Assembly (NCBI GenBank): GCA_947259305.1
Contig: CAMYML010000001.1
Span: 1-52,014 of the forward strand
Length of the DNA: 52,014 bases
Direction of reading: 5' to 3'
Origin: an uncultured Gammaproteobacteria bacterium
GTDB lineage: Bacteria; Pseudomonadota; Gammaproteobacteria; GCA-001735895
In this document: in pieces, positions 1 through 52,014 of the stretch
Position numbering within the stretch: the stretch's first letter is position 1
How the letters are laid out: every line of letters starts with the position of its first letter
Translations under genes and position numbers: made by a program
Notes under the pieces: model-generated
Told to the model about the DNA's origin: nothing
Database searches by the model: none
What the model saw: only the letters and a program-made list of their open reading frames with translations

Positions 1-2
1 TT

Positions 3-176
3 TATAAAAAAGAAGAACTGCCTGGGCGGCAAGTAGTCGCCGTCGTCAACTTCCCGCCCAAGCAGATCGGGCCGGTGCGCTCCGAGTGCCTGGTTACCGG
101 GTTCGCGCGTGAGGATGGCGCAATTGTGCTGGTGAGTCCCGATAGCGCGGTGCCGAACGGCGCTAAACTCGCGTGA
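3..176 (+). CDS. csaA: tRNA-binding/chaperone protein CsaA, 3' part (cut by window edge)
   Basis: Manual translation [34 protein letters not shown]...VPNGAKLA*; [10 protein letters not shown] and SExLVTG are CsaA hallmarks. Confidence 0.85.
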
Positions 177-235
177 AGTAGTTAGGCTATACTTAGGTTG
201 CGATTAAACCCCTGATATATATTGAGGAGATAAAA

Positions 236-607
236 ATGATTATTAAAAATACTCTGCGGTGCCTGCTGTTTGCCGTGGCGGCGCTGACGCTGAGCCTGCC
301 GAGCCAGGCAGCGATGGTCGGAACCGCACAAATACAATCGAACGCGGCCGCGATCGAACATGGCAACATGACTCAGCAACGTGACTGGCTCAGGCAACAC
401 CTGGTGCAGGGCGGGGTCAGTCAGACCGATGCCGTTAAACGCGTGGCGTCGATGACCGATGCCCAGGTCGCCAGCATCCACCAGCGCATCGACGAAATGC
501 CCGCGGGTGGTAGTGCTGGTGAGGTAATTATTATTATCGGACTGGTCCTGGTTATCACCGAACTAATGGGATACACCGATATCATACCCAACTGGCCTGC
601 CGAGTAA
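236..607 (+). CDS. PA2779-family exported protein
   Basis: GAGGAG RBS; signal peptide ending SQA-AMVGT; RVASMTDAQV...PAGG then hydrophobic tail ITELMGYTDI; next to a PA2778-like peptidase. Confidence 0.8.
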   Translation: MIIKNTLRCLLFAVAALTLSLPSQAAMVGTAQIQSNAAAIEHGNMTQQRDWLRQHLVQGGVSQTDAVKRVASMTDAQVASIHQRIDEMPAGGSAGEVIIIIGLVLVITELMGYTDIIPNWPAE

Positions 608-1555
608 TTGAAACTCGCTAACCGGCGCGCAGGCCAGCTGGTCTGCGCGTTGTTTTTATCGCTATACCTCGCTGGCTGCGCGACCTCGCCGCAGACACGC
701 CAGCTGCTGGATCACCCACCCGATATCCCGCCGCGAGTGGAGCTCGACGAGGTTCCATTCTTTCCACAGCTGGAATATCACTGTGGGCCCGCCTCGCTTG
801 CCGCAGTCCTGAACTACCGCGGCGTGGAAGTGTTGCCCGAAAAAATTGCCGAGCTGGTCTACGTGCCGGAGCTCAAAGGCAGTCTGCAGGTCGAGGTCGA
901 AGCCGCGGCCAGGCAATTCGACCTGCTGCCGGTAAAACTGGATGGCAGGCTCGAATCCTTGCTGCACGAAGTCGATGCCGGCAACCCGGTATTCGTGCTG
1001 CAAAACCTTGGCCTGGATATATATCCGGTCTGGCATTACGAAATCCTGATTGGTTATGACTTAAACGAGCGGCAGATGATTCTGCGTTCCGGGGTGCACC
1101 GCCGTATTACCCGAAGCTTCGCCCTGTTCGAGAAAACCTGGCAGCGCGCCGGTCACTGGGCGCTGACGCTTGTCGCCACCGATGAAATCCCGGCCAGCGC
1201 CAGTGCCGAAGCCTTTGTTGACGCGGTCATCGGTATGGAACAGGTTGGCCGGGTCGAGACTGCGCATAGCGCCTATGCCACGGCCAGGCGGCGCTGGCCC
1301 GATAACCTGCTGGCGCATAGTGGATTCGCGAACACGGCTTACGCGATGGGAAAATTCACGACCGCGGAATCGGCTTACCGCTCGGCCCTGAAGCTTGCGC
1401 CGAAGAAAGGCGAAGTCTGGAACAATCTCGCCTACACGCTGGCGCAGCTGGGCCGGCACGAAGCCTCGATGGACGCGATCCGGCGCGCGCTCGAGCTCGA
1501 TCCCGATAATCAGAATTTTAAAGACAGTTTCAAAGAATTGTCCGATTGGCAGTAA
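608..1555 (+). CDS. PA2778-family C39-like cysteine peptidase lipoprotein with C-terminal TPRs
   Basis: Lipobox LAGC; VPFFPQxxYHCGPASLA (catalytic Cys); WHYEILIGYD (His); TPR VWNNLAYTLAQLGRHEASMDAIRRALELDP. Confidence 0.85.
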   Translation: MKLANRRAGQLVCALFLSLYLAGCATSPQTRQLLDHPPDIPPRVELDEVPFFPQLEYHCGPASLAAVLNYRGVEVLPEKIAELVYVPELKGSLQVEVEAAARQFDLLPVKLDGRLESLLHEVDAGNPVFVLQNLGLDIYPVWHYEILIGYDLNERQMILRSGVHRRITRSFALFEKTWQRAGHWALTLVATDEIPASASAEAFVDAVIGMEQVGRVETAHSAYATARRRWPDNLLAHSGFANTAYAMGKFTTAESAYRSALKLAPKKGEVWNNLAYTLAQLGRHEASMDAIRRALELDPDNQNFKDSFKELSDWQ

Positions 1556-1609
1556 GTATCCAGAATCCCTCTTCGAGTTCGGCTTTCCCGTATTTTTAGA
1601 TGCCCGAAC

Positions 1610-1687
1610 TCAATCCGGGATCTGCAGGTAGATGTCGCCGTCGTAAATCAGCACCGGGATGATTTGCAGGTCGACGCAGACCGGGGC
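1610..1687 (-). pseudogene. 3' stub resembling a MocE-type Rieske ferredoxin C-terminus
   Basis: Manual translation APVCVDLQIIPVLIYDGDIYLQIPD*; in-frame stop 6 codons upstream, no Rieske ligands. Confidence 0.45.
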
Positions 1688-1793
1688 GATCGGAACGTTG
1701 CATCAACTGTTTTGTCAGTTTACGTTCGATCGAAACGCCGGATGATGCCGTGTTGGTCGGGATGGGCCTGTCAGGTTTGTTGCGCAGGGTTGG

Positions 1794-2558
1794 TTAAAGC
1801 TTGTAGTCGGGCTCTTCACGATCGAGAATTTCGCGCACTTCGCGCAGGTGCGCATCGCAGAAACCGACCTTGTCCATGTACTCTTCCCACTGGCGCGCAG
1901 TTTTCTCGGCAACCGCGTCGCTGGCGATACGCAGCGGTTTCTGCGTCGTCAGCGCCACGATGTAGTTTTGACAGGCGCGTTCGAAATAAAACAATTCGTC
2001 GAAGGCGCGCGCAATGCTGTTGCCGACCACCATGACGCCGTGGTTGCCCATGATCAGAACCCGTTTATTAGCCAGCGTCGTGGTCAGTCGTTCGGCTTCG
2101 TCACCAAGGCCCATGCCGTCAAAACTATCATCGATCGCGACACGGTTGAAGTAACGCATCGAGTTCTGGTCGATCGGCGGTAACGCGGAATCTACGAGCG
2201 AGGCCAGCACCGTGGCGTATTTCGAATGCACGTGCATGACGCAGCGGGCATGCGGCGCATTGCGATGCATGGCGCCATGAATCGCCCAGGCGGTCGGATC
2301 GGCTTTTTCGGCGATCTCGCTGTTGGCGTCGAGCAGCAGTAAATCGCTGGCGCGCATGTTTGAAAAATGACGCCCGAAGGGATTCACCAGGAACCTGTTG
2401 CCGCCTTCGTCGACCGCGTAACTGAAATGATTGGCGACCGCTTCGTCCATGTTGAGCCTTGCGGTCATGCGAAAAGCGGCCGCGAGGTTGAGCCGGTCTT
2501 CGTAATAGGGGTCCGTAGCGAATGAATTATCGCTGGTATCGACGACTGAAATCGACAT
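1794..2558 (-). CDS. Class II aldolase/adducin-family protein
   Basis: EAVANHFS, AIHGAMH, CVMHVHS, MGNHGV motifs; ATG at 2558 with CAGGAA RBS. Confidence 0.9.
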   Translation of the reverse strand: MSISVVDTSDNSFATDPYYEDRLNLAAAFRMTARLNMDEAVANHFSYAVDEGGNRFLVNPFGRHFSNMRASDLLLLDANSEIAEKADPTAWAIHGAMHRNAPHARCVMHVHSKYATVLASLVDSALPPIDQNSMRYFNRVAIDDSFDGMGLGDEAERLTTTLANKRVLIMGNHGVMVVGNSIARAFDELFYFERACQNYIVALTTQKPLRIASDAVAEKTARQWEEYMDKVGFCDAHLREVREILDREEPDYKL

Positions 2559-2669
2559 TTTGAATTCCTGTAAGTTCGCTTGGCCAGGAATTAAAACCCA
2601 GTAGCGCCGGACGGGCAATACAATTTTCTCGATCGCGCCGACAGGTATATTTGATTTATAGTAAGGCGC

Positions 2670-3260
2670 ATGAATCACTTCGCGCACCTGGTGCTGTCGC
2701 AGCCCACGCTGGAATCGACCGTTGGTAACCTGCTTGGCGATTTCGCGCGCGGTCTCGATCAGGACAGCCTGTCGCAGGCTGTCATGGCGGGATTGGAGAA
2801 TCATCGCGCGGTGGATCGTTTTACCGATGCGCATCCGCGGGTGCAGGAAATGAAGAGCGGCTTCAGTCGTGAACGCAGGCGCTTTGCCGGGATTGCGCTC
2901 GATATTTACTTCGATCATTTGCTGATCAATCACTGGCAGCAGTTCGAACAGCGCCACCTCGAATCCCTGATTGCCGATTTTTATCGACGCATGGCGGCGG
3001 GCCGCGGACTGATGCCCGATGAAAACATGCGTTACGTCACCCGGCGCATGGTCGAATACGACTGGTTTGGATCCTATCGCGATATCGAAGCGGTCGCAGA
3101 ATCGCTCGATCGCGTCGCCGGGCGCATCAGGTTCGCCAACCGCTTCGATAATGCGATCGAGGATTTACTGCGTAATCACGACATGATTTACGCTGGATTC
3201 CTCGAGTTCTACCCGCAGCTGCAGCAGCACGTGGCGGAACTGGCGCTCGAAACGGGCTAG
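2670..3260 (+). CDS. acpH: Acyl carrier protein phosphodiesterase
   Basis: MNHFAHL, GNLLGDF, HRAVDRFTDAHP, DIYFDHLL, FLEFYPQL. Confidence 0.9.
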   Translation: MNHFAHLVLSQPTLESTVGNLLGDFARGLDQDSLSQAVMAGLENHRAVDRFTDAHPRVQEMKSGFSRERRRFAGIALDIYFDHLLINHWQQFEQRHLESLIADFYRRMAAGRGLMPDENMRYVTRRMVEYDWFGSYRDIEAVAESLDRVAGRIRFANRFDNAIEDLLRNHDMIYAGFLEFYPQLQQHVAELALETG

Positions 3261-4654
3261 CAGTCGACGACCTTACCCGGGTTCATGATGTTTTGTGGAT
3301 CCAGCGCCCGCTTGATTGCCTGCATCGCCTCCACCGCGCCATCGCCGTGCTCGTTGCGCATATGCTTGAGCTTACCGAGACCGATGCCGTGTTCGCCGGT
3401 GCAGGTGCCACCCATGTCGAGCGCGCGCTGCACCATGCGTTTATCGACTTCGAGTGCTTTTGCAAACATCGCCTCGTCGTCGGGGTCGATAAACATCGTG
3501 GCATGAAAATTTCCGTCACCGACGTGGCCCAGCACCGGTGCGAACAAACCCGAGGCCGCGATATCCGCCTGGGTTTCGGTGATGCAATCCGCCAGGCGCG
3601 AAATCGGTACGCAGACGTCGGTGACGTAACCGTGATAACCCGGGTGCACGGCGAGACCGGCGTAGTAAGCGTCATGCCGCGCGCGCCAGAGTTTTTGCCG
3701 ATCTTCCTCTTTGTCCGCCCATTGAAAGCCGGTTGCGCCGAATTCCTGCGAGATTTCATCGAACATCTGCACCTGCTCGGCGACGCCCGCGCGGGTACCG
3801 TGAAATTCCAGAAACAGTGTGGCAAGGTCGGGATAGTCGGTCTGGCTATAGGTATTGATAGCCTTGATATAGTCGCGGTCGATAATTTCGATACGCGCCA
3901 TTGGAATGCCCATCTGGATCGTCATGATGGTGGCTTCCGCGGCCGAGCGCACGTCGGGAAAGTTGACGATCGCGGCCGAAATCGATTCACATAAACCATG
4001 CAGCCTGAGGCAAATTTCGGTAATTACACCCAGGGTGCCTTCCGAACCGACGAACAGGCGCGTGAGATCGTAGCCGGCGGCCGACTTGCGCGCGCGGGTG
4101 CCGGTCTTGATGATGTCTCCATTGGCGGTCACCACGGTCAAACCCAGCACGTTTTCGCGCATGGTGCCGTAGCGCACGGCATTGGTGCCTGAGGCGCGCG
4201 TCGCCGTCATGCCGCCGATCGAGGTATCGGCGCCCGGATCGATCGGGAAAAACAGGCCGGTATCGTGTAGATACTGGTTTAGTTGACGCCGCGTAACCCC
4301 GGCTTGCACGCGGCAGTCCATATCCTCGTTGTTGACTTCGAGGATTTGATTCATCTGGCTGAGATCGATGCAGATGCCGCCGTTGACGGCCTGCACCTGG
4401 CCCTCCAGCGAAGTGCCGGTGCCAAACGCGATTACCGGGGTTGCGCTGGCGGCACAGAGTTTCACCACCGCGGAGACCTCGTCGCTACTCTGCACAAAAC
4501 AAACCGCGTCGGGCGCCTGCACCGGGTGCCAGGATTCACCATGACCATGCTGTTCTCGCACCGAGGCGTTGGTGCTGAGACGCTCGCCCAGCATTTCGCG
4601 TAATTGTCCAATCAGGATTTCACGCGTGGAAACTTCAGCTGCAGGTCGGTTCAT
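3257..4654 (-). CDS. FAD-linked oxidase, D-lactate dehydrogenase (cytochrome)-like
   Basis: FGTGTSLEG, FPIDPGA, ASGTNAVRYG, GSEGTLG, HVGDGNFH, GEHGIG, NPGK; start chosen at MNRPAA (ORF open to 4690). Confidence 0.88.
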   Translation of the reverse strand: MNRPAAEVSTREILIGQLREMLGERLSTNASVREQHGHGESWHPVQAPDAVCFVQSSDEVSAVVKLCAASATPVIAFGTGTSLEGQVQAVNGGICIDLSQMNQILEVNNEDMDCRVQAGVTRRQLNQYLHDTGLFFPIDPGADTSIGGMTATRASGTNAVRYGTMRENVLGLTVVTANGDIIKTGTRARKSAAGYDLTRLFVGSEGTLGVITEICLRLHGLCESISAAIVNFPDVRSAAEATIMTIQMGIPMARIEIIDRDYIKAINTYSQTDYPDLATLFLEFHGTRAGVAEQVQMFDEISQEFGATGFQWADKEEDRQKLWRARHDAYYAGLAVHPGYHGYVTDVCVPISRLADCITETQADIAASGLFAPVLGHVGDGNFHATMFIDPDDEAMFAKALEVDKRMVQRALDMGGTCTGEHGIGLGKLKHMRNEHGDGAVEAMQAIKRALDPQNIMNPGKVVDC

Positions 4655-4855
4655 GATCGGTCGCCCCGGGGTAGACTGGTTTTGCGCCAATTATGCTACA
4701 TCGCAGGCCTATTATCACGACTATCTGCGCTATCCTGCCAGCATGGACAAAGCCCGGATCGGGTATATACTCAAGTTTATCGAAAAGGTATCCATCAAGA
4801 AGACCCAAAAACGATACCGTTCAATGCAATGCTGGCGGCAGGGCATACATAAAGC

Positions 4856-7129
4856 GTGACTCATCCAAATCCCAGATTACCGCTCGACTCCGCGCTGGAG
4901 GCGGAGCTGGCAAAATTTCGTCAACACCAGGCATTGCTTGACAGGACGGAACTGGTCGCACATATCGGGCATTTCGAATGGAGTTACGAGCTCGATCGCC
5001 TGCTGTCCTGCTCGGAAGAGTACGCGCGCATGTACGGCATGACCGTCGACGAAATCCTGGCTGCACACAGCAGCTGGGGAAAAGTTTTGCAACAGGTTCA
5101 TCCCGACGACCGGCACATTTTCGAGAAGTCGGGGCAAGCCTTACGCCGTGACAAGTCGATCGATATCGAGTTCAGGGTAGTTCTGAAAAGCGGTGAAATC
5201 AGGCATATACGTGAGTATGCCATCGAAGTGACCGACGCAACCGGTGCCGAGATCGGTAGCTTCGGCATTTTGCAGGATATCAGCGAAAGGATTAAGCATG
5301 AGCGCGATCTCGAGTACCGCGACGAACTGGCGCGGCAAACCGAGGCGATTACCGATATCGGACATTTCATCTACGACGAAAGCAATGAACGTTATGTTTA
5401 TATAAGCGATGGTTGCGCTCGCATTTACGGCACCTCGGCTGAAGAATATCTGCAGAAAATGCTTAGCGTCGAGGATGATCTTGCCGATATCGTGGCCGAG
5501 GATCGGCAGCGGGTTGCCGAAGAGTACGCCAACTATCTGAGCACGGGGCAGGACTGTGCCATCGAGTATCGCATTGTGCGCGCCGATGGCGCGATTCGAT
5601 GGCTGCGCGAGCTGACGCGGGCGAAACTCAAAAAGGATGGTCGCGTCATGCAGACGCTTGGCGTGGTGCAGGACATTACCGAGCGCGTGAAGCGCGAGCA
5701 GGATCTGATGTTCAAGGACGTGATGGCGAGCCAGGCCGAAGCGATTACCGATATCGGATATTTCCTGTTCGATGAACGCGAGAACCATCATCTATTTGTT
5801 AGTCCCGGTCAGGCGCGTATCGTCGGCATGAGCGTCGAGGAGTACAACCACCGCGTCAAAACCAACGAGGATTATCTACAGCTGGTTTACGCGGAAGATC
5901 GTGACAAAGTCTGGGAGTGCTATTACGAGACTCTCAAAAGCAAGGGCGGCTGGGCGGTTGAGTACCGGGTTGAGCTTGCGGACGGCGAGTTACGCTGGGT
6001 GCGTGAAATCGGCCGTGAGCACAGCCGCGATGCCAATGGCGTGATCCAGAGCATCGGGGTGATTCAGGATATTACCGAGCAGAAAAACATCGAGCAGGAA
6101 TTGCTTTACAAGGATGCCCTCGCCAACCAGGCCGAAGCGATCACCGATATCGGTCACTTCATCTACGACGAAATAAAACAGAAATATCTCTACGTGAGCC
6201 CCGGACTGTCGCGCATCCATGGCATGGGCGAAGACGAAGTCGTTACCCGCATCGTCTCCTGGGAGGGGGATCTGGATTTGATTCATCCCGAAGATCGGGA
6301 AAACGTGCGCCGCTCCTACGATAAATTCCTTGCGGAAGGCGGCGACTGGCAGGTCGATTATCGTCTGATGCGCAAAGATGGAGAAGTTCGCTGGATTCGC
6401 GAAATGGGCAAGGCCTACGTGATCAACCACGGCATTCCGGAACAGACCATCGGCGTGTTGCAGGATATTACCGAACAGAAAAACGCCGAGCGGGAAATCA
6501 TCCGCGCCAAGGAAACGCTCGAGCAGCAGGTGGTGGAACGCACCCGTGAGCTTGCCAATACGGTTAAGCAGCTGCAGGAAGAAATCGAAGAGCGAGAAAA
6601 AATTGCCGCCGAGCTCGATTTTCTCGCCAACCACGACGCGCTCACGGGTTTGCCCAGTTTGCGCCTGTGCAAAGACCGGCTGGATCAATCCCTGGCCGAA
6701 GCGCGCCGTAATCGGCAAACCTCCGCGGTGATGTTTCTCGATCTCGACGGTTTCAAGGCGGTCAACGATCAATACGGTCACGAGTTCGGCGACCTGGTGT
6801 TGAAGGTTACCGCGGATCGTATCAGGGCCGAAATCCGGGAAACCGATACCGTCGCGCGCATCGGCGGTGATGAATTCGTGATTATATTATCGAGCCTGCC
6901 CGAGAACGGAATCGCGCAGCGCATCGCGACTAACCTTAACGCCCAGCTTGCCAATCCGATTATTATCGAGGAAGTAAAGGTCGAGGTTAGCGCCAGCATC
7001 GGAATTTCGCTCTATCCCGAAAATGGTACTACCGCCGAAGAGTTGATCCGCACCGCCGACAAGGCTATGTACCGGGTAAAACGCGACGGCAAGAATGATT
7101 TCGGCTTTGTCAGCACGGCGCAATTTTAG
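4856..7129 (+). CDS. Diguanylate cyclase with four PAS/PAC domains
   Basis: Four repeats ending QDI(S/T)E; coiled coil; FLDLDGFK, RETD I-site, ARIGGDEF. Confidence 0.92.
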   Translation: MTHPNPRLPLDSALEAELAKFRQHQALLDRTELVAHIGHFEWSYELDRLLSCSEEYARMYGMTVDEILAAHSSWGKVLQQVHPDDRHIFEKSGQALRRDKSIDIEFRVVLKSGEIRHIREYAIEVTDATGAEIGSFGILQDISERIKHERDLEYRDELARQTEAITDIGHFIYDESNERYVYISDGCARIYGTSAEEYLQKMLSVEDDLADIVAEDRQRVAEEYANYLSTGQDCAIEYRIVRADGAIRWLRELTRAKLKKDGRVMQTLGVVQDITERVKREQDLMFKDVMASQAEAITDIGYFLFDERENHHLFVSPGQARIVGMSVEEYNHRVKTNEDYLQLVYAEDRDKVWECYYETLKSKGGWAVEYRVELADGELRWVREIGREHSRDANGVIQSIGVIQDITEQKNIEQELLYKDALANQAEAITDIGHFIYDEIKQKYLYVSPGLSRIHGMGEDEVVTRIVSWEGDLDLIHPEDRENVRRSYDKFLAEGGDWQVDYRLMRKDGEVRWIREMGKAYVINHGIPEQTIGVLQDITEQKNAEREIIRAKETLEQQVVERTRELANTVKQLQEEIEEREKIAAELDFLANHDALTGLPSLRLCKDRLDQSLAEARRNRQTSAVMFLDLDGFKAVNDQYGHEFGDLVLKVTADRIRAEIRETDTVARIGGDEFVIILSSLPENGIAQRIATNLNAQLANPIIIEEVKVEVSASIGISLYPENGTTAEELIRTADKAMYRVKRDGKNDFGFVSTAQF

Positions 7130-7176
7130 CCTGATGCGCAGCGAGTCGACGACTTTGAAACAGCAACGGTCTGCGC

Positions 7177-8667
7177 GTGCCGGCAAAAAATAAAAAACTG
7201 TCGAAATCAGCCGTACTGGAAGCCGAACTCGATCGGCTGCGCCATCGTGAACTGTTACTCGATGTAACCGAGCAGATAGCGCACATCGGGCATTGTGAAT
7301 GGGACTTTGAAAACAACCGGATTAAATCCTGTTCCGACGGTTACGCGCGTATTTTCAATCAGACTGTCGACGAAGTCATCGAGGCGCATAGCAACTGGGA
7401 GCAGGTGCTTGCTGCGATACATCCGGAAGACAGGGAGCTATACGCGCGCTCTTACTTTTCGCAACTGGAGTCGGGTTCACATGAAATTGAGTATCGCCTC
7501 GCTCTCGGCGATGGTGCGATCCAGTACATCTACGAGACCGGGGCGGTCGAGTTCGATGAGGCAGGCAAAGTTATCGCCGCTTTCGGTTTGCTGCAGGATA
7601 TTACCGAGCGCAAGATCCACCAGCAGGACCTCGAAAACCGCGATGCGCTTACCCAGCAGGTCGAAGCCATCACCGACATCGGGCATTTTATTTTCGACCT
7701 GATCGACGAAACCTATATATACATCAGCCAGGGTTTTGCCAGGATTCACGGCGTCAGCGTCGACGAGTACGTCAGTATGGTCAATTCGCGCGCAGACGAT
7801 ATCGAAGACGTGCACCCCGATGATTATGCCGATCTTGCCGAGGTTTACGAACGGCATCGCAAAACTGGCGAAGACTTTAATATCAAATATCGAATCTATC
7901 GCTCCGACGGCGAGTTACGCTGGATCAGGGAACAGAGTACGACCTTACGCTCGGCAAGTGGTGAAGTGCTGCAGTCGATCGGGGTACTGCAGGATATAAC
8001 CGAGCAAACCAATATCGAACAAAGTTTACGCGAGGCGCGAGATTCCCTCGAGGCGATGGTGAAGAGCCGAACCCGCAAGCTGGCGGCCACGGTGAAACAA
8101 CTCGAAAGCGAAATCAGGGAGCGTGAAAAAATTGCCGCCGAGCTCGATTTCCTGGCCAACCATGATGCCTTGACCGGCTTGCCCAGCCTGCGGCTGTGCA
8201 AGGACCGCCTCGATCACTCGTTGGCCGAAGCGCGGCGTAACCGACAAATGTCGGCCGTAATGTTTCTTGATCTCGATGGATTCAAGGAGGTCAACGATGA
8301 ACATGGGCATGAATTCGGTGACCTGGTGCTGAAAGCGACCGCCGACCGGATCAAGGCCGGGATTCGCGAAACCGATACCGTGGCCCGCATCGGTGGCGAC
8401 GAGTTCGTAATAATTTCGTCGAGCCTGCCCGAGGTCAAGATCGCCGAACGCATCGCGGCCAGCCTGATTCAGCAGATCGCGCGGCCGATCCATATCGAAA
8501 ATGCCCGGGTTGTGATCAGCGCCAGTATCGGGATTTCGGTGTACCCCGAAAACGGCACCACCGCCGAAGAATTGATTCGCGCCGCCGACAAGGCGATGTA
8601 CCGAATCAAGCACCAGGGTAAAAACAACTATGGTTTCGTAACCCCGGCCAACCCGCAGCAGGACTGA
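7177..8667 (+). CDS. Diguanylate cyclase with two PAS/PAC domains, paralog of upstream gene
   Basis: Two PAS/PAC repeats; GGDEF domain nearly identical in protein sequence to 4856..7129. Confidence 0.92.
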   Translation: MPAKNKKLSKSAVLEAELDRLRHRELLLDVTEQIAHIGHCEWDFENNRIKSCSDGYARIFNQTVDEVIEAHSNWEQVLAAIHPEDRELYARSYFSQLESGSHEIEYRLALGDGAIQYIYETGAVEFDEAGKVIAAFGLLQDITERKIHQQDLENRDALTQQVEAITDIGHFIFDLIDETYIYISQGFARIHGVSVDEYVSMVNSRADDIEDVHPDDYADLAEVYERHRKTGEDFNIKYRIYRSDGELRWIREQSTTLRSASGEVLQSIGVLQDITEQTNIEQSLREARDSLEAMVKSRTRKLAATVKQLESEIREREKIAAELDFLANHDALTGLPSLRLCKDRLDHSLAEARRNRQMSAVMFLDLDGFKEVNDEHGHEFGDLVLKATADRIKAGIRETDTVARIGGDEFVIISSSLPEVKIAERIAASLIQQIARPIHIENARVVISASIGISVYPENGTTAEELIRAADKAMYRIKHQGKNNYGFVTPANPQQD

Positions 8668-8784
8668 TCGGTCCGGGGTTTCTGGATAAAGCGCAACAGC
8701 CGAACAGGCTCGATAAAATTACTCGAAGTTAGCGTTGACAGCGTTTAAGCTCGATTTCTGAAATTTTCCCGGAGTGACGCCGAC

Positions 8785-9711
8785 GTGTCGCGCTATCAAA
8801 ACAATAACCTGCTCGGCATCGGCCTGATGATGCTGGCGATGTTGCTGTTCGAAGTCATGGACGCGGTCGCCAAGTGGCTGGTCAGCGCGGAGATGTCGGC
8901 GATCCAGGTGATCGCGGTGCGCAGCTGGATTCTCGTGATCCTGATTCCGCTGATTCTCGGGCTTCGGGGAGAACTGTCGGAACTGGTTACCCGGCAGCCC
9001 CTGCAGCACGCGGTGCGCGGGGTGATCGGATTTTTTGCGCCTTTCACTTTTTTCACTTCGCTTAAAACCCTGCCCCTGGCCGATGCGACCGTGGTATTTT
9101 TCAGCGCCACCTTTATCCTCACCGCGGCTTCGGCAATCTTCCTCAAGGAGCGGGTCGGCATACATCGCTGGAGCGCCGTCGTGATCGGATTCGCGGGCGT
9201 CGTCATTGCGATGAACCCACAGGGCGGAGGTCCGTTCGGCTCTTATCTGCTGGTGCTTTGCGCGGCCTGTATCTACTCGATGATTTTTATCTACGGCAAG
9301 CAGCTGTCGAAGCGGGACTCGGTGATTCTACTGGTATTTTCTCTGCAGCTGGGCATGGGCGTCGCGGCGACCGCCGCGTTACCCTGGGTCTGGGTTCCCC
9401 TCGAGCCCTCGGCGCTGGGGCAGCTATTCCTGATGTCCGCTATCGCGCTGATCGCGCACTATGCTTTCGCCGCCGCCTTTGCGCGGGCCGATGTATCGGC
9501 GTTGGCGCCGTTTGAGTATACCGCGCTGGTCTGGGCGACAATCATCGGCTACGTCATCTGGCGTGAGATACCTTCAACCGAGGTCTGGATTGGAGCGGCA
9601 ATAATTATTTCCTGTGGACTCTATGTCATCCACCGCGAATCGTTGCGCCACAGGGCTGAAAATAGCAAGCGGGGCTCTAACCCAAAGCCAACCGGGTTGA
9701 GTGACAGATGA
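8785..9711 (+). CDS. DMT/EamA-family transporter
   Basis: About 10 hydrophobic segments; LPLADAT, LKERVG, LAPFEY. Confidence 0.9.
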   Translation: MSRYQNNNLLGIGLMMLAMLLFEVMDAVAKWLVSAEMSAIQVIAVRSWILVILIPLILGLRGELSELVTRQPLQHAVRGVIGFFAPFTFFTSLKTLPLADATVVFFSATFILTAASAIFLKERVGIHRWSAVVIGFAGVVIAMNPQGGGPFGSYLLVLCAACIYSMIFIYGKQLSKRDSVILLVFSLQLGMGVAATAALPWVWVPLEPSALGQLFLMSAIALIAHYAFAAAFARADVSALAPFEYTALVWATIIGYVIWREIPSTEVWIGAAIIISCGLYVIHRESLRHRAENSKRGSNPKPTGLSDR

Positions 9712-10637
9712 GCGTATCTTCCAGCCTGTTCGGCGGGCGTCGCGACCATCCCGTGCTCGGGATAACGACTTTCGTCGGCAACCTGCTGCTGATGGCGCTG
9801 CTCAGCGCGGCCGTACGCGAGCTGGTCAATCGTCAGTATCCGTTGAGCGAGGTACTGTTGTTGCGTTACCTGTTCGCGAGCCTGTTTTTCTGGATTATCC
9901 TGTTTTCGACCACCGGCCCGGGGGGACTCGCTACGCGCCGTCCGCTCGATCATGCGATCCGTAGCGTTAGCGGCGTCATCAGCCTCGGGCTGTTATATTT
10001 CGCGATCACCCGTATCCCGCTCGCCGACGCCACCGCGCTGGCCTACGCCGCACCGATATTCATTACCTTGTTGTCGATTTTTCTGCTCGGCGAGGTGATT
10101 GGCCTGCGCCGCTGGCTGGCGGTTTTCACCGGATTCGTGGGCGTGCTGCTGATCGCCAGGCCCGAAGCCGGCAGCTGGGATATCGGGGTGATCGCCGCGG
10201 CCGCGTCAGCCTTCACCGGAGCGCTGGTGGCGATCTGGTTGCGCAAGCTCAGCAGTAGCGAAAACCCGGTTGCGATCGGCATTTTTTATAACAACCTCGG
10301 CAGCCTGGCTTGCCTGGTCTGGGTGCTGATGTCCGGCTGGTTGCCGCCACGCGGCGGCGATTTGCTGTTGCTTCTCGGTTTCGGACTGGGCTGCGGGCTG
10401 CAGCAATGGCTGTTGACGATATCTTTTCGTTACGCGCAGGCCAGCCTGCTGGCGCCTTTCGAGTACCTGGCGATGGTATTCGCCGCGATTGTCGGCTTTG
10501 TCTTCTGGGGTGAAGTGCCGGTATTGACCACCTGGATCGGCGCCGCGGTTATTGCCGCCAGTGGCATGTTTATCTTTCGGCGTCGGCAAAAGTCGATGCA
10601 AGCGGACAAATCGGTGGAGCCGGTTGTCATTGAGTAA
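9708..10637 (+). CDS. DMT/EamA-family transporter
   Basis: IPLADAT, LGEVIG, LAPFEY, WGEVP; ATGA overlap with previous gene. Confidence 0.9.
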   Translation: MSVSSSLFGGRRDHPVLGITTFVGNLLLMALLSAAVRELVNRQYPLSEVLLLRYLFASLFFWIILFSTTGPGGLATRRPLDHAIRSVSGVISLGLLYFAITRIPLADATALAYAAPIFITLLSIFLLGEVIGLRRWLAVFTGFVGVLLIARPEAGSWDIGVIAAAASAFTGALVAIWLRKLSSSENPVAIGIFYNNLGSLACLVWVLMSGWLPPRGGDLLLLLGFGLGCGLQQWLLTISFRYAQASLLAPFEYLAMVFAAIVGFVFWGEVPVLTTWIGAAVIAASGMFIFRRRQKSMQADKSVEPVVIE

Positions 10638-11784
10638 CATACGCCTGACGCTGCTGGGGTCGATGCTGGTCACCTTCGTGCTCGGCTCGGTACACGCGTT
10701 TTCGGTTTTTCTGGTGCCGCTCGAATCCCTGTTGCAACAGCCGCGCTCCGAAATCAGCCTGATCTACTCGTTCGCGCTGGTTGCGCTGACGCTGGCGGTG
10801 CTGCTTGGCTACCGGATATACGGCCTGTTGCCGGCATGGTTGCTGGTGCTGTGCACCTGCCTGCTGGCCGCGGCCGGGCTGGCGCTGGCCGCGCTGGCGG
10901 TAAACTGGTGGATGTTGTTCGTGGGTTACAGTCTTGCCTTCGGTTTCTGCAACGGCATCGGCTACGGTTACAGCCTGCAGTTGGTCGGACGGGTGATGCC
11001 ACAAATCAGGGGATTTGCGATGGGCGCCGTAACCGCGGCCTAAGCGGTTGGCTCGATCGTGTTCGCCAAGATCTTCGCCTGGCGCATCGCGGCCGCATCG
11101 CTGCAGTCGGCGCTGTTAACCATTGCCATTGTTCTCGTCTGTTGCGGGCTGCTGGCCGCGCTGATGCTGTGGATCTCCGGGGCAAGCTACGGCCGGCCAG
11201 CGGATGACGACCATCGGTCGGGTAGTGTGATCGATCGCGTCAAGGTCGCACAGTTCTGGCTGGCCTACATGGCAAGCGTGTTTGCCGGGTTGATGGCGAT
11301 TGGTCATGCCGTCGGTATTGCCCTGTCTAAAGATGCCGGCCCCGAACTCGCAACGCTGGCGGCGATCACGATTGGTATCGGCAGCGCGCTGGGCGGATTT
11401 CTCGCCGGCTGGCTGGTCGACCGCTGGCCGGTTACGCGGCTGCTGGTCGGGTTACCGCTGGTCGCGGCGCTCGCGCTGCTGGTGATCAGCCTTACGCCAA
11501 ACGCGCCGATTGTCGTTGGTCTGCTGTCGCTGGTGGGATTTTCATACGGCTCGATCATCGCCGTTTACCCGGTTGCGATCGCCAATTATTTTACTGTCCG
11601 CGGACCGCAGGCCTATGGCCAGGTTTTTACCGCCTGGGGTTTTGCCGGCCTGGTAGCGCCGTGGAGCGCGGGCCTGATTTACGATCTGCGCGCGGATTAC
11701 GAACTGGCGATGATCATCGCCGCGGTCATCGCCCTTGGCTCGGCTGTATGCGCCGCCTGTTTCAGGCTCGAGCGGGCGGCTTGA
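10630..11784 (+). pseudogene. MFS transporter (OFA-like) interrupted by one in-frame TAA at 11041-11043
   Basis: ORFs 10552..11043 and 11059..11784 share a frame and read GFAMGAVTAA*AVGSIVFAK; GWLVDRWP motif; TTG start at 10630. Confidence 0.8.
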
Positions 11785-11928
11785 GCGCACGCGCGGTACA
11801 CGGGAAAGACGGCTTGCGGTTGCATTCACAGGCGTAAATCGCGGCTTCGCGATGGCAGCGTTGCGCCCCTGGCGGAATTTTACTGTCATTGTTGCAATGC
11901 CCGGGGCGATGATGTTCCAATCGAAGTC

Positions 11929-12825
11929 ATGCCACAACAATCAAATTTACTGGGCTGCCTGTGGATGCTGGCCGGAGGACTGCTGTTTGTTGCCGTTACC
12001 GTGCTGGTGCGTCATCTGGGCTCGGATTTGCCGGCGATCGAGGCGGCTTTCATCCGCTACCTGATCGGCGTCGTGCTGGTGCTGCCGATGATCTGGCGCA
12101 TGCGCTGGCGCGGTATCAGACCAGGCAGTTTCAAGCTTTATTTGGTCCGCGGCCTGCTGCATGGCGTCGCGGTGATGCTTTGGTTCTACGCGATGGCTCG
12201 CATTCCGCTGGCGGAAGTGACCGCGATCGGTTTTTCGACACCGGTGTTTACCGCGCTCGGCGCCATCCTGATTTTTCGTGAACAGATCAGGGCGCGCCGC
12301 ATGCTGGCAATCGCGGCAGGATTCATCGGTACCCTGGTTATTTTGCGGCCGGGGTTTCAAACCATCGAACCAGGCTCGCTGGCGCAGTTGATCGCGGCCT
12401 TCCTTTTTGCCGGGTCGTTCCTGCTGGCGAAGAAGATGACCCAGCGCGAGAGTTCGGGCGATATCCTGGTGATGCTGACGATTTTCTGCACCCTGGCGTT
12501 ACTGCCCGGCGCGATCTATTACTGGCACCAACCGACGCTGGTCGAAGTCGGCTGGCTTGCACTGGTCGCGGTTTTTGCCACCACCGGGCACTATGCGATT
12601 ACGCGCGCGATCTCGTATGCGCCGCTGACGGTGACGCAGCCGCTGTCATTCCTGCAGCTGGTCTGGGCGATTCTGTTCGGCTACTGGTTGTTTGACGAGG
12701 TGCCGGATACCTGGGTCGTGATCGGTGCGTCGATGATTGTGGTCGCCGTCAGTTATCTCGCGCACCGCGAAGCGATGGCGGCGCGGCGCGACAAGGTCCA
12801 GGCCGCAGCTTCGGCGCCGGGTTAA
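11929..12825 (+). CDS. DMT/EamA-family transporter
   Basis: IPLAEVTAIGFSTPVF, FREQI, LRPG, FDEVP. Confidence 0.9.
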   Translation: MPQQSNLLGCLWMLAGGLLFVAVTVLVRHLGSDLPAIEAAFIRYLIGVVLVLPMIWRMRWRGIRPGSFKLYLVRGLLHGVAVMLWFYAMARIPLAEVTAIGFSTPVFTALGAILIFREQIRARRMLAIAAGFIGTLVILRPGFQTIEPGSLAQLIAAFLFAGSFLLAKKMTQRESSGDILVMLTIFCTLALLPGAIYYWHQPTLVEVGWLALVAVFATTGHYAITRAISYAPLTVTQPLSFLQLVWAILFGYWLFDEVPDTWVVIGASMIVVAVSYLAHREAMAARRDKVQAAASAPG

Positions 12826-12846
12826 GCTGCGCTGGCCAGGCCCCTG

Positions 12847-13545
12847 TTACCTTGCCCCGGCTGCCAGCAGAATTTCCACCATTTCCCGGTAACCGTGGTT
12901 ACGCGCCAGCTGCAGGGGCGTCGTGCCGAGCCCATCCGGCAGGTTGACGTCGGCGCCGCCATCGACCAGCGTTTTCAGGGTCGCGGTATGCCGTGCCCCG
13001 CCATCGCCGAGTACGATGGATTCGATCAGCGCCGTCCAGTTCAGATTGTTGACATGATCCAGCGGCGCGCCCGCTGTTATCAGGGTTTGTACGATTTCCA
13101 CGTGTCCGAGATGCGCCGCGGCGATCAGCGCGGTGCCCTGGTAACGGCTGGTGACATTGCCGGGTTTGCAACCCAGCTGTAGCGCCAGGCGCATGGTTGC
13201 AAGATCGTTTGCGACCGCGGCAATGGTTACGATGTCGTAATAATCCCGTTCGAGCGCATTCGCATCGGCGCCGGCAGCGACCAGCTTGCGCATCGCCGCG
13301 TGGTTTCCGAGGTAGGCCGCGACATGCAGGGCGCTGCGGCCGTAACTATCTCGACGGTCGACATCGGCTGCTGACCTCAGTTGCCGCTCGAGAGCGACCG
13401 CATCCTGTTGCGCCACGGCGCGGAACAGGCCCTGGTAACCGGCTAACTCGGCGGCATTGGGCGGAGTTTGTGCGGGACCTATCGACGGCCAGGCAAGACT
13501 TGCCAGCAGCACAGCCAGTGGACAGATGCGGCGACTATGAAACAA
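12847..13545 (-). CDS. Exported ankyrin-repeat protein
   Basis: Signal-like N-terminus; GRSALHVAA, GTALIAAAHLGH, WTALIES, GTTPLQLA. Confidence 0.88.
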   Translation of the reverse strand: MFHSRRICPLAVLLASLAWPSIGPAQTPPNAAELAGYQGLFRAVAQQDAVALERQLRSAADVDRRDSYGRSALHVAAYLGNHAAMRKLVAAGADANALERDYYDIVTIAAVANDLATMRLALQLGCKPGNVTSRYQGTALIAAAHLGHVEIVQTLITAGAPLDHVNNLNWTALIESIVLGDGGARHTATLKTLVDGGADVNLPDGLGTTPLQLARNHGYREMVEILLAAGAR

Positions 13546-13564
13546 TGCCAGCCCGCGCGCCGTT

Positions 13565-14803
13565 TTATCCGAGCGCCGAGTCCAGCGCCCGCAAAATCCG
13601 GTTGACGTCTTGCTGGTTGCCGTAATGCACCAGCGACAGGCGCACGACGCCGTCGTCCGGGTCGATGCCGAGATCGGAGATCAGTCGATGCGCGTAAAAG
13701 TTACCGTGCTCGCTGCCGATAGCGGCATCCTGCAGCTTGTGCGTCAGCGACTCGGCGCTTTGCTTGAGCGGCCTGAACGCGATTGTCGGCGCACGGTCGT
13801 TGTCGCGGGTGTGGGATTTGCCGAGCAAGTGCACATCCGCGTGCTGCTGCAGAAAGTCGAGGATCGGCGCCGCCAGCTCGTTTTCATGTTGCAGGATCAG
13901 CTGATGGATATCGTCCAGGCGCGCATTGCGGCTGCTGTCGCTGTCGCCGAAATGATGCCGGTGCAGCGCATCGAAGTAATCCAGCACGCCGGCGCAGCCG
14001 GCGACCTGCGCATGCTGCGGTCCGGCGGGATTGAAATCCTTGGCGGGGTTGCCGCTGTTGAAGTAGTGCGCCTGAGATGTCAGGTCGCCGTGGATATCGC
14101 GCTTGACATACATCAGGCCCTGATGCGGTCCGAACACCTTGTACAGGCTGAAGGCGTAGCCATCGACGCCCAGCGCCTTCATATCCGAAATATGATGCGG
14201 CGCATAGGCGACCGCGTCGACGAAAACCCGGGCATTGTTGCCCGCCTTGATGGTTTTGACGATTTCGGTAACCGGGTTCACGCTGCCGATGATGTTCGAG
14301 CAATGCGTGAAAAACACCCAGCGGGTATTGTCACGCAGTAGCGGAAACAGGGCTTCGATATCCAGTAACCCGGTGTCGGACTCGACTTCCCACTGGCGGA
14401 TGGTAACGCCTTTTTCATGCGCCTTGCGCCGCCAGACGCCGCTGTTGGCTTCGTGATCCTGGTTGGTGACGATGATTTCGTCGCCGGGCATCCACAGGTC
14501 GCCGATGGCCTGCGCCATGACGTAGGTATTGATCGATGTGGAAGGCCCGATGGTGAGTTCGCTGCGATCGATGTTGAGGGCATCGGCCCAGCCCTGGTAA
14601 GCACGGTCCATGGCCTCGCCCGCCTCGGCCGAGGGTTGGTAGCGCGAATAGGGCTGCACGCGCGTGTGATGATTGTAGTGTTCCAGCACCTGGTTGGCCT
14701 GGTTGCAGACATAGCTGCCGCCAGCGTTGCAGGCGAATACGAATTCGGGGTCGTCGGCCAGTTGATCGAATTGCGACCTGACAAAGTCGATGTCGAGTTT
14801 CAT
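13565..14803 (-). CDS. Class V PLP aminotransferase / cysteine desulfurase-like protein
   Basis: DHEAN, THCSNIIG, VDAVAYAPH, FSLYKVFGPH (PLP Lys), VRLSLVHY. Confidence 0.88.
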   Translation of the reverse strand: MKLDIDFVRSQFDQLADDPEFVFACNAGGSYVCNQANQVLEHYNHHTRVQPYSRYQPSAEAGEAMDRAYQGWADALNIDRSELTIGPSTSINTYVMAQAIGDLWMPGDEIIVTNQDHEANSGVWRRKAHEKGVTIRQWEVESDTGLLDIEALFPLLRDNTRWVFFTHCSNIIGSVNPVTEIVKTIKAGNNARVFVDAVAYAPHHISDMKALGVDGYAFSLYKVFGPHQGLMYVKRDIHGDLTSQAHYFNSGNPAKDFNPAGPQHAQVAGCAGVLDYFDALHRHHFGDSDSSRNARLDDIHQLILQHENELAAPILDFLQQHADVHLLGKSHTRDNDRAPTIAFRPLKQSAESLTHKLQDAAIGSEHGNFYAHRLISDLGIDPDDGVVRLSLVHYGNQQDVNRILRALDSALG

Positions 14804-14824
14804 AGATTGCTCCCTGAGATTGAC

Positions 14825-15715
14825 TCAATGGTAGTTGTTTTTAAACTCGGCATAAACCGTTTCGAAGCGCGCCAGGTTTTTTTGCGTGTAGTCGGCGAAA
14901 TCCATCTCGACGCGGGAATACAGTTCCGACACCATCGACCACATGGTTTCGCGCAGTAGCGAGGCGCATTTCATCGCATGGTAGCTGGCGAGCCGCGCCC
15001 GGTCGGGGCTCGCGCCGAAATACTGTTGCAGCATGCCAAGCTCCTGCGCCGCACTGAGCTCATTGTTCGAAGCCAGGTTGGACAGGTCGAACAGCGGGCT
15101 GTTGAAGCCGGCGTAGTCAAAATCGATGAGCCAGATTTTGTCGCCATCGTCGATAAAATTGGCCGGCAACAAATCGTTGTGACCGAATACGATTTCCACT
15201 GGCCCGACCGCGGCTTCGAGATCGCTGGCGATCCTGGCCAGTTCAGGCAGCCTCGCGGCATGCGCGCTGTCGCCCCGGGCTAACAGGTTGTGGTAGTGGC
15301 GTAGTACCTGGAACACCCAGAACATGACCGCGATCTGGTTAAAGCGTTGCGGCAGTTGGTGATGAAAACGCTGCAGCAGTTCGACGATACGTTGCAGATT
15401 GGCCTCGATACGCACATCGGCTTCGTCGAACACTTTGCCGTCGACGAATCTGACGACCAGGATGCCGTCTTCGTGGTAAACCAGCTCCGGACTGACGCCG
15501 ATTTCGAAGGCGGCCTGGCAGCTGGCAACTTCATTGCGCCGCGAAATGAGGTGCACCGGATCATCCTCGCCCAGGCGCACGACGTAGTTTGCGGCAGCGT
15601 CACCGACCTTGAAATTGAGGTTGGTCATGCCGCCACTCAGGGGTTCGATTCTGACCTCGCCTTGCCAGCAGGGCAGCCTGGCGATGCGTTTTTCAGCGGA
15701 ATCAGTCATGCTCAA
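14825..15715 (-). CDS. Choline/ethanolamine kinase-like phosphotransferase
   Basis: LSGGMTNLNF, Brenner motif HNDLLPANF, LIDFDYAG. Confidence 0.85.
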   Translation of the reverse strand: MSMTDSAEKRIARLPCWQGEVRIEPLSGGMTNLNFKVGDAAANYVVRLGEDDPVHLISRRNEVASCQAAFEIGVSPELVYHEDGILVVRFVDGKVFDEADVRIEANLQRIVELLQRFHHQLPQRFNQIAVMFWVFQVLRHYHNLLARGDSAHAARLPELARIASDLEAAVGPVEIVFGHNDLLPANFIDDGDKIWLIDFDYAGFNSPLFDLSNLASNNELSAAQELGMLQQYFGASPDRARLASYHAMKCASLLRETMWSMVSELYSRVEMDFADYTQKNLARFETVYAEFKNNYH

Positions 15716-15759
15716 CCGGCTCTGGATCTCGATCGAGGCATGATAGCATCGACGCCATC

Positions 15760-16557
15760 ATGCGCAATCACGCGGAACAATTCTTTGCCCGGGGCTGGTG
15801 CCGGTTTGACTTCGATCCACGGCTCGATAGCTGGGTTCGGGCGGCGCTCGCGGCCGCGCGCGCAACCCTCAGCGATCCGCGGCAGGAGAAGTGGCTGCGC
15901 TATCAGGGCACCTGGTTCGCCGGCGTCAATGCCCTGCCCAACGATGCCTGTGGCGAGGTTGACGGCAGCGGCCCGCTGCGCGGCGCGGCGCTCGATTTTA
16001 TCGCTGCTGAACTTGGCTTGCGCGATTTTGCCTGGGATGCGGCGCAGGTTTCGATCTGCTATCCGGGCTATCCTTTGCCAATGGCGGGCGAAAGCCCGGG
16101 CAAGGCGCGCTATCGACGCGAGTTCGATGCCGCGCATGTCGATGGCCTGCTGCCCGAAGGCCCGGACCGGCGGCGCCATCTGCGCGAGTATCACGGGTTT
16201 ATTCTCGGTGTTCCAATGGTCGAATTCGATGCTGCCGCCTCGCCTTTTGTGGTCTGGGAAGGTTCTCAGGAAATCGTGCGCGCCGCCTTCAGCCGACGAT
16301 TTGCCGGGCTGGCGCCCGGGCTGTGGGGCGAGCAGGATATTACCGACGTTTATCATGCGGCCCGCAGGCAGGCTTTTGCCGAATGCGAGCGGGTGGAGGT
16401 GCATGCCCGACCCGGTGAAGCCTTTATCGCTCACCGGCTGGTGCTGCACGGCATGGCGCGGTGGCGCGAGGGCGCTGTCGCCGGCGCTGATGGGCGCATG
16501 ATCTGTTACTTCCGGCCGGATCCTTTTGGTCCTTACGAGTGGCTGAACAATCCCTGA
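15760..16557 (+). CDS. Putative 2OG/Fe(II) dioxygenase (PhyH-like)
   Basis: AAHVDG (HxD), VVWEGS, PGEA...VLHG distal His, C-terminal RMICYF. Confidence 0.6.
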   Translation: MRNHAEQFFARGWCRFDFDPRLDSWVRAALAAARATLSDPRQEKWLRYQGTWFAGVNALPNDACGEVDGSGPLRGAALDFIAAELGLRDFAWDAAQVSICYPGYPLPMAGESPGKARYRREFDAAHVDGLLPEGPDRRRHLREYHGFILGVPMVEFDAAASPFVVWEGSQEIVRAAFSRRFAGLAPGLWGEQDITDVYHAARRQAFAECERVEVHARPGEAFIAHRLVLHGMARWREGAVAGADGRMICYFRPDPFGPYEWLNNP

Positions 16558-16611
16558 TATAAAGTTTACTCTGAGTAAATTCTACTGTTGTTAAGGTCGA
16601 ACGGTATTGAG

Positions 16612-17256
16612 CTAGGTTAAGTACAGCAGCCCCTTCGGAGTTTCAATCATGGCCGACAGGTAGGGAGCCTGGTCATCCGCCAGGGCTTCGACCTGCACCA
16701 GGTGGCTGGCGTCCATCGCGTCGAGCCGTTCGGCGACCCAGTGCGGGCGATTGTGATATATCGTCAGCGCGTGCAGTATGCAGTCGAGATCAGCCATAGC
16801 GCGCGACGGGTGTGGCGAGCTATGCCATTGAATGCAGTAGGGCAGCATGCCGCCAGCAAGCAGGCGCCCGTCGTCGGGCAGCGCAATTTCCCATTTCAGG
16901 TTATCGCGGCTGAGCGCGGTCGGGGTGCCGATATCGAAGCCGGTGCTGGCAACCAGATGACGAATGTCGGGGGTATTCATCACCCAGGTGATCAACCGCG
17001 GCTGCTGTTTTAGCGCGGCCCGCAGCAACGCATTGTCGAGCCCGAACCAGCGCGGATGCCTCGGCGCCCGGGCCTCTGGATCGATCGCGATGACTTCGAG
17101 GTAGGCATCGTTTGCCAGCTGCATCAGGTGATTGTGAGTACCCATGGTTTGATGGAAGCCACCTTTGGGCACATCGACGCCGAGGGTAGCCCGCAGGTAG
17201 TCGACCCCCTGTTGCAACGAATCGGCAGCGATGACGATGTGATCGAGTTGATTCAT
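16612..17256 (-). CDS. VOC/glyoxalase-like family protein
   Basis: LDHIVIAA, GGFHQTMGTHNHL, YLEVIAIDP, LPYCIQW. Confidence 0.88.
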   Translation of the reverse strand: MNQLDHIVIAADSLQQGVDYLRATLGVDVPKGGFHQTMGTHNHLMQLANDAYLEVIAIDPEARAPRHPRWFGLDNALLRAALKQQPRLITWVMNTPDIRHLVASTGFDIGTPTALSRDNLKWEIALPDDGRLLAGGMLPYCIQWHSSPHPSRAMADLDCILHALTIYHNRPHWVAERLDAMDASHLVQVEALADDQAPYLSAMIETPKGLLYLT

Positions 17257-17341
17257 GTCAGCATGTTAAATCACGGCGCTACCTGTTAACAGTATTACGG
17301 GGTAGAATTTCGCTATTCGAAGCAGCAGCGAGGTGACAGCG

Positions 17342-18070
17342 ATGAATATTTTGACCAATCGAATCGAATACGCGGTGGGCGATACCAATCACCAGGGTTA
17401 CCTGGCTTACGATGACGAAATAAGCGAGGCGCAACCCGGAATTCTGATCGTCCACGAGTGGTGGGGGCTCAACGAATATATCGTACGCCGCGCGCACATG
17501 CTCGCCGAACTGGGTTACGTCGCACTCGCGCTGGATATGTACGGCGCCGGCCAGATCGCGGCCGATCCGGGGCAGGCCGGAGAATTGATGAACGGCGTTT
17601 TGAACGACATGGAAGCCGGTACTGCGGCCCTCAGGGCGGGTTACGACCTGCTGCTCGACCAGGTTGGCGTCGATCGCACCCGCAGTGGCGCAATCGGTTA
17701 CTGTTTCGGCGGCGCGATGGCGCTACACATGGCGCGTATCGGCATACCCTTGTCCGCGGTCGCCAGTTTTCATGGCGCCCTGGGATCTTTCCATACTGCC
17801 GATGCGGGCAGTATTCATGCCAAAATCCTGGTTTGTCACGGCGCCGCCGACTCGATGGTAAGCCTGGACGAGCTCGAGGGGTTCAAGCAGGAAATGGATG
17901 CCGCGCAGGCCGATTACGAAGTGCTGCTCCTCGATGGGGCCAAACATGGTTTCAGCAATCCGCAGGCCGACGTCAACGCAGAAAAATACGGCATCGATCT
18001 GGGTTACCAGCAGCAGGCCGACGAAAAATCCTGGGCCGCGATGCAGGCCCTGTTCAAGCGGGTATTCTGA
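17342..18070 (+). CDS. Dienelactone hydrolase family protein
   Basis: VHEWWGLN, IGYCFGG, SFHG, HGFSNP; GAGGTG RBS before ATG 17342. Confidence 0.92.
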   Translation: MNILTNRIEYAVGDTNHQGYLAYDDEISEAQPGILIVHEWWGLNEYIVRRAHMLAELGYVALALDMYGAGQIAADPGQAGELMNGVLNDMEAGTAALRAGYDLLLDQVGVDRTRSGAIGYCFGGAMALHMARIGIPLSAVASFHGALGSFHTADAGSIHAKILVCHGAADSMVSLDELEGFKQEMDAAQADYEVLLLDGAKHGFSNPQADVNAEKYGIDLGYQQQADEKSWAAMQALFKRVF

Positions 18071-18717
18071 TGACGATCGAAATGGACCTGAGCGATGTGC
18101 GCCGCGACTACGAAGCGCACGGCATTACCCGCAAGGACATGGACCCGGATCCGTTCGTGCAATTCGGGCAGTGGCTGCAGCGCGCACGCGACCTGGAGCT
18201 GCTCGACGCCACGGCGATGACGCTGGCCACGGCGGATTCCGCGGGCCAGCCCTCGGCCCGTGTCGTGCTGCTCAAGCATTTCGACGCCGCCGGATTTTGC
18301 TGGTACACCGATTCGCGCAGCCAGAAGGGTCGGCATCTCGAGGTAAACCCGAACGCCGCCCTGCTGTTTCACTGGCGTGATCTGAGCCGCCAGGTGCGCG
18401 TGCATGGCCGCGTTCAAGCCATGCCGAGCGAGGACGCCGAGAAGTATTTCCTGATGCGCCCCGAAGGCAGTCGTTTCAGCGCCGCCGCTTCACATCAGTC
18501 CAGCGAAATCGAAAGCCGCTCCCATCTGCAGGATGAAGTACTGCGTTTGCGCGCCGCCTATCCCGACGGCGATGTGCCGCGGCCCGAGACCTGGCTTGGT
18601 TACCGCCTGCAGCCCGATTATTTCGAATTCTGGCAGGGACAGGATAATCGGCTGCACGATCGTATCGTCTACACCCCGCTCGAGGGTGGCTGGGGAATGG
18701 CGCGGATTTCACCCTGA
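18070..18717 (+). CDS. pdxH: Pyridoxamine 5'-phosphate oxidase
   Basis: RRDY, AMTLAT, PSARVVLLK, SQKG, EFWQGQDNRLHDR; TGATG overlap with upstream gene. Confidence 0.93.
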   Translation: MTIEMDLSDVRRDYEAHGITRKDMDPDPFVQFGQWLQRARDLELLDATAMTLATADSAGQPSARVVLLKHFDAAGFCWYTDSRSQKGRHLEVNPNAALLFHWRDLSRQVRVHGRVQAMPSEDAEKYFLMRPEGSRFSAAASHQSSEIESRSHLQDEVLRLRAAYPDGDVPRPETWLGYRLQPDYFEFWQGQDNRLHDRIVYTPLEGGWGMARISP

Positions 18718-19169
18718 TGCTGGTGGCGGCGCTGATAGCTTTTGGCCACTTTCTGGCATTTTTCTCACTCTCCGCCGCCCTGGTGTTGCAACGGGCCTTA
18801 CTCGCGGAATCTCTCAGCGTCGAGACCGCGCGCCGAATCCAGCGCGCCGACCTGGTGCTGGATATTGCGGCGGTGTTGCTGCTGCTGTTCGGTTTTTTGC
18901 GCGTCATCTATTTCGAAAAAGGCAGCGCCTATTATTTCGGAAATACCTTTTTTCAGATCAAGCTCGCCTCGTTTGTCATTGCCGGGATCATCTCGCTTTA
19001 TCCGAGCGCGGTGTACCGGCGCTGGAGCAGCGAACTGAAGCAGGGCATCGCACCCGAGCTCGAGAGCGACATGCTCAGACGCTTAAAGAAAATCATCCAC
19101 TGGGAACTGGTCCTGATCGGCGCTATTCTGATATGCGCGTCGTTGATGGCGAAGGGAATCGGCGGCTGA
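18717..19169 (+). CDS. DUF2214-like membrane protein
   Basis: GFLRVIYFEKGSAYY, IKLASF, ASLMAKGIG. Confidence 0.8.
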   Translation: MLVAALIAFGHFLAFFSLSAALVLQRALLAESLSVETARRIQRADLVLDIAAVLLLLFGFLRVIYFEKGSAYYFGNTFFQIKLASFVIAGIISLYPSAVYRRWSSELKQGIAPELESDMLRRLKKIIHWELVLIGAILICASLMAKGIGG

Positions 19170-19289
19170 TTACAACCCTGTAAAATCGAGATTTTTTGGC
19201 GCCGCTATTTAAAGCTGCGGACTTGAACCGCGGTCCGCTGCGGCGGGATGCCTTAAACCGGATACGGGAATGAAAATGAAGGAGAGGAT

Positions 19290-20318
19290 ATGACCGAAGC
19301 CAGCAAAATTCTAAACCTGACCCAGGTGGAAGACCTGACGCGGCGTGCGCTCGCCGCCTGCGGTGCGCACGGGCAACAACTGGAGCTCGCGGTGCAATCG
19401 GTGGTCGATGCCGAGTGCGATGGCATTCGTACCGTGGGCCTGGGTTATTTGCCGCTTTATTGTGGCCACCTGCAGGTTGGCAAAATCAATCGTGACGCCC
19501 GGCCCGAACATGCGCTGATTGCGCCCTCGGCCCTGCGTTCGATGGCTGACAGTGGCTTCGCGCACGCGGCCTTTGCCGAGGCCGAGCAGGCGTTTTACCA
19601 GTTAGCCCGGCAACAGGGCATTGCCGCGCTGTCGATCGTCGATTCCTACTCGGCCGGCGTGGTCGGCTGGTTCGCGCAACGCATAGCCGCTGCCGGTTTG
19701 ATCGGGATTGGCTTTGCCAATTCGCCCTCGGCGGTGGCGCCAGCGCCGGGCGCGAGTCCTTTCTTCGGTACCAACCCGATGGCGTTTGCGATTCCCAGGG
19801 GTGAAAAAGACCCGATCATCGCCGACATGGCGACCAGCCAGGTGGCGCTGGTGACGATAAAGAAAGCGGCCGCGGAAGGCCGTTCGATCCCGTCAGGATG
19901 GGGCTATGACAAGAACGGCAACGATACCACCGATGCCGCCGCGGTAATCGACGGTGGCGCGCTGGCGCCGGCTGGCGGTTACAAGGGTATGCTGCTGGGA
20001 TTGCTGGTCGATTTACTGGCCGGAGTACTGAGTGGGCCAAATTGCTCGTTTCAGGCTCCGGTATTCAAAAACAATACCGGTGGCGAACCCAGAGTGGGCC
20101 AATTTTTTATCGCGCTTTCGCCGGGCGGTTTCACCCCCGGAGGCGATCACGCCTACGCCGACCGGCTCGAAACCATGCTCACCGCGCTCGCGGCCGAGCC
20201 GGGCGTGCGCCTGCCGGGTTCACGCCGACATGAAGCCAGGCTCAGGGCTGAAACGCAGGGTGTCGAAGTGGCGCTGGAGTTGATCGACCGGCTCGAGGGT
20301 TTCGCCGCGGGCAGCTGA
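19290..20318 (+). CDS. Ldh_2-family (malate/L-lactate/sulfolactate dehydrogenase-like) oxidoreductase
   Basis: FGTNPMAFAIP, DMATS, GGYKG, VRLPG; AAGGAG RBS. Confidence 0.88.
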   Translation: MTEASKILNLTQVEDLTRRALAACGAHGQQLELAVQSVVDAECDGIRTVGLGYLPLYCGHLQVGKINRDARPEHALIAPSALRSMADSGFAHAAFAEAEQAFYQLARQQGIAALSIVDSYSAGVVGWFAQRIAAAGLIGIGFANSPSAVAPAPGASPFFGTNPMAFAIPRGEKDPIIADMATSQVALVTIKKAAAEGRSIPSGWGYDKNGNDTTDAAAVIDGGALAPAGGYKGMLLGLLVDLLAGVLSGPNCSFQAPVFKNNTGGEPRVGQFFIALSPGGFTPGGDHAYADRLETMLTALAAEPGVRLPGSRRHEARLRAETQGVEVALELIDRLEGFAAGS

Positions 20319-20370
20319 GTTGATGCTCTGAAACGCCATATTTTGCCAAATATTTACATTAAAGATTCCC

Positions 20371-20520
20371 TTAAGGATCCGTGCCGATACCAACAGCGCC
20401 GGCGCCGGCCTGGGGCTATCGATCGTCAATACGATCGCGCAGATTCAGGCTGCCCGGCTGGTGTTGAGCGAGTCTGACCTGGGCGGGCTTTGCGTAACCG
20501 TTCAATTCAAAATTAACTGA
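20371..20520 (+). pseudogene. 3' stub of a sensor histidine kinase (end of HATPase_c)
   Basis: Manual translation LRIRADTNSAGAGLGLSIVNTIAQIQAARLVLSESDLGGLCVTVQFKIN*; G2 box GAGLGLSIV; no ATG/GTG/TTG back to the in-frame stop at 20329. Confidence 0.75.
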
Positions 20521-20572
20521 AAAAGACCGCGGATATCCGGTAAAATTCGCCCTTACCTGCGCCCGGCAGACA

Positions 20573-20827
20573 GCCCGAATATTGCGCCAGTCGGGCTCGG
20601 ACCTTGATATAAAATATTGAATAATTCGGAAAAACTGTATTTTCAAGTGAATTTTAAAGGTACAGTTTGCTACCGGCCAGAGCCCTATCCCGGCGCTGAC
20701 TTGTCCAGATACGCCTGGACTTGGGTTTCCCTCAAGCCATAGCTACAGCTATGGCTTTCGGTCCAGCCCGGCGTCCATCCGCATCTGTCCTGCCTCAGCA
20801 TCCGGGATACTGGTGCAATATCCGGGC
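20573..20827. mobile_element. MITE-like palindromic element, copy A (255 bp)
   Basis: TIRs 20573-20591 GCCCGAATATTGCGCCAGT / 20809-20827 ACTGGTGCAATATCCGGGC (17/19); flanks CA and TA; hairpin 20687-20808 with apex AAGCCATAGC-TACA-GCTATGGCTT. Confidence 0.75.
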
Positions 20828-20852
20828 TAGCGAATCAGAGCGGAATCTACCC

Positions 20853-22949
20853 ATGGCTTACAACAATCAGAGCGTTCGTGTCGGTGCCGATATCGGCGGG
20901 ACTTTTACCGATGTCGTGCTTGAAGTCGGCGCTCAGAAATTCAGCGCCAAGGTGTTGACCAATAATAGCGAACCTGAGCAGGCGATCATCGATGGCCTGT
21001 TCAAGGTAACGCAGATAGCCAAAGTTGGCCTGGAACATATCGATCAGTTGATCCACGGCACCACGCTGGCGACCAATTCTCTGATCGAGCGCCGTGGTGC
21101 CGAGACCGCCTTCATTACCAGCAAGGGTTTCCGCGACGTAATCGAAATGCGCACCGAGGGGCGTTTCGAGCAATACGATCTGAACCTGAGCCTGCCGCCG
21201 CCGTTGATATCGCGTGAACATCGCTATGTCGTCGATGGCCGTATCGCGGCCAGCGGGCGAGAGCTGGTTGCACTCGACGAGGGGCAATTGCTCGAGATTG
21301 CGGCGCGGATTGGTCAAGCTGGATACCAGAGTGTCGCCATCGGTTTCATACATTCCTATGTCAGCGCCGCGCACGAACGTCGCGCGCGTGAAATTCTGGC
21401 GGCCGAATTGCCCGCTATCAGCATTTCGATTTCGAGCGAGGTATCGCCGCAGATGCGCGAATTCGAGCGTTTCAACACGGTCTGCGCGAATGCATTCATC
21501 AAACCTCTGATGGCGTCATATCTGCAGCGCCTGGTCGATCGCTTCCGCGCCGAGGGCGGCGATTGCCCGGTGTTCATGATGCACTCCGGCGGGGGCCTGA
21601 TCTCGGTCGAAAGCGCGATCGAGTTTCCGGTGCGATTACTCGAGTCCGGACCCGCGGGCGGTGCGATTTACGCGGCCGACTATGCCGCCGGCTACGGGCT
21701 GGACAAGGTACTGTCCTACGACATGGGCGGCACCACCGCGAAGATTTGCATGATCGAAAACCGCGTGCCGAAGACTGCGCGTAGCTTCGAAGTGGCGCGC
21801 ACCTATCGTTTCAAGAAGGGTTCGGGCATGCCGGTATCGATCCCGGTCATCGAAATGGTCGAAATCGGCGCCGGTGGCGGTTCGCTGGGCTGGGTCGATG
21901 AAATGCACCAGATTCGCGTGGGCCCTGAAAGTGCCGGCTCGGAACCGGGGCCGGCCTGCTATGACCGTGGTGGTCAGCAACCGGCGGTGACCGACGCCGA
22001 CCTGGTGCTCGGTCGCCTGGATCCGGAAAGTTTCGCCGGCGGCGAAATAAAACTCGAAACGCAGAATTCGATCGCGGCACTGCAGCGGGCAATCGGTCAG
22101 CCACTCGAGATGGGCACCGAGACCGCTGCTGTCGGGGTATGCGAGGTGGTCGATGAAAACATGGCCAACGCGGCGCGCGTGCACGCGGTCGAGAATGGCA
22201 AGGAGCTCGCTGATTTTACTATGATTGCCTACGGTGGCGCCGCTCCGCTGCATGCCTGTCGCCTGTGCGAGAAGCTCGGCATCGACAGCCTGTTGATTCC
22301 GCCCGGTGCCGGCGTCGGTTCGGCGATCGGCTTTTTGCGCGCACCGTTCGGTTTCGAGGCGGTACGTGGCGCTTTTCTGCGCCTGAGTGAATTCGATGCC
22401 GACTGGACCAACCGCCTGATCGCCGAGCTCGATGCGGAAGCCCAGCGCTTTGCCCAGGCCGGTGGCGCGCAGATGGAGCTGCTGCGCGAAATCAAGGCTT
22501 ACATGCGCTACCAGGGGCAGGGCTGGGAAATCGTCGTGATGTTGCCTGACCGCGACTTCGTCGATGCCGACCAGCTCGAAATACGGCGGCGCTTCGAAGA
22601 TGAATATATTCGCCTGTTCGGACGTGCGCTCGATGGTCTCGACATCGAAATCATGACCTGGTCGGTGCAGGTGCGCAGCCACCTGGCCGAGCCCGCCACG
22701 GTTATGCCGGTGACTACTGAAAATCCCTGTTACAGCGATGAAAGGCGGCGTATTTTCGATGTGCGCGAGCAAGGTTTCGTCGATGCCGCGGTGTTCCAGC
22801 GCGAAGCGCTGGCTAGCGGTGACCTGATTTCCGGACCCGCGGTCATCATCGAAAGCGAAACCAGTACCATCGTGACCAACCGTTACCAGGCAATCATGCA
22901 ATCCGATGGTTGCCTGCTGCTGAGACTAAAGGGGAAAGAACATGACTGA
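20853..22949 (+). CDS. Hydantoinase A / 5-oxoprolinase-family subunit
   Basis: ADIGGTFTD, HGTTLATN, ESGPAGG, DMGGTTAK, IGAGGGS, GPESAGSEPGPACY. Confidence 0.93.
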   Translation: MAYNNQSVRVGADIGGTFTDVVLEVGAQKFSAKVLTNNSEPEQAIIDGLFKVTQIAKVGLEHIDQLIHGTTLATNSLIERRGAETAFITSKGFRDVIEMRTEGRFEQYDLNLSLPPPLISREHRYVVDGRIAASGRELVALDEGQLLEIAARIGQAGYQSVAIGFIHSYVSAAHERRAREILAAELPAISISISSEVSPQMREFERFNTVCANAFIKPLMASYLQRLVDRFRAEGGDCPVFMMHSGGGLISVESAIEFPVRLLESGPAGGAIYAADYAAGYGLDKVLSYDMGGTTAKICMIENRVPKTARSFEVARTYRFKKGSGMPVSIPVIEMVEIGAGGGSLGWVDEMHQIRVGPESAGSEPGPACYDRGGQQPAVTDADLVLGRLDPESFAGGEIKLETQNSIAALQRAIGQPLEMGTETAAVGVCEVVDENMANAARVHAVENGKELADFTMIAYGGAAPLHACRLCEKLGIDSLLIPPGAGVGSAIGFLRAPFGFEAVRGAFLRLSEFDADWTNRLIAELDAEAQRFAQAGGAQMELLREIKAYMRYQGQGWEIVVMLPDRDFVDADQLEIRRRFEDEYIRLFGRALDGLDIEIMTWSVQVRSHLAEPATVMPVTTENPCYSDERRRIFDVREQGFVDAAVFQREALASGDLISGPAVIIESETSTIVTNRYQAIMQSDGCLLLRLKGKEHD

Positions 22950-24609
22950 CGGCATTTCCAACGTCCATATGCAGGTCATGTGGAACCGCCTGATCGCGGT
23001 CGTCGAGGAACAGGCGCTGACGCTGGTGCGCACCGCGTTTTCGACCTCGGTACGTGAAGCCGGTGACGTCTCGGCCGGGGTTTTCGACCGCGACGGCTAC
23101 ATGATCGCGCAGGCCGTCACGGGTACCCCGGGGCACGTCAATGCGATGGCGGCGGCGGTGCGAAATTTTATCGACGATATCGGCGCAGACAATATTTTCG
23201 AGGGTGATTCCTATGTCACCAATGACCCGTGGAAGGGCACCGGGCACCTGCACGATTTTACCTTCGTCAATCCATCCTTTCGCGATGGCAGGCTGGTCGG
23301 TTATTTTGCCTGTACCGCGCACGTGGTCGACGTCGGCGGCCGTGGTTTCGGACCGGACGCGACCGAGATTTACGAGGAAGGGATTCTGATCCCGATCATG
23401 AAGTTCGCCGAACGCGGTGAAGTGAACCAGGTGCTGATCAACATCATTCGTAACAACGTACGCGAAAACGAACAGGTGGTTGGCGACCTTTTCTCGCTGT
23501 CGTCCTGTAACGATACCGGTCACCGGCGGTTGATGGATATGATGGACGAGTTTGCCATCGATGATCTGCAGGAACTGCGCGATTTCATTTTCGAGAATAG
23601 TCTGAGTGCAACCCTCGAGCGCCTCAGGGAATTGCCACCCGGTTCCTATGATAACGAGCTAACCGTAGACGGCTACGATAAGCCAGTGACGATGAAACTG
23701 CGGCTCGTCGTCTCCGAGCAGGGCGTGCTTGCCGACTTCGATGGCACCAGTGGCCTCAGCGAAAAGGGTATCAACGTGCCGCTGATCTACACTACCGCTT
23801 ATGCCTGTTACGCGCTCAAGTGCGCGCTCGCGCCGCAGATACCGAACAACCATGCGTCCCTGTCCCCTTTTAAAGTAACGGCGCCGGAAAATTGTATCCT
23901 CAATGCGAAACACCCGGCGCCGGTCGCGATTCGGCACGTGCTCGGACAATTCCTGCCCGATGCCGTGCTCGGGGCCCTGCACAAGATGTTACCCGACAGG
24001 GTGCCGGCCGAAGGCTCCAGCGCCTTGTGGATCATACAGCTCGGCGCGCGCCCAATCGATGCCCGCCAGGCAGTCGCGGATGAGCATGCGCAGAGTTCGG
24101 AAATTCTGATGTTCAACTCTGGGGGGACCGGAGCGCGCCCAACGCTGGACGGACTCAGCGCAACCGCGTTCCCGTCCGGCGTGCATACCATGTCAGCCGA
24201 GGTTACGGAGCATTTGGGGCCAATCACGATCTGGCGTAAGGAATTGCGTGAGGGTTCGGGCGGCGCCGGCGCGCAGCGCGGTGGCCTCGGCCAGGTGATC
24301 GAAATTTCGGCCAACACGGGTTACCGCATCTACATCAACGCGATGTTCGATCGCTGTCAGCACCCGGCCCGAGGGCGGGATGGCGGCTTGTCTGGCGCCG
24401 CCGGCGGCGTCAGTCTCGACGACGGCAGCTTGATGCAGTCCAAGGGCAAGCAGTGGATTCCGGACGATCGGCACCTGGTCTTGAACCTGCCGGGCGGGGG
24501 TGGCTACGGCGCTCCCGGCAAGCGTGATCGTGCGATGATTGCGCAGGATATCGAACGCCAGTACATAACTCTCGATCAGGCGAAGCGGGATTATGCCTAT
24601 GAAATCTGA
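22942..24609 (+). CDS. Hydantoinase B / 5-oxoprolinase-family subunit
   Basis: RTAFSTSVRE, TNDPWKGTGHLHD, HVVDVGG, EEG, PGGGGYG. Confidence 0.93.
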   Translation: MTDGISNVHMQVMWNRLIAVVEEQALTLVRTAFSTSVREAGDVSAGVFDRDGYMIAQAVTGTPGHVNAMAAAVRNFIDDIGADNIFEGDSYVTNDPWKGTGHLHDFTFVNPSFRDGRLVGYFACTAHVVDVGGRGFGPDATEIYEEGILIPIMKFAERGEVNQVLINIIRNNVRENEQVVGDLFSLSSCNDTGHRRLMDMMDEFAIDDLQELRDFIFENSLSATLERLRELPPGSYDNELTVDGYDKPVTMKLRLVVSEQGVLADFDGTSGLSEKGINVPLIYTTAYACYALKCALAPQIPNNHASLSPFKVTAPENCILNAKHPAPVAIRHVLGQFLPDAVLGALHKMLPDRVPAEGSSALWIIQLGARPIDARQAVADEHAQSSEILMFNSGGTGARPTLDGLSATAFPSGVHTMSAEVTEHLGPITIWRKELREGSGGAGAQRGGLGQVIEISANTGYRIYINAMFDRCQHPARGRDGGLSGAAGGVSLDDGSLMQSKGKQWIPDDRHLVLNLPGGGGYGAPGKRDRAMIAQDIERQYITLDQAKRDYAYEI

Positions 24610-24733
24610 ACCTGGCTCACATTTATAAGGGTACATCTGGAAATAACGGCTTAATCAAACCAACCTGCTGCCGAATAACTGCTATACATAGAATGCGAAT
24701 TCTGATTTTTGATTCGCTTGCACAGGTAGTCAT

Positions 24734-25879
24734 ATGTTGGTTCTCAAATCGAAACGCTGCTGGATTCTCCACCGCTGCCGGCTGTTCTCTGTTGTTGGTT
24801 TCATGCTGTGGGGCTTCCTCTTGCCCCAGGCGCAGGCCAACCAGGAAGGCGCCGACCGTTTTCGCATTTTAATCGTCTCCAGTTATCACCGCGAGTACCT
24901 GTGGTCGCAATCCACCAACGAGGGCGTAATGGCTGCGATGCTGCGCTACGGATTCCTCGAAGACGAGCAACAGGTCAGGCAATTTACCGAGCAAGATGCC
25001 GTCGCAAGCAAGCGCGCGATTTTGCAGAAAACCTGGATGGATACCAAACGCAAACGCAGCACATCCGATATTGCCGAAGTGACCGTCAAAATCATGCAGC
25101 AAATCGAGACATTCAAGCCCGACCTGGTCATGCTCGGTGATGATAATGCGGCCAATTACATCGGTAACCAGTTGCTGGATACTGAAATACCGGTGGTGTT
25201 CTGGGGGATAAACGGGTTACCGCTCAAATATGGACTCATCGATAGCATGGCTCGGCCCGGGCACAACATAACCGGGGTCTGGCAGGCGGGGTACTACCGG
25301 GAGGGCCTCGAACTGTTGAGTAAACTGGTGCCCGAGGCCAGAACATTTGCCATCCTGGCCTGCGATTCGGTAACCGCGAGAGCCAACATCAAACAACTCG
25401 AGGGATTGTATCGCAGCGGCAATTCACCCCTGGACCTGGTAGATGTGGTCAGCACCAACGACTTCGAAGAATTCAAGCGCAGGGCCAAGCAGCTTGAATC
25501 GCAGGTCGATGCTTTTTTCGTGCTTAATCATGACACCATGAAAGATGCGCGCGGCAATCACCTCGATATGCTCGAAGTGGGCCGTTGGTATCTCGAAAAT
25601 ATTCGCAAACCCGAAGCCTCCCATGAAGATCAATTCGTTCGCGAGGGTATGCTTTTAACTGCCAATGATTCCGGTTATAACCAGGGATACACGGCGTTTG
25701 AAATGGCGTTCGATATACTCGAACAAGGTCTCAGTCCCCACTTGATGCGCACCAAGACACCGGCGCATGGCCCGCTGATGGTGAATCGCAACCGCGCACG
25801 GGCGCTCGGGATTTCCTTATCCGAGCACGACTACCTGATCGACGAATTTGTAGATACTTCGGCTGCCCTGGAGCAATAA
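24734..25879 (+). CDS. ABC_sub_bind-like periplasmic binding/sensor protein
   Basis: Signal region ending AQA; ILIVSSYHREYLWS, MDTKR, DDNAA, PVVFWGIN, NITGV; start uncertain. Confidence 0.75.
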   Translation: MLVLKSKRCWILHRCRLFSVVGFMLWGFLLPQAQANQEGADRFRILIVSSYHREYLWSQSTNEGVMAAMLRYGFLEDEQQVRQFTEQDAVASKRAILQKTWMDTKRKRSTSDIAEVTVKIMQQIETFKPDLVMLGDDNAANYIGNQLLDTEIPVVFWGINGLPLKYGLIDSMARPGHNITGVWQAGYYREGLELLSKLVPEARTFAILACDSVTARANIKQLEGLYRSGNSPLDLVDVVSTNDFEEFKRRAKQLESQVDAFFVLNHDTMKDARGNHLDMLEVGRWYLENIRKPEASHEDQFVREGMLLTANDSGYNQGYTAFEMAFDILEQGLSPHLMRTKTPAHGPLMVNRNRARALGISLSEHDYLIDEFVDTSAALEQ

Positions 25880-28662
25880 TGCGGACCGGTCGTGAGCTGT
25901 CATCGGTCCCGGGATTCTTTCTGCGCGTACTGGCCGCGCTACTGGTTGTCAATCTCGCCTCGGCCGCCGTGTTAATTTTTATCGCCTATACCTTCAGTAG
26001 AGATTCGCTCTCCAGCCAGGCGAGAGAAACGATTACCCAGCAGGTAGCGGTATTTTCCGACTCCTTCGTCGATGTGCATTTAAGCGATATTCTGACGATG
26101 CAAAAGGCGCTCGAGAACAGTCAGAACATGGAAGACTATTTGCAGGCATCCAGTGCCGAACGCCTGATTCTGGGGCGCCGCATCGAACGCGAATTCATTC
26201 AGTTGCAAAAAGATAACCCGGATATTTACGGGCTTTATTACTACGATGAAAATGGTGAAATCAAGCTTGGTGCGAAAAATAAAACCCGCTTGATGATTGG
26301 CCGTGGCCAACCTGCTCCGGCATACGACAGTTTACTGCAGCAGGCAGAACCGCTATTCGATCAACTCGAAGCCACGCCGCTGGTGTTGTCCTCGGGCGGC
26401 ATGGAGTGGTTTATTCCTCCGCGTGATGCGACGATTATCGGCCCCTTCCAGCGCGAGGATGGAGGTTATTCGCTGCTTTCGGGCCTGGCCAAGCTGGACA
26501 AGAATACCGGATTGTTTGGTGGCATGCTGCTGGTGCATTTCAATCTGGACAACTGGCTTAGCGACCTCGGACGCATGCGCATTCAGGATCACTCGCCGGT
26601 ATGGGTATTGGCCGCGGATGGCCAGGTGTTGAAACAGCAGGATGACAATACGTCTCCTGATCATTTATACGATCCAATACCGGATTTACCCAGGCAACGC
26701 ATTACGGGGACGCAGTCGCTCGAGAGCAAAAAGGGACTTATTGTATTCCAGGACATTATGCTGGGAGACCAGGAGAACGCCTTGCGCCTGGTTTTTAGCG
26801 TTCCCTCCAGTTTGCTGGTACAGGGGCTCGATCCAGCGGTCGAGTTTTTTAGCTGGGTGCTGATTGTCTCGGTGATTTTGCTGGTGATTGTTTCGTATCT
26901 GATATCCCGTTTGCTGGTGCGCCCGTTCAACGAGCTTGCGGTCGCGCGCAACAAGCTCGTCACGGCACAACAACTGGCCCGAATCGGGCACTGGGACTGG
27001 GATCGATCCAGCTGCACCATGGGGCTCTCGGAAAACGCGGTTACCATACTCGGGTTGCAGCCGGAGCAGGGTCGTATCGAATTTGCGCAGCTGATGTCGA
27101 TGGTGCATGAGGACGACCGTCAAGCGCTGGCGGATCATGTCGAAAAGGCAATCAGCGATGGGGAATCAGCCAGTTTCGAGTATCGTCTCACGCCGAAGGA
27201 TAGTGACGAGATTTTTATTCACCAGGCGATCGATGTTATTGACAAGGATGGTTCCCGGGTAATCGGTACCGTTCAGGATATTACCGATCGGCGCAATTCC
27301 GAGGTCCGCATTCGCGAGCTGGCATATCATGATTCTGTTACCGGGCTTGCGAACCGCACCCTACTTGACGAAATTGCCGAGCACGCGCTGCAGATCGCCC
27401 GGCTGCGGAACGGCAAAATGGCGGTTGTGTTTCTCGACCTGGATCAATTCAAGCGCGTCAACGATACGCTGGGGCACGATGCAGGCGACGAATTGTTACG
27501 CCAGGTAGCCGACCGCCTTATCGAATGTGTGCGGCCCTCGGACACGGTATCGGCGGTGCCGATGAGCCTGGGTGGCGAGGATATGGTAGCCCGTCTCGGC
27601 GGAGACGAGTTTATTATCCTGCTGCCCAATCTTAACCATCACGATGATGCCATCGTTGTGGTCGAGCGCATCCGGAAATCGCTAAACCAGCCGTTCATGA
27701 TACAGGGTAAGGAACTACTTAGCGGCGGCAGTCTTGGCATCAGTATCTATCCCGAGCACGGGGATACGGTTAAAGACCTGTTACGCTTAGCCGACACCGC
27801 GATGTATTACGCCAAAGCCCAGGGCCGCAACCGCTACGTGCTCTACAATCCAAAAATCGATGCCCATCACCAGAATCGGCTGTCAATCGAAGTCGGGCTG
27901 AGCAGGGCCCTGGCCAACGAAGAGTTTGAACTTTATTACCAGCCCCGCTACAACATCAATGGTAACCAGATAAAGTCATTCGAAGCACTGCTGCGCTGGA
28001 ATGATCCCGACAAGGGAATGATCATGCCGGATGAATTCATTTATATCGCCGAGGAAAACGGATCCATCGTGCAAATCGGTGAATGGGTTTTCGAACAGGC
28101 CTGTCGACAGTTATCCGAATGGCAAAAAGAATTCTCCAGAGAACTGTCTATGTCGGTGAATCTGTCTCCGGTCCAGTTTATGTCCAGAAACCTGGTAGAA
28201 GACATCGCCAAGAAAATAAAAAAATCCGGCATTTCTCCGGGTAACCTCGAACTGGAATTGACCGAAAACGCGCTGTTCAAGGACATCGAATCCGGGGTGC
28301 GAATTTCCAAGCAGCTCAAGGCCCTGGGAATTACCTTGTCGATCGATGATTTTGGCACCGGGTACTCGTCGCTGCAATTGTTGAGCAGGCTGCCGGTCGA
28401 TACCTTAAAGATAGACAAGTCTTTTGTGCAAAACATGTTAGGCGAGGGAGATGACGAAATGATCGTGCAGTCGTTTATTTTACTGGGCCAGAATCTAGGG
28501 CTGAAAGTGGTTGCCGAGGGGGTTGAAGAGCTGGGCCAGTGGTTATCGTTAAAAGAACGTGGTTGCGACGAAGTACAGGGATACTTCTTTGCAAAACCCT
28601 GTAAACAGAAAGACGCCAGGCAACTGTTGATTGATCATTTCAAGATGGAGAAAGCATTATGA
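25879..28662 (+). CDS. Membrane c-di-GMP enzyme: TM, periplasmic (Cache-like) region, TM, PAS, GGDEF, EAL
   Basis: Two TM helices; RLGGDEF; EALLRW, ELTE, DDFGTGYSS, KIDKSF, EGVE, QGY all intact. Confidence 0.92.
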   Translation: MRTGRELSSVPGFFLRVLAALLVVNLASAAVLIFIAYTFSRDSLSSQARETITQQVAVFSDSFVDVHLSDILTMQKALENSQNMEDYLQASSAERLILGRRIEREFIQLQKDNPDIYGLYYYDENGEIKLGAKNKTRLMIGRGQPAPAYDSLLQQAEPLFDQLEATPLVLSSGGMEWFIPPRDATIIGPFQREDGGYSLLSGLAKLDKNTGLFGGMLLVHFNLDNWLSDLGRMRIQDHSPVWVLAADGQVLKQQDDNTSPDHLYDPIPDLPRQRITGTQSLESKKGLIVFQDIMLGDQENALRLVFSVPSSLLVQGLDPAVEFFSWVLIVSVILLVIVSYLISRLLVRPFNELAVARNKLVTAQQLARIGHWDWDRSSCTMGLSENAVTILGLQPEQGRIEFAQLMSMVHEDDRQALADHVEKAISDGESASFEYRLTPKDSDEIFIHQAIDVIDKDGSRVIGTVQDITDRRNSEVRIRELAYHDSVTGLANRTLLDEIAEHALQIARLRNGKMAVVFLDLDQFKRVNDTLGHDAGDELLRQVADRLIECVRPSDTVSAVPMSLGGEDMVARLGGDEFIILLPNLNHHDDAIVVVERIRKSLNQPFMIQGKELLSGGSLGISIYPEHGDTVKDLLRLADTAMYYAKAQGRNRYVLYNPKIDAHHQNRLSIEVGLSRALANEEFELYYQPRYNINGNQIKSFEALLRWNDPDKGMIMPDEFIYIAEENGSIVQIGEWVFEQACRQLSEWQKEFSRELSMSVNLSPVQFMSRNLVEDIAKKIKKSGISPGNLELELTENALFKDIESGVRISKQLKALGITLSIDDFGTGYSSLQLLSRLPVDTLKIDKSFVQNMLGEGDDEMIVQSFILLGQNLGLKVVAEGVEELGQWLSLKERGCDEVQGYFFAKPCKQKDARQLLIDHFKMEKAL

Positions 28663-29975
28663 TTCCGCAGCGCAGGAAGTTTCTCGGGGTGGCTACAGCG
28701 ACGATTGCCGGCAGTTTTCTGATCCCAAAATTTGCCCATGCGCAAAAAAAACATCGCCTTACGATACTGCAATGGAACCATTTCGTACCCCAGTTCGACC
28801 GCTGGTTCGACGAGGTTTTTGCCAAACAATGGGGCGATGCCAACGATACCGAGGTCGTTATCGACCGGGTTGGCATGACCAGCTTGAACAGTCGTGCACA
28901 GGCTGAAATCCAGCGCGGCAGAGGGCACGATCTGTTCATGTTTTTACGACCCCCGCCGACCTACGAGGATTATGTTGTCGACCATAGCGACGTGTATCAG
29001 GAATGCGAGCGATATGTCGGCAAGCCTAACCAGATCGCGATCAACAGCACCTACAACCCGGCCACGCGCAAGTATTTCGGATTCTCCGACAGTTACGTGC
29101 CGGATCCGATTAACTATCGCAAGGATCTGTGGGACGACGTCGGCGTATATCCCGACAGCTGGGATAACATACGCAAGGGAGGCGCCGCAATTTTCCAAAA
29201 GCACAAGTCGCCACTAGGTATCGGTCTGGCACCCGAACTGGATTCCAACATGGCGCTGAGATCGCTGATGCACAGCTTCGGTGCCTCGGTGCACGACCGG
29301 GATGGCAGGATCGTACTGGATAGCCCCGAAACAGTTGAAGCGGTCAAGTTCATGAAGACACTCTACCAGGAGGCAATGACCGAAGAAGTGTTCAGCTGGG
29401 ATCCTTCTTCCAACAATCGAATGATGCTGGCGGGCCACGGCTCGCTGACCTTGAATGCAATATCGATAACGCGCACTGGCGAGTCGCAGAAGATACCGAT
29501 TGCCGAGCAGATACATCTGGCACCGGCCGCGCGCGGTCCGGCTGGTCAGATCGGGCTGATGCACCTGATGCATGCCTATGTGATCTGGAAATTTGCCCGC
29601 AATATCGATGGCGCAAAGCAATTTCTGGTCGACTATGTCAAAAATTTCCGCGATGCTTTCCTGGCCAGCGGTTTTTACAATTTACCCTGTTTCCCGGATA
29701 CGGTGCCTGATCTGAAGTCACTGGTCGCGGTTGATAAAAATGCGACGCCGGAGGATAAATACAGTTTTTTGTCGCAGGCTGAGGATTGGACCACGACAAT
29801 TGGCTATCCCGGATTCGCCAATGCCGTAATCGATGAAACCTTCGGTGAGTGGATAATATCGGATATGTTCGCGGCGGCGGCGCGCGATCGAAGCTCCCCG
29901 GAACAGGCGGTTAAAATTGCCACCGGCAAGGTCAACGATATTTACGCCAAGTGGAAGGCTGCCGGCAAAGTCTAG
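28659..29975 (+). CDS. Tat-exported extracellular solute-binding protein (family-1-like), no cognate permease nearby
   Basis: QRRKFLG twin-arginine signal, AHA cleavage; WNHFVP, YRKDLW, SWDPSSNN. Confidence 0.82.
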   Translation: MIPQRRKFLGVATATIAGSFLIPKFAHAQKKHRLTILQWNHFVPQFDRWFDEVFAKQWGDANDTEVVIDRVGMTSLNSRAQAEIQRGRGHDLFMFLRPPPTYEDYVVDHSDVYQECERYVGKPNQIAINSTYNPATRKYFGFSDSYVPDPINYRKDLWDDVGVYPDSWDNIRKGGAAIFQKHKSPLGIGLAPELDSNMALRSLMHSFGASVHDRDGRIVLDSPETVEAVKFMKTLYQEAMTEEVFSWDPSSNNRMMLAGHGSLTLNAISITRTGESQKIPIAEQIHLAPAARGPAGQIGLMHLMHAYVIWKFARNIDGAKQFLVDYVKNFRDAFLASGFYNLPCFPDTVPDLKSLVAVDKNATPEDKYSFLSQAEDWTTTIGYPGFANAVIDETFGEWIISDMFAAAARDRSSPEQAVKIATGKVNDIYAKWKAAGKV

Positions 29976-29991
29976 CAATAGCCGATTCGTT

Positions 29992-30846
29992 TCAGCGCAG
30001 CGAGGCGCGCGCGTATTCAAGATAGATCTCGCGCAGGTTGCGGCTTAACTTCCCCGGTATACCATCACCGATTTCCTGGCCGTCGATTTCAACCACCGGC
30101 AGCACATAACTCGAGGCGGCGCTGATAAAAGCCTCGTCCGCCTGCAGGGCTTCCTCCAGGGTAAATCTGTTTTCCAGCAGGCGCAGGCCGTGCTTGCCGC
30201 ACAGCGCTACGACCGCGCGACGCGTTACGCCGGGCAGGATATCGTTACTCAACGGGCGCGTCAGTATCAAATCACCCTTGACGATGAAAAAACTGGTGCT
30301 GCCGCATTCCGTGACGTAGCCGTCGGCATCGACCATCAGGGCTTCGTAGGCACCGGCATCGGCGGCCGCTTTTTTCGCCAGCACCTGGGCCAGCAGGTTG
30401 ACCGATTTGATATCGCGCCGCGCCCAGCGGATATCGGCGGTGCTCGCAAGCCGGATGCCGCTTTCGGCAGCCTGATTTTCGCTCGGAGCCTTGGGCTGGG
30501 TAAACATGAAAACGCTAGGCTCGATGCCCTCGGGCCAGACGAAATCGCGCTCGGCAACGCCGCGGGTTACCTGCATGTACACCAGGCCTTCGTCGAGCCG
30601 ATTGAGCTCGACCAGTTTGCGAAAGGCTTCGAGGATCTGCTGCTGGCTGAGCGGCGAAACGATCTCCAGCTTTGCCAGCGAGTTGAAATAGCGCTGCATA
30701 TGATGCTCGAAATCGACCAGCTTGCCGTCGAGAACGCCGGCGACCTCGTAAATCGCGTCGCCGAAATTGACAGCACGGTCGAAGATGGAGATTTTGGCCT
30801 GATCGGCCGGCAGGTAGTCGCCATTTAGAAATACAATACGGCTCAT
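29992..30846 (-). CDS. dat: D-amino-acid transaminase (PLP class IV)
   Basis: ISIFDRAVNFGDAIYEV, YMQVTRG, DIRWARRDIKSVNLL, ILPGVTR. Confidence 0.85.
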   Translation of the reverse strand: MSRIVFLNGDYLPADQAKISIFDRAVNFGDAIYEVAGVLDGKLVDFEHHMQRYFNSLAKLEIVSPLSQQQILEAFRKLVELNRLDEGLVYMQVTRGVAERDFVWPEGIEPSVFMFTQPKAPSENQAAESGIRLASTADIRWARRDIKSVNLLAQVLAKKAAADAGAYEALMVDADGYVTECGSTSFFIVKGDLILTRPLSNDILPGVTRRAVVALCGKHGLRLLENRFTLEEALQADEAFISAASSYVLPVVEIDGQEIGDGIPGKLSRNLREIYLEYARASLR

Positions 30847-30893
30847 TCGCTTAACACCTTTCAATAATCGGGCAAAATGCTAGCATACATCGC

Positions 30894-32357
30894 ATGTCAC
30901 AGACTCGTCGCCAACAACTTGCCGCCCGCTTTCGCGAATTCCTGCCCAGCGAAAGCGTGATCGATCAGCCGACTTCGCTAACCGCCTACGAATGCGATGG
31001 CCTGAGCGCCTACCGCGAGCAGCCGCTGCTGGTGCTGTTGCCGGAAAACACCGAGCAGGTGCAGCAAATCATGCGGGTTTGTCATGAGCAGCGCCTGCCG
31101 GTGGTCAGCCGTGGCGCCGGTACCAGCCTGTCGGGTGGGGCCCTGCCGCATGCCGAGGGCGTGGTGCTGAGCCTGGCCAAGATGAATCGTATATTGCAGG
31201 TCGACGAGTTAGCGCGCAGTGCCGTGGTCGAGCCGGGCGTGCGCAACCTGGCGATATCCGAAGCGGTCCAGGCGAAAGGCCTTTATTACGCCCCCGATCC
31301 CTCGTCCCAGATCGCCTGTTCTATCGGCGGCAACGTCGCCGAAAACGCCGGCGGGGTGCACTGCCTGAAATACGGCCTTACCCTGCACAATATACTGGCG
31401 CTCAAGGTCGTCGGCGCCGACGGCGAGCTGTTCGAAATCGATCAACGCGCCTTGCACGGCGATGGCTACGATCTGATGCCGTTGCTGGTGGGTTCCGAAG
31501 GTATGCTCGGCATCGTCGTCGAGGTCACCGTCAAACTGCTGCCGATACCGCTGTGCGCGCGCGTGGTCATGGGCGTATTCGACTCGGTTGAAACGGCCGG
31601 CGCCAGCGTCGCCGCGATTATCGCCGAGGGCATTATTCCCGCCGGTATCGAAATGATGGACAATCCGGCGATTCGCGCCGCCGAGGATTTCGTGCATGCC
31701 AACTACCCGGTCGATGCCGAAGCGATTCTGATTTGCGAACTCGACGGCACCGAGCAGGAAGTGAGCGCGCAGATCGAACGGGTGGAGCAGGTGCTGAAGG
31801 CGGGTGGCGCGGTCGAAACCCGCCTCGCCAAAGACGAAGCCGAGCGCCTCCTGTTCTGGTCCGGGCGCAAGGCCGCGTTTCCCGCGGTCGGCAGGATTTC
31901 GCCCGATTATTACTGCATCGACGGCACCATCCCACGCAAGTCGCTGGCTGCGGTACTCGCCGGGGTGCGCCAGCTCTCGGAGCAATACGGCTTGCGCGTG
32001 GCCAACGTGTTTCATGCGGGCGACGGTAACCTGCACCCGCTGATCCTGTACGACGCCAATAACGAAGGCGAGCTCGAAAAGACCGAGGAACTGGGCAGCA
32101 AGATCCTGCAGCTGTGTATCCAGCATGGCGGCACGATTACCGGCGAGCATGGCGTCGGCGTCGAAAAACTCGGCGAAATGTGTATCCAGTTCAGCGAGCC
32201 CGAACGCAACCAGTTCCACGCAATCCGGGAATGTTTCGATCCGCTGAAAATACTGAACCCGGGCAAAGCGATACCCACCCTGGCGCGCTGCGCCGAACAC
32301 AATGCGATGCACGTGCACGACGGCAAACTGCCGTTCCCTGAACTGGAACGCTTTTAG
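30894..32357 (+). CDS. glcD: Glycolate oxidase subunit GlcD
   Basis: YECDGLSAYR, YAPDPSSQIACSIGGNVAENAGGVHCLKYG, HAGDGNLHP, GEHGVG. Confidence 0.95.
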   Translation: MSQTRRQQLAARFREFLPSESVIDQPTSLTAYECDGLSAYREQPLLVLLPENTEQVQQIMRVCHEQRLPVVSRGAGTSLSGGALPHAEGVVLSLAKMNRILQVDELARSAVVEPGVRNLAISEAVQAKGLYYAPDPSSQIACSIGGNVAENAGGVHCLKYGLTLHNILALKVVGADGELFEIDQRALHGDGYDLMPLLVGSEGMLGIVVEVTVKLLPIPLCARVVMGVFDSVETAGASVAAIIAEGIIPAGIEMMDNPAIRAAEDFVHANYPVDAEAILICELDGTEQEVSAQIERVEQVLKAGGAVETRLAKDEAERLLFWSGRKAAFPAVGRISPDYYCIDGTIPRKSLAAVLAGVRQLSEQYGLRVANVFHAGDGNLHPLILYDANNEGELEKTEELGSKILQLCIQHGGTITGEHGVGVEKLGEMCIQFSEPERNQFHAIRECFDPLKILNPGKAIPTLARCAEHNAMHVHDGKLPFPELERF

Positions 32358-32425
32358 TGATCTGTAAAATGCCAGGCTGGCCGCATCGGGGTAACACGGG
32401 AGCGCGCCGAGGACGGTGCTGAGAT

Positions 32426-33496
32426 ATGCAGACTGAAATTGACGACGTCAGCATCGAGGACGAGCTTCGTACCCAGATCCGGGCAGTCGCCGCCAACGGC
32501 GCCGAAATTGAAATTATCGGCGGCGGCAGCAAACGTTTTTACGGCCAGGCCATCGAGGCCCTGCCGATCGATGTTTCCGCGCATAGCGGCATCATCGACT
32601 ACGATCCGGCGGAACTCGTCATTACGCTGCGCGCCGGCTGCAAGCTGCTTGACGTAGAGGCGTTGCTGGCGCAAAACCGCCAGATGTTCGGCTTCGAGCC
32701 GCCCTGTTTCGGCGTAGATGCAACCATCGGCGGCATGGTTGCTACCGGTCTGGCGGGCCCAAGACGCGCCTATGCAGGCAGCATCCGAGATTTTGTGCTC
32801 GGGGTGAAAATGCTCGACGGGCGCGCTGAAGTGCTGCAGTTCGGCGGGCGCGTGATCAAAAACGTGGCGGGCTTCGACGCTTCGCGCCTGATGGTCGGCG
32901 CGCTTGGCACCCTCGGTATTATTCTCGAGGTTTCGATTCGGGTCATTCCGGTCTATGAAACCGAGTTGACGCTGAGCTACGAGCATGCCAGCGCCGACGA
33001 ACACATCCGCTGGATCAACGGCCTCGGTTCCAAACCTTATCCGATTTCGGCTTCGCAGTGGCAGGCCGGGCGCAGCCAACTGCGGCTCTCGGGTAGCGAG
33101 CAGGGCGTGTCGCAGGCGGCAAAACTGCTTGGCGGCGATTCGATTGAACCCGGCTGGCAGGCCTTGAAAGAGCAGCAGCTGGATTTTTTCGATCCCAAAC
33201 GGCCGCTTAGCCGAATCTCGCTGCCGCCGACGAGCCCCGACCTGTTGCCCGATACAGCGCAATTGATCGAATGGGGCGGCGCGGAACGCTGGTGCTGCGG
33301 TGACATCGACGTCGTCGCCCTGCGCGAACAGGTCGCAAGCGCTGGCGGCGGCCTGTGCGCGTTTCGTGGACACGCCGCCGAGGTGCCGATATTTCACCCG
33401 CTGCCGGCGGCGATGCTGAAACTGCAGCGTAATATCAAATCGAGCTTCGATCCTGCCGGTATCTTCAATCCCGGCAAGATTTATCCCGGGCTGTAG
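32426..33496 (+). CDS. glcE: Glycolate oxidase subunit GlcE
   Basis: GGGSKRFYG, YDPAELVIT, FGGRVIKNVAGFD, FDPAGIFNPG; follows glcD. Confidence 0.95.
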   Translation: MQTEIDDVSIEDELRTQIRAVAANGAEIEIIGGGSKRFYGQAIEALPIDVSAHSGIIDYDPAELVITLRAGCKLLDVEALLAQNRQMFGFEPPCFGVDATIGGMVATGLAGPRRAYAGSIRDFVLGVKMLDGRAEVLQFGGRVIKNVAGFDASRLMVGALGTLGIILEVSIRVIPVYETELTLSYEHASADEHIRWINGLGSKPYPISASQWQAGRSQLRLSGSEQGVSQAAKLLGGDSIEPGWQALKEQQLDFFDPKRPLSRISLPPTSPDLLPDTAQLIEWGGAERWCCGDIDVVALREQVASAGGGLCAFRGHAAEVPIFHPLPAAMLKLQRNIKSSFDPAGIFNPGKIYPGL

Positions 33497-33741
33497 CCCG
33501 CATATTGCATGAAGGCGGTACAAACTATAAGGATACCGGACTAATAAATTGAGAGATGAAAGATATTTTGCCAAAGTTTTCAAAATACAATTTGCACCTG
33601 AACAAAATCAGGAAAAATCTGGCTGCCAATCCTGAACGATCCCCCTTGATGCATAGTTATTACTATGCATCGGCGTGCGATCGTCCAGCCTTGTTTGCCA
33701 GATTTTCCCTGAGTTTCGTTCCCTTCATGCAATATACGGGC
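33496..33741. mobile_element. MITE-like palindromic element, copy B (246 bp), with TA target duplication
   Basis: TIRs 33496-33515 / 33722-33741 (19/20); TA at 33494-95 and 33742-43; hairpin 33600-33721 with apex GATGCATAGT-TATT-ACTATGCATC. Confidence 0.85.
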
Positions 33742-33746
33742 TAATC

Positions 33747-34949
33747 ATGCAAACCAATTTCGCGCCAAAATTCAAGCAGGGTCCGCATGCCGAAACCGCG
33801 GAAGCGATCCTGCGCAAGTGCGTGCACTGCGGCTTCTGTAATGCAACCTGTCCGACCTACCAATTGCTGGGCGACGAGCTCGATGGCCCGCGCGGCCGCA
33901 TCTACCAGATGAAGCAGTATTTCGAGGGCGCACCCGCTAACGTGGAAATGCTGAAGCACCTCGATCGTTGCCTGACCTGCCGCGCCTGTGAAACCACCTG
34001 TCCGTCGGGTGTCAACTACAGCCACCTGCTCGAAATCGGCAAGCAGGCGATCGAACGGGAACTGCCGCGACCGGCCTGGGACCGATTGCGCCGCTGGGGT
34101 ATCGTACGCTTTATCAATTCGGGCTGGCTGTTCGCCCTGTCGATTCGAATCGGGCAGACGTTTGCGCCGCTGCTGCCGGGCAAGCTCAGGCAATCGGTAC
34201 CACCCCGACAGCAGCCGCTTGCGCGCAGCGTGGCGCGGCATGAACGCAAGGTCCTGATGCTTGCGGGCTGTGTGCAGTCCGCGCTGACGCCGAATACCAA
34301 CAACTGCGCGGTCAACCTGTTCGATCGCCTCGGAATCGAAGTCATCGAGTTACCGCAGACGCTGTGCTGCGGCGCCGCGGCCATGCATACCTCGGACGCC
34401 GACTACGGGTTGCGCCAGGTAAAACAGCTGATCGACGCCTGGTGGCCGCATATCGAGACCGGGGCCGAGGCGATTGTCGTGAGCGCGACCGGCTGCGGCG
34501 TCAGCGTCAAGGACTACGGGCGCCTGCTGGCCGAAGATGCGGCTTATGCCGACAAGGCGGCCAGGGTCAGCGCGCTCTATCGCGACCTGATCGAGATCGT
34601 CGAAGTCGAAATCGAAAGCGTCGACCTGCCGCAAAAACCGGCCACGCGCGTCGCGGTGCATACGCCCTGCACCATGCAGCATGGCCTCGGTCTCAATAAC
34701 CGCGTGGAGCGATTGCTGGCGAGGCTGGGCTACGACATCTGCCGGGTCGAGGAGGCGCATCTATGCTGCGGCTCGGCCGGCACCTATTCGATGCTGCAGC
34801 CCGCCATGTCCGCGCAACTGCGTGACAACAAGATAAGAGCCCTTGGCGTGGATGCACCGGAACTGATCGCGACCGCGAATATTGGCTGCCAGCTACAGCT
34901 TGCCCAGGGCAACCAGGTGGCGGTCGTACACTGGATAGAATTGCTGTAA
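33747..34949 (+). CDS. glcF: Glycolate oxidase iron-sulfur subunit GlcF
   Basis: CVHCGFCNATCP, CLTCRACETTCP, two CCG motifs, TANIGC. Confidence 0.95.
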   Translation: MQTNFAPKFKQGPHAETAEAILRKCVHCGFCNATCPTYQLLGDELDGPRGRIYQMKQYFEGAPANVEMLKHLDRCLTCRACETTCPSGVNYSHLLEIGKQAIERELPRPAWDRLRRWGIVRFINSGWLFALSIRIGQTFAPLLPGKLRQSVPPRQQPLARSVARHERKVLMLAGCVQSALTPNTNNCAVNLFDRLGIEVIELPQTLCCGAAAMHTSDADYGLRQVKQLIDAWWPHIETGAEAIVVSATGCGVSVKDYGRLLAEDAAYADKAARVSALYRDLIEIVEVEIESVDLPQKPATRVAVHTPCTMQHGLGLNNRVERLLARLGYDICRVEEAHLCCGSAGTYSMLQPAMSAQLRDNKIRALGVDAPELIATANIGCQLQLAQGNQVAVVHWIELL

Positions 34950-35183
34950 AAAACGCGCAAGTCCAAGAGGTTATCCGCAACAATCGGGTTAGGGCACCGG
35001 CGCTTCGTACTGTCACCAAAGTGTAGTCTCAGCACGCCATAATTTTGCCGCCGCCTTGATTGATTGATTATTGGCTTGAGGTAGGTTAGTTTAATGTGGT
35101 TCGCCCGCAGTACTTAAGGGCGAGTAAATACTAATAAAACGAGCAGATACCAATAAATTCATAGCTCTTAGAGGACACTTCCA

Positions 35184-37229
35184 ATGAATAAACTACGATA
35201 TTTGATCAGTATCGGCCTTCTGGCCGTGGCTGGCAGCGCGCTGGGTGCCAATTGCCCCGCGGTAACCGTCGCCGATATGAAAGGCGTCGGCGCCGGCAAG
35301 TACCCGCAACAATACGACAAGGCTGAGTTTGAAAAGCTCGCCAACTGTACGATGAAATTTTCGGAGAATCCGGATATCGCCAAGCTCAACGGCAAGATTC
35401 GCGCCAACCCGGAATTACCTCCAGTGGCCGAGCGCCTTCCCGAGGATGCGCTGGTAGTTGCACCCTACCACAGCATCGGTAAATACGGCGGCACCTTTGA
35501 CGTCATGTCGAACGCAACCGAGGCCGGTACCTCCGACTTCCTCGCGATTCGCCACGTCAACCTGGTGCGTTACTCGGACGATCTGCAAACCATCGTGCCG
35601 AACATCGCCAGGGACTGGGAGTGGAACGACGATTACACCCAGCTGACGTTCTTCTTTCGCAAGGGCCACAAGTGGTCCGACGGTGAACCGTTTGGCGCGC
35701 GAGACGTCAAGTACTGGTACGACAATCTTTCCCTGAACCCCAAGGTCATCGAAAATCCGAAAGACTACGTGCTGGTAGCCGGGGAGCCGATGACGGTCGA
35801 TGTCATCGATGCGCAGACCGTGCGTTTCAACCTGCCGGCGCCGAAGCCCGGGCTGTTGGTACACTTCGCCAACACCTTCGCACAGGCCTTCCAGCCGATG
35901 CACTTCCTCGGCCAGTGGGATCCGGAAATCAATCCGGACGCCGACAAGATGGCGCAGGCCGCCGGTTTCAAGGATGGCTACGAAGTGTTGTCAAACTACT
36001 TCGGCAACTCCGACTGGACCGATACCCCGTCGCCGATGCTGCGCAGCCCTCAAAAGGTCAAGAATCTGCCCAAGGACACCATGCCAACGCTGGAGTCGCA
36101 TATTCTGATTTCGGAAAGCACGGAAGGCCGTCACCTGGTGGCAAACCCGTATTTTCACCAGGTAGATACCGCTGGTAACCAGCTGCCTTATATCAGCGAA
36201 CAGGACGAGATTTACGTCAACGAAGACGAGGTTCGCCTACTTAAACTGGTCAACGCCGAGGTCGATTTCAAGGCGCAATCCTTGCAGTTGTCGACCGCGC
36301 CGCTGTTGCTGGAAAACCAGGAGAAAGGCGATTACACCGTTGAACTGCGACCCGAAGTCACCATCGCGGCCTTTGCCTTTAACATGACCCATGAAGATCC
36401 GGAAAAGCGCAAGGTTTTCAGTGACCTGCGCTTCCGCCAGGCGATGTCCGTTGCGATGAATCGCGAGGAAATAAACGAGGTCGCCTTCTTCGGCATGGGT
36501 GAAGGCAAGCAATATGTTGGTTTTACCGATTCACCCCCGTTCATCGAGGAGAAATGGAAGCAGTATTACGCCCAGTACGATCCGGCGCTTGCTAACAAGC
36601 TGCTGGATGAGATGGGTCTGAAAGACGTCGACGGTGATGGATTTCGCGATTTGTTAAATGGCGAAAAACTGGTAGTCAATATACAGTTCTCGGTGCAGGG
36701 CGCACCTGCCGCGATGGTCGAACTGATTGGACAACACTGGGCCGCGGCCGGCGTCCTGACTACGGTCAAGGAAGTCACTCCGGACGAATACCGCAGCGCG
36801 CAATCCGCCAACAAGCTCGATGTCGCCAACTGGCGTAACGGCCAGCCGCTCGCCATTGTGCTCGGCACCAACCAGATCTGGGTACCGCCGTATCACGATT
36901 ATTTCTCCGTGCGCACCAATATGCTGTGGGCCGAATGGGTCGATTCGAACGGCGCCAGCGGCGTAGAACCGCCGGATTTTGCGAAGCAGATGATGGAAGA
37001 CATCAACGCGTTCCAGTCCACCCCCGTGGGCACGCCCGCATCGGACAAGATCGGTGCGCGCATGGTCAAGAACCTGGTCGAGAACCTGCTGTACATCGGC
37101 ACGGTTCAGGTGCCGGCTCCAATTTACCATCGCAACGTGCTGAAGAATTTCGTCACTTACAAGACGCACTCGTTCGAATACTATCGTTCCTATCCGTATC
37201 GCCCCACGCAATGGTGGCTGGACGAGTAA
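35184..37229 (+). CDS. ABC transporter substrate-binding protein, family 5 (AgpA-like; sugar or peptide)
   Basis: Signal peptide; LPPVAERLP, IGKYGG, KWSDGEPF, VDTAGNQLPYI, FRQAMS. Confidence 0.9.
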   Translation: MNKLRYLISIGLLAVAGSALGANCPAVTVADMKGVGAGKYPQQYDKAEFEKLANCTMKFSENPDIAKLNGKIRANPELPPVAERLPEDALVVAPYHSIGKYGGTFDVMSNATEAGTSDFLAIRHVNLVRYSDDLQTIVPNIARDWEWNDDYTQLTFFFRKGHKWSDGEPFGARDVKYWYDNLSLNPKVIENPKDYVLVAGEPMTVDVIDAQTVRFNLPAPKPGLLVHFANTFAQAFQPMHFLGQWDPEINPDADKMAQAAGFKDGYEVLSNYFGNSDWTDTPSPMLRSPQKVKNLPKDTMPTLESHILISESTEGRHLVANPYFHQVDTAGNQLPYISEQDEIYVNEDEVRLLKLVNAEVDFKAQSLQLSTAPLLLENQEKGDYTVELRPEVTIAAFAFNMTHEDPEKRKVFSDLRFRQAMSVAMNREEINEVAFFGMGEGKQYVGFTDSPPFIEEKWKQYYAQYDPALANKLLDEMGLKDVDGDGFRDLLNGEKLVVNIQFSVQGAPAAMVELIGQHWAAAGVLTTVKEVTPDEYRSAQSANKLDVANWRNGQPLAIVLGTNQIWVPPYHDYFSVRTNMLWAEWVDSNGASGVEPPDFAKQMMEDINAFQSTPVGTPASDKIGARMVKNLVENLLYIGTVQVPAPIYHRNVLKNFVTYKTHSFEYYRSYPYRPTQWWLDE

Positions 37230-37269
37230 GACAGGTTATTTGACACTAAGCTGTTTGATAAGTAAAAAG

Positions 37270-37297
37270 GACTGCGGGCTATATCTGGCCCGCAGTC
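37270..37297 (+). terminator. Intercistronic stem-loop after the binding-protein gene (mRNA stabiliser or partial terminator)
   Basis: GACTGCGGGC-N8-GCCCGCAGTC perfect 10-bp stem; no + strand U-tract. Confidence 0.55.
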
Positions 37298-37365
37298 ACA
37301 ATAACAAAAAGTCCCGGCAATAATTGTCGGCTATCGTAATCTAGAGGGGACCATAAGAAACACCC

Positions 37366-38370
37366 ATGTTTCATTTCCTTCAGTTTGCCGCGACGCGTGC
37401 CACGCTCGCAGTCATCACTCTAATCATGGTGTCCTTCATCGTGTTCAGCCTGATGGAATTGGTGCCGGGTGATTGCGCCGAGCGCTATCTAGCCTTTAAA
37501 AACACCCAGGGTAGCCAGATATCGATTGCTGATATCGAGAGCGAGCGTGTCCGGCTCGGACTGGATAAACCCTATGTGGTGCGCTGGGGCAAGTGGATCG
37601 TAAACGCCTTTCAGGGAGAGTTTGGCGACAGCTGTATTCTGCGCGTCAATATCGCGCAATTGCTGGGCGATAAATTCTGGATCAGTCTCGCCATCTGCCT
37701 GACCTCACTGTTGGTCGCTTACCTGATAGCAATTCCCGTCGGCATTATATCGGCCACTTCGAAGAGCCCGATCGTCAACAACAGCTTGCGTTTCGTCAGC
37801 TACCTGGGTCTGGCGATGCCGAATTTCCTGCTGGCCCTGATGATCATGCTGTTTTCGACGGTGATGTTTGGCGACAGCCTGACCGGCCTGTTTTCCAAGG
37901 AATATCGTGACGCCGTCTGGAACTACGATAAGGTCATGGATTTCCTCTCTCGCGCCTGGTTGCCGGTATTTATTCTCGGCTGGTCCGCGACTGCATTTGC
38001 GATACAAACGGTACGCGCGCTCATGTCCGACGAAGTCGGCAAGCTCTATGTGCTCGCCGCGTCGGCGCGCGGCGTTTCTGGTCGGCAACTGCTGTGGCGC
38101 TATCCGGCACGCCATTCACTCGGGCCGATTATCAATTCGCTCGGTTTCGATCTGAACCGTATTTTCAATGAATTGCCGATCGTCGCACTGATCCTGACGC
38201 TGACCGAAGCGGGAGCGCTGTTGATCGAGGCGCTGGCGCGTTCCAATGACCAGCAGCTGGCGGGTGCCATTATCTTCATGCTCACCGCCAGTATCGTCGG
38301 CATTAACTTTGTAACCGATATCATTCTGGCGATAACCGACCCGCGCGTGCGCCGCAGTATCCTGGGATAA
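37366..38370 (+). CDS. ABC transporter permease (DppB/OppB-like)
   Basis: LVPGD, RLGLDKP, MPNF, diverged EAA loop, TDPRVR. Confidence 0.9.
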   Translation: MFHFLQFAATRATLAVITLIMVSFIVFSLMELVPGDCAERYLAFKNTQGSQISIADIESERVRLGLDKPYVVRWGKWIVNAFQGEFGDSCILRVNIAQLLGDKFWISLAICLTSLLVAYLIAIPVGIISATSKSPIVNNSLRFVSYLGLAMPNFLLALMIMLFSTVMFGDSLTGLFSKEYRDAVWNYDKVMDFLSRAWLPVFILGWSATAFAIQTVRALMSDEVGKLYVLAASARGVSGRQLLWRYPARHSLGPIINSLGFDLNRIFNELPIVALILTLTEAGALLIEALARSNDQQLAGAIIFMLTASIVGINFVTDIILAITDPRVRRSILG

Positions 38371-38375
38371 GCGCG

Positions 38376-39527
38376 ATGACTGATACCGCCACCATCGAAC
38401 CAACTGACGCCAAGACAGACCAGAGCGCCAAGGAAGCCTATTTTACTGCCGGGCAGGGGCAGTTGATCTGGACCCGTTTCAAGAAGCAGCGCGCGGCCAT
38501 GGTCGGTGCCGCGGTGTTGATTATTTTAGTCCTGTCGGGAATGTTTGCACCTTTCCTGACACCCTATGATCCGACCATCGCGGGTCGCAATGTGGATTAT
38601 CCGAACGGCGCGCCGAATATCCCGAAATTCTGGGATGAAAACGGTTTTTCTTTCCGACCCTTTATTTATAGTTTTGAACGGACCCGCTCGATCAAAACTA
38701 ATTTCCGCTGGGTGACCGAGGTCAACCGCGACGCGCGCCGTTACCTGGTACTGTTTCCCGAAGGTGATGAGTACACGCTGGCCGGTATGACCTTTAACAC
38801 GCATTTGTTTGGCGTCGATAAGGGCAAGATTCACCTGTTTGGCACCGATGGAACGGGTAAAGATATCTACTCCAGGACCTTTCATTCAATCAACACGTCG
38901 CTGGCGGTCGGCACGATTGGTGTGCTCATTGCGTTTGTGCTGGCGTTAATCATCGGCGGTATTGCCGGCTATTACGGTGGCTGGATCGATTCTATCCTGC
39001 AGATGATTACCGATGCGGTGCGAACGATTCCCGCCATTCCGCTATTCATGGCCATCGCGGCATTTATCCCGGCGGAGATAAGTTCCGAAGGCCGATTTTT
39101 TATCATCTCGATCATTCTCGGCTTTATCGGCTGGCCGACATTGGCAAGGCGGGTGCGCACGCATTTGTTGACCGAGCGTAATCAGGAATATGTGCTGGCG
39201 GCACAGTTGTGCGGTGCTTCACCGAGCCATATTATCGGTCGCCATCTGCTGCCCAGTTTCACCAGTTACATCATCGTCGATTTGATCATTTCCTTCCCAT
39301 ACATGGTGCTTTCTGAAACGGCGCTGAGCTTTATCGGTCTGGGTTTGAAGGAACCGGTCAATTCGCTCGGCGTTATGCTGCAGAACGTGACCAAGGCAGA
39401 CGTGCTGCTCAATTACCAGTGGAATTTTATCCCGGTCATCTTTTTCATCACGCTGGTGCTGGCCTTCGTGTTTGTCGGTGATGGCTTGCGTGATGCTGCC
39501 GATCCCTATGCGGATACCAAAAAATGA
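38376..39527 (+). CDS. ABC transporter permease (DppC/OppC-like)
   Basis: HLFGTDGTGKDIYSR, EYVLAAQLCGA, ETALSFIGLG, GDGLRDAADP. Confidence 0.92.
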   Translation: MTDTATIEPTDAKTDQSAKEAYFTAGQGQLIWTRFKKQRAAMVGAAVLIILVLSGMFAPFLTPYDPTIAGRNVDYPNGAPNIPKFWDENGFSFRPFIYSFERTRSIKTNFRWVTEVNRDARRYLVLFPEGDEYTLAGMTFNTHLFGVDKGKIHLFGTDGTGKDIYSRTFHSINTSLAVGTIGVLIAFVLALIIGGIAGYYGGWIDSILQMITDAVRTIPAIPLFMAIAAFIPAEISSEGRFFIISIILGFIGWPTLARRVRTHLLTERNQEYVLAAQLCGASPSHIIGRHLLPSFTSYIIVDLIISFPYMVLSETALSFIGLGLKEPVNSLGVMLQNVTKADVLLNYQWNFIPVIFFITLVLAFVFVGDGLRDAADPYADTKK

Positions 39528-40531
39528 CCAAGCCGCTGATTTCCGTAAAAGACCTGACGCTGCGCTTCAAAACCGATGAAGGCCTGGTGACGGCCGTTAA
39601 TAACGTGTCTTTTGATATCGCACCAGGCGAAGTACTCGGGCTGGTGGGTGAAAGCGGTTCCGGTAAATCGGTGACCGCCAAGTCGTTGATGATGCTCAAC
39701 GCCGAGAATTCGGTTTACGATGACAACAGTAGTATTACGCTGAATGTTGACGACCAGGATTTTGACGTACTGTCGCTTAGACGCCCCAAAGACCAGATGA
39801 TTGTTCGCGGCGGTGCGATCTCGATGATTTTCCAGGAACCGATGGCCAGTTTCGCCCCGGCGATTACCATCGGTGATCAAATGGTCGAGCAATTGCTGAT
39901 CCATTCGGATATGACAGCAGTTCAGGCCAAGGAAGTTTCGATCGAAATGCTGACCCGCGTCGGAATCCCGGTACCGGCGCAGCGCTTCGGCCAGTACGCC
40001 TTCGAGTTTTCCGGCGGCATGCGCCAGCGCGCGATGATCGCGATGGCGCTGTCGACCAAGCCTCGACTGCTGATCGCCGATGAACCGACGACCGCGCTCG
40101 ATGTCACCATCCAGGCCCAGGTCATCGAATTGATGAAAGACCTGGTCGAAGAGTTCCATATGTCGATCCTTTTTATCACCCACGATCTCGGCGTCATCGC
40201 GCAAACCGCGGACCGGGTCGCGGTCATGTATCTCGGCAACCTGGTAGAAACCGGAACCGTTCGGCAAGTCATTAATTCGCCGGCTCATCCCTATACGCGT
40301 GGCCTGTTGAACTCATTGCCGAAGCTCGATGATCTCGAGGCGCCGCTGACCCCGGTGCCGGGTGATATCCCCTCGCCGCTGGATCGTCCCTCGGGCTGCG
40401 TGTTTCATACGCGCTGCGTGGAATCGAGCGCGATCGCCGAAAAATGCCGTACCGAGATACCCGGTTATACGACGGATAGCGCCAATCACCAGGTGGCCTG
40501 CCACCTGGCGACGCAAGGGGAGCAGTCATGA
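39524..40531 (+). CDS. ABC transporter ATPase (DppD-like)
   Basis: GESGSGKS, FSGGMRQR, IADEPT, HPYT, Cys-rich tail. Confidence 0.95.
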   Translation: MTKPLISVKDLTLRFKTDEGLVTAVNNVSFDIAPGEVLGLVGESGSGKSVTAKSLMMLNAENSVYDDNSSITLNVDDQDFDVLSLRRPKDQMIVRGGAISMIFQEPMASFAPAITIGDQMVEQLLIHSDMTAVQAKEVSIEMLTRVGIPVPAQRFGQYAFEFSGGMRQRAMIAMALSTKPRLLIADEPTTALDVTIQAQVIELMKDLVEEFHMSILFITHDLGVIAQTADRVAVMYLGNLVETGTVRQVINSPAHPYTRGLLNSLPKLDDLEAPLTPVPGDIPSPLDRPSGCVFHTRCVESSAIAEKCRTEIPGYTTDSANHQVACHLATQGEQS

Positions 40532-41535
40532 GTAAAGATGTGCTGATTGCGGCGCGAGACCTGTCGGTCCACTTCCCGCTGCGCGGCCTGGCTTTCGGTG
40601 AACGCCCCGTGGTGCGCGCCTGCGAGGGAATCAACATCGAACTCGAAAAAGGCAGTTTCTTTGGGCTGGTGGGAGAATCGGGCTCGGGCAAAACCACGCT
40701 CGGCCGCGCCATGTTAAAGGCGGCGCCGATCAGCCATGGCGAAATTGTTTATTCCGACTCCGAAGTCACCTATGATCTCGGCTCGCTGAAAGGGGCGGAG
40801 CTCAAGGAATATCGCAAGCGCGCGCAATTGATCTTCCAGGATCCTTACGCGGCGCTTAGCCCGCGGATGACGGTGCGCGATATCATTGCCGAACCGCTGG
40901 AAGTCATGGGCTTGACTTCGAGCCGGGATGAGACCGACGCAAGGGTGCGTGCAATCGCGGCCAAGTGTCGGCTCAATCTCGAGCATCTGCGGCGTTTTCC
41001 GCATGCGTTTTCCGGAGGCCAGCGTCAGCGTATTTCGATTGCGCGCGCACTGGTGTCAGACCCTAAATTTATTGTCGCCGACGAAAGCGTTGCCGCGCTG
41101 GACGTGTCGATCCAGGCCGACGTGCTAAACCTGTTGAATTCGATCCAGGCGGAAAGCGGCATTACCTTCCTGTTTATCAGTCATGACCTGAGCGTTATCG
41201 CGCACACCTGTGACTTCGTCGCGGTTATGTACCTTGGGCAAATCGTCGAGTCGGCGCCAACGCGCAAGCTGTTTTCCGAGACCGCTCACCCTTACACGCG
41301 GGCGTTGCTGTCGGCGATTCCCTCGCTTGATCCCGACGTTCGCGGCCATGCGCAAAAGCTCGAAGGTGAAATTCCGAGCCCGATCAATCCGCCGCCGGGA
41401 TGCCGTTTTAATACGCGCTGCCCGCATGCCCAGGAACGCTGCCGCAGCGAAGTGCCCGAATGGCGCGAAATGAGCAGCGGGCACCACGTTGCCTGTCACT
41501 TCTCGGAAGAACTGAGCGCGGCCCTCGGCAGCTGA
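40528..41535 (+). CDS. ABC transporter ATPase (DppF-like)
   Basis: GESGSGKT, FSGGQRQR, VADE, PPGCRFNTRCP. Confidence 0.95.
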   Translation: MSKDVLIAARDLSVHFPLRGLAFGERPVVRACEGINIELEKGSFFGLVGESGSGKTTLGRAMLKAAPISHGEIVYSDSEVTYDLGSLKGAELKEYRKRAQLIFQDPYAALSPRMTVRDIIAEPLEVMGLTSSRDETDARVRAIAAKCRLNLEHLRRFPHAFSGGQRQRISIARALVSDPKFIVADESVAALDVSIQADVLNLLNSIQAESGITFLFISHDLSVIAHTCDFVAVMYLGQIVESAPTRKLFSETAHPYTRALLSAIPSLDPDVRGHAQKLEGEIPSPINPPPGCRFNTRCPHAQERCRSEVPEWREMSSGHHVACHFSEELSAALGS

Positions 41536-41574
41536 TTCCCTCGACGTTATTGCCTTATTGCCGTTAGCTGCAGT

Positions 41575-41784
41575 ATGAATATCGAGCTTGTCCATCCGGA
41601 TTTTAATGAAAAGCTACAGCTGTACTTCGAGCGCTGGCGGCTGGCCACCGCCGAGGACAACGAGATTTGCGAAGCGCAACAGTGCGGACAGAAATTTGCG
41701 CGCAAGCCTGGACGCTTCTCTGCCAGCGAGTTCGCGCTGCATGCGCTGGCCAACTGGGTGCTGGACCAGGTGCTGGATACCTGA
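41575..41784 (+). pseudogene. 3' stub of a Rieske ring-hydroxylating oxygenase alpha subunit
   Basis: EDNEICEAQQCG...PGRFSASEFALHALANW is the typical C-terminal pattern; only 69 aa, no Rieske domain. Confidence 0.75.
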
Positions 41785-41795
41785 GCAGTTGTTTC

Positions 41796-42182
41796 TCAGG
41801 TCTTGCCTGCCGGCACCGGTCGCGGGCGTCCGTCGACGCCCAGCGCAACAAACTTGAAATTTGCCTGTGTCACCTTGACCGTATTACGCGAACGATCGCG
41901 CTGCACCCAGGCTTCGACGTGAATATCGATCGAGGTATTTCCCACGGCCTGGATTTCGGTGTAAACACAGAGGATATCGCCGATTTTGACCGGCCGGATA
42001 AAATGCATGCTGTCGAGCGCCACGGTCACGGTGCGGCACTGGGCGCGCTCGCTGGCGCAAATGCCCGCGGCGATATCCATTTGCGACAGCACCCAGCCAC
42101 CGAAAATATCCCCGGCCGGGTTGGAGTCGGCAGGCATCGCGATAGTGCGGATGGTGAGTTCACCTCGAGGTTTTTCAGACAT
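41796..42182 (-). CDS. yciA: Acyl-CoA thioesterase (hotdog fold, YciA-like)
   Basis: AMPADSNPAGDIFGGWVLSQMDIAA, PVKIGD, VGNTS. Confidence 0.9.
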   Translation of the reverse strand: MSEKPRGELTIRTIAMPADSNPAGDIFGGWVLSQMDIAAGICASERAQCRTVTVALDSMHFIRPVKIGDILCVYTEIQAVGNTSIDIHVEAWVQRDRSRNTVKVTQANFKFVALGVDGRPRPVPAGKT

Positions 42183-42562
42183 GCGTCATTGCCGTTAAAG
42201 AGTTGCAGGATCCGGCAATCATAGGAAGACCGTGATTGACAGTCAAAGGCTATCCGCCGATTGATAGCCGGCTTTTTCTCTACCTGTGCATGACTTCATA
42301 CTATAATTCTTCCATCTATCCGGTTAGCGATTGGTAGCAAAGATCTGACCTGCGCGATTAGATTTTTGATTAATAATTGTGAATGCAAGGCGGATAAAAC
42401 CACGACCCTGGATAATCTAGTGGATATAGATTTTAAACAGATAAACGAAATGCAGCCTCGCGAGCCGAGGAAGCTTCCATCTATGCCATCTGCAGCGCAA
42501 TGACCGTCAAGTCGATATCCGTTATCAAAAGCGGCACCTCGAATCTTGTAAGGTAGGGGTCA

Positions 42563-44278
42563 ATGGATCCCTACGATATTCTCGGCGTCCCGCAGAACGC
42601 AACCCAGGAAGAGATAAAAATAGCCTACCGCAGGGAAGCCATGAAGTGGCACCCGGATAGATGCAATAACTCATCCGTAGCGAAGGAACGATTTCACCAG
42701 GCAGCGGAAGCCTACAAAATCCTGTCCGAAAAAAAAGCCACAGCCGGCGATGGCGGCTTTGGCGCGAGACCGTCCGCAGCGCATCGGGACCAACGATCGA
42801 AGCCCGGAAAATCCGAGCGCCACGGGGATTCGCATTATTCCGCAGGCGCTTCGGAGGACAAATTCGCCGACTCGGTATTCTGGGATGTAATGCTCGATTA
42901 TGCGATCAAACTTGCGCAAACTGGATTGAGCGAACAGGAAATTTCGATCAACATTTCTAAAAACGGCTGTCCCGAGAGGCTGGCGGCAGTCATAGCGGAC
43001 AAGGCGTTTAATATTCATGCTCACTATGCGTCGAATTCGGCCAGGCAACGCAAGCACGGAGCGGATAAGTCCACGTTTAACCAGGAAAGACTCGAAACTG
43101 AATTACTCAGAGCCTTTCTCGGTCAGCGAAACCTGGTCTGGAGCCCGAGAGATACCATTGAATACTACCTGGTGGTTTGCCAGGAATTCAGGCAGTCCGC
43201 AAAATTAAACCCCTTATCCTGGATAAACACGAACCGGCGTTTGATGAGAATTCTAAATTTCTCGATTATTTTGTTCGCCGTGATTATCCTGGCGATCAAT
43301 TTTTATCCAGGGCCATCAAAATACAGACTTTTACCCGATATCGCCATGCTGCAGCTGCCGTTTGCGGTGCTTCCCCTGATGTTTGCCTGGACGATATACC
43401 GCAAGCTCTGGAGCTTTACGCTTATTCTCTGGGTTGCATATCTGGGCACGATTGCCTTTTTTAATTCCTATATGCCGCCCGCGCTAAACGATGACCTGAC
43501 ATCTGTATTGCCAATCGCGGCTATTTGTTTCGCACCCTTTTTATTTATTGCGCTGTTTGGCAATTATTTCTACTACCGCAAAGCACAAAATATGATCCGC
43601 TCGGCGGATCGCCTGTTTGCAGAACATCTGGATAAAATTGTCTGGATTAAAAACAGGGCGGGCACATCCAGCATGGCGGCGTTCATGTTTTTGCTTGTTT
43701 TCTATGCTTCGCTGATCTATCTCGTGCCCCGCAACGCCGAATTTTCAAATGCATACAGTTTTGGCTTGCCAGGCATGGATATCGTAAAAGATGACGCCGA
43801 AACCAAAAAAATAAAACTTCGACTAGAAGAAGCAAACCAGTTTTTTGAGATTGCCGAAGCAAACTTCAATAACTCACCACCCGATTATATGCAGGCCGAA
43901 ATGGCATATAGCACCGCCGCGGACAACGGGTCCTTGCTGGCAGCTTACAAGCTGGGCTATATGTATTATGTCGGCGCAGGAGTCAGGCAGGATGATGTGT
44001 TGGCTTTCGAATATTTTGCACAGGCTACCAGGGCGCCACTGGCTTTCCAGCCGCACAGCTTGCAGCTAACGACGAAATTTTTAGCCGAATCCTACAACAG
44101 CCTGGGCATCATGCTGCAAGGCGGATATGGCACCAGAAAAAATCTGAAAAAAGCCTATGAAATGTATAGTCGAGGTGCAGAATTTGGCTCCAGGGATGCG
44201 GAGCTTAATCTAAAAACGGTATATAAATCTGTTGCCGCTACCGGACGCAGGCGCCTGGCGAGTCCCATCTACGAATAA
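42563..44278 (+). CDS. J-domain + multi-TM (DUF2628-like) + Sel1-repeat protein
   Basis: DPYDILGV...KWHPDR; about 5 TM segments with WTIYRKLW and GNYFYYRK; AYKLGYMYYVGAGVRQD, YNSLGIMLQGGYGTRKN. Confidence 0.8.
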   Translation: MDPYDILGVPQNATQEEIKIAYRREAMKWHPDRCNNSSVAKERFHQAAEAYKILSEKKATAGDGGFGARPSAAHRDQRSKPGKSERHGDSHYSAGASEDKFADSVFWDVMLDYAIKLAQTGLSEQEISINISKNGCPERLAAVIADKAFNIHAHYASNSARQRKHGADKSTFNQERLETELLRAFLGQRNLVWSPRDTIEYYLVVCQEFRQSAKLNPLSWINTNRRLMRILNFSIILFAVIILAINFYPGPSKYRLLPDIAMLQLPFAVLPLMFAWTIYRKLWSFTLILWVAYLGTIAFFNSYMPPALNDDLTSVLPIAAICFAPFLFIALFGNYFYYRKAQNMIRSADRLFAEHLDKIVWIKNRAGTSSMAAFMFLLVFYASLIYLVPRNAEFSNAYSFGLPGMDIVKDDAETKKIKLRLEEANQFFEIAEANFNNSPPDYMQAEMAYSTAADNGSLLAAYKLGYMYYVGAGVRQDDVLAFEYFAQATRAPLAFQPHSLQLTTKFLAESYNSLGIMLQGGYGTRKNLKKAYEMYSRGAEFGSRDAELNLKTVYKSVAATGRRRLASPIYE

Positions 44279-44348
44279 ATCCTGTTCGCCCGCGTAGAAA
44301 GTAAAAACTCCAGTTTTACTGTTACACCCTGTCGAAAAATAAACCAGG

Positions 44349-45842
44349 TCAAGACTGGAATTCGAATTCCTGATCCAGTGGGAATATCGGGCGCGCGACA
44401 TTGTGGTAAGTCAATCGCTCATAACGGGGAGTGCAGAGTGCGCCACTGTCGCAGACGATAACCTGGTCGGCGATCGGCTCGAAATCAGCCCGAAAATGCT
44501 GCATCGATTTCAGCACGACGACGCGCTTCGAGGCCGGATCGATGCCGAAGCACCTGAACTGTTGCAGGTCGAGCAGCTGCTGGGCCAGGCTGGTTACCAG
44601 GATTTCGATGCCGTCGACGCGTACCACCGCGGTCGGACCGAAACAGCGCCGTAAGCCACCGATCATTGCGCCACCTCCGATATAATGCCCGTCGCTTAAG
44701 GTTATCAGTTCCACCCGCAGATCGAGCGGGCCTCCGCCACGGTCGGGATCTACCTTGCCGCCGAGCTTAATCCCGACCCGGTCTCCTGGTTGGTGCAGGC
44801 AAAGCTGCTTTACGGTTTCAGCATCGACCATCGGGCCGAAACAGGCGTCGGAAACCCGGGCCCGAAGCAGCGCGCTCAACAGGTTGGTGGCATCGCCGTA
44901 TGCGCCTGCACCCGGATTATCCGCGTAGTCGGCGATTACCAGCGGCCCGTTGGCGCTGTGGAACTTCGCCGCGATCGCCGCGGCCTTATCTACCTCCAGA
45001 TAGTCATTCAATACCTCGTGGCGATGCTTCCAGATGTCGCCGGCTATGCCTTTGGCAAAATCAATATGCGGATTCATGTCGCCCGTCGCGGTTACCACGA
45101 CGCTGGCCCCCGCCTGCCTGATGTCGGCGCTGGGGAAGCCGGCGTTGATGCTGACGGCACAGGTGTCGTCGCGCTGTTCCCAGTCCCTGGCGGCGCGGAT
45201 CCACTCGATCATCGGGCCGCTATCCGTGCGCCCGCCGTTGGCTTCTTCGAGCATCGGGCAACTTACGCGGATGCTGCGCGGGCTGATTTCCCGGTTAAGG
45301 CTACGCTGTAGTATTTCACCGGCATGTCGCGCGGTTTCGCGCATATCGATATGCGGGTAGGTTTTGTAAGATACGATAATATCGGCCAGTTCGCACATTG
45401 TCGTGCTGACATTGGCATGCAGATCGAGGGTTATGGCAATGGGTATGTCATCTCCCGTCAGCGCGCGTAAACGCTGCAGCAGTTCGCCCTCGCCATCATC
45501 GCAAAAGTCCGTGACCATGGCGCCATGCAATCCGAGCAATATGCCGTCAAACTGTGCGCTCGCGACCGCGGCAACGATGGTATTGGCCAGCCAGTCGAAG
45601 GCTGCGGAAGTTACCTTGCCACCGGGACCGGCACCCGCGCTGAGGACGTGCTCGATCCGCCAGCCGTACTTCCTGCCGATATCCAGAAAACCGGCCAGTT
45701 CGGTATTATGTTCGCCCCGCTCCAAGATGGCTTCTGCTCCGCCGAGCACAAAGCAATCCTTGAAGGCCCGTTCGTCGGTCGCGATACGACTGAAGGTGTT
45801 GGTTTCGTGTTTGAATTCCGCGCTGAGTATTCGATAGCTCAT
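44349..45842 (-). CDS. M81-family (MlrC-like) metallopeptidase
   Basis: HETNTFS, LHGAM, LDLHAN, TYPHID, DNPGAG, VVLKSMQHFRADF. Confidence 0.92.
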   Translation of the reverse strand: MSYRILSAEFKHETNTFSRIATDERAFKDCFVLGGAEAILERGEHNTELAGFLDIGRKYGWRIEHVLSAGAGPGGKVTSAAFDWLANTIVAAVASAQFDGILLGLHGAMVTDFCDDGEGELLQRLRALTGDDIPIAITLDLHANVSTTMCELADIIVSYKTYPHIDMRETARHAGEILQRSLNREISPRSIRVSCPMLEEANGGRTDSGPMIEWIRAARDWEQRDDTCAVSINAGFPSADIRQAGASVVVTATGDMNPHIDFAKGIAGDIWKHRHEVLNDYLEVDKAAAIAAKFHSANGPLVIADYADNPGAGAYGDATNLLSALLRARVSDACFGPMVDAETVKQLCLHQPGDRVGIKLGGKVDPDRGGGPLDLRVELITLSDGHYIGGGAMIGGLRRCFGPTAVVRVDGIEILVTSLAQQLLDLQQFRCFGIDPASKRVVVLKSMQHFRADFEPIADQVIVCDSGALCTPRYERLTYHNVARPIFPLDQEFEFQS

Positions 45843-45962
45843 TTAGCTCACGGCGCAAAGCCCGCTGCGCGTTAGCGCTTCGGGCCAGAGTTTTTTCCAG
45901 CTGTGGCCGCCGGGGCCGGTAATGGCCCGGCTTTGGTCCAGCAGGCTGATGATACCCGGTTG
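45843..45962 (-). pseudogene. Possible 3' stub of an alpha/beta-hydrolase
   Basis: ...ITGPGGHSWKKLWPEALTRSGLCAVS*, with its TAA directly against the M81 ATG. Confidence 0.35.
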
Positions 45963-45978
45963 ATGGGTTGCGGGCCGG

Positions 45979-46308
45979 CTAAACATTTTTTTCCTCGTCA
46001 TACCAGAGGTAAAACTCGAGCTCTTCGAACAGCTCCAGTTCATCCTCGCTGGCGATCACGGCAAGTTCGTCGGCGGTCATTTGCGGCAATTCAGCCGGGT
46101 TATCGCTGCGACTCACCAGGATACCGATCAAGACCACTAGCAGGCAGGAAAACGCCGTTGCCGGGACCCAGCGCGGAATCGCGCCGCGCGTTTCCTGCTC
46201 CAGCGCAGCCATGCGCGCCGTCTTCAAGGCCTTGCTGGTATCCGGGTCCAGGGTCTGGCGATCGAATGCCTGTTTGAACTCTTTTTGAAGTTGCTGATCT
46301 TTATCCAT
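45979..46308 (-). CDS. Putative single-TM anti-sigma factor (DUF3619-like position)
   Basis: GGAG RBS, ATG 46308 overlapping the sigma stop; LKTARMAALE helix, one TM, acidic tail EDELELFEELEFYLWYDEE. Confidence 0.72.
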   Translation of the reverse strand: MDKDQQLQKEFKQAFDRQTLDPDTSKALKTARMAALEQETRGAIPRWVPATAFSCLLVVLIGILVSRSDNPAELPQMTADELAVIASEDELELFEELEFYLWYDEEKNV

Positions 46309-46825
46309 CTTCTTCTCCCAATATACGGCGCAGCTGTTGCGTCGCGCGTGCATAGTGTGTTTTGACGCTGCTTTCCGAAATCGAAAGCGCAAACGCGGTT
46401 TCGCGGGTGCTGAATTCCTGCCAGGCGCGCAGCAGAAAGGTTTGCTGCTGGCGTAATGGCAGCTGGTCCAGGGCCATGATCACGCGTTTCAGCTCGTCGT
46501 CGAGCTGGACCTGGTCCTCGGCCGATGCGGCGAAGTTTTCCGTTTCGGTCGCGCTGGCCTGCCACGGCATCAGGCCGGTGAGCACCTGGCGAAACTTTTG
46601 CTTTCTGAACCAGTCCCTGATCGAATTTTGCAGGATCCGATAGAACAACGGACCCCACTCGTCCGCATCGCGGTGCCGATACTTTTGCACCAGTTTCAGC
46701 ATGCTGTCCTGCACCAGCTCGAGCGCGTCATGGTGGTTGTGGGTCAACGCCATCGCCATTAAATATGCCTTTTGCTCCGAGTCGCGAAAAAATAAATCCA
46801 GGGCCTGTCTGATTGGCTGATCCAC
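46301..46825 (-). CDS. ECF RNA polymerase sigma factor
   Basis: DALELVQDSMLK, LFYRILQNSIRDWFRK, LPLRQQQTFLLR, SESSVKTHYARA. Confidence 0.92.
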   Translation of the reverse strand: MDQPIRQALDLFFRDSEQKAYLMAMALTHNHHDALELVQDSMLKLVQKYRHRDADEWGPLFYRILQNSIRDWFRKQKFRQVLTGLMPWQASATETENFAASAEDQVQLDDELKRVIMALDQLPLRQQQTFLLRAWQEFSTRETAFALSISESSVKTHYARATQQLRRILGEEDG

Positions 46826-46829
46826 GGGG

Positions 46830-47702
46830 CTACAGCATCCATCGCAGGCCCAGCGTCAAACCGACGCTGTCGTCCAGCGGCAGGGCTGTGGCGGCTGCAA
46901 GCAAATAACCAAAACGCTGGCTGGCCCAATGCTGCCAGCTCAGCATAAGCGTTTCGTCATAACTCTCGTCAATCGCGGATTGTGCCTGTGAAATCTGCAG
47001 CGAGTAGTCATTGTCGTAATCGGCATGACCCAGCAGCAATGAAGCATTCTGCGATATCAGCAACGAACTCTGCGCCAGCGTCGACGACTTGACGATAAAG
47101 CGGGCAAAAACGCTGCGGTTCAAGGCGCGCAAATCTTTTTCGTAGTCGTAACGCAGGTAATTCACCTGCCAGTACCAGGGATCGCCCTGCCAGCCAAGCG
47201 ATACGCCGAATCCCGAAACATCGGTGGCGTAGCTATCCGGCACGAAACTGTCGAAAAAGTCTGAATCGATAGCGCGCGTGAAAAAAAGCGTTTCGCCTTC
47301 CTCGAGCTGTACCCGGAAATTCCATTCGCCCTGGTCCAGCGCCAGCGCGAGCCCCAGGGTTTCCTTTTCCAGCTCGCCCTCGTTGCCCTCGAAAAAATAC
47401 TGAACTTCGATGTCGAGCAGTTGTGACAGCTGAAACCATAGCGTGGTTACCAGGGTCAGGCTGTCAAATTCCTGGTCCAGGTCGCTGAGCTCGGTCTCGC
47501 CGTAGTAGCCGTAATATCCCATCCGCTCTCCGAGCGGCAGGCTCAGCAACAGGGCCCGGCTCGAATCCTCGACTTCGTCCTCGCCCAGGTCGATGCCGAC
47601 CAGGATTGGTTGTTCGTCCTCGAGGCCAATCCATTCCTCGGCGCCGAGACAGGGTACGGGTGACAGCGCAAAAACAAGAAGCATGATGTTCAGCCGGCTC
47701 AT
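46830..47702 (-). CDS. Hypothetical exported protein, probable outer-membrane beta-barrel
   Basis: Signal peptide; amphipathic strands (FGVSLGWQGDPWYWQVNYLRYDY); C-terminal GLTLGLRWML. Confidence 0.6.
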   Translation of the reverse strand: MSRLNIMLLVFALSPVPCLGAEEWIGLEDEQPILVGIDLGEDEVEDSSRALLLSLPLGERMGYYGYYGETELSDLDQEFDSLTLVTTLWFQLSQLLDIEVQYFFEGNEGELEKETLGLALALDQGEWNFRVQLEEGETLFFTRAIDSDFFDSFVPDSYATDVSGFGVSLGWQGDPWYWQVNYLRYDYEKDLRALNRSVFARFIVKSSTLAQSSLLISQNASLLLGHADYDNDYSLQISQAQSAIDESYDETLMLSWQHWASQRFGYLLAAATALPLDDSVGLTLGLRWML

Positions 47703-48181
47703 GAATCATGATTTCGCTTGTCTCTGTGTCGCTGCAGCCAGCGTTTGCGCTGCGCCGGTGTCATTCGTTGCCAACGCTCGCGGTATTGCCTGCGCTGGTC
47801 AGCCGGCAGGCTGCGGAAGCGTTTAAAGGCCTTACGCACCCTGGCCTTTTGTTCCGGCGTCAGGTTCTGGAACTTCTTGAAGCGCTCCTTGATCGCATCC
47901 CTTTGTTGCTGGCTGAGCTGCTGCCAGCGTTTGAAACGTTGTCTCATCTGCGTGCGCTGCGCCGGCGTCATGTCCTTCCAGCGCTCGGCGCCGCGTAACA
48001 TCCGGGCGCGTTTATCCTGGTCGAGTTCCGACCAGCGTGCTTCGAAGGGCTTCAGAATTCGCTGCTGTTCCTGGCTGAGTTCGTCCCAGGATTGCGCCGC
48101 GACAGACAAGGGGAATGCCAGCGTCGCCAGCAGCAACAATCCCGGAATCAGCTTCTCAGCAAAGCAGGTTAGACTTCTCAT
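47699..48181 (-). CDS. DUF3106-like periplasmic helical-repeat protein
   Basis: Signal peptide; (W/F)xxLxxxQ(R/K) repeats: WDELSQEQQ, WKDMTPAQR, WQQLSQQQR, FQNLTPEQK, FRSLPADQR, WQRMTPAQR. Confidence 0.82.
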   Translation of the reverse strand: MRSLTCFAEKLIPGLLLLATLAFPLSVAAQSWDELSQEQQRILKPFEARWSELDQDKRARMLRGAERWKDMTPAQRTQMRQRFKRWQQLSQQQRDAIKERFKKFQNLTPEQKARVRKAFKRFRSLPADQRRQYRERWQRMTPAQRKRWLQRHRDKRNHDS

Positions 48182-48390
48182 TCGCTGTTTACCTCATTTT
48201 TTGGCGCGACGTCTTTAAGCGCATGATGCTCGAGCAGTTGCCAGGTTTGTTCATCGATCGGTTCGAGGTCGCCCAGAAATTCGAGCATTGCCGCGGAGGG
48301 TAAATCCTGGTCTGGCGCGGCCTGATGCGCATCCGCCTGCGCCATCGTCGGCCAGGCCAGGGCCATCACCAGGATTATTCCCGTTCGCAC
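48178..48390 (-). CDS. Small secreted hypothetical protein (about 70 aa)
   Basis: GGGGA RBS + GTG at 48390; signal ending AQA; LPSAAMLEFLGDLE; ATGA overlap with DUF3106-like gene. Confidence 0.62.
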   Translation of the reverse strand: MRTGIILVMALAWPTMAQADAHQAAPDQDLPSAAMLEFLGDLEPIDEQTWQLLEHHALKDVAPKNEVNSE

Positions 48391-48457
48391 AAACAATTCC
48401 CCCATAGCAGGATGGGGGAATTGTAACAAGCTGCCATAATCATGCACCGGGTTAATC

Positions 48458-50266
48458 TTACTCCGTTATGCGGGTGACCAGCTGGCGCGCCGACAACAGC
48501 AGGTTGATCGCGCTGTAGTGGCCCTTGGCGATGACGAACACCACCTGGTAACCGTCGGCGAGTCTGCGCTTGAGTGCTGCCTGGTAGGCGTTCCAGCTCA
48601 GGTACACGTGAACCCTGCGTCCCTGGCTAATGGCGTATAAGCCGAGATCGGCGCCCGGCACGATAAATGGCACTTCGGGCAGGGTTGCGATGTCGGTGAT
48701 TACGCCCGCCTGTTTCAAATGATGCCGGCCTGTGGCCGAACTCAGGTCGAGGCGCATGCCGGATTCGTCGAGGCTGACCACGGCGGTCGGGCTGCCCGCG
48801 GCGCCGTAGGAGATTAACATTTTGCTCGGCAATTCGCTCAGGTCGGCGATGGTTTTGGCGGTGAAATCGAGTGGCGCGCTGCCGAACGGGGTGGGGAAGC
48901 CTTTTACCCTGACCGGTTCGAACAGCGCCAGGCTGTTCAGGCTCAACGGACCGCTGTCGATCTGGTAATGATCCGGGTCTGCGTCTTCTCCCGGGCCGCT
49001 GCCGGTGCCGGCGAAATTGTAACGCTCGACCATGCGGCGGTTGACGTGCTGCAGATCGACTTCGAGCGGCGATACCGATGCCACCAGGCCAGAGACCTGG
49101 CTATAGCGCATGCGCAGCAGTTCGCCTTCGGCGTTGAGCGTATCGCCAGTATCGTTGAGATGACCGAGCACGGTAACCTTCTGGCCGACGCTAATCGCGG
49201 CAATCGTATGACCGTTGCCGGTATCACCCTGTTTGGTGACCCTGGTATTTTCATCGATCAACACTTCGATCTCGTCGTTGAAACTGAAATGCCCGTCATC
49301 GAATTCGACGGTCGCACCCAAAACGGTGAGGCTGTTGCCTGAGCGCGCGATAACGCTGCCTTTGACGACATCCTTGTCACCCCAGGGCACGCTGCTGCCG
49401 GCCAGTACCTGCTGCGCGAGGAAACGTCGGTCGCCGTAATTAACCGTGCCCAGCGCCACCAGCGGCGTCAGGCCGGATTGACGCGCGAGCGCCTCGAGAC
49501 CCTCGCTCTGGGCGTAAGCGACACCGTCGATCTCGAACACGGTTTCGGCGTTGGTGGACGCGGTAATCCTGCCGAAATCCCGATGCCGGATGCGAAACGG
49601 GCGCAGCTTGATATTAAAGGTTTCGCGTTCCAGGTTAACGCCCGCCAGCAGACCGCGCAGGCGGCGGGTTTTTTCGTCTTCGATGCTGGTGTTGGCGAGC
49701 AGGATCGGATTGACCATGACGTTGGCGCTATTGCCATTGATGACGACTTCGTTAGATGCCTCGAGGTCGAAATCGAGGATCAGCGCCGCCGGCTGCCCGG
49801 CTTTGATGTGAAATCCGCTGTGCGCATTGACCACGACTTCGAGCGTGACGCTTCCCAGCGGATTACCCATTTCATCTTTCGGGTAACCCGGAATCGAATT
49901 CCCGTTTTCATCCTCTACGGTAATTTCGGCATTGCTGAAATCGAGTGCGATTTCCGCCTTGTCGTAACTGCCGACCGGCACCGTCGCGGTGGACAGAAAT
50001 TCGGTGACTTCGACGTAGCGGGAAAAGTCCAGGCGCGCGCTGTTCGGCAGCGTCTCGATTATCGCTCCGTTCGACCTGTACAGCTTGATGCTGTCGACAT
50101 CGATGGTGTACTGGTTGAAATCACCCTCGGCATCGGTCAGCGAGATGGTCAGTTCGCTGGTTTCTTCGGCGCTGTCGCTGCTGTCGGAACCGCAGGCGGC
50201 GAGCGCAACTGCGGCGAAGCTGATAAGCAGGATCCAGATAGTCTGCCTGATAGTGGTTAAGGTCAT
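48458..50266 (-). CDS. DUF4382-like lipoprotein with C-terminal OB-like (DUF5666-type) repeats
   Basis: Lipobox LAAC; LTISLTDAEGDF, VPVGSY, ILDFDLEASN, VNP; KGSV..LTVLG..IDENTRV..ISVGQKVTVLG. Confidence 0.78.
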   Translation of the reverse strand: MTLTTIRQTIWILLISFAAVALAACGSDSSDSAEETSELTISLTDAEGDFNQYTIDVDSIKLYRSNGAIIETLPNSARLDFSRYVEVTEFLSTATVPVGSYDKAEIALDFSNAEITVEDENGNSIPGYPKDEMGNPLGSVTLEVVVNAHSGFHIKAGQPAALILDFDLEASNEVVINGNSANVMVNPILLANTSIEDEKTRRLRGLLAGVNLERETFNIKLRPFRIRHRDFGRITASTNAETVFEIDGVAYAQSEGLEALARQSGLTPLVALGTVNYGDRRFLAQQVLAGSSVPWGDKDVVKGSVIARSGNSLTVLGATVEFDDGHFSFNDEIEVLIDENTRVTKQGDTGNGHTIAAISVGQKVTVLGHLNDTGDTLNAEGELLRMRYSQVSGLVASVSPLEVDLQHVNRRMVERYNFAGTGSGPGEDADPDHYQIDSGPLSLNSLALFEPVRVKGFPTPFGSAPLDFTAKTIADLSELPSKMLISYGAAGSPTAVVSLDESGMRLDLSSATGRHHLKQAGVITDIATLPEVPFIVPGADLGLYAISQGRRVHVYLSWNAYQAALKRRLADGYQVVFVIAKGHYSAINLLLSARQLVTRITE

Positions 50267-50303
50267 GGTTAATCCCCGTTTTTCGGTTATCGTTACCCTT
50301 AAT

Positions 50304-50330
50304 AACGCGTGACCTCGAATTCGGTTGACA
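50304..50330 (-). promoter_or_regulatory. Putative ECF-sigma promoter for the lipoprotein-to-anti-sigma operon
   Basis: Minus strand TGTCAAC-N16-CGTT, 37 nt upstream of ATG 50266; fits the generic ECF AAC-N16/17-CGT pattern. Confidence 0.6.
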
Positions 50331-50349
50331 GGTCTGGCAAAAAATTTTC

Positions 50350-50676
50350 CGGTAGCAGCCTGCTGATCATTTGTGGTGTATATCTTTTACTGTTGTTGTT
50401 TGACTTTCCGGGCAGCGGCATCAGGCTGCTCGACGTACGCGATTGCGCCTTACTGGCGTTAACCTCGATCGCATCGCTGGCGCTGGCGCAATTTCTGTGG
50501 ATTCGTGGCGCCACCGGGCTGGGTATCCTGCTGGTCTCGTTGCATATGAACGCGCTGCCTTTTTACGTCATGCTGATCGTGGTGTTGATGCTCGATGCGA
50601 GCTGGAGCTGGTGGCCGGCGCCGTGCTGGTCGCCGCTGGCGTCATGCTGGCGCAATCGGTGGCGCGCAGCGCCTGA
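50350..50676 (+). pseudogene. 3' relic of an EamA/DMT transporter with frameshift
   Basis: LAQFLWIRGATGLGILLVSLHMNALPFYVML...WSWW then, in another frame, AGAVLVAAGVMLAQS; 5' boundary approximate. Confidence 0.65.
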
Positions 50677-50693
50677 CTAGCGTGCGGCTGGAG

Positions 50694-51458
50694 CTATTCG
50701 TCCTCTTCGGCCAGCAGCGATAAATCGCGCGCGGCGTCGCGTAACAGTGGAATATACCTTTCGCTGTCCTCGGTCTTGATGCGGGAAACCGGCGCCTGGA
50801 TCGCCAGTGAGCTGTAAAATCTTCCCTGCTTATCCTCGATCGGTACCGCGATCGCGATAATGTCGTCGTACAACTCCTCGTTGTCGATCGAGACTTGCCG
50901 TTTTTCGATGTTGTCGAGTTCCTCGAGCAGGGCATCGGGGTCGGTAATCGTATTCTTGGCGTGGCGCTCGAGTTGCAGTTTGTTTATTACCGCGCGACGT
51001 TTGGTTTTGGGCAGCGTGCTCAGGTAAAGTTTACCGCTGGCGGTACAGTACAGCGGTACGCGCATGCCGATCGGAAACTGCAGCCGCAGCGGCGCCGAAG
51101 TCTCAACGCGATCGGAATAGGCCATGTAAAGCCCGTCGGCGTAGGCGATGTTGCAGGTTTCACCGACTTTTTCCGAGAGCGCGGTCAGGATGGCGTGGCG
51201 CGTGGCGCGCAACCTCGAATTTGCCATTACGCCGACCGCGACGTCATGCAGGCGATTGCCGGGCACGTAACTCTTGCCGTTGATTTTCTTTAGCAGGTAA
51301 CCGCGCGCTTCCAGCTCCGCGCACAAACGATGGGCGGTTGCCTTCGGCAGGTGCAAAATCTCGTTGATTTCGGTTGCGCTGATCGGTTTCGGCGAAGCCG
51401 CAACCGCATCGAGTATATCCAGCACACGCTGGATGGTTGAACCGCGTTCGCGTCTCAT
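50694..51458 (-). CDS. IclR-family transcriptional regulator
   Basis: LPKATAHRL HTH, VGETCN, PLYCTASGK, DNEE, IAIAVPI. Confidence 0.93.
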   Translation of the reverse strand: MRRERGSTIQRVLDILDAVAASPKPISATEINEILHLPKATAHRLCAELEARGYLLKKINGKSYVPGNRLHDVAVGVMANSRLRATRHAILTALSEKVGETCNIAYADGLYMAYSDRVETSAPLRLQFPIGMRVPLYCTASGKLYLSTLPKTKRRAVINKLQLERHAKNTITDPDALLEELDNIEKRQVSIDNEELYDDIIAIAVPIEDKQGRFYSSLAIQAPVSRIKTEDSERYIPLLRDAARDLSLLAEEDE

Positions 51459-51627
51459 CGGGGTGCGGCGGGATTGATCTGGTTCATCGATGGAAGCGAT
51501 TAGAGCACCTTCTTTTGCGAATTAACTGTTTACTTTATATCAATATTTAATTGAAAACGAGAAAAATAATTCCGTTTTAGCAATTTGTCGTGTATTTTTT
51601 ACGTACTCCTTCCAGTTGAGGCAACTT

Positions 51628-51868
51628 GTGGAAAGTTTCGATTACATCGTCGTCGGTGCCGGTTCGGCCGATTGCGGAGCATTTTATCCAGGCCGCAACC
51701 GAGATCGGTATCCCTTATAACGAGGGCTGCAACGGTGCCCGCCAGGAAGGTGTCGGTTACTTTCAGCAAACGGTTTACCGGGGATTTCGCTGGAGCACCG
51801 CAAAAAGCTTTTTACGCCCGGCGAAAAACCGGCCCAACCTCAAAGTGCTGACACGCGCGCAGGCTCAA
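51628..51868 (+). pseudogene. GMC (choline dehydrogenase-like) oxidoreductase relic, internally deleted and truncated
   Basis: GAGG RBS + GTG: VESFDYIVVGAGSA, then out of frame PIAEHFIQAATEIGIP..NGARQEGVGYFQ..RWSTAKSFLRPAKNRPNLKV. Confidence 0.85.
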
Positions 51869-51935
51869 CATAGAATGGGATTATGCGCAGTCAGTAGACT
51901 GTCCGTATCACCGCATAATCAATTTTATGTGTGAG
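51863..51935. other. Inverted pair of dif-like (XerC/XerD) sites able to form a forked hairpin
   Basis: Minus ACTGCGCATAA-TCCCATT-CTATGTTGAGC; plus TCACCGCATAA-TCAATT-TTATGTGTGAG; E. coli dif is GGTGCGCATAA-TGTATA-TTATGTTAAAT. Confidence 0.5.
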
Positions 51936-52014
51936 TTGATCAGGGCCTTTGCTGCGCTTTCTTGGTATTTGATCGCTTTTGCTAATTTGCTAGCCAGAAA
52001 TCAAGCTACTCCAC

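Follow-up and report, generated by a model that had tools for sequence, protein, structure and literature searches.

The window analysed here, a 52,014-nucleotide stretch of DNA from an uncultured gammaproteobacterium, carries two structured elements, A (20573-20827) and B (33496-33741), which most probably (we would put it at about 0.8) represent two subfamilies of a MITE superfamily derived from IS1380-family (piggyBac-related) insertion sequences. The A/B superfamily is real, belongs to a known kind of element and is apparently undescribed: Rfam gave no match over the window at gathering score and none at E up to 1 for four copies, no plasmid matched the family, and we found no description in the literature. 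A preliminary description of this DNA had reported an end motif common to A and B, a stem around an AT-rich loop followed by a 122-nt hairpin, and a hairpin loop ending exactly 80 nt from the right end, and all of these hold for both copies. Read directly, A starts with GCCCGAATATTGC at 20573 and finishes with TGCAATATCCGGGC up to 20827, and B starts with GCCCGCATATTGC at 33496 and finishes with TGCAATATACGGGC up to 33741, the element proper being CC(C/T)G...C(A/G)GG. The parts of each copy are as follows.

20570..20830, + strand: copy A, A-type subfamily, including flanking 4-mers (element proper 20574-20826)
20570-20573: left flanking 4-mer of A, ACAG, decayed
20573..20591, + strand: left terminal inverted repeat of A, the P1 5' arm (base 20573 being part of the left flank)
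20593..20603, + strand: P2 5' arm of A, closing the AT-rich loop (double-sided changes at 5 of the 9 pairs in P2)
20604..20674, + strand: AT-rich loop of A, fast-diverging (family-wide G+C 34%)
20675..20685, + strand: P2 3' arm of A
20687..20808, + strand: imperfect hairpin P3 of A, 122 nt (apex stem and loop 20734-20757)
20809..20827, + strand: right terminal inverted repeat of A, the P1 3' arm (base 20827 being part of the flanking CTAG)
20827-20830: right flanking 4-mer of A, CTAG
33493..33744, + strand: copy B, B-type subfamily, including flanking 4-mers (element proper 33497-33740)
33493-33496: left flanking 4-mer of B, GTAG, its TAG terminating the FAD-binding gene upstream as stop codon
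33496..33515, + strand: left terminal inverted repeat of B, the P1 5' arm
33517..33525, + strand: P2 5' arm of B, GGTACAAAC
33526..33589, + strand: AT-rich loop of B, fast-diverging
33590..33598, + strand: P2 3' arm of B
33600..33721, + strand: hairpin P3 of B, 122 nt (apex 33648-33671)
33722..33741, + strand: right terminal inverted repeat of B, the P1 3' arm
33741-33744: right flanking 4-mer of B, CTAA

The hairpin apex is, as first described, a perfect 10-bp stem in each copy: AAGCCATAGC-TACA-GCTATGGCTT in A (CATAGC at 20738-20743, loop at 20744-20747) and GATGCATAGT-TATT-ACTATGCATC in B (loop at 33658-33661). The 122-nt hairpin folds at -58.5 kcal/mol in A against a shuffle mean of -33.9 (z -6.7), and at -55.7 kcal/mol in B against a shuffle mean of -25.2 (z -9.6). 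When the two are anchored at the right and compared without gaps, 60 of 142 bases are identical, mainly in the end repeat and apex, and only 17 base pairs (A has 43, B has 48) fall in a common register, 8 of them differing on both sides; with so few same-register pairs, it is the gross shape that is conserved between A and B and not the fine register. A and B had been taken for two copies of a single element; each in fact belongs to a subfamily of its own, and they are not copies drifted in place. Scanning the window for the end motif with at most 2 mismatches returned 5 matches, four of which are the four ends of A and B; since that number is not significant by itself (2.36 expected, with at least 5 in 12 of 100 shuffles), the reality of A and B rests on their paired arrangement and on the genome-wide family.

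The link to IS1380 comes in part from two records in which the family's ends flank a truncated IS1380-family transposase gene. On a low-coverage metagenome contig (L183), CTAG|CCTGCATATTGCACCA is followed 88 nt further on by an open reading frame that matches PF13701 (E 1e-29) and, over model positions 2-90, the IS1380 family transposase NF033539 (E 1.7e-21). In genome G023, a 982-bp element, CTAG|CCCGCATATCTCACCA...GCGGG|CTAG (L314), encloses the N-terminus of an IS1380 transposase (NF033539 positions 3-96, E 5.4e-25). Both scores lie below the full-length cut-off because both genes are truncated. An intact-looking, full-length IS1380 element of the genus (L284) ends in CCCGAATGTTTCA|CTAG, which is related to the ends of the family and not identical to them, and full-length elements also have the ends TTAA|CCCGAATTATGCA and TTAA|CCCAATCATTGCA; the MITE end CC(C/T)GNATATTGCA resembles these genus IS1380 ends (CCCGAATGTTTCA, CCCGAATTATGCA, CCCAATCATTGCA and CCTGAATCCGTGA), and CC tips are a trait of the IS1380 family. 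The family has similar ends, direct repeats that fall in the 4-5 bp expected of an IS1380 derivative, and an NF033539 transposase within the same ends. We found no autonomous partner that is intact and whose ends are identical, those in L183 and L314 both being truncated; the genome that carries the window had 0 matches to NF033539, G041 (20 contigs, ~40 copies) had no pair of ends more than 411 bp apart, and the hairpin apex motif was absent from all IS1380 loci fetched (L284-L315).

Further copies are plentiful, and the view of A and B as a non-autonomous mobile family is borne out by their multiplicity and by empty sites in relatives. The window's own genome contains 64 end motifs with TA, and with nhmmer the A model matches it 24 times and the B model 16 times (reverse-strand self-matches counted). 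In a sample of 41 relatives, the A type occurs in 10 genomes and the B type in 12, essentially all of one genus; the end pattern is present in 31 of 60 other genomes of that genus and in 1 of 2, 1 of 14 and 0 of 2 genomes of sister genera, the reversed pattern serving as a control with 0 matches in every genome. The superfamily, with dozens of copies per genome, hardly occurs outside a single genus of uncultured Gammaproteobacteria. At the position of B, G066 (flanks 95% identical) has CTCTAGATG; at the same stop codon G061 carries a B-type copy and G058 is empty, reading CTGTAGCCATG; and a metagenome contig joins across B without 33486-33737. Flanks were not orthologous at the 25 loci checked. 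The fixed length proposed earlier does not extend to the family, whose copies range from 107 to 407 bp and include deletion derivatives and nested inserts. Terminal inverted repeats are 19-20 bp long, and pairing in the helices they form extends to 93.9-97.4% of cells (27 A-type, 18 B-type copies). Together with a target duplication and empty sites, small size, lack of a transposase and multiple copies at unrelated sites, these repeats place the family among MITEs.

The duplication itself is longer than was thought. The TA assigned as a 2-bp duplication lies at the centre of a YTAR duplication of 4 bp, mostly CTAG, and as to the TA flanks described for the two copies, these are present on both sides of B and to the right of A, the left of A having CA instead. 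Among 93 complete elements bordered by TA left and right, exact 4-bp repeats flank 61 (52 CTAG, 9 others), and in G041 they flank 17 of 20 copies, including the non-palindromic pairs CTAA/CTAA and TTAG/TTAG; TTAA/TTAA is also among the exact repeats. The remaining 32 of the 93 are inexact, with mismatches ~10x commoner at the outer base than at the base adjoining the element, which is not what simple decay predicts. Under the 4-bp model two changes are needed for A (ACAG/CTAG) and two for B (GTAG/CTAA). Across 52 copies, TA stands on either side in 46-50, preceded on the left by C (31) or T (13) and followed on the right by G in 40. The target is often a stop codon. It is strongly indicated, where not directly shown, that the element is built up of a left terminal repeat, a P2 stem closing an AT-rich loop of ~65 nt, the 122-nt P3 and a right terminal repeat, and that a transposase acting in trans would insert it at YTAR, mostly CTAG, duplicating those 4 bp.

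Conservation of the fold, as had been supposed, is evident within each subfamily from compensatory changes well above shuffled and slid controls. Among 27 A-type copies, both partners change at 28 of 62 pairs (shuffles 10.0 +/- 1.8, with 0 of 500 reaching 28) and 95.2% of cells are paired, against 24-39% with a slid partner; the internal helices alone give 18 of 47 pairs (6.0 +/- 1.4). In 18 B-type copies the count is 18 of 72 (4.7 +/- 1.5). These shuffle controls overstate the significance of the covariation, the copies being related by descent. Divergence is far quicker in the AT loop than in the hairpin: pairwise identity is 0.46 in the loop and 0.83 in the hairpin for the A type, 0.44 and 0.91 for the B type, and 0.79 and 0.94 within G041. 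In A the loop contains an inner stem (AAACTGTA...TACAGTTT) and a TGATATAA box like an extended -10, and it is probably a remnant of the parent's transposase promoter and leader. We suggest that, in lineages of still-transposing copies, a filter for pairing acts on P2, P3 and the end repeats, as single strands of the element may fold into a three-way junction, while the AT loop would drift almost freely. Deletion derivatives lacking P3 (L107, L108) retain ends and duplications, so that P3 may be dispensable for insertion.

Copies between co-directional genes are strongly biased in orientation, with 27 in the sense direction and 3 antisense (binomial p 8e-6; A 11:0, B 16:3), gene strands being taken from a crude codon-score caller made for this analysis; an earlier subset of 25 loci, with first crude gene calls, gave 23 sense and 2 antisense. 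Another 28 copies sit between convergent or divergent genes. Orientation in G041 showed no link with GC skew (11 concordant, 9 discordant). No sigma-70-like promoter was found inside A or B, and the one terminator-like match in the two (20703-20720, in the A hairpin) is not above chance. Between co-directional genes, copies pointing with transcription may be mainly those that survive insertion: the reverse orientation could be polar or antisense-producing, or the forward orientation could supply a read-out promoter like that of known IS1380 members.

Fold and orientation might alternatively be kept by the host, the MITE having been co-opted as a structured cis-acting RNA module in operons with a role in processing, stability, translational coupling or as a read-out promoter. 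This is compatible with a MITE origin and contests only the reason for the constraint, and we consider it possible though doubtful. It would account for covariation in the internal helices, for the sense orientation of 27 of 30 copies, and for a hairpin 91% identical across species beside a loop at 44%. Two species, furthermore, have B-type copies at the same glcE-like/glcF-like junction, though the site is empty in nearer relatives, and there are precedents in the Correia, ERIC and bcr1 repeats, as far as the parts of the sources available go (PMC10969869, PMC3184786). However, Rfam has no match, hairpin-less copies persist, and a common mRNA role is not obvious for the 28 copies between convergent or divergent genes. 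The better-folding strand is the antisense one, albeit on only 2-4 consensus positions per family. Many double changes, moreover, are transversion pairs (at one pair, for instance, 10 sequences have UA in place of GC) without wobble intermediates, which fits copying between the arms equally well.

Such copying is the basis of a second and less likely explanation, in which the arms match through DNA-level repair and not through selection. Template switching and snap-back mismatch correction are ways in which the arms of quasipalindromes can be made to match, and in addition to the transversion pairs and few wobble intermediates, the B-type end helix has 8 of 19 pairs altered on both sides and 0 altered on one side only, and rare variants are common to both ends (AGCT for ATAT in the G061 copy). 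Repair nevertheless leaves unexplained both the orientation bias and a hairpin conserved at 83-91% beside a near-saturated loop, and the arms of the end helix are ~220 bp apart.

As to identity, our own first reading was of an IS630/Tc1-mariner-type MITE duplicating TA at CTAG, which is now contradicted and very improbable. IS630 elements target CTAG and duplicate TA, in keeping with the flank profile of the 52 copies (C/T-TA left, TA-G right), and DDE_3 transposases occur in 7 of 61 genomes of the genus, including the copy-rich G005, G023 and G041; but the 14 DDE_3 loci from those 7 genomes have unrelated end repeats, copies bear exact non-palindromic 4-bp repeats (CTAA, TTAG), and the family's ends enclose IS1380 transposase genes instead. 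A retron-like msr-msd RNA locus, to which the layout had been likened and which only that layout (inverted repeats around a small stem-loop region and a long hairpin) favours, can be dismissed, given 0 matches to the reverse transcriptase RVT_1 in the window's own genome (92.8% complete), copies by the dozen, scattered over unrelated sites and accompanied by target duplications and empty sites, and the lack of any Rfam match with E allowed up to 1.

Returning to an IS1380-derived MITE superfamily, it is conceivable, if speculative, that the three-way junction with its invariant CATAGC/GCTATG apex is kept as a mobile cis-regulatory RNA or DNA module in operons, spread by IS1380/piggyBac-type transposition and retained by the host only in sense, or else that the hairpin is an undescribed cis requirement of IS1380-type transposition. 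What the family adds is, most probably, a MITE superfamily from IS1380, the bacterial relatives of piggyBac, a parent family for which we found no described MITEs; were its fold selected in either way, it would be the first MITE superfamily of IS1380 origin whose internal structure is selected. Two subfamilies with common architecture and differing arm sequence, and dozens of independent insertions in ~30 species with clear empty sites and a 27:3 sense bias, are informative material, and whether the internal structure is needed for IS1380/piggyBac-type transposition or host-selected in mRNA is now open to ordinary assays. Repeats of the A/B type also break assemblies of this uncultured genus, and their insertion at stop codons and within operons (glcE-like/glcF-like) matters for annotating its metagenome-assembled genomes. 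B itself lies between a glcE-like and a glcF-like gene.

Among known systems, the IS1380 family (ISEcp1, IS1247, ISPme1) shares CC...GG ends with the MITE, whose ends are similar to those of the genus IS1380 elements. IS1247 has a direct repeat of 5 bp (PMC3281130, Table 2), short like the 4-bp duplication here, and the portion of PMC9330008 available describes outward promoters in IS1380-family members. IS1380 elements are ~1.7 kb long and encode a transposase, whereas the MITE is 107-407 bp without one, targets strictly YTAR, unlike IS1380 elements, and has a 122-nt internal hairpin not seen in the IS1380 loci fetched. Papers with both terms, judged by title and abstract, contained no description of IS1380-derived MITEs, and IS1380 is mentioned 0 times in a 2024 MITE review (PMC10969869).

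Correia elements of Neisseria (CREE/NEMIS) are likewise small, intergenic and multicopy, with terminal inverted repeats, a TA-containing target and no known transposase; according to passages of the same review, in the mRNA their terminal repeats base-pair and RNase III cleaves them, and certain copies bear promoters (PMC10969869). They are ~100-200 bp long, have no conserved asymmetric internal hairpin, and bear no sequence relation to the MITE, which has a 4-bp duplication and an identifiable parent family. ERIC elements (IRU) of enterobacteria have an effect that depends on orientation, and presumably no sequence similarity to the MITE, none being evident by eye. At ~127 bp they form a single full-length hairpin, in contrast to a three-way junction with a fast-evolving AT loop. 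The review passages describe ERIC as an imperfect palindrome forming an RNA hairpin that affects flanking mRNA at 3' ends and unmasks an RNase E site (PMC10969869). The bcr1 repeats of the Bacillus cereus group are MITE-like, with short direct repeats and RNA-level compensatory changes that keep the fold, in the part of PMC3184786 available. They differ in having 5-bp direct repeats, a length of ~155 bp and a Firmicutes host, and in being known to be transcribed.

The piggyBac-derived MITEs of eukaryotes, like the present family, duplicate a palindromic 4-bp site centred on TA and have CC...GG-type tips. Tips of this type and a TTAA target are characteristic of piggyBac, which moves through hairpin intermediates with precise excision. 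The present family differs in its bacterial host and in preferring CTAG to TTAA. IS1380 transposases are placed as the prokaryotic outgroup of piggyBac in PMC10813416.

Two stretches of about 250 bp, copy A (20573-20827) and copy B (33496-33741), share their left ends (GCCCGnATATTGC), their right ends (TGCAATATnCGGGC) and an apex with a perfect 10-bp stem around CATAG(C/T)-N4-(G/A)CTATG, the apex loop ending 80 nt from the right end in both; on direct reading these features are as the preliminary description had given them. The 122-nt hairpin stands out from shuffled sequence in folding (z of -6.7 for A and -9.6 for B). When the two are aligned ungapped from the right, 60 of 142 bases are identical and 17 base pairs lie in the same register, the likeness being limited to the ends and apex and the remainder unlike. 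The earlier statement that each element has arms of its own sequence that nevertheless pair stands as to the pairing, but not as to the notion of two copies of one element, A and B representing two subfamilies. The window contains five end motifs against 2.36 expected, a count that alone is not beyond chance; the feature is considered real because of the genome-wide family and the evidence of mobility, not because of motif counts within the window.

When up to two mismatches are allowed, 64 end motifs next to a TA occur in the window's own genome (368 contigs, 4.29 Mb). Profile models trained on five A-like and four B-like copies returned 24 and 16 matches there, respectively, reverse-strand self-matches of the hairpins being counted. 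Three groups of miniature elements (MITEs) were distinguished.

Groups of the MITE superfamily
A type: contains copy A, 20573-20827
B type: contains copy B, 33496-33741
GC-rich type without AT loop: C129:4582-4780 and C204:6447-6659 (contigs of the own genome); only the end repeat in common with A and B

Further copies proved to be many and nearly all confined to one genus. In a draw of 41 genomes, those compared being metagenome-assembled and from uncultured Gammaproteobacteria, A type was present in 10 and B type in 12, all from the window's genus save for one 22-nt match elsewhere. Of the 79 genomes in the order, 34 carry the end pattern TAGCCYGNATATTGCA (the window's own counted; by genus, without it, 31/60, 1/2, 1/14 and 0/2), and none of the 79 carries its reversed control pattern. 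A plasmid-borne element was ruled out, as blastn with both copies gave no match in a plasmid collection.

Evidence of mobility is seen at B, which is flanked by FAD_binding_4 and CCG/4Fe-4S genes, behind a FAD-oxidase gene, in a set that by domain content is glcD/E/F-like. The empty sites sought were found: the B site is unoccupied, CTCTAGATG, in G066, which is the closest relative and has flanks 95% identical, and another genome, G061, carries a different B-type copy at the stop codon that B occupies, with nearer relatives empty. That junction reads CTGTAGCCATG in G058 versus CTGTAG-CC...GG-CTAGCCATG in G061 (hyphens mark element boundaries here and below), and a metagenome contig (run X4) joins 33486 to 33737, skipping B. 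Within 33722-33749, the right repeat of B includes a five-codon mini-frame, ATG CAA TAT ACG GGC TAA, with its stop 2 nt before the ATG (33747) of the downstream CCG/4Fe-4S gene; the mini-frame might restore translational coupling after insertion. Upstream of A, a short open frame of ~67 codons (20400-20519) follows an Ldh_2 gene ending at 20318; read by eye, its translation resembles a histidine-kinase ATPase domain at the C-terminal end (GxGLGLSIV...), and it may be a gene remnant.

The preliminary description had TA in its terminal motif and pointed to ERIC-type MITEs with TA duplications, and the empty sites were at first taken as proof of TA duplication at CTAG. The flanks of 52 copies gave the same impression, reading C (31) or T (13), then TA, element, TA, then G (40). 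This was overturned by the complete elements. TA is present on both sides in 93 of 112 of them, and 61 of the 93 have exact 4-bp repeats (52 CTAG; 9 TTAA, CTAA or TTAG), as do 17 of 20 copies in the copy-rich genome G041 (CTAG 14; CTAA, TTAG and TTAA one each). Because the exact repeats include non-palindromic tetramers, a 2-bp duplication is excluded; the empty sites of B are also compatible with a duplication of 4 bp, given one mismatch. Counting against the 4-bp model are the inexact repeats in 32 of the 93, mostly mismatched on the outer base, and the flanks of the window's own copies (ACAG and CTAG for A, GTAG and CTAA for B). A 4-bp duplication implies that the element proper is CC(C/T)G...C(A/G)GG, and that the outermost alignment positions, with their apparent covariation, are part of the duplication. 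At G005:C312:13334-13363, two elements abut with common flanking target bases, which shows that one element inserted beside an older copy or into its duplication.

Several alternatives can be set aside briefly. The suggested parallel to a retron msr-msd RNA was not borne out, as RVT_1 (reverse transcriptase) has no match in the own genome, and a known RNA family is ruled out by the lack of any match in Rfam. An IS630/TA origin is another rejected reading. DDE_3 (IS630-type) transposases occur in 7 of 61 genus genomes, with end repeats unlike those of the MITEs, and give no match in the own genome; the exact 4-bp repeats together with these unrelated ends rule it out. Such IS630-like elements coexist with MITEs in copy-rich genomes (L062, L064, L066 and L072, from G041, G023 and G005); their end repeats differ from those of the MITEs, and one is flanked by CTAG.

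Derivation from IS1380-family insertion sequences is instead indicated, because ends, target and duplication length agree with that family. A metagenome scan with CTAGCCTGCATATTGCAC yielded at least 120 stretches, 80 with flanks. Among the matches listed, 92 ends were examined: 50 were paired with another end at a distance of 79-565 bp and 42 were not, the inner side offering less than 700 nt in about 24 of the latter; of 17 partnerless ends read by eye over their first 330 nt, again among the matches listed, a transposase start was seen in locus L183 alone. The first 113 residues of its open reading frame match NF033539 positions 2-90 (E 1.7e-21) and PF13701 (E 1e-29); the frame ends at 135 residues, on a low-coverage contig. 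NF033539 has matches in 17 of 61 genus genomes, 6 above the cut-off, and none in the own genome. In G023 a 982-bp element (L314:1399-2380; CTAG-CCCGCATATCTCACCA ... inverted copy-CTAG) encodes the N-terminus of an IS1380 transposase (E 5.4e-25), beyond which the sequence is unrelated, and is an internally deleted insertion sequence; its ends are the end repeat of the third MITE type, CCCGC(A/T)TATCTCACC.

IS1380 elements of the genus and their ends
L284, full or near full-length: CCCGAATGTTTCA-CTAG; 394 residues matching positions 52-419
Full or near full-length: TTAA-CCCGAATTATGCA...-TTAG
Full or near full-length: TTAA-CCCAATCATTGCA
Full or near full-length: CTAG-TCC...GGA-CTAA

The search for a transposase with matching ends thus succeeded in part: IS1380 N-termini were recovered in L183 and G023, but no intact partner with ends identical to CTAG-CCTGCATATTGCAC was found in the own genome, G041, the metagenome matches listed or the genus IS1380 loci. 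In G041 (20 contigs, ~40 copies) the distance between paired ends never exceeds 411 bp, and the hairpin apex motif is absent from IS1380 loci L284-L315. For the family at large, Table 2 of PMC3281130 lists IS1247 with a 5-bp direct repeat, and PMC10813416 employs IS1380 transposases as the piggyBac outgroup.

The two internal parts of the element have evolved at different rates, the AT loop drifting 3-10 times faster than the hairpin.

Pairwise identity
A type: AT loop 0.46, hairpin 0.83
B type: AT loop 0.44, hairpin 0.91
B type within G041: AT loop 0.79, hairpin 0.94

The AT loop is inherited, because recent copies have it in common, and rewriting at each transposition is ruled out by copies in G023 and G041 with common loop sequence. 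Similarity between the left end of L183 and the A type extends past the end repeat into the left part of the element (GCCTT..GATATAA), with TATAAT in the insertion sequence and TATAAC in the A consensus, an alignment which suggests that the loop may descend from a transposase promoter and leader. Two 134-bp deletion derivatives in G041 (L107, L108) have lost precisely the hairpin, the deletion being bounded by CCTGA direct repeats at the hairpin base, as is typical of slippage across a palindrome; hairpin loss at these repeats occurred in two independent lineages. Other variants are insertions. A second GC-rich repeat, ~72-75 bp long and with a core hairpin of the CCCCGCAGGGGC type, sits nested in B-type hairpin arms at constant positions (own genome: C48:2376-2686, C242:3744-4054, C109:11249-11599, C110:8086-8327; G041: L093-L097, L105) and looks like a separate REP-like module targeting the MITE. 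A-type arms carry two 15-nt inserts, together or singly (alignment A2 columns 177-191 and 260-274; e.g. L049, L028, L042), that are reverse-complement kin of each other, yet not opposite in the hairpin.

RNAalifold of 27 A-type and 18 B-type copies returned one common three-way junction, composed of the end-repeat helix (P1), the stem closing the AT-rich loop (P2) and the 122-nt hairpin with its apex stem (P3). The proportion of paired cells is 95.2% in the A type, versus 24-39% with the partner slid.

Pairs changed on both sides
A type, whole structure: 28/62; shuffled 10.0 +/- 1.8; 0/500 reach
A type, internal helices only: 18/47; shuffled 6.0 +/- 1.4; 0/500 reach
B type, whole structure: 18/72; shuffled 4.7 +/- 1.5; 0/500 reach

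The proposed covariation is therefore upheld, with double changes far above shuffles, their significance overstated because the copies are related by descent. Covariation in the end helix can be explained by subfamilies inheriting both ends from different IS variants; that in the internal helices cannot. Folding is better for the reverse strand in 26 of 27 complete A copies, in all 27 A hairpins taken alone and in 8 of 8 B copies, an asymmetry dropped as evidence in view of 2-4 consensus G-U/A-C positions per family and common descent.

Orientation, read as left repeat, AT loop, hairpin, right repeat, is also biased. Flanking strands were assigned with a crude codon-score caller trained on this genome's long ORFs, unclear calls being left out, and both flanks were called for 58 of 75 unique copies (G000, G005, G023, G041 and others).

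Orientation relative to flanking genes
Co-directional genes, element sense: 27 copies
Co-directional genes, element antisense: 3 copies
Convergent genes: 17 copies
Divergent genes: 11 copies

On these crude gene calls the sense bias has a binomial p of 8e-6 (A type 11:0, B type 16:3). In one of the three antisense cases, L126, the right flank is a run of N (10184-20000, equivalent to G041:C1, ~577.9-587.7 kb), making the call unreliable. Replication-strand bias, as in single-strand transposons, is ruled out by 20-kb regions of G041, orientation agreeing with the local GC skew in 11 and disagreeing in 9. Since there is no such link, the flanking target is symmetric, and no orthologous flanks occur among the 25 co-directional loci compared once the first two counts had been made, the bias is attributed either to selection acting on inserted copies or to a coupling with transcription. 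Strong outward promoters are described for IS1380 members in PMC9330008, and would provide a rationale for sense orientation. A simple scan inside A and B gave no sigma-70-like promoter; a promoter-like site lies upstream of A (20517-20546) and one terminator-like site in A's hairpin (20703-20720), both in numbers near chance.

The suggestion of a possibly undescribed non-autonomous family has held up: neither Rfam nor full-text literature searches (ISfinder and subscription journals lying outside their scope, and candidate papers being judged by title and abstract) turned up this family or any MITE derived from IS1380. The superfamily is real and apparently undescribed, and of an already known kind of element; the central question it raises is the reason for the constraint on internal fold and orientation. 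MITEs whose transcripts fold, that show compensatory changes or whose effects depend on orientation are already known, among them bcr1 (PMC3184786) and the Correia and ERIC elements (PMC10969869).

What the first reader, a model, noticed from the sequence alone, without database searches (positions are those of the whole stretch)
45979..50330. Six-gene ECF-sigma envelope operon with lipoprotein, beta-barrel and its own ECF-type promoter
Seen, minus strand: TGTCAAC-N16-CGTT promoter, 602-aa DUF4382-like lipoprotein, ~70-aa secreted protein, DUF3106-like protein, 290-aa putative barrel, sigma, single-TM protein; the last five overlap or lie within 4 nt. Known: this sigma type commonly neighbours DUF3619/DUF3106 genes, and ECFs often autoregulate. 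Inference: a TonB-independent surface-signalling chain from outer membrane to sigma, with the barrel displaying or partnering the lipoprotein. Stimulus unknown.
Basis: partly seen in the sequence, partly recalled or inferred. Interest (0 to 1): 0.72.

Follow-up and report, generated by a model that had tools for sequence, protein, structure and literature searches.

The report
SigAb-type envelope switch with extra parts
This is a real, conserved six-gene operon built on a known type of stress sigma-factor switch (ECF37, the group of Acinetobacter SigAb), with three unstudied additions: a small secreted acidic peptide that likely helps set the switch, a large lipoprotein that is likely its main output, and a predicted 14-strand outer-membrane barrel that likely partners the lipoprotein rather than being needed to carry a signal in.

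Summary
All six genes, their spacing and the TGTCAAC-N16-CGTT site are there, and the site is the only strong one in the genome. The sigma / single-pass anti-sigma / DUF3106 core and the promoter match group ECF37. They also match A. baumannii SigAb-AabA-AabB, whose GTCAAC/CGTT promoter and anti-sigma genes were tested experimentally (PMC12153292; sigma 35% identical). The lipoprotein has the motif upstream in 69 of 80 loci, even when far from the sigma gene, so it looks like an output. The 290-aa protein is predicted to be a 14-strand barrel and is not Slam-like. It co-occurs with the lipoprotein (24 of 27 lipoprotein genomes), but 66 of 97 ECF37-type genomes have neither gene. An obligatory outer-membrane-to-sigma chain is therefore not supported. 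The 70-aa peptide is an overlooked core part: 42 of 60 sampled ECF37 loci have it, always just before DUF3106. Its binding to DUF3106 got weak predicted support (0.60, best control 0.00). The stimulus is unknown; predicted targets in relatives are nearly all exported proteins. Verdict: new variant of a known kind.

The parts
50304..50330 (-). ECF37/SigAb-type promoter, -35 TGTCAAC(C), 16-nt spacer, -10 CGTT
   Evidence: Sequence; unique in genome; same motif upstream of 69 of 80 homologous lipoprotein genes, against 1 on the reverse strand and 0.19 in shuffles; matches the predicted ECF37 motif and the tested SigAb core
48458..50266 (-). 602-aa lipoprotein: N-terminal DUF4382 beta-sandwich followed by OB-fold domains; likely main output
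   Evidence: Pfam; invariant lipobox Cys; model pLDDT 85.6; structural matches only to generic OB folds, Z about 8, and no whole-protein match
48393..48424 (-). 13-bp RNA hairpin whose 3' arm holds the likely ribosome-binding site of the small gene
   Evidence: Fold z -3.5; in 19 selected homologous hairpins 91.9% of cells pair and 4 pairs change on both sides; slid controls pair 43-55%
48178..48390 (-). 70-aa secreted acidic peptide (signal peptide, then an LEFLG motif), no Pfam family; alternative start ATG 48405
   Evidence: Present directly before DUF3106 in 39 of 60 held-out ECF37 loci by profile and in 3 more by eye; no fused form among 15 longer hits, all 94-110 aa; weak predicted binding to DUF3106
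47699..48181 (-). DUF3106 protein, 160 aa, signal peptide, very basic (pI 11.6), 18-residue helical repeats; AabB counterpart
   Evidence: Pfam E 5e-31; pI; the profile hits the third gene of the A. baumannii operon at E 3e-18
46830..47702 (-). 290-aa predicted 14-strand outer-membrane beta-barrel, unnamed family, no TPR domain
   Evidence: AlphaFold model; best structural matches are FadL homologue Z 19.1 (rmsd 4.0, 253 aligned), BAM-complex chain Z 18.8 (3.6, 251), Omp33 Z 18.5 (2.5, 191) and OmpG Z 17.2 (3.6, 218); no Pfam or NCBIfam family for the window protein; 93 representatives at 50% clustering
46301..46825 (-). ECF sigma factor, ECF37/SigAb type, GTG start
   Evidence: Sigma70_r2 and r4_2; NF006550 163 bits, just under the cut-off of 173; 35% identical to the A. 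baumannii sigma
45979..46308 (-). 109-aa single-pass anti-sigma candidate with an acidic periplasmic tail ending in the conserved ExLEFYxWL motif; AabA counterpart
   Evidence: Hydrophobic stretch from about residue 48; DUF3619 E 0.086, below cut-off; tail consensus; the profile hits the A. baumannii second gene at E 1e-7

Best explanation
The operon is likely a self-activating ECF37 (SigAb-type) envelope-stress switch: the membrane anti-sigma would hold the sigma factor, periplasmic DUF3106 would clamp the anti-sigma's acidic tail with the 70-aa acidic peptide as a predicted second ligand, and release of sigma would mainly turn on the lipoprotein, with the barrel as its likely outer-membrane partner on the output side. 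Shown here: the genes, the single strong promoter, conservation, co-occurrence and homology to the SigAb operon. Taken from SigAb (tested there, not here): sigma reads GTCAAC/CGTT, and both downstream genes lower sigma activity. Inferred: DUF3106 protects the anti-sigma tail from proteolysis, as RseB does for RseA. The longer DUF3106 form binds the small peptide as well, giving a three-part clamp. Stress in the periplasm or outer membrane pulls DUF3106 off, the anti-sigma is degraded and sigma fires the one promoter. The hairpin and a non-ATG start keep the regulators and barrel scarce relative to the lipoprotein. New anti-sigma and DUF3106 then shut the loop.
For: Core and motif match the ECF37 description. 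The A. baumannii locus has a sigma over the NF006550 cut-off, an anti-sigma hit, an annotated DUF3106 and GTCAAC-N17-CGTT. The paper reports that a 16-nt spacer works and that an AlphaFold model wraps AabB round the periplasmic end of AabA. Lipoprotein as output: motif upstream in 69 of 80 loci (79 relatives plus the window; one near-duplicate left out). Of 21 genomes where the lipoprotein had no sigma beside it, 15 have an NF006550 sigma elsewhere, and 25 of 27 lipoprotein genomes in the class draw are ECF37-positive. Regulon type: of 60 hand-picked motif sites in relatives, 32 of 36 high-scoring sites precede an ORF with a signal-peptide-like start, against 7 of 24 low-scoring sites and 19 of 600 random positions. 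Targets include glycine-zipper lipoproteins, OmpA, small barrels, EF-hand and charged-repeat proteins, and DUF1800. Small peptide: always directly before DUF3106 across gene orders. DUF3106 has a mean of 6.4 repeats where the peptide was detected (n=39) and 3.75 where it was not (n=20); the A. baumannii form has 3 repeats and no peptide. The charges are opposite. Predicted complex DUF3106 plus peptide: weak support, score 0.60, best of 3 controls 0.00. That mark was reached by 116 of 157 solved and 2 of 215 mismatched pairs, but at 0.60 or under by only 18 of the 157 and by both mismatches. Runs agree in at least 81% of contacts, and partner pLDDT is at least 64. Barrel with lipoprotein: within 97 ECF37 genomes, both 24, lipoprotein only 1, barrel only 6, neither 66; the 24 span 17 families. 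The barrel stays beside the module even on the opposite strand in 9 of the 52 well-flanked loci.
Against: Nothing was tested in this organism. In C. metallidurans the region upstream of rpoR (ECF37) was not RpoR-dependent in a reporter (PMC13492112), so autoregulation is not universal. The barrel is often not under this promoter: only 4 of 26 stand-alone barrel genes have a strong site and 2 more are borderline, which also fits a constitutive or input role. Lipoprotein-barrel co-occurrence is clustered on the sigma tree (12 changes against about 21 in shuffles). The independent-pairs test had only 2-3 supported pairs and could not reach significance. The repeat-count difference uses a pattern tuned on window-type proteins, kin are not independent, and 3 of the 20 'without' loci have a divergent peptide by eye. 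The peptide shows no profile homology to the anti-sigma tail (1.2%). In the SigAb paper AabB alone also lowered activity, which a simple RseB-like model does not explain. Proteolysis is assumed. The known SigAb regulon (itself, relA, an sRNA) differs from the one predicted here.
Confidence: 0.55

Rival explanations
1. One reading: lipoprotein and barrel form a surface sensor that signals through the peptide and DUF3106 to the anti-sigma, without TonB.
For: All six genes lie in one operon in 19 of 52 well-flanked loci and are clustered in 32. On the 89-row tree set, 29 of 30 barrel-bearing genomes have the small peptide and the last is cut off. Most stand-alone barrel genes lack the promoter, as a constitutive sensor would. 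Auto-induced sensors exist, for example FecA (recalled).
Against: 66 of 97 ECF37-type genomes have neither gene, and 34 of the 89 tree rows have the peptide with neither. The barrel has no long N-terminal signalling domain; the mature chain is almost all barrel. The SigAb operon works without them nearby.
Confidence: 0.15
2. The core is as described, but the barrel is an ordinary small-solute channel (FadL/OmpG/CymA-like) with no physical tie to the lipoprotein; both are inherited together in one lineage or niche.
For: Porins tie with FadL-family chains in the fold search, and the Atlas neighbours of a homologue with a Pfam family are OmpG, autotransporter and porin clusters. Four near-complete genomes have the barrel and no DUF4382 match, and three of them have their own strong promoter site. 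The trait is clustered on the tree.
Against: 24 of 27 lipoprotein genomes have the barrel, against 6 of 72 ECF37 genomes without the lipoprotein. The pairing persists on separate contigs and in opposite orientations. In several loci the two genes are direct neighbours without the core (L032, L033, L036, L069).
Confidence: 0.2
3. The module senses a metal directly, like CnrYXH, with DUF3106 or the peptide binding copper.
For: SigAb responds to copper about 2.5-3.5-fold and is needed for copper and nickel resistance. RpoR is linked to cobalt and nickel resistance. One OB domain of the lipoprotein has SilF as a tied top fold match (Z 8.3, rmsd 3.4, 77 aligned), and two adjacent His columns are conserved in 90% and 67% of lipoproteins.
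Against: No His or Cys column reaches 40% in the DUF3106, peptide or anti-sigma-tail alignments, and there are only two Met columns in DUF3106. Predicted targets are envelope proteins, not metal pumps. The SilF match ties with generic OB folds.
Confidence: 0.1

Closest known systems
SigAb-AabA-AabB of Acinetobacter baumannii (Bacon et al. 2025, PMC12153292; parts 1-4 of 10 of the main text and passages read, supplements not seen)
   Same: Same promoter core GTCAAC/CGTT. Sigma 35% identical over 172 residues. Anti-sigma of about 107 aa with one central TM helix. Periplasmic third gene, annotated DUF3106 in the record fetched. That the fetched locus is sigAb is inferred from gene order, sizes and promoter.
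   Different: SigAb has no small peptide, a short 3-repeat DUF3106, no lipoprotein or barrel nearby, a 17-nt spacer, and a direct regulon of sigAb, relA and an sRNA. Here the regulators sit at the end of the operon, behind the lipoprotein.
ECF group ECF37 (Casas-Pastor et al. 2021, PMC7826278; supplement passages read, file cut when stored), including RpoR of Cupriavidus metallidurans
   Same: Single-TM anti-sigma at +1, DUF3106 in the cluster, predicted motif TGTCAACC / CGTT, Proteobacteria.
   Different: DUF3106 lies upstream of sigma here, not at +2. The passages read list no small secreted peptide, DUF4382 lipoprotein or barrel. The rpoR upstream region was not RpoR-dependent in a reporter (PMC13492112, passages).
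FadL-family 14-strand barrels that hold a partner: BamG with surface lipoprotein BamH (PMC12611786, passages) and PorV (role recalled)
   Same: Predicted 14 strands; chains of these complexes are among the top fold matches; weak profile similarity to FadL (44%, reversed control 3.5%).
   Different: About 270 residues against 345-445, and 6-10% identity. Plain porins score about as well. No partner binding is shown.
Slam / type 11 secretion (DUF560; PMC5449769, passages)
   Same: 14-strand barrel encoded near a lipoprotein.
   Different: No TPR domain. Profile similarity is 1.9% against a shallow 5-sequence Slam alignment. The lipoprotein model has a beta-sandwich and OB folds, not the eight-stranded TbpB barrel.
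RpoE-RseA-RseB and CnrYXH (as described in PMC12153292 and recalled)
   Same: Sigma, single-pass anti-sigma and a periplasmic co-regulator in one operon.
   Different: Different promoter; DUF3106 has no sequence match to any solved structure (best E 0.06).

Membership tests
ECF37 / SigAb-type system | ECF sigma (regions 2 and 4 only) of the PRK09047/NF006550 type | tested here: met
   Sigma70_r2 and r4_2. NF006550 is by far the best model at 163 bits, next 76, though 10 bits under its cut-off. Many neighbours on the tree pass the cut-off.
ECF37 / SigAb-type system | Assignment by the ECF-group HMM of the published classification | not testable with these tools
   No ECF-group models are on hand; NF006550 was used as a proxy.
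ECF37 / SigAb-type system | Single-TM anti-sigma at +1 | tested here: met
   109-aa gene overlapping the sigma stop, one hydrophobic stretch; its profile hits the A. baumannii second gene. Anti-sigma activity itself is untested.
ECF37 / SigAb-type system | Anti-sigma usually carries DUF3619 | tested here: inconclusive
   PF12279 E 0.086, 13.7 bits against a cut-off of 22.2.
ECF37 / SigAb-type system | Conserved DUF3106 gene in the cluster | tested here: met
   E 5e-31. It lies upstream here; relatives show the usual downstream order.
ECF37 / SigAb-type system | Promoter TGTCAACC / CGTT upstream of the sigma operon | tested here: met
ECF37 / SigAb-type system | Promoter activity depends on this sigma | not testable with these tools
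   Needs a reporter. Shown for SigAb, not seen for RpoR.
Slam (DUF560) translocon | N-terminal TPR domain | tested here: not met
   The model is barrel from residue 34 to the end; no TPR family hit among 90 members.
Slam (DUF560) translocon | DUF560 barrel sequence family | tested here: not met
   No PF04575 hit among 90 members or in this genome. hhalign gave 1.9% against a shallow alignment, so a remote relation is not excluded.
Slam (DUF560) translocon | Substrate with an eight-stranded TbpB-like barrel | tested here: inconclusive
   The whole-length model matched OB folds; residues beyond about 390 were barely tested and domains were not folded separately.
FadL / PorV / BamG family | 14-strand barrel | tested here: met
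   Prediction only.
FadL / PorV / BamG family | Toluene_X sequence family, N-terminal tail through the pore, lateral opening | tested here: inconclusive
   No PF03349 hit; hhalign 44%. The N-terminal stretch before strand 1 is short and low-confidence, and coordinates could not be inspected.
TonB-dependent cell-surface signalling (FecI/R/A type, features recalled) | 22-strand TonB-dependent receptor with a signalling domain and FecR-type anti-sigma | tested here: not met
   14 strands, 290 aa; no FecR or TonB-receptor family hits.

The most novel reading that the evidence does not exclude
The 70-aa peptide is a secreted anti-anti-sigma that competes with the anti-sigma tail for DUF3106, a periplasmic partner switch present in most sampled ECF37 systems and so far unnamed. 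The barrel is a new BamG/PorV-like, non-Slam anchor or exporter that puts the DUF4382 lipoprotein on the cell surface of Proteobacteria.
Probability: 0.2. Interest if true: 0.75.

Novelty: new variant of a known kind. Interest (0 to 1): 0.47.

Why it matters
ECF37-type sigma factors were found in 97 of 400 sampled genomes of this class, yet only two members turned up with experiments in the library searched (SigAb and RpoR), and how they are switched is open. This work ties SigAb to that wide group, names a fourth core part that most sampled members have and Acinetobacter lacks, and gives a predicted regulon of exported envelope proteins. It also gives an unnamed barrel family and a DUF4382 lipoprotein a shared context and a direct test of partnership. 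The operon is self-contained, with one strong promoter in the genome, so it can be rebuilt in E. coli. The sigma switch itself is conventional.

Tried and rejected
Obligate surface-signalling chain: rejected on distribution. Slam identity of the barrel: not supported. Peptide as a homologous copy of the anti-sigma tail: hhalign 1.2%; only the general acidic, amphipathic character is shared. Wider regulon in this genome: no second strong site; three other DUF4382 genes here lack the motif. Other DUF4382 genes in ECF37 genomes: an exact motif lay in 2 of 13 loci, both in one genome. MlrC and IclR neighbours as members: seen beside the operon only in close relatives among the first 12 loci; not checked in the larger sets. 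Spy/CpxP/CnrX relation of DUF3106 (recalled idea): no PDB sequence match, and its structure was not predicted alone. Fold searches gave no whole-protein match for the lipoprotein. RNA evidence: one metatranscriptome with a small share had two contigs on the lipoprotein gene; contigs cannot show transcription, so this was not used. A recalled link to P. aeruginosa PA3281-PA3285 was only searched by listing and not followed up. The phylogenetically independent test of lipoprotein-barrel pairing had too few supported pairs. The barrel-lipoprotein and DUF3106-anti-sigma complexes were not predicted, because the one job went to DUF3106 plus peptide. Literature: DUF3106/DUF3619 gave 3 papers, ECF37 gave 3, DUF4382/DUF5666 gave 7 with 6 listed. 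From the listings, none describes this six-gene form. The library lacks most subscription journals, and unseen supplements (SigAb paper, bioRxiv files) may bear on this.


Full report
Observation. The order is promoter (50330-50304), 602-aa lipoprotein, 70-aa secreted peptide, DUF3106, 290-aa protein, ECF sigma, 109-aa single-pass protein. Junctions are +67, -4, -4, +4 and -8 nt. The exact motif occurs once in the 4.29-Mb assembly, which is 93% complete. A matrix trained on homologous sites gives it 36.3 bits against 14.2 for the next site. Named relatives are mostly uncultured Gammaproteobacteria.

What the core is. The supplement of Casas-Pastor et al. 2021 (PMC7826278, passages) defines ECF37 by a single-TM anti-sigma at +1, DUF3106 at +2 and the predicted motif TGTCAACC / CGTT. 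The window's sigma matches NF006550 best (163 bits, cut-off 173). An earlier scan note (e1-755602) pointed to A. baumannii SigAb, and I tested this. The window sigma finds an A. baumannii sigma at 35% identity. That locus has a 106-aa gene hit by my anti-sigma profile, an annotated DUF3106, and GTCAAC-N17-CGTT upstream; its sigma passes the NF006550 cut-off. Its upstream genes (RNA methyltransferase, fructose-bisphosphatase, Pal) match the context given for ECF37s3, so SigAb is very likely ECF37. In PMC12153292 (parts 1-4 of 10 read), mutagenesis defined the core as GTCAAC and CGTT, a 16-nt spacer worked, AabA and AabB lowered sigma activity, copper induced the promoter about threefold, and a model wrapped AabB round the periplasmic end of AabA. 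Against a simple generalisation, the rpoR upstream region of C. metallidurans was not RpoR-dependent (PMC13492112, passages).

The lipoprotein. It has an invariant lipobox cysteine, a DUF4382 domain and OB folds in a confident model, with no whole-protein structural match. Residue +2 is not Asp, which by the recalled rule points to the outer membrane. The genome scan kept the best 80 of 182 loci, so it leans to close relatives. The motif lay within 300 nt upstream in 69 of 80 (79 loci plus the window; L035 left out as a near-duplicate), against 1 on the reverse strand and 0.19 in shuffles. The pattern left one position free and all 69 had the consensus T there. Of 52 loci with 3 kb on both sides, 39 carry the four-gene core, 34 the barrel, 32 all six genes and 11 the lipoprotein alone; gene order varies. 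Where no sigma lay beside the lipoprotein, 15 of 21 genomes had one elsewhere. This is how a dedicated target behaves.

The barrel. The best model is a 14-strand barrel (pLDDT 78.8; the other four models were poor). Top matches are FadL homologues, chains of Bacteroidota BAM and type 9 complexes, Omp33, CymA and OmpG, at Z 17-19 and 6-10% identity. The family is divergent and unnamed. It has no TPR domain and no profile link to Slam (1.9%), and a weak link to FadL (44%; reversed control 3.5%). BamG, a FadL-family barrel that anchors a surface lipoprotein (PMC12611786, passages), is a precedent for partnership but not a test of it.

Distribution. One class-wide draw of 401 genomes (400 scored; only the top 3-7 candidates per genome were scored) gave 97 with an ECF37-type sigma, 27 with the lipoprotein (one weak partial match left out) and 31 with the barrel. 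25 of 27 and 30 of 31 are ECF37-positive. Within the 97, both genes are present in 24, lipoprotein only in 1, barrel only in 6 and neither in 66. So neither is needed for this kind of switch, but the two travel together. Limits: the trait is clustered on a quick sigma tree of 89 rows, and the independent-pairs test had too few supported pairs. The pairing is not obligate: four near-complete genomes have the barrel and no DUF4382 match, and a complete chromosome has lipoprotein and core with no barrel match; in all, the barrel was found in 6 of 32 genomes chosen for lacking a linked barrel, most of them MAGs. Only 4 of 26 stand-alone barrel genes have a strong promoter site, three of them in genomes without the lipoprotein. 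This leaves the barrel's role the least settled point.

The small peptide. It sits directly before DUF3106 in every gene order seen. The count of 51 of 51 in the lipoprotein loci is circular, because the profile was built from them. In 60 other ECF37 loci, picked down the score list from the 97, the profile found it in 39, and three more have a divergent secreted acidic ORF in the same slot. It is missing from the A. baumannii operon. DUF3106 has more 18-residue repeats where the peptide is present (mean 6.4 against 3.75), with the caveats that kin are not independent and the pattern was tuned on window-type proteins. The peptide and the anti-sigma tail are acidic and DUF3106 is basic, but the two acidic segments show no profile homology. 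Co-folding DUF3106 with the peptide gave weak support: 0.60 against a best control of 0.00. That mark was reached by 116 of 157 solved and 2 of 215 mismatched pairs, but at 0.60 or under by only 18 of the 157 and by both mismatches; runs agreed in at least 81% of contacts, and partner pLDDT was at least 64. Earlier scan notes describe similar peptides beside DUF3106 in other ECF systems; these are unchecked AI notes.

The hairpin. Between lipoprotein and peptide genes a 13-bp stem covers the likely ribosome-binding site. In 19 hairpins chosen as homologous, from 25 loci of this order, 91.9% of cells pair and four pairs change on both sides; slid controls pair 43-55%. The structure came from the window row and the rows are related, so this is supportive only. 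It would plausibly favour lipoprotein over regulators.

What the switch responds to. The motif is enriched in ECF37 genomes: 198 sites in 61 genomes (reversed control 133), against 15 in 19 genomes without (control 53). From the 150 listed of 213 sites I picked 60, mostly not directly ahead of module genes. 32 of 36 high-scoring sites precede an ORF with a signal-peptide-like start by a simple rule, against 7 of 24 low-scoring sites and 19 of 600 random positions. Pfam on 42 of these ORFs gave glycine-zipper lipoproteins, OmpA, small barrels, EF-hand and charged-repeat proteins and DUF1800. The periplasmic regulators have no conserved His or Cys. An envelope-integrity signal is therefore more likely than direct metal binding, though copper could act through envelope damage. 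This step is inference.

Mechanism and verdict. Most likely the anti-sigma holds sigma at the inner membrane, DUF3106 and the peptide clamp its tail, envelope stress loosens the clamp, and sigma fires one promoter whose main product is the lipoprotein, with the barrel as its outer-membrane partner (0.55). Rivals are a true surface-sensing chain (0.15), an unrelated channel (0.2) and direct metal sensing (0.1). It works like RpoE-RseA-RseB and SigAb-AabA-AabB and meets the testable ECF37 features. It is not a Slam or TonB-dependent system. The searches listed no description of the peptide, the lipoprotein target or the barrel. New variant of a known kind; interest 0.47.

Noticed in passing
L260:2352-3741: The A. 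baumannii sigma operon, very likely sigAb, has the gene context listed for ECF37s3 and passes NF006550. SigAb was described as Acinetobacter-specific but appears to belong to a group found in about a quarter of sampled genomes of the class.
   Followed up: partly
L141, L159, L162, L163, L173, L174, L186, L191: A secreted protein of charged RLDRRG-like repeats often sits behind the ECF37 motif, frequently as the first gene before sigma; its only Pfam hits are below cut-off, mostly Apolipoprotein.
   Followed up: partly
L140, L177 (DUF1800); L170, L194, L196 (EF-hand); L148, L152, L154, L155, L172, L175, L188 (glycine zippers): Recurring predicted ECF37 targets in other families.
   Followed up: partly
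L125:5973-8757: The barrel is divergent from the sigma operon and is followed by its own motif and a shorter 297-aa DUF4382 lipoprotein, a different partner type.
   Followed up: partly
L050, L051, L074, L075; G122, G208, G425: A shorter lipoprotein form of about 480 aa lacks the C-terminal domain but keeps the promoter in most and the barrel in five of these seven genomes.
   Followed up: no
L031, L059, L071: DUF3106 (L031) or the lipoprotein (L059, L071) is split into two frames; may be assembly error or decay.
   Followed up: no
window 50297-50286 (- strand): A short motif GTAACGATAACC just after the -10 box is kept in close relatives; role unknown.
   Followed up: no
window 44349-45842 and 50694-51458: An MlrC-family metallopeptidase downstream and an IclR regulator upstream, same strand; beside the operon only in close relatives.
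   Followed up: partly
window 42563-44278 (+): 571-aa protein with an N-terminal DnaJ domain, hydrophobic middle segments and C-terminal Sel1 repeats.
   Followed up: no
L135:576: The motif precedes a 448-aa lipoprotein that looked like an S41 peptidase (recalled, not tested), about 4 kb from a barrel gene.
   Followed up: no
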